Below are positions 1 through 31,365 of a DNA stretch of 31,365 nt, piece by piece. The DNA lies in contig CAYJVY010000003.1 of the NCBI GenBank assembly GCA_964373795.1, positions 100,898 through 132,262 of the forward strand. Reading direction: 5' to 3'. Under the pieces are notes generated by a model that was not told where the DNA came from, did no database searches, and saw nothing but the letters and a program-made list of their open reading frames with translations. This stretch comes from an uncultured archaeon (GTDB lineage: Archaea > Iainarchaeota > Iainarchaeia > Iainarchaeales > DATDZZ01). A program made the position numbers and the translations under genes. The first letter of the stretch is position 1. Every line of letters begins with the position of its first letter.

Positions 1-24
1 AAACCAATAAATTAAAGCTTTTTC
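1..24. repeat. Left copy of the 24-bp perfect direct repeat AAACCAATAAATTAAAGCTTTTTC flanking the HepT-MNT cassette
   Basis: The identical 24-mer occurs at 1-24 and 857-880. The left copy touches the window edge and may extend further left. Confidence 0.9.
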
Positions 25-45
25 TTGCTTTAATATTTGAATAAC

Positions 46-444
46 ATGGATAGAAAACTAAGATATCAACAAAAAATTAATTTTGTTGCTGAAAAAATTG
101 GAAACCTGCCAAAAGAATTTGACAATTCTATTAAAGTTGATGCCACTTTCTATAGGATTCAAACAGCAATTGATGCATGCCTGGATTTAGTTGCAATGCT
201 AGTTAAAGACAAAGGCTTAGAAGTTTCAGATGACTATTCAAATATTCATTTGCTTGAAAAACAAAAAGTATTTGACAAAAAACTAGCAGAAGACTTAGCA
301 ATGCTGAATGGTTTAAGAAATGCAATTGTGCACAAGTATAACTCTTTTGAAGAAAAAACAGTTTTGAATAATATTGAAGAAATAATTGAAATAATGGAAA
401 AATTTTTGGAGATAGTTGAAAATGAAACAGAAAAATCTAAATGA
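46..444 (+). CDS. hepT: HepT-type HEPN (DUF86) toxin
   Basis: About 130 aa with the HEPN R-x4-H motif (RNAIVH) near the C-terminus. It overlaps the downstream nucleotidyltransferase gene by 29 nt. The first ATG is at 46; the track ORF begins at TTG 37. Confidence 0.8.
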   Translation: MDRKLRYQQKINFVAEKIGNLPKEFDNSIKVDATFYRIQTAIDACLDLVAMLVKDKGLEVSDDYSNIHLLEKQKVFDKKLAEDLAMLNGLRNAIVHKYNSFEEKTVLNNIEEIIEIMEKFLEIVENETEKSK

Positions 445-844
445 AATAAACCTAAACAAAATAAAAAAAGACTTAATTTATTTGAAAAACTTTGAAGTAG
501 TACTTTATGGCAGTTTTATAGAAGGAAACACCACTCCAAGATCAGACATAGATATTGCCATTATTTCAAGAAAGACAAATCCAGTCAAGAATATAGATAT
601 TTGGAAGAACGCATTAAAAAAATCAAAAACAATCTATCATTTGAATGTCTTTGAATTACTGCCATTAAATTTGAAAGCAGAAATAATTGCTAAACATTTA
701 ACTGTCTTTGGAGATGAAGTAGAATTAAGCGAATACTTTTACCATTTTAGAAAATTGTGGGAAGACTCAAAACACAGATACTATGAAAACCAATTCACAA
801 GCTTTAAAGAAAAAATAAATAAAATAAAAGCAGCAACAAATTAG
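416..844 (+). CDS. mntA: MNT-type minimal nucleotidyltransferase (antitoxin partner of HepT)
   Basis: G-S-x10-D-x-D motif in LYGSFIEGNTTPRSDIDIAI. About 140 aa and paired with the HEPN gene. Confidence 0.8.
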   Translation: MKMKQKNLNEINLNKIKKDLIYLKNFEVVLYGSFIEGNTTPRSDIDIAIISRKTNPVKNIDIWKNALKKSKTIYHLNVFELLPLNLKAEIIAKHLTVFGDEVELSEYFYHFRKLWEDSKHRYYENQFTSFKEKINKIKAATN

Positions 845-856
845 CTTTTTCTCATG

Positions 857-880
857 AAACCAATAAATTAAAGCTTTTTC
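857..880. repeat. Right copy of the 24-bp direct repeat flanking the HepT-MNT cassette
   Basis: Identical to 1-24. In this copy the sequence reads ATG AAA CCA ATA AAT TAA, which looks like a duplicated gene 3' end. Confidence 0.9.
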
Positions 881-900
881 ATTCGAATTTCTATAAAAAT

Positions 901-2091
901 ATGAAAACAAATTCAAGGCTTGAAGGCAAAAAAATTCTAGTGTGCGTGACAGGTAGTGTAGCTGTAATCGAAACTCCAAAGCTTGTCCGCGAATTACGTA
1001 GAAGAGGTGCAACAATTTTTTGTGCAATGTCTGAAGAAAGCAAAACATTTATTCAGCCTCGTTTGCTTGAATGGGCTTCAGATAATAAGGTTTTAACAAA
1101 GCTTTCAGGAAAGGCAGAGCATGTAAAACTAGCTGGCAGAGTGAAAGGAAAAGTTGATGTAATAGTTATTGCTCCTTGCACTTCAAACACTATTTCCAAA
1201 ATTGCTTCAGGAATTGATGACACAATAGTTACAACTCTGGCAAGTACTGCTTTGGGAACTGGAATTCCTTTAGTCATTGTTCCAGCAATGCATTACTCTT
1301 TACTCGCAAATCCTTTAGTAGGAAAAAATGTAACAAAATTACAAAAAATTGGAGTAAGCTTTGTTTCTCCACGAAGAGAAGAAAAAAAAGCAAAGTTTCC
1401 TGAAATAAAAACAATTGCAGATACAGTAGAAGAATTGTTTGCAGAAAAAGACTTGCAAGGATTAAAAGTATTGATTACTGCAGGGCCAACAATTGAAGAA
1501 ATAGATGATATTAGATTTATTTCAAACAAGTCAAGTGGAAAAATGGGAATTGCTCTTGCAGAAGAAGCAGAAAAACGCGGAGCAAAAGTTACACTAATAC
1601 TTGGACGAACACATCTGAGGCCAGAAGACAGAGTTAGAGTTGTAAATGCAGAAACTGGAAAAGAAATTTTTGAGGTAGTGAAAAAAGAAATAAGGAATGC
1701 AGATTTATTTTTCTCTGTTGCAGCTGTTTCAGATTTTAAAGTTAAGAAAAGGAAAGGAAAAATTTCTTCAAAATCCGGAATTAAATTGAATTTAGTTCCT
1801 GCAAAAAAGGTTTTGCCTAATGCAAAGAAATGGAATCCAAAAGTTTTCGTTGTTGGATTCAAAGCAGAAACAGGCTCGAAAAATGCATTAATAAATGCAG
1901 CAAAAAATTTACTTAAGAAAGGAAATTGTGATTTAGTTGTTGGAAATCTTTCAAAAGCATTTGGTTCCAAGTACAGTGAAAACTGGGTTGTGGGAAAAAA
2001 AATTGTGAAGCACTTAAGGAAGGCTGCAAAACAAGAAATTGCACGAAAATTGTTGGACGAATTTTTGGAGGCACAAAATGCAGTTCAATGA
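901..2091 (+). CDS. coaBC: Bifunctional phosphopantothenoylcysteine decarboxylase / phosphopantothenate-cysteine ligase
   Basis: N-terminal flavoprotein domain (KILVCVTGSVA, PCTSNTISKIASGIDD). C-terminal CoaB domain (ITAGPTIEEIDDIRFISNKSSGKMG, AAVSDF). 396 aa. Confidence 0.9.
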   Translation: MKTNSRLEGKKILVCVTGSVAVIETPKLVRELRRRGATIFCAMSEESKTFIQPRLLEWASDNKVLTKLSGKAEHVKLAGRVKGKVDVIVIAPCTSNTISKIASGIDDTIVTTLASTALGTGIPLVIVPAMHYSLLANPLVGKNVTKLQKIGVSFVSPRREEKKAKFPEIKTIADTVEELFAEKDLQGLKVLITAGPTIEEIDDIRFISNKSSGKMGIALAEEAEKRGAKVTLILGRTHLRPEDRVRVVNAETGKEIFEVVKKEIRNADLFFSVAAVSDFKVKKRKGKISSKSGIKLNLVPAKKVLPNAKKWNPKVFVVGFKAETGSKNALINAAKNLLKKGNCDLVVGNLSKAFGSKYSENWVVGKKIVKHLRKAAKQEIARKLLDEFLEAQNAVQ

Positions 2092-2965
2092 AATAATTGT
2101 TTTAGGAGCAGGGGCTCTTGGATCGTTTTACGGAGCAATGCTTTCAAGCAAAAACAATGTTTTACTAGTTGGAAGAAAAGAACACATAAAAAAAATTAAT
2201 CAAAAAGGATTAGAGTTAACTGGTTCACTTAGCATGTCTATTAAAGTTAGAGCAACTGAAAGAATTGTAAAAATTAATCCTTCAACTCTAATAATTTTGA
2301 CAACTAAAGTAATTGATTCAGAAAAAGCAGTTCAATCAATTTCCCATCTTTTATTGCCTGACACAGTAATACTTGTATTGCAAAATGGATTGAATTCAGA
2401 GGAAATAGTGAAAAAAATTGTTTCATGTGAAGTAATTAGGGGAATTTCAATGACTGGAATAGCTTTTTTAAGGCCTGGAACAATAGCTGTAAGTCAAGTG
2501 CACAGCATTTTAATTAATGAATCTTCTTCAAGCAATGAAATTGAAAAATTATTTAAAAAATCTGATTTAAAATGTGAAATAGTTTCAGACTTTAAACAAA
2601 AAGAATGGGAAAAATTAATTGTAAACTGCATGTTAAACCCTTTAGGAGCATTAATGGAGGTAAAAAACAAATCAATTGTAAATAATTTGCCTTTAACAAC
2701 TAAATTAATTTTCAATGAATGCAAGAATGTAGCGGAAAAAGAAGGAATTAAATTAGGTGAAGATTTTTTTCAAAAAACAGTTGAAGGCTTAAAGGATTCA
2801 AAGAATTTTAGTTCAATGTTTCAAGACATTATTAAAGGAAGGAAAACAGAAATAGATTTTTTAAATGCAGAAATTGTTAAAACAGGAGAAAAGCATGGCA
2901 TTCCAACTCCGATTAATAAAATGCTTGTAGAATTAATTAAATTTAAAGAACAAAATGAAGGGTGA
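2078..2965 (+). CDS. panE: 2-dehydropantoate 2-reductase (ketopantoate reductase)
   Basis: Rossmann N-terminus IIVLGAGALGSFYG. ApbA/PanE C-terminal pattern SSMFQDIIKGRKTEIDFLNAEIV...GIPTPINKML. ATG 2078 is preceded by GGAGG and overlaps coaBC by 14 nt. Confidence 0.85.
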   Translation: MQFNEIIVLGAGALGSFYGAMLSSKNNVLLVGRKEHIKKINQKGLELTGSLSMSIKVRATERIVKINPSTLIILTTKVIDSEKAVQSISHLLLPDTVILVLQNGLNSEEIVKKIVSCEVIRGISMTGIAFLRPGTIAVSQVHSILINESSSSNEIEKLFKKSDLKCEIVSDFKQKEWEKLIVNCMLNPLGALMEVKNKSIVNNLPLTTKLIFNECKNVAEKEGIKLGEDFFQKTVEGLKDSKNFSSMFQDIIKGRKTEIDFLNAEIVKTGEKHGIPTPINKMLVELIKFKEQNEG

Positions 2966-3785
2966 AAAAATGGTTTATGGAGAAATAAAAGAAATTCATA
3001 AAACAAACTCCTCAGAAAAATTTTCTCTATTGAATGAAAAATTCAAATCAGGGAAAAAGATTGTAATGCTTACAGCATATGATTATCCTATTGCAAAAAT
3101 TTTGGATGAAACAGGAATTGATTTAATCTTAGTTGGAGACTCTGTTGCAATGGCTGTTTTAGGATTGAAGGACACTAAAAGCATGGGCATGCAAGAAATG
3201 TTGCATCATGCAAAAGCTGTTTGCAGAGCAGTGAAAAATGCAATAGTAGTAGGAGATATGCCAATTAATACTTACAATAATTCAAAAGACGCTCTTGAAA
3301 ATGCAAAAAAATTTATTGAAGCAGGATGCGATGCAGTGAAATTAGAAGGCTGTAAAACAGATGAAGTAAAAACACTACTCAAAAATGGAATTCCTGTAAT
3401 GGGGCATTTAGGTTTATTGCCTCAAACAGCTGAAAAATATGCAGTGCAAGGAAAAACTTTAGAAGAAGCTGAAAAAATTTTACAAGAATCAATTTCATTA
3501 AATCAGTTGGGAATTTTTTCACTTGTATTAGAATGCGTGCCAATTGATTTAGCGAAAAAAATTACTGAAAGCATTTCTTGTCCAACAATTGGAATTGGAG
3601 CGGGCATTCATTGCTCTGGACAAGTACTAGTAATAACTGATGTTCTTGGATTAAATAAAGATTTTAATCCAAAATTTGTAAAAAAATATTTGAATTTACA
3701 TGAAGAAATTTCAAAAGCAGTAACAGAATTCAAATCAGATGTTGAAAAACAAAAATTTCCAGCCAAAGAGAATTCTTTTAAATAA
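2955..3785 (+). CDS. panB: 3-methyl-2-oxobutanoate hydroxymethyltransferase
   Basis: MLTAYDYPIAKILDETGIDLILVGDSVAMAVLG matches the PanB core. An alternative start is ATG 2970, just after a GGGTGA. Confidence 0.9.
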   Translation: MKGEKMVYGEIKEIHKTNSSEKFSLLNEKFKSGKKIVMLTAYDYPIAKILDETGIDLILVGDSVAMAVLGLKDTKSMGMQEMLHHAKAVCRAVKNAIVVGDMPINTYNNSKDALENAKKFIEAGCDAVKLEGCKTDEVKTLLKNGIPVMGHLGLLPQTAEKYAVQGKTLEEAEKILQESISLNQLGIFSLVLECVPIDLAKKITESISCPTIGIGAGIHCSGQVLVITDVLGLNKDFNPKFVKKYLNLHEEISKAVTEFKSDVEKQKFPAKENSFK

Positions 3786-3804
3786 CTGAAACTGTATTTT
3801 ATTT

Positions 3805-4305
3805 ATGTCTAGAAGAATTTCCTCTGCAACTAGAAAACTTCAAAGAAAGCAAAGACAACAAAGACTTGAAAAAGGAAGATTTCATCCAAATAATTTATTT
3901 AGCTCAAATTTTTTAAAGATTTTAAGAAAACTTTCCCCAGATCAAAGACTTGTTGCAAATAATTTAAGAAACTCTAATGAAGTGGAAAGAATTAAGGCTT
4001 TAAGACAATTAATTTCTTGGACTTCCGAAAGAGAAGTGCTTCCGGTAATTAAAGCATTATTTAGAGATCCTTCTCCAAAAGTCAGAGCAGATGTATTATT
4101 CAGATTATTTCATTTAGACAAAACTGGAAGCATTCCATTATTTAAAAAAGCTTTAAGGGATTCCTCTCCAAGTGTAAGATTAAATGCAGTTCACTGCTTG
4201 TCTTGGCTTAGAGATTCAAGGTTTCATGTATTTATTCGAGAAAAATTAGACGACCCAGATAAAAATGTAAGAGAAGCAGTTCGCCATGCATTGACTTACA
4301 CTTAG
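3805..4305 (+). CDS. HEAT (PBS-lyase-type) repeat protein with an Arg/Lys-rich N-terminal tail
   Basis: Three repeats of the D-P/S-S-P-x-V-R type (DPSPKVRADV, DSSPSVRLNAV, DPDKNVREAV). N-terminus is MSRRISSATRKLQRKQRQQRLEKGR. Confidence 0.6.
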   Translation: MSRRISSATRKLQRKQRQQRLEKGRFHPNNLFSSNFLKILRKLSPDQRLVANNLRNSNEVERIKALRQLISWTSEREVLPVIKALFRDPSPKVRADVLFRLFHLDKTGSIPLFKKALRDSSPSVRLNAVHCLSWLRDSRFHVFIREKLDDPDKNVREAVRHALTYT

Positions 4306-4328
4306 TTTCTAAAAATAGTTTCTTTCCT
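4303..4328. repeat. Orphan duplicate of the purA 3' end (left copy of a 26-bp direct repeat)
   Basis: TAGTTTCTAAAAATAGTTTCTTTCCT matches 4551-4576 at 25 of 26 positions. Its reverse complement encodes RKETIFRN-stop, the same residues as the purA C-terminus. Confidence 0.85.
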
Positions 4329-4338
4329 TTAAGCAAAG

Positions 4339-4347
4339 TTTAAATTA
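4339..4347 (+). promoter_or_regulatory. TATA box for the hicB-like gene
   Basis: TTTAAATTA ends about 25 nt upstream of ATG 4372, consistent with a leaderless archaeal transcript. Confidence 0.45.
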
Positions 4348-4371
4348 ACTAACGCCTATAATTTAATTAAT

Positions 4372-5875
<1,504 letters not shown>

Positions 5876-5879
5876 TTAA

Positions 5880-7271
5880 ATGGAATTCAATTTATTTGAC
5901 GCAATTTCTCCAATAGATTTCAGGTATTTTGGAGGAGATGAAAAATTAAAAAAACAAGCAGAAAAATTCTTAACAGAAACAGCAATGAAAAAATACATGG
6001 CAAAAGTTGAAGCAATTCTAGTAAAAAAATTAGCTGAAGAAAAAGTCATTGAAAAAGAAATAGCTGAAGAAATTGAAAAAGCTTGCAATAATTTGTCTCT
6101 TCAAAAAATATTTGAAGAAGACAAAAAAACAATGCATGAAAGAAGAGCTTTAGTGAACGCAATTCGAGACAAGGTTTCAATAAAAGCAAAACCATTTGTG
6201 CATTTCACTTTAACAAGCAATGACGTATTAGATACAGCTAATGCTTTAAGGTACAAAGAATTTACAGAACAAGTTTTAATGCCTTCATTAATTGAATTAG
6301 AAAAAACTTTAATCAAACTAGCATTGCAAGAAAAAAATACTATTCAAATAGGTAGAACTCACGGTCAACATGCTTTGCCAATAACTTTTGGAAGCTATTT
6401 AAGCAGTTTTGTTTCCCGCTTAGGGAACAGAATTAAAAAAATTAATCAAGCAAGCACTGAATTGCGAGGAAAAATTTCCGGGGCAGTTGGAAACTATAAT
6501 GCGTTAAATTTGTTTGTAGAAAACCCAATTCAATTTGAAAAAGAATTATTGCAAGAACTAGGCTTGCAGCAAGCTCAAACCTCTAGTCAAATAGTTGAAG
6601 AAGAATTTTTATTGGATTACTTGCATGCATTAACTTCTACTCTTGGAGTAATTGCAAACTTGGCAGATGATTTAAGGCATTTGCAAAGAACAGAAATCGC
6701 AGAATTAAATGAAAAATTTGAAGAAAAACAAGTAGGCAGTTCAACAATGCCTCATAAAAGAAATCCTTTAACTTTTGAAAACTTGAAAGGAATTTGGAAA
6801 GAATTTGTTCCAAGAATGACTACTGCTTACTTTGATCAAATCTCTGAACATCAAAGAGATTTAACTAATTCCACAACTAAAAGATTTGTGCCTGAAACAA
6901 TTTTCATAACATTTTATGCAAGTGAAACTTTAAGGCAGGCATTGGAAAAAATTGAATTAAACAAATCTCAAATGAAAAAAAATTTTCAATTAAATAAAAA
7001 CATAATACTTTCAGAAGCACTGCAATTACTTTTATCATTTCATGGATTTGAAAATGCTCATCAAACAATTTCAGAACTAACAAATCAAGCAGTTAAAGAA
7101 AACAAATCCTTAACTGAATTAGTGCAACAAAAACCTGAACTAAAAAAATATTTAAATAAATTTACTGTTGAACAAAAACAAGTCTTAGAAAACCCTGAAA
7201 CATATTTAGGCAAAGCAGTTGAAAAAACCGAAACAGTTTGCGAGTTTTGGAAAAAGGAATTGGGATTGTAA
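5880..7271 (+). CDS. purB: Adenylosuccinate lyase
   Basis: Fumarate-lyase signature GSSTMPHKRNP, HFTLTSNDV, N-terminal SPIDFRY. GAGG lies 10 nt upstream of the ATG. Confidence 0.92.
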   Translation: MEFNLFDAISPIDFRYFGGDEKLKKQAEKFLTETAMKKYMAKVEAILVKKLAEEKVIEKEIAEEIEKACNNLSLQKIFEEDKKTMHERRALVNAIRDKVSIKAKPFVHFTLTSNDVLDTANALRYKEFTEQVLMPSLIELEKTLIKLALQEKNTIQIGRTHGQHALPITFGSYLSSFVSRLGNRIKKINQASTELRGKISGAVGNYNALNLFVENPIQFEKELLQELGLQQAQTSSQIVEEEFLLDYLHALTSTLGVIANLADDLRHLQRTEIAELNEKFEEKQVGSSTMPHKRNPLTFENLKGIWKEFVPRMTTAYFDQISEHQRDLTNSTTKRFVPETIFITFYASETLRQALEKIELNKSQMKKNFQLNKNIILSEALQLLLSFHGFENAHQTISELTNQAVKENKSLTELVQQKPELKKYLNKFTVEQKQVLENPETYLGKAVEKTETVCEFWKKELGL

Positions 7272-8251
7272 TGCGTGCACAGAGAAGAACTCCTAAAAAG
7301 CAAAGAATTCTGGAATTTGTGATTCAAACACAGCCTTTGTTTCTCAAACCTGGAGAAAAGTTCTCTGCCGATAAAACCCCTGTATTGAAAAAAAACATCA
7401 GACATGCAGAAACCAGAGGTATGCATATAGAGTATGTGGGGGTTGATCCAAAAAATTCTCCACCTGGAAGCACGCAAAAATTTGAAACAGGTGGAAGAGT
7501 AATAGAAAAATATGCAATAGGAAGACTTGGATTGCAGCTAAATTTAAGGCCTAATTCTGTTGACGAAATTCATCTGCACATGATTGACACTCACGTGGAA
7601 GATTTGGAAGAAACATGCAAACAACTTGTACTAGCACTAAAATCCGAAGGAAAAATTTTTATTACAGGTGACAAAGGAAGAAAAAGCACAAAATACTGTC
7701 CTTTTGGTTTAAATCTTCCGCAAGCTCTCGAAATTCTTTCAAAGCATTTCAGAATAACCCAGTTCTTTACATTTCCTGAAGGAAAAACAGGCAGTAGAAT
7801 TCCAATAAAAACTCCTCAAAGTGTAAAGATTTTGGACACAGGAAAAGGAATTATTGAAGGAACTTCGAGCCCTTTGCAAGAATGGGAACTGACAAGTGTT
7901 AGTGCAAGGCACAAATTCCTGAAAAGGTTCACAAACTACTATGACATGGCACACTACTTTCTGGTTTTAGAACCACGAGGTCAAGAACCAAGAACTGTCA
8001 AAGGAAGAATCCTTAACCCGGCTTTGCTGAAACCAGGAACAAAACAAATGAATCGAAAAAGTATTGGAATAATCTGGCCTAAATCAGGACATGGCGACAG
8101 GCAACCAAAATATGGCGGAGATGGAAAAGGAGAATACCAACAATTTAGAATAAGGAGAACTGCATTAAGCAAAGAAGAGAAAAGAAAAATAATTGAACGT
8201 GAAGAAAAACAAAGAAAAGAAGAGGAAAATAATTCATACAGAAGCAATTAA
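7271..8251 (+). CDS. Hypothetical protein (326 aa) with a basic N-terminal tail and a charged KE-rich C-terminus
   Basis: Its ATG shares one base with the purB stop (TAATG). N-terminus is MRAQRRTPKKQRILE. I recognise no family. The track ORF start at 7238 lies inside purB. Confidence 0.55.
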   Translation: MRAQRRTPKKQRILEFVIQTQPLFLKPGEKFSADKTPVLKKNIRHAETRGMHIEYVGVDPKNSPPGSTQKFETGGRVIEKYAIGRLGLQLNLRPNSVDEIHLHMIDTHVEDLEETCKQLVLALKSEGKIFITGDKGRKSTKYCPFGLNLPQALEILSKHFRITQFFTFPEGKTGSRIPIKTPQSVKILDTGKGIIEGTSSPLQEWELTSVSARHKFLKRFTNYYDMAHYFLVLEPRGQEPRTVKGRILNPALLKPGTKQMNRKSIGIIWPKSGHGDRQPKYGGDGKGEYQQFRIRRTALSKEEKRKIIEREEKQRKEEENNSYRSN

Positions 8252-8265
8252 AGAAAGGAATCCGC

Positions 8266-9114
8266 ATGCAATTAATAAGATATATTAAAGCAATGCAAGA
8301 ATTCTCTGAATGTCAAAGAAAAATTAATAGCAAAATAGGTTTTGTGCCTACAATGGGTTTCTTGCATGAAGGACATTTAAGTTTAATTTCTCGCGCAAAA
8401 AAAGAAACTGATTTAGTTATTGTAAGCATTTTTGTTAATCCAACTCAATTTTCTCCTAAAGAAGATTTCAAATCCTATCCAAGGAATTTGAAAACAGATT
8501 TAGAGTTATGTGAAAAAGCCGGAGCAGACATAGTTTTTGCTCCAAATGAAAAAGAAATATATGAAAACCATTTAACTTGGATTGAAGTAAAAGACTTAAG
8601 TGAAGGCTTGGATGGAATTTCAAGGCCAACTCATTTCAGAGGAGTTGCAACAATTGTTGCAAAATTATTCAATATAGTTAAACCTCATAAAGCTTTTTTT
8701 GGTTTAAAAGATTTACAACAAGTAATTGTAATAGAGAAAATGGTTAAAGACTTGAATTTTGATTTAGAAATAGTTAGATGTGAAACAATTAGAGAAAAAG
8801 ACGGCTTGGCAATGAGTTCAAGAAATACTTATTTGAATTCAGAGGAAAGAAGTCAAGCAACAGTACTATTTGAAGCATTGCAATTAGCAAAAAAATTAAT
8901 TTTTAAAGGAGAAAAAAATGCTGAAAAGATTAAGAAAGAATTACAGAGAAAAATTTCTTTAAAACCTTTAGCAAAAATTGATTTCATTGAAATAGTTTCC
9001 TTAAAAGATTTAAAGTCAGTGAAAAAAATAGAAAACAATTTTGCAGTTTTATTGGCTGTCGTTTTTGGCAAAACAAGATTAATTGATAACATGGTTTTTG
9101 AAAAGGTGAATTAA
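8266..9114 (+). CDS. panC: Pantoate-beta-alanine ligase (pantothenate synthetase)
   Basis: HIGH motif region PTMGFLHEGHLSLI. 282 aa. Also FGLKDLQQ and MSSRN. Confidence 0.93.
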   Translation: MQLIRYIKAMQEFSECQRKINSKIGFVPTMGFLHEGHLSLISRAKKETDLVIVSIFVNPTQFSPKEDFKSYPRNLKTDLELCEKAGADIVFAPNEKEIYENHLTWIEVKDLSEGLDGISRPTHFRGVATIVAKLFNIVKPHKAFFGLKDLQQVIVIEKMVKDLNFDLEIVRCETIREKDGLAMSSRNTYLNSEERSQATVLFEALQLAKKLIFKGEKNAEKIKKELQRKISLKPLAKIDFIEIVSLKDLKSVKKIENNFAVLLAVVFGKTRLIDNMVFEKVN

Positions 9115-9921
9115 TTGCAAAAAAATTTGGTTTTGGGAGCAGATTTGGGAAACTCTTCAATTGATTTAGTGTTAATGAATGAAAGAAAAATTGTTTCTTC
9201 AAAGTCTTTTCCAGTTCAAGAAAACTCTTTTACTGAAAAGAATTTGCTTAAAATGTTTAAAAAATTTCCTTTAAATAAAGTTAAAACAATTAATGCAACT
9301 GGGTCTAATTCAAGGTTTTTAAAAGAAAAGTTTTTAGGATTAAAAGTGATAAAAGTGAATGAAATTCAAGCAATTGCCTTTGGCGCAAAATTTGTTTCAA
9401 ATTCAAAAAATTTTTTAACAGTTTCAATGGGAAGTGGAACAGCCTTAGTTTCAGTTAAAGGAAAAAAATTCTCTCACATAGGAGGAACAGCTGTTGGAGG
9501 AAAAACATTAGAAAACCTTGCAAAACTATTAATTCAAACACCTAATGTAAAAGAATTAGAAAACCTTGCATTAAAAGGAGATTTGAAAAGAGTTGATTTA
9601 ACTTTGCAAGAAATTTATCCAAAAGGAATTGGTTTATTGCCAAAAGAAGCAACTGCCTCTCATTTTGGAAAGTTAAGGAATCCAAGAAAACAAGACAAGG
9701 CATTAGCATTAATTAATTTAATTGCACAAGTAATTGGATCAATAGCTGTTTTTGCTGCTCTAGCTTACAAGCATAAAGAAATTGTTTTCACTGGAAAACT
9801 AATTTCCTTGAATTTACTTAAAAAGGTTTTATTTAAAAGAATTTTCTGGCTAAATAAATCTAGGTTTAAAGTACCAAAAAATGCTGGAATTGCTACTGCA
9901 ATTGGAGCGTGTATTTCATGA
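9115..9921 (+). CDS. coaW: Type II pantothenate kinase (Staphylococcus CoaW-like)
   Basis: The ASKHA-fold motifs LGADLGNSSIDLV, SMGSGTALVSV...IGGTAVGGKTLENLAKLL, GDLKRVDLTLQEIY and NAGIATAIGA parallel S. aureus CoaW as I recall it. TTG start lies directly after the panC stop and is preceded by AGGTGA. Confidence 0.8.
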   Translation: MQKNLVLGADLGNSSIDLVLMNERKIVSSKSFPVQENSFTEKNLLKMFKKFPLNKVKTINATGSNSRFLKEKFLGLKVIKVNEIQAIAFGAKFVSNSKNFLTVSMGSGTALVSVKGKKFSHIGGTAVGGKTLENLAKLLIQTPNVKELENLALKGDLKRVDLTLQEIYPKGIGLLPKEATASHFGKLRNPRKQDKALALINLIAQVIGSIAVFAALAYKHKEIVFTGKLISLNLLKKVLFKRIFWLNKSRFKVPKNAGIATAIGACIS

Positions 9922-10265
9922 ATGAAATTAAGTTAACTCCAAAAATAGTTGAAAAGCCTTGGGGAAGAGAGCAATGGTTAGTAGTAACAGAAAAATATGT
10001 TTTAAAAATTTTAGAAATAAAAAAAGGGCATAGATTTTCCTTGCAATACCATGAAATAAAAGACGAAGCATGGCTTGTAATAAAAGGAAAATTATTAGCT
10101 GTTTACGGTGAAGAAAAATTAACTTTAATTCCAGGAGACATTGTAAGAGTTCCTCCTAAAACAATTCATAGATTAAAGGCTTTAGAAGATGCAGAAATAA
10201 TAGAGGTCTCAACTCCAGAATTAGAAGACGTAGTTAGATTAGAAGATGATTATAGTAGAAAATAA
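9918..10265 (+). CDS. Cupin-domain protein (type II phosphomannose-isomerase-like cupin)
   Basis: KPWGREQW...GHRFSLQYHEIKDEAWLVIKG...IHRL...IIEVSTPELEDVVRLEDDYSR. ATG 9918 overlaps the coaW stop (ATGA). Confidence 0.7.
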   Translation: MNEIKLTPKIVEKPWGREQWLVVTEKYVLKILEIKKGHRFSLQYHEIKDEAWLVIKGKLLAVYGEEKLTLIPGDIVRVPPKTIHRLKALEDAEIIEVSTPELEDVVRLEDDYSRK

Positions 10266-10267
10266 TT

Positions 10268-11272
10268 TCAAGCAACTGGCGTAAGAGATTCATCTTCATC
10301 TCTTGGAGGGCGTCTTTCCAAAAAAGTTTTTCTAAGAACTTCTTTGTCAACAAAATGATATTTTCCCTTTAATTGAGCTAATGAAGCAGTTAAACGATCC
10401 ATTCTATATTTATATTCTCTTAAATGTTCTTGCTCGGCTGTTTCCAGTTTAAGTAATGGAACAACTCCATCTGCAGCTCTATTTAATTCATCATGAAATC
10501 CTTTATATCTTTCAATTAATTCCGCGCACCTGCTCCAGTCCTCTCTACTAGAATGAGCTTTATAAGCTTCATTAAATTCCTTGAATTTGACGACTTCTAA
10601 TTCTCCTACTTCGAAAGCTTTCTTCAAAAAACTCCATGTTTTTCTTCTTTCAGAAAGTTCTTCAGGACTTAATTTCACGCCATATTTATATATATTTCCA
10701 GTTAAAAGTGCTCCAAAGCTTGGAGCTCTAGCATGACTTAATACTAATTTAACCAATCTATCAAGAATTGGAGTAAGATAAGGAATTTGAAAATCAGCAT
10801 GCTTTCTAGCTTTTCCTTCCTCAATTTCTCTTTCTAAAATATATAATTGAACTTTAATGCTTTTCAATACATGTTCGTTTACTGTGGGTTTTGGAATTTC
10901 TCTAATTACATCGTTTAAAATTCTTTTCATTCTTTCCTCGTCTCTTTCAGTGCTTCTAATATGTTCTTCTCTTTCAGTTCCCCTAGATTCAGTTGCAGCT
11001 CTTCTTTCACTAGCAATATCTTTAAGTAATTCAATTAATTCTGGGGGAATAGAAAAAGTTGGATGAATATGAATATGTTCTTCATGAGTTCTTTCAGCAG
11101 AGCCTTCAGTTTCAGCTCTTCTAGCAGGAGAAACTTCTCCTTCTCTTTCAACTAAAACCTTTCCTGGATGAACTACAAACCTGGTGTCATGTCTTTCATG
11201 AATTTCTTGTTCATGAATGTGAGTTGCTCTACTTCCAGTTCGTTCAACAATTCTTCTTCTATTTTGACGCAT
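10268..11272 (-). CDS. ORFan A (334 aa): Arg/His-rich N-terminal module repeated internally, helical C-terminal body
   Basis: First ATG gives MRQNRRRIVERTGSRATHIHEQEIHERHDTRFVVHP. The N-terminus is paralogous to the next gene. No recognised domain. Confidence 0.6.
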   Translation of the reverse strand: MRQNRRRIVERTGSRATHIHEQEIHERHDTRFVVHPGKVLVEREGEVSPARRAETEGSAERTHEEHIHIHPTFSIPPELIELLKDIASERRAATESRGTEREEHIRSTERDEERMKRILNDVIREIPKPTVNEHVLKSIKVQLYILEREIEEGKARKHADFQIPYLTPILDRLVKLVLSHARAPSFGALLTGNIYKYGVKLSPEELSERRKTWSFLKKAFEVGELEVVKFKEFNEAYKAHSSREDWSRCAELIERYKGFHDELNRAADGVVPLLKLETAEQEHLREYKYRMDRLTASLAQLKGKYHFVDKEVLRKTFLERRPPRDEDESLTPVA

Positions 11273-11324
11273 TAAACTCACACAGATAAGTAAAAGCAAC
11301 TGAAAAAATAGTTAACAAAAGAAA

Positions 11325-11816
11325 TTATGGTTTCTTTTGACCTGTTTTCATTCTTCCTTTTAAAGGCTTTGAAGGTTCAAATAATCCTGGAACTCCTTCT
11401 GCTCTAAGGAAATTCATTATTTCACTGTTAAGAGGTAGAACTCTAGATCCTTTTGCTTTGTCAATAACAAATACTTGAGGCACTGTTTTTTGTACAAATC
11501 TTCCCTCTGCATCTCTAACAGGTTCTCCTTTAGCATCTTTCTCTGTAGCCTTAACTTCTGCAAGTGCAAATCTATATCTCTCAGGATTGTCAGCAAAAGA
11601 AGGATAATTTTCAGATAATCTATCAATTAGTTTTTCTCTTTGTCCAACTAAGAGTTCTTGTGCTCTTGTTCTTGGTCCAATAACCCATTCAGTTGGTGCC
11701 TTTGCAGTAGGTCCTACAACAAATCTTACGCCATGTCTTTCTTCCACCTCAGTTTCTCTAGCATGAACACCTCTGTCCCTTGTAACTTCTCTCACTCTTC
11801 TTCTAGCACCTGGCAT
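11325..11816 (-). CDS. ORFan B (163 aa) with the same N-terminal module
   Basis: MPGARRRVREVTRDRGVHARETEVEERHGVRFVVGP. GAGGTGA lies 8 nt upstream of the ATG, with a TATA (CATTTAAATAT on the minus strand) further upstream. Confidence 0.65.
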   Translation of the reverse strand: MPGARRRVREVTRDRGVHARETEVEERHGVRFVVGPTAKAPTEWVIGPRTRAQELLVGQREKLIDRLSENYPSFADNPERYRFALAEVKATEKDAKGEPVRDAEGRFVQKTVPQVFVIDKAKGSRVLPLNSEIMNFLRAEGVPGLFEPSKPLKGRMKTGQKKP

Positions 11817-11918
11817 TCTTTTTTCACCTCATCTAGTTAATAAATTAAAATATACTTATTTTGTGTATTTTATTATATTTAAATGTATCTGTTAACATAT
11901 GATTAAAAGTATTGGCTT

Positions 11919-12314
11919 TTAAAGGTTAAGACCTTCTTCTTTTTCTTCTCCTAATTGTTTTTTCTTTAAAGCCTTATATCTTGTAATTGCAGCTTCATCC
12001 GGAACATATCTTGCTTTTCTTTGTCCTTCATCTTGGTGTCTATTAATAACTTTGTGTGGCTCTTCATCCAAGTCTATGCAATAAACATTTCCGTCAGGGC
12101 CAATCCAAAGCTCTTCTCCTAATAGTTTACCAAATACTGGGTCATCAGATTTTTTTCCTATTCCTGCAAAATTATATCTTTTTCCTTCTCCATCAACAAA
12201 AGATTCAGTGAATTTTGCTTTATGCTGAACATGTCTTACTTCAGGCATATGATGAATTTCATCTAATGGCCTTGAAGTTGATTTAACTATTGGACGTCTT
12301 GGCCTTTCAGGCAT
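11919..12314 (-). CDS. ORFan C (131 aa) with a weaker version of the N-terminal module
   Basis: MPERPRRPIVKSTSRPLDEIHHMPEVRHVQH. AAGGAGG SD lies 7 nt upstream. Shares the motif GPDGNVYCIDLDEEPH with ORFan D. Confidence 0.6.
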   Translation of the reverse strand: MPERPRRPIVKSTSRPLDEIHHMPEVRHVQHKAKFTESFVDGEGKRYNFAGIGKKSDDPVFGKLLGEELWIGPDGNVYCIDLDEEPHKVINRHQDEGQRKARYVPDEAAITRYKALKKKQLGEEKEEGLNL

Positions 12315-12386
12315 TTTTTTCCTCCTTAATATTAAATTCTAATGTTATTATCCTATTTAAATATTTTCATTTCAGATTTCAATTTT

Positions 12387-12989
12387 TTAATCCCTTATTT
12401 CAGGCAAATTCATGTCATATTCGCCTCTTTTAATCATTTCCTCTGTTGCATCAAAATATTTGTTTTTCCCATGAGGTGAAACCATTAAATTGCCTTCAAC
12501 ATCAATTCCAACGTCAATTGTTTTTCCAGATCCAATGGTAACACTTTTTAAGAAAAAAATCTTTGTCTCTCCTTCAGCTAGCTGTAAAACTGTTTTTTTA
12601 GCTTTATGTTGTGCATTTCCTTCTAGTATAAGAATTTCTTCTTTATCTGGATGCCTAAAAATTCCAAAATTCCCAAAATTTTTACTCCTAACATATGCCA
12701 CTAAAAAATGTCCTTCCTCAAGAGTTGGTCTAGGATGTCTTCTTCCCTCTGCATCAATTAAACACACATCATGTGTTCTTCTATCTCTATAAACCCCAAA
12801 TTCATCGTCTAAAATAAGCAATCTATCTGATTTATGTCCATGCCTGTCTACTTGAGTTCTTCTCCAGTCAACTGGATGTCTTTCTAACTCAAATGACGGG
12901 CGATGTTCAACAGTTGTTTTGGTTGAAAAAATATTTTTAATCCAGTGCCATGTCCTAAGAAGTCTATTGGGGTGCACTGGTTCTCGCAT
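12387..12989 (-). CDS. ORFan D (200 aa), beta-rich body
   Basis: ATG 12989 lies 11 nt after GGTGA; the track start 13004 is GTG. Contains ELERHPVDWRR and THDVCLIDAEGRRHP. Confidence 0.55.
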   Translation of the reverse strand: MREPVHPNRLLRTWHWIKNIFSTKTTVEHRPSFELERHPVDWRRTQVDRHGHKSDRLLILDDEFGVYRDRRTHDVCLIDAEGRRHPRPTLEEGHFLVAYVRSKNFGNFGIFRHPDKEEILILEGNAQHKAKKTVLQLAEGETKIFFLKSVTIGSGKTIDVGIDVEGNLMVSPHGKNKYFDATEEMIKRGEYDMNLPEIRD

Positions 12990-13080
12990 AGGCAATTTGT
13001 TCACCTGAAAAAATGAATTTAATATATAATTTACTGGTTTAAGAATATAAAAGACTTTTGTATAAAGAAAAAGTTTGGAT

Positions 13081-13131
13081 GGGAGTTAAAAGTGCAAGGG
13101 AAGACTCAGAAGGATTTTGCACTTAACTCCC
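13081..13131. other. Isolated stable hairpin (7-bp + 8-bp stems, 2-nt bulge, 19-nt loop) in a 295-bp intergenic region
   Basis: GGGAGTT-AA-AAGTGCAA ... TTGCACTT-AACTCCC. It is locally GC-richer than its surroundings and is not adjacent to a stop codon. Confidence 0.5.
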
Positions 13132-13299
13132 AAAGATTTCTGATGCTCTGCCCTCGAATAATATTATTACCGTATTTGAAAGAATATAATTTTCAACTCT
13201 AAAATGCACTTAAAACAGTAAATTTTGTTTGTGCAAACAATTAATTCCAGAACACATTTTTTCTAGAAGAAAAAGAGTTTTTCCGCCAGAGAAACCTAT

Positions 13300-14955
13300 T
13301 TATTCAAGCAATTTTTTTAAAAATTCTAGAATTGCTTCAATTAAAACTTGTAAAAAACCTTTTTTTTTAGATTCTTCTTTTGGCTTGACTTCTTTTTCTG
13401 TGTTTTCATCTACAGCTAATTTGTTTGAATCAGTTTTGGAATTGTTGTTTTGACCTAGTAATTTGTTTTCATCTTTTGGTTTAATTATTTTTTTATTTAA
13501 ATCAGCATTTACATCTAAAGGTTTTTGTTTGTTTAAATCAATTTTAATCTCTTTATTTTCGTCTTTTGGTAGTTCCTTATTTACATCAATTTTTACTCCT
13601 TTATTTTCATCTACTGATTTTTCTTCTATAAAGCGAATACTTGAAGGAATTAATGGATGCAAATAATTTGCTTCTTTCAAGCAGTGAGAAAACAATTCTT
13701 TATTTGAATTATAGCATGGCCTCAAATCTGTTTGCATTAAATTTAATACTAATTGAGTTGAATCTTTAACTGATTCAATTTTTTCTTTTTGCATTGAAAG
13801 CTTGTAAAAAATTTCTTGCAATGAATCAAAGCCATGTTTTTTTACATAGTTTCTAATCACTAATTCACTGAATGCATATCCAAATGAAAGATTTTTGTCT
13901 TCATTGTAGTTCCAGGTTTCCATAAACTTTTCATTATTTTTATAATAATTCCATAACTCTTCTTCGCTTGCACCTGATTTAAAAGTAGTTATTTGATTTC
14001 CTTCAGTAAAGCTTTTGTCTTCTCCAAATAAATTTGGATATATTCTTTCTTTGTTTACGTCTACAACTAATTCAAGGTATCTGGCAACTCCTTCATTAAA
14101 CCAAAGCAAGGAATTTTCATCAGACCATTTTAATACTTGTTCATTAAAGCCATGAGTTGCTTCATGTAAAAGAGTTGTATTAATTTGATTTGGTTGAAGT
14201 TCTTCATTAAAAGTTGACTCTCTTAAAAATATTAATCCGTTTAAGTAAACTCCTTGACTGAATGAAAGAGTTTCTTTATTATAATCTGCATCGCTTAAAA
14301 CAACTATTGGGTAAAAAGGAAAAGGTTTTTTTCTTCCAGTAACTCTTTCAATTACGTAAAACAATTCATCTTCTTTGCTTAAATCAAATGAATCATTGCC
14401 AAACACTACAAAGTTTTTGTAAGGCGTTTTCTTGTCACTGAAATACAGTCTAATTGCTGGAGGACCAATTCCTTCAAATACAGCTTTTTCTTTAGTTATA
14501 TTCTCAGTGAATCCAAAAGAACTAGAAAAAGATAAAATGTTTGGAATATTTGCATTAACCTTTGAAGGAGTTTTAGGAAACCCTGCAAGAGATAATTCAA
14601 TTAATTTTAGTTCAGGAAATTTTTCTTTAACAGCATTTCTTTCAATTAAATCTAATCTAAATGTTTCTTTTCTTCTTCCAGTTCCAATATTTGATTGAAA
14701 CTCTATTTGACTTCCGTTTCTATTAAAGTCATTTATTTTTCCAATTGAATCACTTATTGAAACAATTTCAGAGTTTTCTGGAACAATAAAAGTTATACTC
14801 CAATAATTCACTGCTTCATTTGATTCAACGTCAAAAAAATTAACTATATTTAAATCACTATTTCCAAGCAATGAAACTTCGTATTCAACTACTGCACTTG
14901 CATTTAATGAAATGAATAATAAAATTATTGCAATTAAAGTTGTTTTGAAAAACAT
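13300..14955 (-). CDS. Secreted gluzincin (M1-like HExxH...E) metalloprotease with a Lys-rich repetitive C-terminal tail
   Basis: Signal peptide MFFKTTLIAIILLFISLNASA. HEATHGF followed by WFNEGVARY (compare M1 HExxH-x18-WLNEGFA). Tail has KIDVNKELPKDENKE / KIDLNKQKPLDVNADLNKKIIKPKDENK repeats. Confidence 0.7.
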   Translation of the reverse strand: MFFKTTLIAIILLFISLNASAVVEYEVSLLGNSDLNIVNFFDVESNEAVNYWSITFIVPENSEIVSISDSIGKINDFNRNGSQIEFQSNIGTGRRKETFRLDLIERNAVKEKFPELKLIELSLAGFPKTPSKVNANIPNILSFSSSFGFTENITKEKAVFEGIGPPAIRLYFSDKKTPYKNFVVFGNDSFDLSKEDELFYVIERVTGRKKPFPFYPIVVLSDADYNKETLSFSQGVYLNGLIFLRESTFNEELQPNQINTTLLHEATHGFNEQVLKWSDENSLLWFNEGVARYLELVVDVNKERIYPNLFGEDKSFTEGNQITTFKSGASEEELWNYYKNNEKFMETWNYNEDKNLSFGYAFSELVIRNYVKKHGFDSLQEIFYKLSMQKEKIESVKDSTQLVLNLMQTDLRPCYNSNKELFSHCLKEANYLHPLIPSSIRFIEEKSVDENKGVKIDVNKELPKDENKEIKIDLNKQKPLDVNADLNKKIIKPKDENKLLGQNNNSKTDSNKLAVDENTEKEVKPKEESKKKGFLQVLIEAILEFLKKLLE

Positions 14956-15047
14956 TATAGAATTAATTGCTTTAACCTTTATTAAGTTAAAGGTTTTCAA
15001 AGGCTGAAGCGAAGATTTTTATTTCTTGGATTTCATTAATTTCTTAT

Positions 15048-15788
15048 ATGAGGGAAAAAACAACTAGAAAAATTCAAAGAACTCCTGAAAAAAGAAGGGA
15101 AACAACTAAAAGAGTTAAAACCTTTTTTCGATCAGATATTTTTAGAGCATCTCAAGCATATGTTCAAGGAAGAATTTCTGGAGTGAATAGAACTAATTTT
15201 CGAAGCCTTGTTTCAGAAGAGGTTAGAAGCAAATTAAACAGTTTACTTGAAGAAGGAATTAGTGGAAGAGAACTTGAAAAAAGATTGCAAGACATTAAAT
15301 TCGAACACGGAGAAAAAGCTGCAAAAGCAGAATTATATTTAAATCATAAAAAAGAAGAAGAATTGCTTGACTTTCAATGGAAGTTGCTTGAAAGATTAAT
15401 TGGTTTAAGAAAGTCTTTGCAAAGACTTTTTAATGGTTTAAATCCTTCTAAAAAAAAATTTGTTGAACTTGTATTAGATTCTTGGAGTAAATTAGATGAA
15501 GAATGGAGAGAAAAAGTTGACGAATTAGTTAGATTGAGAAGACTTGGAGGTGCAACGGTTTTACAAGAATTCACTAGAAGCCCTGATTTTAGAAAAAAAG
15601 AAGAAGACTTTACTAGAAAAGTTCAAAAATTTGATGCAAAAATTAAAAGGCTTTTAGAAAGAAACACTATTCCAGTAATAGATGAATTTCTTCATTTTTT
15701 ATTGCAAGAAAAAATGTTGAAAAAACAATACTATGGAAACAAAACAAGAATTACTTGGCTTTTAGCTGAAAGAAGCAAATTAGAGTAA
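15048..15788 (+). CDS. Hypothetical helical protein (246 aa) with a basic N-terminal tail
   Basis: MREKTTRKIQRTPEKRRETTKRVK. T-rich TATA about 35 nt upstream. No recognised domain. Confidence 0.5.
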   Translation: MREKTTRKIQRTPEKRRETTKRVKTFFRSDIFRASQAYVQGRISGVNRTNFRSLVSEEVRSKLNSLLEEGISGRELEKRLQDIKFEHGEKAAKAELYLNHKKEEELLDFQWKLLERLIGLRKSLQRLFNGLNPSKKKFVELVLDSWSKLDEEWREKVDELVRLRRLGGATVLQEFTRSPDFRKKEEDFTRKVQKFDAKIKRLLERNTIPVIDEFLHFLLQEKMLKKQYYGNKTRITWLLAERSKLE

Positions 15789-15797
15789 AGTGATTAA

Positions 15798-16199
15798 ATG
15801 AAGCCAAAAGAACCATTTCATGGAAAACTAGGAAAAAGAATTATAGTTCTTCAAAGTGAAGTAGTTTTACATGAAGTTGCTTCAAATCAAAGAAAAATGA
15901 TTGAAGGAACTGATGAAAGAGTTAGAAAACAGTTCAAAACTTTAGTGAATAATTTAGAGAAACTTAAAACCCAAGGAGAAGAAGGTTTTACGCTTGCAAA
16001 AACTTTAGTAGAGTTAACTACCTTAAAGCAAGGATTTCCTGAAGGAAAATTTAATCCAAGATTAGCTAACGCGGAATCAGTTCAAGAATTAATTGATTTA
16101 GTTGAAGAAATGATTCAACACAGGATTAGATTAAGTAGAAGACAATTAGAATTAGCTTTTGAAGAAGAAAAAAGAAAAATTTTGGGCACGCAAAAATAA
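15798..16199 (+). CDS. Hypothetical helical protein (133 aa)
   Basis: Begins 9 nt after the previous gene. Composition resembles a coiled coil. Confidence 0.45.
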   Translation: MKPKEPFHGKLGKRIIVLQSEVVLHEVASNQRKMIEGTDERVRKQFKTLVNNLEKLKTQGEEGFTLAKTLVELTTLKQGFPEGKFNPRLANAESVQELIDLVEEMIQHRIRLSRRQLELAFEEEKRKILGTQK

Positions 16200-16208
16200 T
16201 TCAAGTAA

Positions 16209-16367
16209 CTATTTACTTAAAAAATTAATTAATGCTGTCAACTCTTGAGGAGAAAGATTTGCTTGCTTGGAGAAAAGAATTACTCCTTCTTGACCTATTT
16301 CTGTATTCAATGGAATTGCAACTCTTTTCTGAAGTTTTTCCCTAGACCTTCTTTGAAGACGCCTCAT
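16209..16367 (-). CDS. Small basic protein (52 aa), possibly a ribbon-helix-helix DNA-binding protein; absent from the ORF track
   Basis: My translation: MRRLQRRSREKLQKRVAIPLNTEIGQEGVILFSKQANLSPQELTALINFLSK. GGAGTGA lies 4-7 nt upstream of the ATG. The strand-helix-helix pattern is inferred by eye. Confidence 0.45.
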   Translation of the reverse strand: MRRLQRRSREKLQKRVAIPLNTEIGQEGVILFSKQANLSPQELTALINFLSK

Positions 16368-16510
16368 TTAATCACTCCAATACTAATTAATGAGGCTGTG
16401 GAAAATAAAAAAGTTCCTTTGAAAAACTATAATTAGGAGTTTTTGAAAAAAATAAAAAAAAAAGAAATAGAAAAAATCAAATTAACTGATTTAAATAAAC
16501 AGAATTTAAT

Positions 16511-16654
16511 TTATTGTTTTTTTGATCTATAACAGTCTAAGCAATAAACTGGGCGTCCTTCTTTTGGTTGGAAAGGAACTTTTGTTTCTTTTCCGCACTC
16601 AGAGCAAACAGCATCGTACATTTGTCTGCTTCCTCTGTCGTTTCTAAAAGCCAT
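16511..16654 (-). CDS. 47-aa CxxC-x17-CxxC zinc-ribbon protein (below the track size cutoff)
   Basis: My translation: MAFRNDRGSRQMYDAVCSECGKETKVPFQPKEGRPVYCLDCYRSKKQ. AGGTGA lies 8 nt upstream of the ATG. A paralog lies at 28219-28365. Confidence 0.8.
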   Translation of the reverse strand: MAFRNDRGSRQMYDAVCSECGKETKVPFQPKEGRPVYCLDCYRSKKQ

Positions 16655-16782
16655 TCTTTTTTCACCTACTTTTAAACTATACTACTACTAGAATCAGCTT
16701 AACCTTTTAAGAAAAGGTTAGCGAAAAAACTCGCTTGAACTGAAAAACTAGAAGTATTTATAGCAACTTTTTCCATCAAAAA

Positions 16783-16795
16783 GTATTTAAATCTG
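16783..16795 (-). promoter_or_regulatory. Distal TATA element of zinc-ribbon unit 1 (CAGATTTAAATAC on the minus strand)
   Basis: A 13-mer identical to 28484-28496, lying 128 nt upstream of the ATG. Confidence 0.5.
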
Positions 16796-16882
16796 TGCAA
16801 GTCGGTTTTCCAAGAACTGCTTTTCAATATCAGAGATTGTAAAATAGGAATGTTTTTATTTTCAGGGAAGTAAAATAATCAT

Positions 16883-17869
16883 ATGCATGCAAGAACTCCT
16901 TTAAAGACTCCTAGAAGTTGGGTTAAAAAAATCAGAAAACTTGAAAGACTTTTACCAGATGAAGCAAAAAAAGAAGCAATTGTTGAATTGCCTTCAGGGC
17001 AAAGAGTTTCACTAGTTGAAGCAAGAGAAAGATTAGTTGAAAGAGATGCTTGGCTTGGAATAAAATCAATGCAAATGAAAGCAAGACTAGAAAAACAATT
17101 GCAGGAATTTCAATTATTGCAAGAAGCAAACGATTTAGCAAGATCTGGATTAGGAGTTCAAGAAATTGCTAGAAGATTGGGAGTTTCAAGAACTGCTGTA
17201 ACTAATTGGTTGGAGAGAGAAATTCTTCCAAGATCTCTTTCAGAAAGAAGATTTGAGGGTTTTAAGAGAAGAAGAAAACAAGTAAATATTACTCCAGATA
17301 AACATGCTGATCTTTCCTATATTTTTGGAATTCTTTTTGGAGAACATTTAAGAAGAAAACCTGAAGGAAAAGAAGGGTCAAGAGGGTTAGGATTCTTTTT
17401 CAGCATTAAAGATCAAAGTCTAGGAGAAGAAATTAAAAAAAGACTTGAAAGAGTTACTGGAAGCAAAACATTAAATTATAGAGTAAATAATTTTAATGTA
17501 CATGGATTTATTGCTAGAAATTTTACTCAACTAGTTAATAGAGAAACAAGTTATTTGTCAAAGCTTCCAAAAAGATTTCTTTCTTCAAGACGAGAAAGAT
17601 TATTATTTTTACGAGGATTATTTGATTCAAATGGACAAGTAAAAAGAATGAAAGTTGGAGTAAAAGCAGTAACTCTTACTATTCAAAACCCTGAATTATT
17701 GGAATTTACTTTAAGTAATTTAAATAGGTTTCAAATTCCTCACACAATTGAAACTGAAAAAATTCATGGAAAAACAGTTCAATTAATTGTTATTTGGCCA
17801 AAAGACTTTAACAGATTTAAACAATTAATTGGTTTTAGAGGTAAATCAAAGCAAGACTTATTAGGTTAA
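16883..17869 (+). CDS. Free-standing HTH + double-motif LAGLIDADG-domain protein
   Basis: HTH segment GLGVQEIARRLGVSRTAVTNWLER. Two LAGLIDADG-like motifs, YIFGILFGEH and LFLRGLFDSNGQV. It is not embedded in an intron or intein. Confidence 0.65.
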   Translation: MHARTPLKTPRSWVKKIRKLERLLPDEAKKEAIVELPSGQRVSLVEARERLVERDAWLGIKSMQMKARLEKQLQEFQLLQEANDLARSGLGVQEIARRLGVSRTAVTNWLEREILPRSLSERRFEGFKRRRKQVNITPDKHADLSYIFGILFGEHLRRKPEGKEGSRGLGFFFSIKDQSLGEEIKKRLERVTGSKTLNYRVNNFNVHGFIARNFTQLVNRETSYLSKLPKRFLSSRRERLLFLRGLFDSNGQVKRMKVGVKAVTLTIQNPELLEFTLSNLNRFQIPHTIETEKIHGKTVQLIVIWPKDFNRFKQLIGFRGKSKQDLLG

Positions 17870-17926
17870 TTTTAAGAGAAAAACTCTAAGACAAAATTTA
17901 ATTAATTCAATGATCCCTAATTAATT

Positions 17927-18514
17927 ATGCTTTCAAGAAGAAGAGCAATCAAGGCAAAACAAGCATTGCCTAGAATGCCTTATCAATTTGAATTTGATTT
18001 TATGGGGTTAAAAGCAGTGCAAGGACTCAGAGTAAAAAATTCTGTAAGGATTTATTCATTAGGCAATAGATTTGTAGGAGAATTTAAAAGAAAAAATCAT
18101 TTAAAAATGAATAAAAGATTTAATTTTAGGGTAAGCTTTTTTGAAATTGATGTAAAAAGAATGAAAAAAGTTCCTAAAAAAATGATTGCAACTGGGCAAA
18201 TAATTGAAGTTTCAAACAATTTTCCAAGTGATTGGAAAAGATTTCCTGGATTTAAAGGACTTCAAGAATTGATTGAAAGTAGAAGAGCTGCAGAAATATT
18301 TGTTGGATTAGAAAAAAATTATCAAAGTCTTGAATGGCAAAGAAAAGGTTTTGGAGAAAAAATTAGTCAAACCTTGATTGAAGAAGCAAGAAAACAAGGA
18401 ATTCAAGTAATAATTGCAATAGTAAGACAAAATAACTTCAAAGTAAGAGCTGGATTAAAAAAACAAGGATTTAAACAATTTAGGAAATCAGTTTTTTGGG
18501 TAAAAGAAATTTAG
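17927..18514 (+). CDS. GNAT-family N-acetyltransferase-like protein with a basic N-terminal tail
   Basis: Motif A-like WQRKGFGEKISQTLIEEARKQG followed by a beta-strand/helix pattern. N-terminus is MLSRRRAIKAKQALPR. Confidence 0.5.
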   Translation: MLSRRRAIKAKQALPRMPYQFEFDFMGLKAVQGLRVKNSVRIYSLGNRFVGEFKRKNHLKMNKRFNFRVSFFEIDVKRMKKVPKKMIATGQIIEVSNNFPSDWKRFPGFKGLQELIESRRAAEIFVGLEKNYQSLEWQRKGFGEKISQTLIEEARKQGIQVIIAIVRQNNFKVRAGLKKQGFKQFRKSVFWVKEI

Positions 18515-18562
18515 TAAGGGGAAAGAAAAAAAGAAATATAAAGTTTTGCATTTTTGAAAAGT

Positions 18563-18578
18563 GGAAAACTTAATTAAC
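18563..18578 (+). promoter_or_regulatory. BRE/TATA promoter (GGAAAACT + TAATTAAC)
   Basis: Ends 22 nt upstream of ATG 18600. The same GGAAAACT+TATA arrangement recurs at 19272 and 21929. Confidence 0.5.
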
Positions 18579-18599
18579 TTCTCTTGACATAATTTTTTC

Positions 18600-19268
18600 A
18601 TGCCTGCTTATGGAAGAAAGCCTGCAAGTGGAAAAACAAGAAGAGTTATAAGTAGATTACGCCCTGAAGGAAAAGCAACTAGAATGATTAGATCAGATGA
18701 AGGAAGAAGAGGAAAAAGAGTTTTAATTGAAAAGCCTTGGGGAAATGTAACCTCAACTCTTGACGATGTATGCAAGGCTTTAAGGACTGATTTAAGAGAA
18801 AGAGTTAGATTTCATTTAAATAGAAAACCTAATCCAGTAATAGTTAACTGGGGTTGTGGAAAAGGTTTTTCAATAACTAAACTTCAAGAAAAATTTCCAA
18901 GTACAGAATGCTATGGATTTGCAGATGAATATTTTCATGAATGGGAACAACAAGACAAAGTGTTGTTTCTTCAAGGAGTTGCAGGGAATTTTTTTAGATA
19001 CATGAAGTTAACAGTTAAAAAGCCAATTGATTTACTGTATTCCTCTGATGGATTAAGACATCTTTCTCTTTCAAGAAATGAAACAAAAAAATATTTAGAG
19101 AAATTAGGAAACTTTTTATCAGTTGAAGGGGAAATGATTTTCAATATACAATTTCCAAAGCAATGGCCTTTAAAAGAACTAGATCCAACAAAGTTTAGAG
19201 TTAGATCAATGAGAACAAAACCAGGATATACTGAAATGCATGTAGTGAGAATTGTAAGATTGCAATAA
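18600..19268 (+). CDS. Class I SAM-dependent methyltransferase-like protein with a basic N-terminal tail
   Basis: Motif I-like VIVNWGCGKGFS, an acidic post-I residue (YGFADE), and DLLYSSDGLRHL. N-terminus is MPAYGRKPASGKTRRVISRLRPEGK. Confidence 0.45.
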   Translation: MPAYGRKPASGKTRRVISRLRPEGKATRMIRSDEGRRGKRVLIEKPWGNVTSTLDDVCKALRTDLRERVRFHLNRKPNPVIVNWGCGKGFSITKLQEKFPSTECYGFADEYFHEWEQQDKVLFLQGVAGNFFRYMKLTVKKPIDLLYSSDGLRHLSLSRNETKKYLEKLGNFLSVEGEMIFNIQFPKQWPLKELDPTKFRVRSMRTKPGYTEMHVVRIVRLQ

Positions 19269-19271
19269 CTT

Positions 19272-19287
19272 GGAAAACTATTTAAAT
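19272..19287 (+). promoter_or_regulatory. BRE/TATA promoter (GGAAAACT + ATTTAAAT)
   Basis: Ends 30 nt upstream of ATG 19317. Confidence 0.5.
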
Positions 19288-19316
19288 GATTTTAACATGA
19301 ATTTATAGGGAATAAA

Positions 19317-19685
19317 ATGGGTCATGTATTAGGATATAGAAATCTTAGGGCAAAAAACAAAGTGAAAACAAGAAGAAAACCTGTTACAAGAACTTTTTCA
19401 AAAGCAACAGCTGCTTCTTTGAAAGGCATTCAAAGACAATTAGATCCAGGAATATTAAGACAAGTTAAATCCGCTCCTAGAATGATAGGAGACTATATTA
19501 ACTCTGTTCAAGGAGAAAAAGATGGAGTAAAATATAATGCAAGAATTCACTTTTTACCCGGTAGAAAAGGAAAAGCAATTGTTGCAACATTTTATGGCGA
19601 TAGAAGACTTCCAAGAACATTTTATTATGATTTAAAAGGAAGACTAATTGCAGTAGAGATTAGAGGAAAAACACTAGTAATCTGA
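19317..19685 (+). CDS. Hypothetical small beta-rich protein (122 aa) with a basic N-terminal tail
   Basis: MGHVLGYRNLRAKNKVKTRRKPVTRTF. No recognised domain. Confidence 0.45.
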   Translation: MGHVLGYRNLRAKNKVKTRRKPVTRTFSKATAASLKGIQRQLDPGILRQVKSAPRMIGDYINSVQGEKDGVKYNARIHFLPGRKGKAIVATFYGDRRLPRTFYYDLKGRLIAVEIRGKTLVI

Positions 19686-19701
19686 AAACAATTATTTCAT
19701 T

Positions 19702-20298
19702 TTAATTTCTTGAAAGAATTGTTAAATCTTTTTTTAATTTAAAAGTTTTTTCTTCAAACCCTGCACTAGCCTTGCTTTTAATTAATCTTTCATTAAATTC
19801 GTTTTCATTAATTTCTTGTTTAGCAAAAGCAATTACATCACTTGTTTTTGCTTCAATTTCTATAGAAAGATTTGTGTCTTCATATAATTGAACAATTATT
19901 TTTGGAGTTTCAGGAGAAATAATTGTAGCTGCCCCCATTGCAAAATAAGCAGTAGCAACTCCGTCTTGTTCTGAATTAACTGGTATTCCTATTAAAGTTC
20001 TTTCAGGAGTATTATCTACAACTGCTTCAGCGAAATGAGCTTCCACTAAAACAGAGTAAATTTTACTATTCACTGGGTTAACAAGAATGCTTGGCTCTTT
20101 TACTTCAGTTGTAAAAGAATAAATGAAAAACATTCCAACTAAAAAAACAACAATTGATAAAAGAAATGCAGGAAAGAGAGGCGATCCAGGTCTATTAGAA
20201 GAAGTTCCAGCTGGATAAATTGATGGAAGCTTTTTTTGATTAAGAGCTCTTGCGAAAAATTCGCTTGCATACATTCCGGGAGATTCTTTTTTAGCCAT
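19702..20298 (-). CDS. Single-pass membrane protein (198 aa)
   Basis: TM segment FPAFLLSIVVFLVGMFFIYSF after a roughly 40-aa cytoplasmic head. Its start lies 2 nt after the stop of the upstream secreted-protein gene, so the two are probably an operon. Confidence 0.5.
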   Translation of the reverse strand: MAKKESPGMYASEFFARALNQKKLPSIYPAGTSSNRPGSPLFPAFLLSIVVFLVGMFFIYSFTTEVKEPSILVNPVNSKIYSVLVEAHFAEAVVDNTPERTLIGIPVNSEQDGVATAYFAMGAATIISPETPKIIVQLYEDTNLSIEIEAKTSDVIAFAKQEINENEFNERLIKSKASAGFEEKTFKLKKDLTILSRN

Positions 20299-20300
20299 GT

Positions 20301-21863
20301 TTATTCCTCTAAATAAAAAGTTGAGCTACCTAAAGCAGCTCCACTAATTAATGCTTTAAGATTTTTATTTTCTGTTTTAAGTATTTTTTTTGAAACAATG
20401 TTTGACACATTTTTTGATTCAATTAAACCAGTTTGTTTAGAATATTTGTTGTCAGTGAATCTATTGAATCTATAATTATTGTACAACTTTTTTTGCAAGA
20501 AATTTGCACTCCAGCCTTTTGGCTTGCTTTCTAAATTTAATTCATATATTCCTGCACTTGAAGAAAACTTTCTATCACTTAAATAATCTGGTTTACTAGA
20601 AGAAATTGAAGAAGAAATTTGCAAGTTTTGTTTTATAACCTCTAAGCTTTTTTTTGGAGTAAAACCTTTAGTGTTTCCAGCTCTATCAATAACATATGAA
20701 TTGACTTGATTTTTATCTTCAATTAAGACATTTCTTCTACCTAAAACGTCTTTTACGATTTCAGCTTTTTTTCCATCAAAAATGATTTCTTTTTTTTCTC
20801 CTTCTTTTACATCAAATTGTTTTCTTTTCCCAAAACCTAAAACTGTTTCAGGAAAGTTAACTAAATACTGTGTTCTTCTAGAAAAATCAGTGAATTTATC
20901 TAAAACCTTTTCTTCTTGTTTTTCTGCAGAAGCAAAAGAGCCTTCTTTAATGACAAGTTTTCCAGAAATTACAGAAATTTGAAAAGAATTAAACAAGTCT
21001 CTATCTGTTTCACTACCTAATATTTCAATAATGGTTTCAATATCTGTTTCAATTGTTTTAGTAGCATCTTCAAGCAGGCCTTGCTTGAATTCCTGGATTT
21101 TTCCTTTTCCGTCAAAGATAACTGAAAATTTTTGAATTTCTTCATTTGGAATAGAGATTTGAAAACTATATTTTTGGTTTTTTACATTGTTTATTAAAAA
21201 AGGATGTTTTTCAGAGACATTGTTAATGTGGGTATTAAATGAATTAATTCTTCTTCCAATATCGCAACTCATGTTATATGGAATGAATTCTTCTTTTTTT
21301 TCTTTAAAAAGCTTAATTGGCTTGCTTGTTTGAGGATCAAAGTCATTAAAACTATTTAAATCAGGGTTTTCAAAACTATTTTTTGTTGCTTTAAGGCTAC
21401 TAGCAAAGTCTTCTACAGTAGCTCCTGTTAAAGGAATACTAATTCCAGCAGAATTTGCAACCTCGCTAACAAAATTCAAGCAATTTCTTCCAATAATGAA
21501 ATAATTTTTTGTTTTCCATTTATCTACTTTATCGAAAACTTTTTTAGCAGTCAAGCCACTGATGTCATAACAAGCTTTTTCATTCCAAGGCTGTTTTACA
21601 TCGTTTTTTATTTTTCCAACATCAAATACAGGGGAAACAAGGCTTTCTCCAGAAGGATAAAAACCATATCCTCTCCACTCGCCTTTAGGATCTTTTATTT
21701 TAAAAAAAGCATGTCCATTCCAAGAATAATCTGCATAAAAGCAAATCAAAAAATTATCCTTGTCATTAATTTTTGGCGGCAAGTCAAGGCTAACAGTTTT
21801 AGCAATTACGTTTAAGGAAAAAAGTACTATGAAAAAAACAATTAATGCATTCCATAACTTCAT
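20301..21863 (-). CDS. Secreted protein with an N-terminal permuted papain-fold (PPPDE/DeSI- or LRAT-like) thiol-enzyme domain
   Basis: Signal peptide MKLWNALIVFFIVLFSLNVIA. His-before-Cys arrangement: WNGHAFFKIKDPKGEWRGYGF ... YFIIGRNCLNFVSEVANSAGISIP (compare the NCNHF / NCEHF motifs). Confidence 0.55.
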   Translation of the reverse strand: MKLWNALIVFFIVLFSLNVIAKTVSLDLPPKINDKDNFLICFYADYSWNGHAFFKIKDPKGEWRGYGFYPSGESLVSPVFDVGKIKNDVKQPWNEKACYDISGLTAKKVFDKVDKWKTKNYFIIGRNCLNFVSEVANSAGISIPLTGATVEDFASSLKATKNSFENPDLNSFNDFDPQTSKPIKLFKEKKEEFIPYNMSCDIGRRINSFNTHINNVSEKHPFLINNVKNQKYSFQISIPNEEIQKFSVIFDGKGKIQEFKQGLLEDATKTIETDIETIIEILGSETDRDLFNSFQISVISGKLVIKEGSFASAEKQEEKVLDKFTDFSRRTQYLVNFPETVLGFGKRKQFDVKEGEKKEIIFDGKKAEIVKDVLGRRNVLIEDKNQVNSYVIDRAGNTKGFTPKKSLEVIKQNLQISSSISSSKPDYLSDRKFSSSAGIYELNLESKPKGWSANFLQKKLYNNYRFNRFTDNKYSKQTGLIESKNVSNIVSKKILKTENKNLKALISGAALGSSTFYLEE

Positions 21864-21928
21864 TTAATAACCCTGAAGTAATAACCTAAAATAAAAAGAA
21901 CAAATTATATAAATTGCTAACCTTGCAA

Positions 21929-21944
21929 GGAAAACTATAAATAC
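21929..21944 (+). promoter_or_regulatory. BRE/TATA promoter (GGAAAACT + ATAAATAC)
   Basis: Lies in a divergent intergenic region, 43 nt upstream of ATG 21987. Confidence 0.4.
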
Positions 21945-21986
21945 ATTATTTGAGTTAATTAATAACTTAATTAATGGTTTTTATAT

Positions 21987-23552
21987 ATGTTAAATAAACT
22001 GATTCTATTCTGCATTATTCTATTTTTTTTTATAGGCTGTATTCAAAAAACTGATTTAAACAATGTTAACTTAAACGATTTAAAAAATTTATCCGTGAAA
22101 AATTTTGAAAATAAAAACAAAAAAGACAAATTATTTGAAGGTGAAACTCCTTTAATTAAAAGTTCTTTAAGTCCTTCAAATCCAAGTGTAGGAGAAACAT
22201 TTACTTTAACAGTTAAAGCTGAAAGCAGTGGAGGAGTGAAAGGAATTAAATGGGAGTCTTCAAAACCTTTTTCAAATCATGGTTCAAATGATTTTTTTGA
22301 ATGCAATCTTCAAAAAACTTGTTCAAATACTTGGCAATTAATTCCAGCAGAAGAAGGATTGCATAAAATTTCAATCACTGTTACTGATTCCACTGGAAAA
22401 GAATCAGAAAAACAATCTTTAGATTTAATAGTTGGACCAATAGTTGGACCTTTAAAAACAGACATAAATAAAAATGATTCAATAAAAACAACTAATGGGA
22501 ATACTGAACTTCCAGTTGATTCAAATAAGGAAAAAATTGAAACAAAAATTGAAGAAAAAGTGAAAGCAGAAGAAGTTCCTGTAGGAAGTATTGCATTATT
22601 TTATTCAACAAGCATGCAAACAGTTCAAGACAAGCTTACAGCAGTGGTAGATGAAGTTGAAGGAGGATTGGTTGTAGGTGGATATGTAAAAAACATTACC
22701 TGGGAGTCACACCAAATAGGAGTTTTGAGATATGCTCCTGAAGTAGACAGATTAGATGTAATTAAGACAGCAAGCAGTCCATCTTATGCTAAAAAAGCAT
22801 TATATCCTTTCACTTTTAATAACAAGTTATATGTTTTAAGTGATTGGGGAGCTGATTGGGCAATTAAAAACGATCAATTTAATATAGAAGAAATAGATCC
22901 AAGAACAGGAATAGCGAAAAGTGCAAGCATAACATTTTATGGAGGAAACTTTGCAATAATTGGAGACAAGTTATATTATAGGAAAACAGTTAAAGAAGAT
23001 CTTTTTGGAAAAAAAATAGGAGGAGGACAATTAATAGTTAAAAGTTTCAAGGACAGTGTGGAAAAAGAATTGCTGTCTGCAAGCGATCCATCAAATAAAG
23101 GAATTCTATACGGAGTAGGAAACAATTTACTATCAGTTGTTTACGATGAAGGCACAAAGACTTCCTCAATAAAACAATTAAATCTAGAAACAGCTAGAGT
23201 TGAAAAAACATTGCATGAAGGAATTCCTTCAGGACAAATATATGGAGGAAGTGATGCACTTTACATATTACAAGGCGAAGGGCAAACAAAAATAATTACT
23301 CGTTACCCATTACAAGGACAATTAGAAGACCTATTTGAAGTAGAACTAGATCAAGGAGAAAGCATTCAATTAGATGAAGACAAAGGAAAAATTCTAATCT
23401 CAACACAAGTATTCAAAACAGGTCAAGGAATAGTAACACGTCAATTAAGCCTCTATAACTTAGCATTAAAGGAAGTAAAAGACATTCCATTAAAAGAATT
23501 TAGTCCAAGTGGAAACACAGCTCTGGGAGGACAGTTTTTAATAATGGAATAA
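21987..23552 (+). CDS. Secreted or lipoprotein-like protein with an Ig-like domain and a probable beta-propeller-like C-terminal region
   Basis: Signal plus lipobox-like FFFIGC. Ig/CARDB-like segment SPSNPSVGETFTLTVKAE...KISITVTDSTGKE. Recurrent LY(V/Y/I) strand motifs in the C-terminal half. Confidence 0.5.
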   Translation: MLNKLILFCIILFFFIGCIQKTDLNNVNLNDLKNLSVKNFENKNKKDKLFEGETPLIKSSLSPSNPSVGETFTLTVKAESSGGVKGIKWESSKPFSNHGSNDFFECNLQKTCSNTWQLIPAEEGLHKISITVTDSTGKESEKQSLDLIVGPIVGPLKTDINKNDSIKTTNGNTELPVDSNKEKIETKIEEKVKAEEVPVGSIALFYSTSMQTVQDKLTAVVDEVEGGLVVGGYVKNITWESHQIGVLRYAPEVDRLDVIKTASSPSYAKKALYPFTFNNKLYVLSDWGADWAIKNDQFNIEEIDPRTGIAKSASITFYGGNFAIIGDKLYYRKTVKEDLFGKKIGGGQLIVKSFKDSVEKELLSASDPSNKGILYGVGNNLLSVVYDEGTKTSSIKQLNLETARVEKTLHEGIPSGQIYGGSDALYILQGEGQTKIITRYPLQGQLEDLFEVELDQGESIQLDEDKGKILISTQVFKTGQGIVTRQLSLYNLALKEVKDIPLKEFSPSGNTALGGQFLIME

Positions 23553-23607
23553 ATCAAAACAAATTTTGAGGAATTCTTTGATAAGCTTTTTGGACAATTA
23601 ATTATTT

Positions 23608-24321
23608 ATGCTTAAAGAATACTTTTTTGATGGATTACAGTATTCTGAAAAAGAGGTTGACAATTATTGGTTTGAGGTAATAGTTCCATTTATCTTGGAA
23701 AAGTGTGATGTAATAGCAATTACTTTTTTTCCACGCACTGTCACAATTCTAAATCCAGACAGTACAAAAAAATTGGATGAGCATTTAGAACCAATAAAAG
23801 AAAATAATTTCTTAAGTAAATATTTAGTCAAAGTTGATGACTTTGTAGTCGACCCACATAAAAGATTTAATGTTGATTCAAAAGGAAAAAGCCAAAGAGT
23901 ATTAATACACTATTATAAAATTGAGGGAAAAATAAAAGAAATTGTTTTAAAAAAAAGTATTACTGAATTTCAGGGTGTTCCAATGGGAGAATTTGAAGAA
24001 GTTAATGAATTTGAAGATCCTGCTTTTTTTAGTAATGGAAGATTGAAAATTAAAACAACCAGTCATGAGTATCAGGCTTATTTGTATCTAACAGATGAAG
24101 AATTTCAAGCCTTATCAAAAAAAGGCTTGCCAATACTTTATGAAAAACTATTCAAAGAGCATTGGAAAAAACTATCAGAAGAGGAAAAAGGCTTACTAAG
24201 AAAAATACTTGAACCAAAAAAAATACAAACTGAAACAACATTAGAAGAATACAAAAATATTGTCACAGTTCCAATAATTATTGGTGATCTAGAATTTTTT
24301 TTAAAACCAAGACAAAACTAA
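23608..24321 (+). CDS. Hypothetical cytoplasmic protein (237 aa)
   Basis: No signal peptide and no recognised domain. It sits between genes for secreted proteins. Confidence 0.45.
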   Translation: MLKEYFFDGLQYSEKEVDNYWFEVIVPFILEKCDVIAITFFPRTVTILNPDSTKKLDEHLEPIKENNFLSKYLVKVDDFVVDPHKRFNVDSKGKSQRVLIHYYKIEGKIKEIVLKKSITEFQGVPMGEFEEVNEFEDPAFFSNGRLKIKTTSHEYQAYLYLTDEEFQALSKKGLPILYEKLFKEHWKKLSEEEKGLLRKILEPKKIQTETTLEEYKNIVTVPIIIGDLEFFLKPRQN

Positions 24322-24409
24322 TCAACCTGAACAATTGCTTCAATAAGTTTCAGGCAAAAAACTGGATTATTGAATAAGAGTTTGAGAAAGGCAAATAAAT
24401 AAAACTTTA

Positions 24410-24988
24410 ATGAATGTCATTTATTTTATGAAGTTAAATTATTTAATTTTGGCATTAATTTTTTTCCTCCTTTTAGAAGGATGTGTTTCAAATGAAAAGC
24501 AAACTTCTCGCAAGGAATTGCCTTCTAATTTCTTGCTTTATTCAAATACAGTTGAAGGATTTAGCATTGGCTATCCAAATTACTGGAAAGCAAAAGAAAA
24601 TTTTGAAGGAGTAACAGTTGCATTTACTAAAGAAAAACATTTCGAGGATTTAAATGCAGATGCTACTGTAACTATATTAATTAAAAAATTGAGTAATCCT
24701 TTTAGAACATTAGATAACTTTGTTGAAATTAATTTAGATTCACTTGAAAAAGAATTTCCTTCATTAAAGGTTTTAAGCAAGGAAAACATAACCTTAGCAG
24801 ATGGCACTAAAGTAAAACAAATTATATTATTTGACTCTGAAAATGGAATGCCTCTTATTAAGACATTACAAGTTTATACATTGAAAAACGGAAAAGGATT
24901 TGTTTTAAACTACCTGGCAGATGAAAATACTTATGATTTATATATAAAAGATGTTAATGCAATGATTGAATCCATTGAAATCTCTTAG
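24410..24988 (+). CDS. Putative lipoprotein (192 aa)
   Basis: Hydrophobic leader ending LLLEGC. The probable start is the internal ATG at 24428 (MKLNYL...). The mixed alpha/beta body is unassigned. Confidence 0.5.
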   Translation: MNVIYFMKLNYLILALIFFLLLEGCVSNEKQTSRKELPSNFLLYSNTVEGFSIGYPNYWKAKENFEGVTVAFTKEKHFEDLNADATVTILIKKLSNPFRTLDNFVEINLDSLEKEFPSLKVLSKENITLADGTKVKQIILFDSENGMPLIKTLQVYTLKNGKGFVLNYLADENTYDLYIKDVNAMIESIEIS

Positions 24989-25004
24989 ACAAGATTGTAA
25001 ATTT

Positions 25005-25478
25005 TTAGAAATTCATTATACCTAAGTCATCAATTTTTAAATCTCTATTTTCTACTTTATTTATTTTTTTAAGATAAGCCATCAAGTAATTCAAAACTTT
25101 TTTCTCAGTTTTCGCATTACAGTTTGAAAGATAAATTATAAATCCAATCATTTCATCGTCAAGCTCAATCTTTGAATTGCCTTTAAGCCAAGTAGGACAT
25201 TCAAGATTTGGAGAATTTAATCGTTTAAAACCAAATTTATTTGAATCCATGTAAATGTAAACATCGCTTTCAGCATTGCAAAGCCTAACACAAGGAAGTT
25301 CATTTTTAGGCCTGACAATAATTTGATGAACAGGATCATGAAGTTTATTCACTTCGAATTCCCGTTTTTTATTTAAATAGTCAGAAATATAGACATAAGC
25401 TATGAATACAAAAAAACCTAGTCCAAAAAACATTAAAAATAATCCAAATAGCCCTTCTATAATGCCCAAAGCAATCAC
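25005..25478 (-). CDS. Membrane-anchored hypothetical protein (157 aa)
   Basis: N-terminal TM IALGIIEGLFGLFLMFFGLGFFVFIAYVYI. GTG start in the track; the true start is uncertain. Confidence 0.4.
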   Translation of the reverse strand: MIALGIIEGLFGLFLMFFGLGFFVFIAYVYISDYLNKKREFEVNKLHDPVHQIIVRPKNELPCVRLCNAESDVYIYMDSNKFGFKRLNSPNLECPTWLKGNSKIELDDEMIGFIIYLSNCNAKTEKKVLNYLMAYLKKINKVENRDLKIDDLGIMNF

Positions 25479-25531
25479 TAAATAATAAATTGATCAAACA
25501 AATCTTAAACATTTTTACAAATTAATTAGTA

Positions 25532-26059
25532 ATGAAATCAATTCTGAAAAACCAAGAATTCCTTAAAGATTTTGAAAAACTAAAAAATGTTTCGCTAAAT
25601 CCTGAAAAACACTTTGCAAAAAATGCTTTAGAACATACTGAAATGGTTGCAAAAAGAGCCTTGGAATTAGCTGAACTGAATAACTTTTCTCAAGAAGAAA
25701 AAGAAATAATTCAAAACCTTGCTTTTGTGCATGACATTGGAAAAATTCTTGGAACAGCTAATCCAGAAAAATCAGTAGAACTTTTACAAAAATATGGCGA
25801 ATTCGATGAAGGTTTTGTAAGCCTTGTAAAATATCATGACATTAATCTTCCATGGTATAACTCATTTATGCGCGGCCAAGCGCCAACAGAAAAAACCTGG
25901 AAAAAAATGATTGAAAAAGTTGACATGCGAATAATGAGTGTGTTTATGATTGCAGACAGAATAGATTGTCCTGGAGGATGGCAAGCAAACAAACCCTTAA
26001 CATGGTTTTTAGAAGAAGCAAAAAAACGTGGATTAATAAAAGAAATCCAAACAGAATAA
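25532..26059 (+). CDS. HD-domain phosphohydrolase
   Basis: H...HD pattern: HTEMVAKRAL ... FVHDIGK. Confidence 0.7.
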   Translation: MKSILKNQEFLKDFEKLKNVSLNPEKHFAKNALEHTEMVAKRALELAELNNFSQEEKEIIQNLAFVHDIGKILGTANPEKSVELLQKYGEFDEGFVSLVKYHDINLPWYNSFMRGQAPTEKTWKKMIEKVDMRIMSVFMIADRIDCPGGWQANKPLTWFLEEAKKRGLIKEIQTE

Positions 26060-26149
26060 TAAATTTTAGAAATTCTTAGAAGCAAACAATTAAAGCTTTA
26101 TCAAAACTTTTTTATATTTGAATTGAATTAAATTTATTGGAGGATTGCA

Positions 26150-26368
26150 ATGTTGAAAAGGAATAGAATGAGAGGACGTATTGTTGATGCAGGAAAGAGA
26201 AACCCTGACAGAAAAGAAATAATTATTAGGGATTTAACCAGGAATGGCTTTTTAGTTAGAGTGAAAGGAAGGTTTAAGTTTACGGAGAAAGGCAGGCGAG
26301 CTGCAGAAGCACGAAGCCTGAACAATCCAAAACAACTTGTCAATTTTTTCCTTCATGGAACTCCTTAG
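26150..26368 (+). CDS. Small basic protein (72 aa), possibly a winged helix
   Basis: GGAGG lies 11 nt upstream. MLKRNRMRGRIVDAGKRNPDRKE, then DLTRNGFLVRVKGRFKFTEKG, which resembles a wing motif. Confidence 0.4.
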   Translation: MLKRNRMRGRIVDAGKRNPDRKEIIIRDLTRNGFLVRVKGRFKFTEKGRRAAEARSLNNPKQLVNFFLHGTP

Positions 26369-26417
26369 GGTTAAATGCAACACAAAAAAATAAAAACTCT
26401 GAAGCAGTAATTCTTTA

Positions 26418-26822
26418 ATGCGAGAACCAAGAATTGAAAGACGTGTTAGGCCAGAAGAACGAAGACCTTCAGTTGGAGTAGGGGAAATTTTTAGGCCAGG
26501 GAAAAGACTCGATCAAGTAATTTTCAATTCAGCTTCTCAAGGCCCTGTTGAAATAACAATTAGAAAGGGAAACAGGAAAAGAAAACTTGTTGAAATAATT
26601 TCTTTAACTCATGGAAGTGCAAGAGTGCATCAATTGCTTGCAGAACTGCTTTTTAATGATCGTGGCCAAATAGTAAATGCAAATGTTTTATCTCAAAGAA
26701 TGCAAAGACACCTTCGAGAACACAAACCTAAAGAATCTTGGCTTACGGAACGAGAAATAATTGATTTATTTAAAGAAGCTCTTTACAGGAAAGAAGAATT
26801 TAAAAAAATGCGAAGAAAATAA
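26418..26822 (+). CDS. Hypothetical protein (134 aa) with a basic N-terminal tail
   Basis: MREPRIERRVRPEERRPSVGVGE. A-rich TATA about 30 nt upstream. Confidence 0.45.
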   Translation: MREPRIERRVRPEERRPSVGVGEIFRPGKRLDQVIFNSASQGPVEITIRKGNRKRKLVEIISLTHGSARVHQLLAELLFNDRGQIVNANVLSQRMQRHLREHKPKESWLTEREIIDLFKEALYRKEEFKKMRRK

Positions 26823-26878
26823 AATTATGCAAACTAGTATACATAACTATTCTTTGGCGTTGGGAGAAAATTTATTGT

Positions 26879-27364
26879 ATGCCCCTTGTTGACATTGTTA
26901 ATGAATCTGATCAAGTAATTAAAAGTGTTGAATTAAGTGATCTTTCTAATTCAGACCTTTTTCGTGCAGCTTCTGTTTTTATTTTTAATGACAAAAATGA
27001 AATTCTTTTGCAATTGCGTTCTAAAAATGAATTGAATTTTCCTTTGCATTGGGATATTAGTGCAGCTGGAAAAGTTGATTCTGGTGAAAGTTATTTGGAA
27101 GCTGCAAAAAGGGAATTATTTGAAGAAATAGGGGTTGAAACTAACTTAAAGTTTGTTGACAAGTATTTATTTGAACCAGGTGATGGAAGAAAGTACTTTG
27201 CTTCTTTGTATAAAGGCAAATACTCTGGCAAAATTACAATTGATAAAAACGAAGTAGCGAAAGCAAAATTCTTCTCAATTGAAGAAATCAAACAAATGAT
27301 ATCCAAAGACGAAAAATTCCATCCAGAATGCTTGTATGCATTGAGAAAATATTTTTTAAAATAA
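26879..27364 (+). CDS. NUDIX hydrolase (IDI-like subgroup possible)
   Basis: Nudix box GKVDSGESYLEAAKRELFEEIGVE. Confidence 0.85.
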   Translation: MPLVDIVNESDQVIKSVELSDLSNSDLFRAASVFIFNDKNEILLQLRSKNELNFPLHWDISAAGKVDSGESYLEAAKRELFEEIGVETNLKFVDKYLFEPGDGRKYFASLYKGKYSGKITIDKNEVAKAKFFSIEEIKQMISKDEKFHPECLYALRKYFLK

Positions 27365-27373
27365 GGCAATCAA

Positions 27374-28123
27374 ATGACTGAATTAATTTCACTTGGCTTG
27401 GTTTTAGTAATTGGTTTGGTTACTGGTTTTTTTGATACAATTATTGGCGCAGGTGGATTGATTTCTGTTCCTGCTTTGATTTTTCTTGGCTTGCCTCCAC
27501 AAAATGCTATTGCAACTGACAGATTTGGATTACTTGGACAAACCTTGCCTACTTTGTACAAGTTCTGGAAAGCCAAAAAAATATTGTGGAAATACGTGCC
27601 AATTCTCACAGTCATTAGCTTGATTGGTTCAATTATTGGTGCAAATATTTTGCTTAACGTTGAGGGAAAAATTCTTCAAAGCATTATAGGAATTCTGCTG
27701 ATAATTCTTTTGCCTTTCATTTTCATAAAACAAGACATTGGAATCAAGCAAATTAAAGTCAGTGAATTCAAAAAGAAACTAGGCTTAGGAATTTATTTTC
27801 TAGTAATGATTTTTGCAGGGTTTTTTGGACAAGGAACATGGCCTTTCACAACCTATGCTTTGATTTTCTTCTTGGGTTTCACAATGCTGGAAACAATAGG
27901 AACAGGAGTAATTCCCTGGTTTGTGTTATCCTTGTCTTCAGTAATAATATTTGCACTCAGTGGAATAATTGACTACAAAATAGGAATTGTTTTACTAATT
28001 GGAATGGGAATTGGAAGTTACATTGGTGCACACGTGGCAATCAAGAAAGGAGATGCATGGCTAAAAGGAATATTTGTAGTGTTTGTGATTGTGTCTGCAG
28101 TGAAGCTATTGTTTTTTCCATGA
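27374..28123 (+). CDS. TauE/SafE (TSUP, DUF81) family membrane transporter
   Basis: Multi-pass membrane protein. GAGGLISVPALIFLGLPPQNAIATDRF is typical of the family. Confidence 0.8.
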   Translation: MTELISLGLVLVIGLVTGFFDTIIGAGGLISVPALIFLGLPPQNAIATDRFGLLGQTLPTLYKFWKAKKILWKYVPILTVISLIGSIIGANILLNVEGKILQSIIGILLIILLPFIFIKQDIGIKQIKVSEFKKKLGLGIYFLVMIFAGFFGQGTWPFTTYALIFFLGFTMLETIGTGVIPWFVLSLSSVIIFALSGIIDYKIGIVLLIGMGIGSYIGAHVAIKKGDAWLKGIFVVFVIVSAVKLLFFP

Positions 28124-28218
28124 GAAAATTTGGAAAACTAATTAGTGTAATCTATGCTAAAAAAATAAAAAAGAATTAGAAAAAATAGTTTGCAAAATTC
28201 TAAGTAAATAGAATTCGT

Positions 28219-28365
28219 TTACTGCCTTTTTGATTGGTAGCATTCTCTACAATAAACAGGTCTTCCTTCTTTTGGTTGGAAAGGCACTTGAGTTTGTTTT
28301 CCGCACTCAGAACAGACAGTATCATACATCTGTCTTTGTCCGCCGAAATCTCTTCCATAAGCCAT
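28219..28365 (-). CDS. 48-aa CxxC-x17-CxxC zinc-ribbon protein (below the track size cutoff)
   Basis: My translation: MAYGRDFGGQRQMYDTVCSECGKQTQVPFQPKEGRPVYCRECYQSKRQ. GGGTGA lies upstream. 32 of the last 39 residues are identical to the 16511-16654 product. Confidence 0.8.
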   Translation of the reverse strand: MAYGRDFGGQRQMYDTVCSECGKQTQVPFQPKEGRPVYCRECYQSKRQ

Positions 28366-28483
28366 TTCTTTTGTCACCCACTTTTACACTATACTACTCT
28401 TGACTAGAATCAGTAAACGAAGAAAACTTCTACACCGAGCTAGTAATTAAAGAGTACTTAATAAATAATAATTCAAGAAAAAG

Positions 28484-28496
28484 GTATTTAAATCTG
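28484..28496 (-). promoter_or_regulatory. Distal TATA element of zinc-ribbon unit 2
   Basis: CAGATTTAAATAC on the minus strand, 118 nt upstream of the ATG. Identical to 16783-16795. Confidence 0.5.
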
Positions 28497-28508
28497 ATCT
28501 TGGCCGAA

Positions 28509-29246
28509 TTATTTTTTCTTCAGCAAATTTTTTATCCTGGCTTTAATTACTAATTCTTTTTGTTCAGAAGAAAGAATAATGTATTGATCAATGAGAATTG
28601 GTAAAAGCTTTATTTCTGCTCTCCGCAAGTTTTCCTGAAAAGTGGAAAAACTTACTCCTGCTTTTTCAGCCAGTTCTTGAACAGAAATTTTTCTAGGATA
28701 AAAATAATAGCCATGTTTGTAGGCTAATTCCAATGCCTTTTTTTGTGCTGGAGGAATGTCGGGCAAAACATTAGGAAAATAAACATCCTTTAAATTGCCT
28801 TCAACAATTTTCTCAACTTCACACAAATCCATGTGTTCTTGTAACTGCTTAATGAACTCTGAAATGAATTCCTTATCCCAAGAAGCAACACTCCAACGCT
28901 CAAATTTCTCAGGAGAATTCACTACAGGTTTTGTAAGAATCAATCGTGAATCATAGTAGAGTTGAACATGTTCTCCGCCTTCAAACAATTCATATTCATA
29001 AGTAAAAACATCTCCTTCTACTTCAAGCCTTTTTATATGCAAATCCTTTTTCAGGTCGGCAAGGAATTTTTCTTTCATTCCTTCATCACCGTGAAAAAAA
29101 CAAATAGTTGTAACAAATTTCTTATTTCCTTGAGAATACCAAGTACTAGGATAAGAATAAACAGTTACCCCAAATTTTACTGCTCTGTTTACAATCGGGC
29201 AATCAGAATGATAAAGTTTCAAAACGGCTTGCCACATTTCAATCAA
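28509..29246 (-). CDS. Archaeal Bat-type HTH_10 transcriptional regulator
   Basis: C-terminal QKKALELAYKHGYYFYPRKISVQELAEKAGVSFSTFQENLRRAEIKLL matches the HTH_10 pattern. Confidence 0.75.
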   Translation of the reverse strand: MIEMWQAVLKLYHSDCPIVNRAVKFGVTVYSYPSTWYSQGNKKFVTTICFFHGDEGMKEKFLADLKKDLHIKRLEVEGDVFTYEYELFEGGEHVQLYYDSRLILTKPVVNSPEKFERWSVASWDKEFISEFIKQLQEHMDLCEVEKIVEGNLKDVYFPNVLPDIPPAQKKALELAYKHGYYFYPRKISVQELAEKAGVSFSTFQENLRRAEIKLLPILIDQYIILSSEQKELVIKARIKNLLKKK

Positions 29247-29278
29247 TCAAATATGTGTTTTTTTCTATTTAATTTTTA

Positions 29279-30811
29279 CTATCCTTTTCTAACAATTCCT
29301 TTCCTTAAATCCAATTCAATTCTGTCACCGTTCTTAAAAATCTTTGAAGCAATTCTTGTTCCAACAATGCAGGGAATTTTCAACTCGCGTGAAACAATTG
29401 CTGCATGACAAGTAATTCCTCCTTGTTCAGTAACAACTGCCTTGGCTTTTTTCATGAAAGGAATCATGTTAGGATTAGTTGAATAAGAAACCAAGATTTC
29501 ACCTTCCTGGATTTTAGAAGCCTCAGCAACACTCATAGCAATTCTTGCAATTCCTGAAACAACTTTATCATTTCCTGAAAAAGCCACCTGACCAGAAACC
29601 TCTTTAAGAGAATAATCTATTTCCTCTGGCAGAATTCTTTTTTCCTCATTTTCTGCTTTAATTCCTTCCAAAATTTCCACATTGGAATCCAAAACTCTGT
29701 AACCAACAAGTTTAATTCTAGAATTAGCAGTATCAGATAAATCAATTGCTTTACTGGAATTCAAGTTTGCAGAAATTTCTTCACGAGTAAAATAACGCAC
29801 TTGCTTCAAAGATAAATTCAAACGCTTTGCAATCTCTTTCTGCAAACCTTCAACAGCATAAAATGCATGGAAAAGAGTTTGCTTTCGAAGCTCTTTCTTA
29901 TACATAAAACCTTTTGCGATTGAAAACAGGTTTCTCCCAAAAGAATCAATTTTGTAAAACTCAAACAATTCATTTTGTTTTTGTAAAATATTTTTACCTT
30001 CATTTCTGACTTCCCATAATTTTTCTTCAAGACTGCCTTCAATAAATAAATTCTTGAGTTCCAAAACAAAATGCTCTAAAGGCAGAGAAGGCCCTTCATA
30101 GCCATAAGCAATCCAGCAAAAATTCTTCCAATGCTCTTCAATTCTCTTAAATTCCTGTAAATGAAACTCTTTCATATGAACAAGTATTTCTTCAACTGGT
30201 TTTTCAAAAAACATTTCAATTAATCCTGGTTTTGCTGAAAACTCTAAAGCAATTTCAAGAATTTCCTGTTTTTGTTTCCGCAAAAAAGTTGTCTCAAAAG
30301 GCGTGGAAAGCAAACCAATTAAACCAGCAACTGGTTCGTCAATTCCTTGCATCAAAAAATGTTTTTCTAAATAGTTTTTCAAAGCATTTGAAACATAACT
30401 AGATTTTGCATACTCCATTAAAGTAATCATCATTCCCCAAGTATTCAACTCAAAAATATGCTCACAGTAATTATTGAATTCATCTGCAAGAGCCTTGCTT
30501 GAATAATTTGAAAAGTCTTTATATTCGATTTCTTTAATGCATTTATCAAGCCTTGCGAGCAATAAATCAGTGTTCTTCATTATTTCAGGAAAAAAATCTT
30601 TTTTCACTATTTTTTCAAAAACAATTCTACCAATTTCTTCATACTGTTTTTGAATAACACATTCTTTCATAAAACCTTTTCTAACAATAAATAACATGTC
30701 AATGTTTTTACCCAGAATTGGTTCAAGCCTTTTACTCCAAGGCTCGACAAAAAAGTAAAAAGGAAACAAATCACAATTTCCTTCAGAATGCATTTCAATC
30801 CATTCACGCAT
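29279..30811 (-). CDS. PEP-utilising-enzyme mobile (phosphohistidine swivel) domain protein with a large unassigned helical N-terminal region
   Basis: C-terminal GGITCHAAIVSRELKIPCIVGT (compare PpsA GGRTCHAAI). I recognise no ATP-grasp or PEP-binding TIM domain. The first ATG gives MREWIEMH; the track start is TTG 30817. Confidence 0.7.
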   Translation of the reverse strand: MREWIEMHSEGNCDLFPFYFFVEPWSKRLEPILGKNIDMLFIVRKGFMKECVIQKQYEEIGRIVFEKIVKKDFFPEIMKNTDLLLARLDKCIKEIEYKDFSNYSSKALADEFNNYCEHIFELNTWGMMITLMEYAKSSYVSNALKNYLEKHFLMQGIDEPVAGLIGLLSTPFETTFLRKQKQEILEIALEFSAKPGLIEMFFEKPVEEILVHMKEFHLQEFKRIEEHWKNFCWIAYGYEGPSLPLEHFVLELKNLFIEGSLEEKLWEVRNEGKNILQKQNELFEFYKIDSFGRNLFSIAKGFMYKKELRKQTLFHAFYAVEGLQKEIAKRLNLSLKQVRYFTREEISANLNSSKAIDLSDTANSRIKLVGYRVLDSNVEILEGIKAENEEKRILPEEIDYSLKEVSGQVAFSGNDKVVSGIARIAMSVAEASKIQEGEILVSYSTNPNMIPFMKKAKAVVTEQGGITCHAAIVSRELKIPCIVGTRIASKIFKNGDRIELDLRKGIVRKG

Positions 30812-30968
30812 AAGCAAATTGCGTAAACAAAACTAAAGAAGATTTTTCCGATACTTATCGGGGAAATATAAACGCAATTTCCTGGATGAAAGGAAAATTA
30901 CTCTAAAAATGTTTAAAAACAGTTTTTAGGAGAAAGTAATTCAGCAATTCTTTATAGAGGGAAACATA

Positions 30969-31365
30969 ATGGATAAAGACATAGTAGCTAAACTTCAGAA
31001 ACTGTTTGAGGATTATGTTCATGAAGCTAAATGAATTGAGTTTTGGTATGCAAGAGACTTACAGAATCTTTTAGGATATGACAAGTGGGAGAACTTTGCC
31101 AATGTTATTGAGAAAGCAAAAATCTCTTGCAAGAGTCAGAGCATGACATAAATGGCCATTTTCCTGAAGTCGGGAAAATGGTAAATCTTGGCTCGGATGC
31201 AAAGAGGGAAATAAATGATTTCATGCTTACAAGGTATGCTTGTTACATTATTGCACAAAATGGCGACCCTAGAAAAGAAGAGATTGCTTTTGCACAAATT
31301 ATTGGACGAATTTTGGAAGGGCACAAACAAGTTAACAAAATTATGAAAATAATGGTGTGCGAGTA
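30969..31365 (+). pseudogene. dinD: Decayed dinD-like (DNA-damage-inducible protein D / BRO-N-like) gene, running to the window edge
   Basis: Three frames joined give MDKDIVAKLQKLFEDYVHEAK-(TGA)-IEFWYARDLQNLLGYDKWENFANVIEKAKISCKSQ-(1-nt frameshift)-HDINGHFPEVGKMVNLGSDAKREINDFMLTRYACYIIAQNGDP. This parallels E. coli DinD as I recall it (...RYACYLVVQNGDP). Confidence 0.65.

Follow-up and report, generated by a model that had tools for sequence, protein, structure and literature searches.

Described arms, orphan clusters and peptides

Basic or Arg-rich arms are carried by RNA- and DNA-binding proteins such as lambda N, HIV Tat and Rev, and the capsid proteins of small viruses, where they form the N-terminal arm. 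Orphan genes with tandem paralogues are plentiful in archaea with small genomes. Both were compared with four adjoining genes, here A, B, C and D, from an archaeal DNA stretch of 31 kb that was analyzed as a whole (the window). The A and B N-termini resemble arginine-rich motifs in that they are short, predicted to be unstructured, dominated by Arg and attached to unrelated bodies, but the A/B arms are polyampholytic, run into a conserved E-R-H..R-F-V-V-x-P, and show no sequence homology to these motifs. With orphan genes that have tandem paralogues, A–D share occurrence in one lineage, short and charged products with disordered segments, tandem duplication, and native codons, the sole distinction being that A and B keep the head while the body was exchanged or lost.

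Three other systems were considered. His-rich metal proteins of the Hpn, HypB, UreE, and SlyD type resemble A, C, and D in a 3- to 4-fold enrichment of His and in HxH placed beside Glu; however, their His content is far higher than 5 to 6%, A–D have no partner metalloenzyme genes nearby, and His is not conserved between the paralogues A and B. The cargo peptides of encapsulins and microcompartments are likewise short terminal peptides common to differing bodies, but they are built as an amphipathic helix or a GSL-type motif, whereas the A/B peptide is neither, occurs in two proteins only, and lies in a window without a shell protein gene. Points in common between D and the cupin superfamily are a predicted body of beta strands and a weak Cupin_7 match (E = 0.007), but the score is under the Pfam cut-off, the structural search found no match, and the model is of low confidence.

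Genes, orphan status, and expression signals

The four ORFs lie next to each other on the minus strand and encode products of 334, 163, 131, and 200 aa, at the coordinates given by the initial annotation. Gene D (12387..12989, 200 aa) and gene C (11919..12314, 131 aa) are each supported as an ORF and by the coding frame. Gene B (11325..11816, 163 aa, pI 10.1) encodes an N-terminal module and a body of ~125 aa, and gene A (10268..11272, 334 aa) encodes the module, a low-complexity stretch, and then a helical body. A–D are genuine genes, because ORFs of these lengths are improbable by chance (expected numbers from 8e-9 to 0.11) and native codon usage was found in the annotated frame alone, with codon log-likelihoods above 0 in that frame only (0.33 to 0.60 bit/codon, compared to 0.46 for PanC). 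A 200-aa product identical to D is present in a public protein collection, a variant of C differing by one residue was found in another sequencing run, and near-identical copies from the same strain were found in four other independent sequencing runs.

None of the four products had been assigned a recognisable domain, and this was confirmed by the database searches. Pfam, PHROGs, NCBIfam, and PADLOC, searched with A–D and with the bodies without their heads, returned only noise (a V_ATPase_I coiled-coil and the sub-threshold Cupin_7), and no match below E = 0.1 was obtained in PDB sequence searches with A–D. When A, B, and D were searched against 5.8 billion clusters by a word index, the only matches were the queries themselves. 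Exhaustive HMMER of 1.84 billion representatives with A and the head of B found A and B alone, the match of B being partly circular since its head was part of the profile. There was no match in tblastn searches of phages with B, C, and D and of plasmids with C, in scans of viral contigs (IMG/VR) with A and C, or in Rfam over the window. It is thus strongly supported that A–D are orphans restricted to one lineage. Searches with neighbouring metabolic genes gave no match to PanK in a search of genome contigs, only a 44% Phycisphaeraceae match to PurA in the genome-contig search, and a nearest relative at 59% (L006) in a metagenome search with a PurA alignment. The contig of this relative has no other gene in common with the window, and the side relevant to A–D lies outside it.

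The proposed TATA boxes before B and C and the Shine-Dalgarno (SD) sites before B, C, and D were all located. The TATA-like box ATTTAAATA occurs on the minus strand at 11876..11884, where it precedes the start codon of B by 60 to 68 nt, and at 12354..12362, where it precedes that of C by 40 to 48 nt. The motif is enriched across the window (17 matches versus 2.4 expected). A promoter-like box is present individually upstream of each of D, C, and B. The SD-like sequences, also on the minus strand, are GAGGTGA preceding B (11824..11830), AGGAGG preceding C (12321..12326), and AGGTGA preceding D (13001..13006). The last of these overlaps an alternative GTG at 13004, and the ATG at 12989 is therefore supported as the start of D. 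Most genes in the window have no SD and show an A/T box ~25 to 38 nt upstream instead. A hairpin followed by a T-run (13080..13132, minus strand, -20.3 kcal/mol, z = -2.6, with 0 of 200 shuffles folding equally well) lies between D and the HExxH gene upstream of it and probably separates the two transcription units. A mimivirus-type AAAATTGA promoter was dismissed, with 15 matches found and 15.8 expected.

The head of A and B and the N-terminal arms of the window

Residues 1 to 36 of A (MRQNRRRIVERTGSRATHIHEQEIHERHDTRFVVHP, 11165..11272, minus strand) and of B (MPGARRRVREVTRDRGVHARETEVEERHGVRFVVGP, 11709..11816, minus strand) align without gaps and are identical at 18 of 36 positions. This alignment, already noted in the initial annotation, held in BLASTP (E = 4e-8), where it extended to about residue 80, and in a test against 300 shuffles (Gumbel p = 3e-8). 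The conserved positions are R5-R7, E10, T12, R15, H18, E21, E23, E26-R27-H28, R31-F-V-V, and P36; beyond the module the similarity is weaker and reaches about residue 80 (11033-11272 in A). Between the two copies of the module the nucleotide identity is 54%, dN is 0.57, and dS is 1.9, giving a dN/dS of ~0.3, and an HMM of the module was significant for A and B alone (79 and 75 bits). Because of the 18/36 identity, the E and p values, and the dN/dS ratio, A and B are taken as old tandem duplicates, and they are the only related pair among the four. The segment that they share (~36 residues) is rich in Arg, Glu, and His, is predicted to lack structure, and was under purifying selection as it diverged, and the bodies attached to it differ, with a helical domain of ~200 aa in A and another body of ~125 aa in B. 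The description of a conserved leader on different bodies accordingly stands for A and B; it fails for C and D, which are not detectably related to them.

Models of A and D were made by AlphaFold2 without an alignment, and both are of low confidence. In the A model (pLDDT 42), residues 1 to 76 have no structure and nine helices lie within residues 77 to 318; after the module, a charged low-complexity stretch of Glu, Arg, His, and Thr runs to about residue 125. The D model (pLDDT 48.6, pTM 0.45) has a beta-rich body with ~9 strands at residues 64 to 171, and its first 40 residues, rich in Arg, His, and Trp, are unstructured at this low confidence. Foldseek comparison of both models with PDB and BFVD gave nothing at E ≤ 0.001, the best match of the low-confidence D model having E = 0.09 and TM ≤ 0.27.

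About one in three window proteins begins with an Arg-rich segment, which is hence not specific to A–D. Thirteen of the 35 belong to an Arg-rich class (R/(R+K) ≥ 0.40), in which Arg makes up 19.4% of the first 25 residues and 9.5% of the remainder (p = 5e-8; 1e-5 when A–D are left out), a pattern whose "genome-wide" extent is 35 genes in 31 kb of one genome. N-terminal Arg enrichment is absent from the remaining 22 proteins. The class includes domain-bearing GNAT, HEAT, and HTH-LAGLIDADG proteins, and one protein with an arm gave very weak, sub-threshold methyltransferase matches (E = 0.01 to 0.08). In their first 25 residues, A and B have 6 to 7 Arg and 3 to 5 acidic residues, while C has 4 Arg and D has 3. 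The N-terminal 40 residues of A–D have a pI of 10.3 to 11.5. No transmembrane or signal segment was found in A–D, the maximum 19-residue Kyte-Doolittle mean being 0.44 to 1.07. No sequence motif beyond Arg richness is common to all arms, the arm-bearing genes are interspersed among housekeeping genes, and nothing relevant was found in the literature on Arg-rich N-termini in DPANN archaea.

The reading that we prefer, to which we give a probability of roughly 0.4, is that A–D are an ordinary lineage-restricted orphan cluster in which A and B are duplicates and the soluble products carry putative nucleic-acid-binding basic arms. In C and D, the N-terminal Arg richness would reflect the generic basic arm seen in about a third of the window proteins. 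The arm itself may serve for electrostatic nucleic-acid binding or tethering in the manner of arginine-rich motifs, and the E-R-H..R-F-V-V-x-P that follows it in A and B is a candidate short partner-binding motif. The products of A–D would then be small, soluble, and probably associated with nucleic acids, and not part of a cargo-targeting, secretion, or toxin system. Several arm-bearing proteins with nucleic-acid-related or regulatory domains (HTH-LAGLIDADG, GNAT) speak for such an arm. Against it stand the acidic residues in the A and B arms, unlike classical arginine-rich motifs, and the His enrichment of A, C, and D, which falls outside its account.

Competing readings of the cluster

The basic N-terminus could instead act in sorting or translocation, as a leader that takes proteins into a compartment, to the cell surface, or into a host cell, with a specialised version in A and B. 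This would suit the occurrence of a similar arm on unrelated bodies, enzymes included, the concentration of Arg specifically at the N-terminus, and the retention of the head in A and B while their bodies diverged, but we consider it unlikely. The basic N-region of A–D is not followed by a hydrophobic core of the Tat or Sec signal peptide type, and the arms have nothing in common apart from their Arg richness. Pfam scans for partner genes, covering 33 of the 35 window proteins and two small ORFs, found neither a shell family (encapsulin HK97-fold, BMC-H/BMC-P) nor a secretion, protease, toxin, or immunity gene in the 31-kb window. Two analogies drawn in the initial annotation lose their footing here: cargo targeting, since the window is without a shell gene, and polymorphic effectors, since it lacks genes for secretion or immunity and has no toxin domain.

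Unlikely to a similar degree is that A–D are His/Glu-rich metal proteins that buffer or chaperone Ni, Zn, or Co, with the module as a metal-binding head and a cupin-like site in D. His makes up 5.1% of A, 6.0% of D, and, marginally, 4.6% of C, a 3- to 4-fold enrichment over the background of 1.5%, and the A sequence holds HxH, HxxxH, and HEEH strings. B, however, is not enriched (1.2%) and retains just two of the six His of the A module, H18 and H28, which weighs against the earlier suggestion of a His-rich metal-binding module. The internal His-rich repeats described in A were equalled by shuffled sequences (p = 0.2 and 0.065), and their HMM domain scores were negative. In D, the weak Cupin_7 match covers residues 96 to 130 with an H-x4-E-x5-G pattern (E = 0.007 to 0.012), but its 15.8 to 16.6 bits compare with a Pfam cut-off of 27 bits, and D has no similarity to the neighbouring cupin.

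A decayed virus or mobile-element fragment, in which some products with basic arms would serve in structure or in the packaging of nucleic acid, is a distinctly unlikely origin of the cluster. The host is a low-GC (~31%) prokaryote and most likely an archaeon, as supported by an HTH_10 regulator at 28509-29246, the enriched TATA-like motif, the mostly SD-less genes, and the contig of the nearest PurA relative, which carries an archaeal-type TyrRS; the window's CoA and purine genes, on the other hand, are bacterial in type. The total absence of homologues is typical of archaeal virus genes, and the strong SD sites at B, C, and D are rare elsewhere in the window. The GC3 and Arg codon choice of A–D nevertheless match the host, so the genes are long resident, and recent horizontal transfer was ruled out on the same grounds. 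Searches for an integrase, a tRNA, or a viral hallmark gene were negative, the PHROG matches near A–D being a generic HTH and GNAT, and the searches of phages, plasmids, and viral contigs were without matches. The spread of arm-bearing genes among housekeeping genes argues against a discrete element as well. Imperfect direct repeats of 17 to 18 nt flank the cluster, as they might flank an insertion, but repeats of this quality are only mildly above simulation (6 versus 1.4, and up to 6 in the simulations), and the flanking pair probably arose by chance.

In the initial annotation, the four genes were one family with a diverged leader and jointly formed one functional system. With the HMM of A/B residues 1 to 36, the score was -2.7 bits for C and -1.8 bits for D, lower than for the unrelated enzymes PanC and CoaBC, and no BLASTP or shuffle comparison involving C or D was significant for any pair. 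C and D are neither detectably related to A and B nor to each other, and they are best regarded as separate orphans outside the A/B module family. They had only seemed to carry weaker versions of the module because of their generic Arg-rich N-terminus, which in C is rich in Arg and Pro (MPERPRRPIVK). The second motif attributed to C and D was not significant either (p = 0.059 before correction for multiple tests). In B and D, an in-frame stretch of 15 nt encoding DAEGR, GATGCAGAGGGAAGA, is identical at 11499..11513 in B and 12741..12755 in D, both on the minus strand; its counterpart in C (12180-12194) encodes DGEGK and is 80% identical to the B copy. Codon shuffling gave p = 0.001 for B and D, and p = 0.029 for such a match in at least one of the six pairs. 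A single family is very improbable: the adjacency and common orientation of the genes, D-[AG]-E-G-[RK] in B, C, and D with its 15 identical nt in B and D, and the marginal C–D similarity are set against the module scores, the non-significant pairwise tests, and the separate promoter-like boxes of D, C, and B, and for an undescribed system adjacency is the sole support.

Significance for the lineage

As they stand, A–D are another cluster of orphans, from a lineage that has been little sampled, and within the cluster A and B provide a clean example of paralogues with a selected disordered head and differing bodies. A far-reaching and very doubtful extension would make the Arg arm an address label used across the proteome of a small archaeon that may be a symbiont, either as a signal for cell penetration or translocation into a partner cell or as a tag for recruitment to the nucleoid or an RNA condensate, with A and B as a sub-class using E-R-H..R-F-V-V-x-P as a receptor motif. 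The sharper pattern exposed by the cluster is that of two compositional protein classes in one genome, one of them with an N-terminal Arg arm, and if it holds for the genome as a whole and for related genomes, this two-class pattern would be worth a dedicated study.

Coding status and surroundings of the orphan cluster

The four consecutive minus-strand ORFs A (334 aa, 10268-11272), B (163 aa, 11325-11816), C (131 aa, 11919-12314), and D (200 aa, 12387-12989) were found where the initial annotation had placed them, and their transcription order is D, C, B, A. They are real genes. Given 0.078 stop codons per codon, the window would be expected to contain by chance 8e-9 ORFs as long as A, 0.008 as long as B, 0.11 as long as C, and 4e-4 as long as D. 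When 18 other window genes (housekeeping enzymes and other Lys-rich ORFs) were used to train a codon model, all four scored positive in the annotated frame only, with 0.33 to 0.60 bit per codon in comparison to 0.46 for PanC. Their GC3 was 0.14 to 0.21 (background, 0.19), and AGA predominated among the Arg codons, the same as in the host. The slightly raised GC of the region stemmed from codon positions 1 and 2; it is an effect of amino acid composition and therefore no evidence for recent transfer. Near-identical DNA (0 to 1 mismatch) was assembled in four other sequencing runs, so the locus is no assembly artefact; these copies hold no comparative information.

As annotated, A to D had no recognisable domain, with no significant match in Pfam, PHROGs, NCBIfam, or PADLOC. 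Sequence searches of the PDB with A to D, of phage records with B, C, and D, of plasmid records with C, and of IMG/VR contigs with A and C gave no significant match either. A word-indexed search of 5.8 billion clusters with A, B, and D recovered the query alone each time, and HMMER, run exhaustively over 1.84 billion representatives with A and the head of B, its N-terminal segment of ~36 residues, recovered A and B only.

The cluster is bordered on one side by a convergent cupin gene, the last of a panC/type II panK operon (8266-10265), and on the other by a co-oriented gene (13300-15000, minus strand) whose 566-aa HExxH product has a signal-like N-terminus. This protein, with a hydrophobic N-terminus, the HExxH motif HEATH, and a repetitive Lys/Asp/Asn-rich tail, may from its sequence be a secreted metalloprotease; its sole match was weak and sub-threshold, to flagellinolysin (E=8e-5; 22 bits versus a 205-bit cut-off). 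Between D and the HExxH gene, a spacer of 295 nt contains a minus-strand hairpin of 16 pairs closing a 19-nt loop, with a T-run after it (13080-13132; -20.3 kcal/mol, z=-2.6), for which an Rfam search found no match. Because the hairpin and T-run separate D from the HExxH gene, D probably starts its own transcription unit. Two imperfect direct repeats of 17 to 18 nt flank the cluster (10000-10016 and 13315-13331; 10125-10142 and 13241-13258). Repeats of such quality were mildly commoner in the window than in simulated sequence (6 observed versus a mean of 1.4 and a maximum of 6), and the flanking copies are probably due to chance. At 37-844, a HepT-like RNase adjoins an MNT-type nucleotidyltransferase, likely a toxin-antitoxin pair.

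Expression signals and host affiliation

The annotated promoter and ribosome-binding signals were present. The TATA-like box ATTTAAATA lies 60 to 68 nt upstream of B and 40 to 48 nt upstream of C on the minus strand, and was enriched seven-fold in the window (17 matches versus 2.4 expected). Shine-Dalgarno (SD)-like motifs at -8 to -17 precede B (GAGGTGA), C (AGGAGG), and D (AGGTGA), and A has a GTGA core only. The SD of D overlaps an alternative GTG start and a 200-aa product is on record, which favours the ATG at 12989 as the D start. Strong SD motifs were confined to B, C, D, and PanK. The remaining window genes mostly lack an SD and carry an A/T-rich box ~25 to 38 nt 5' of the ATG, a leaderless-type layout.

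An archaeal source is further suggested by the HTH_10 regulator (28509-29246) and by the nearest PurA relative (59% identity), located on a metagenome contig, L006 (41% GC), the one contig of moderate relatedness, that encodes an archaeal/eukaryal-type TyrRS. Small proteins of L006 (6703-7137; 8259-8570, minus strand; 9625-9966) have Lys/Arg-rich N-termini, e.g., MPPRKRTNTK and MKRSGQPKEV..KKKKKP. At 901-3785 and 4550-9921, the window encodes a bacterial-type CoA pathway (CoaBC, PanE, PanB, PanC, and type II PanK) and bacterial-type purine enzymes (a long PurA of 420 aa and an ASL_C-type PurB). Their presence in an otherwise archaeal-looking genome (HTH_10, TATA-like boxes) suggests acquisition from bacteria. 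The source is likely, though not proven, an archaeon carrying many bacterial-type metabolic genes.

The A/B module and the basic arm

The N-termini of A and B, annotated as matching at 18 of 36 ungapped positions, were indeed identical there, with BLASTP E=4e-8, weak continuation of the alignment up to residue 80, and a Smith-Waterman score of 105 versus 35.9 ± 5.3 for shuffled sequences (p=3e-8). The module's nucleotide identity was only 54%, with dS ~1.9 and dN 0.57, which indicates that the duplication is old and that the peptide has been under selection. A and B are long-standing tandem paralogues; their head, probably disordered, is conserved, and their bodies differ. Low-confidence single-sequence AlphaFold2 models predicted residues 1 to 76 of A as unstructured, followed by nine helices (pLDDT 42), and residues 1 to 40 of D as unstructured, followed by about nine beta strands (pLDDT 48.6, pTM 0.45); Foldseek gave no match at E <= 0.001. 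Residues 96 to 130 of the predicted all-beta D, over FRHPDKEEILILEG, had a sub-threshold Cupin_7 match (E=0.007 to 0.012), and D was not similar to the cupin encoded next to the cluster.

Weaker versions of the module, claimed for C and D, were not recovered: the module HMM scored C at -2.7 and D at -1.8 bits, both under PanC and CoaBC, and no pairwise test with C or D was significant (lowest p, C-D, 0.059, uncorrected). By every available sequence test, C and D are unrelated. The His-rich repeats proposed within A scored no higher than expected from shuffling (p=0.2 and 0.065). An in-frame 15-nt stretch, GATGCAGAGGGAAGA, is identical in B (11499-11513) and D (12741-12755), where it specifies DAEGR; C has a version of it at 80% identity (DGEGK, 12180-12194), and all three lie on the minus strand. 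In codon shuffles, p was 0.001 for the B/D pair and 0.029 for any pair, which is suggestive, not more, of a short shared motif or of conversion over a small tract.

The 35 window proteins split into two compositional classes with equal GC3. The Lys-rich class of 22, for the most part enzymes, membrane and secreted proteins, has an Arg share of Arg plus Lys of <= 0.31, no more than 2 Arg among residues 1 to 25, and no N-terminal Arg enrichment. In the Arg-rich class of 13, this share is 0.40 to 0.66, 12 members carry 3 to 7 Arg in the first 25 residues, and Arg makes up 19.4% of those residues versus 9.5% of the rest (p=5e-8; 1e-5 excluding A to D). Usual starts are MRxxRRR, MPxxRRR, and MLSRRR. 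The members are A to D (10268-12989), a HEAT protein (3805-4305), an HTH-LAGLIDADG protein (16883-17869), a GNAT (17927-18514), and the proteins at 7271-8251, 15048-15788, 15798-16199, 18600-19268, 19317-19685, and 26418-26822; one member has faint methyltransferase-like matches only. The basic arm is thus widespread in the window and, because it is typical of 13 of the 35 proteins, the likeness of the C and D heads is that of a generic Arg arm, not of the A/B module. An otherwise "empty" gap of 680 nt contains two small minus-strand ORFs, one for a 47-aa CxxC..CxxC treble-clef zinc finger (16511-16654; Pfam zf_Tbcl_2, E=2.8e-21) and one of 52 aa with a further Arg arm, MRRLQRRSREK (16209-16367).

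Possible roles and standing of the locus

The arm would act as an electrostatic element for nucleic-acid binding or tethering, and E-R-H..R-F-V-V-x-P, conserved in A and B, as a short partner-binding motif, a tentative joint reading with a probability of about 0.4. The nearest functional analogy is the arginine-rich arms of nucleic-acid-binding proteins, a likeness in composition and position only. The heads of A to D have a pI of 10.3 to 11.5.

A sorting or translocation leader is unlikely; all four proteins were devoid of a hydrophobic segment, and Tat/Sec signals were rejected for want of a hydrophobic core. Two of the analogues first offered, cargo-targeting peptides and polymorphic effectors, were dropped, as no shell gene and no secretion or toxin genes, respectively, were found in the window. 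The third, His/Glu metal binding by a His-rich module, is as unlikely as the leader, with 2 of 6 His kept between A and B and B not rich in His. That the cluster is a decayed mobile-element fragment is slightly less probable, given native codon use and no hallmark found in the window. The original four-gene family with a common leader, which held for A and B and failed for C and D in the HMM and pairwise tests, is the least credible.

Of the undescribed system initially proposed, the A/B module stood, and C/D membership and the "system" label are unsupported. These real, resident genes form an ordinary orphan cluster from an under-sampled lineage. A more interesting lead than the cluster is the two-class, Arg-armed proteome seen in the 35 window proteins.
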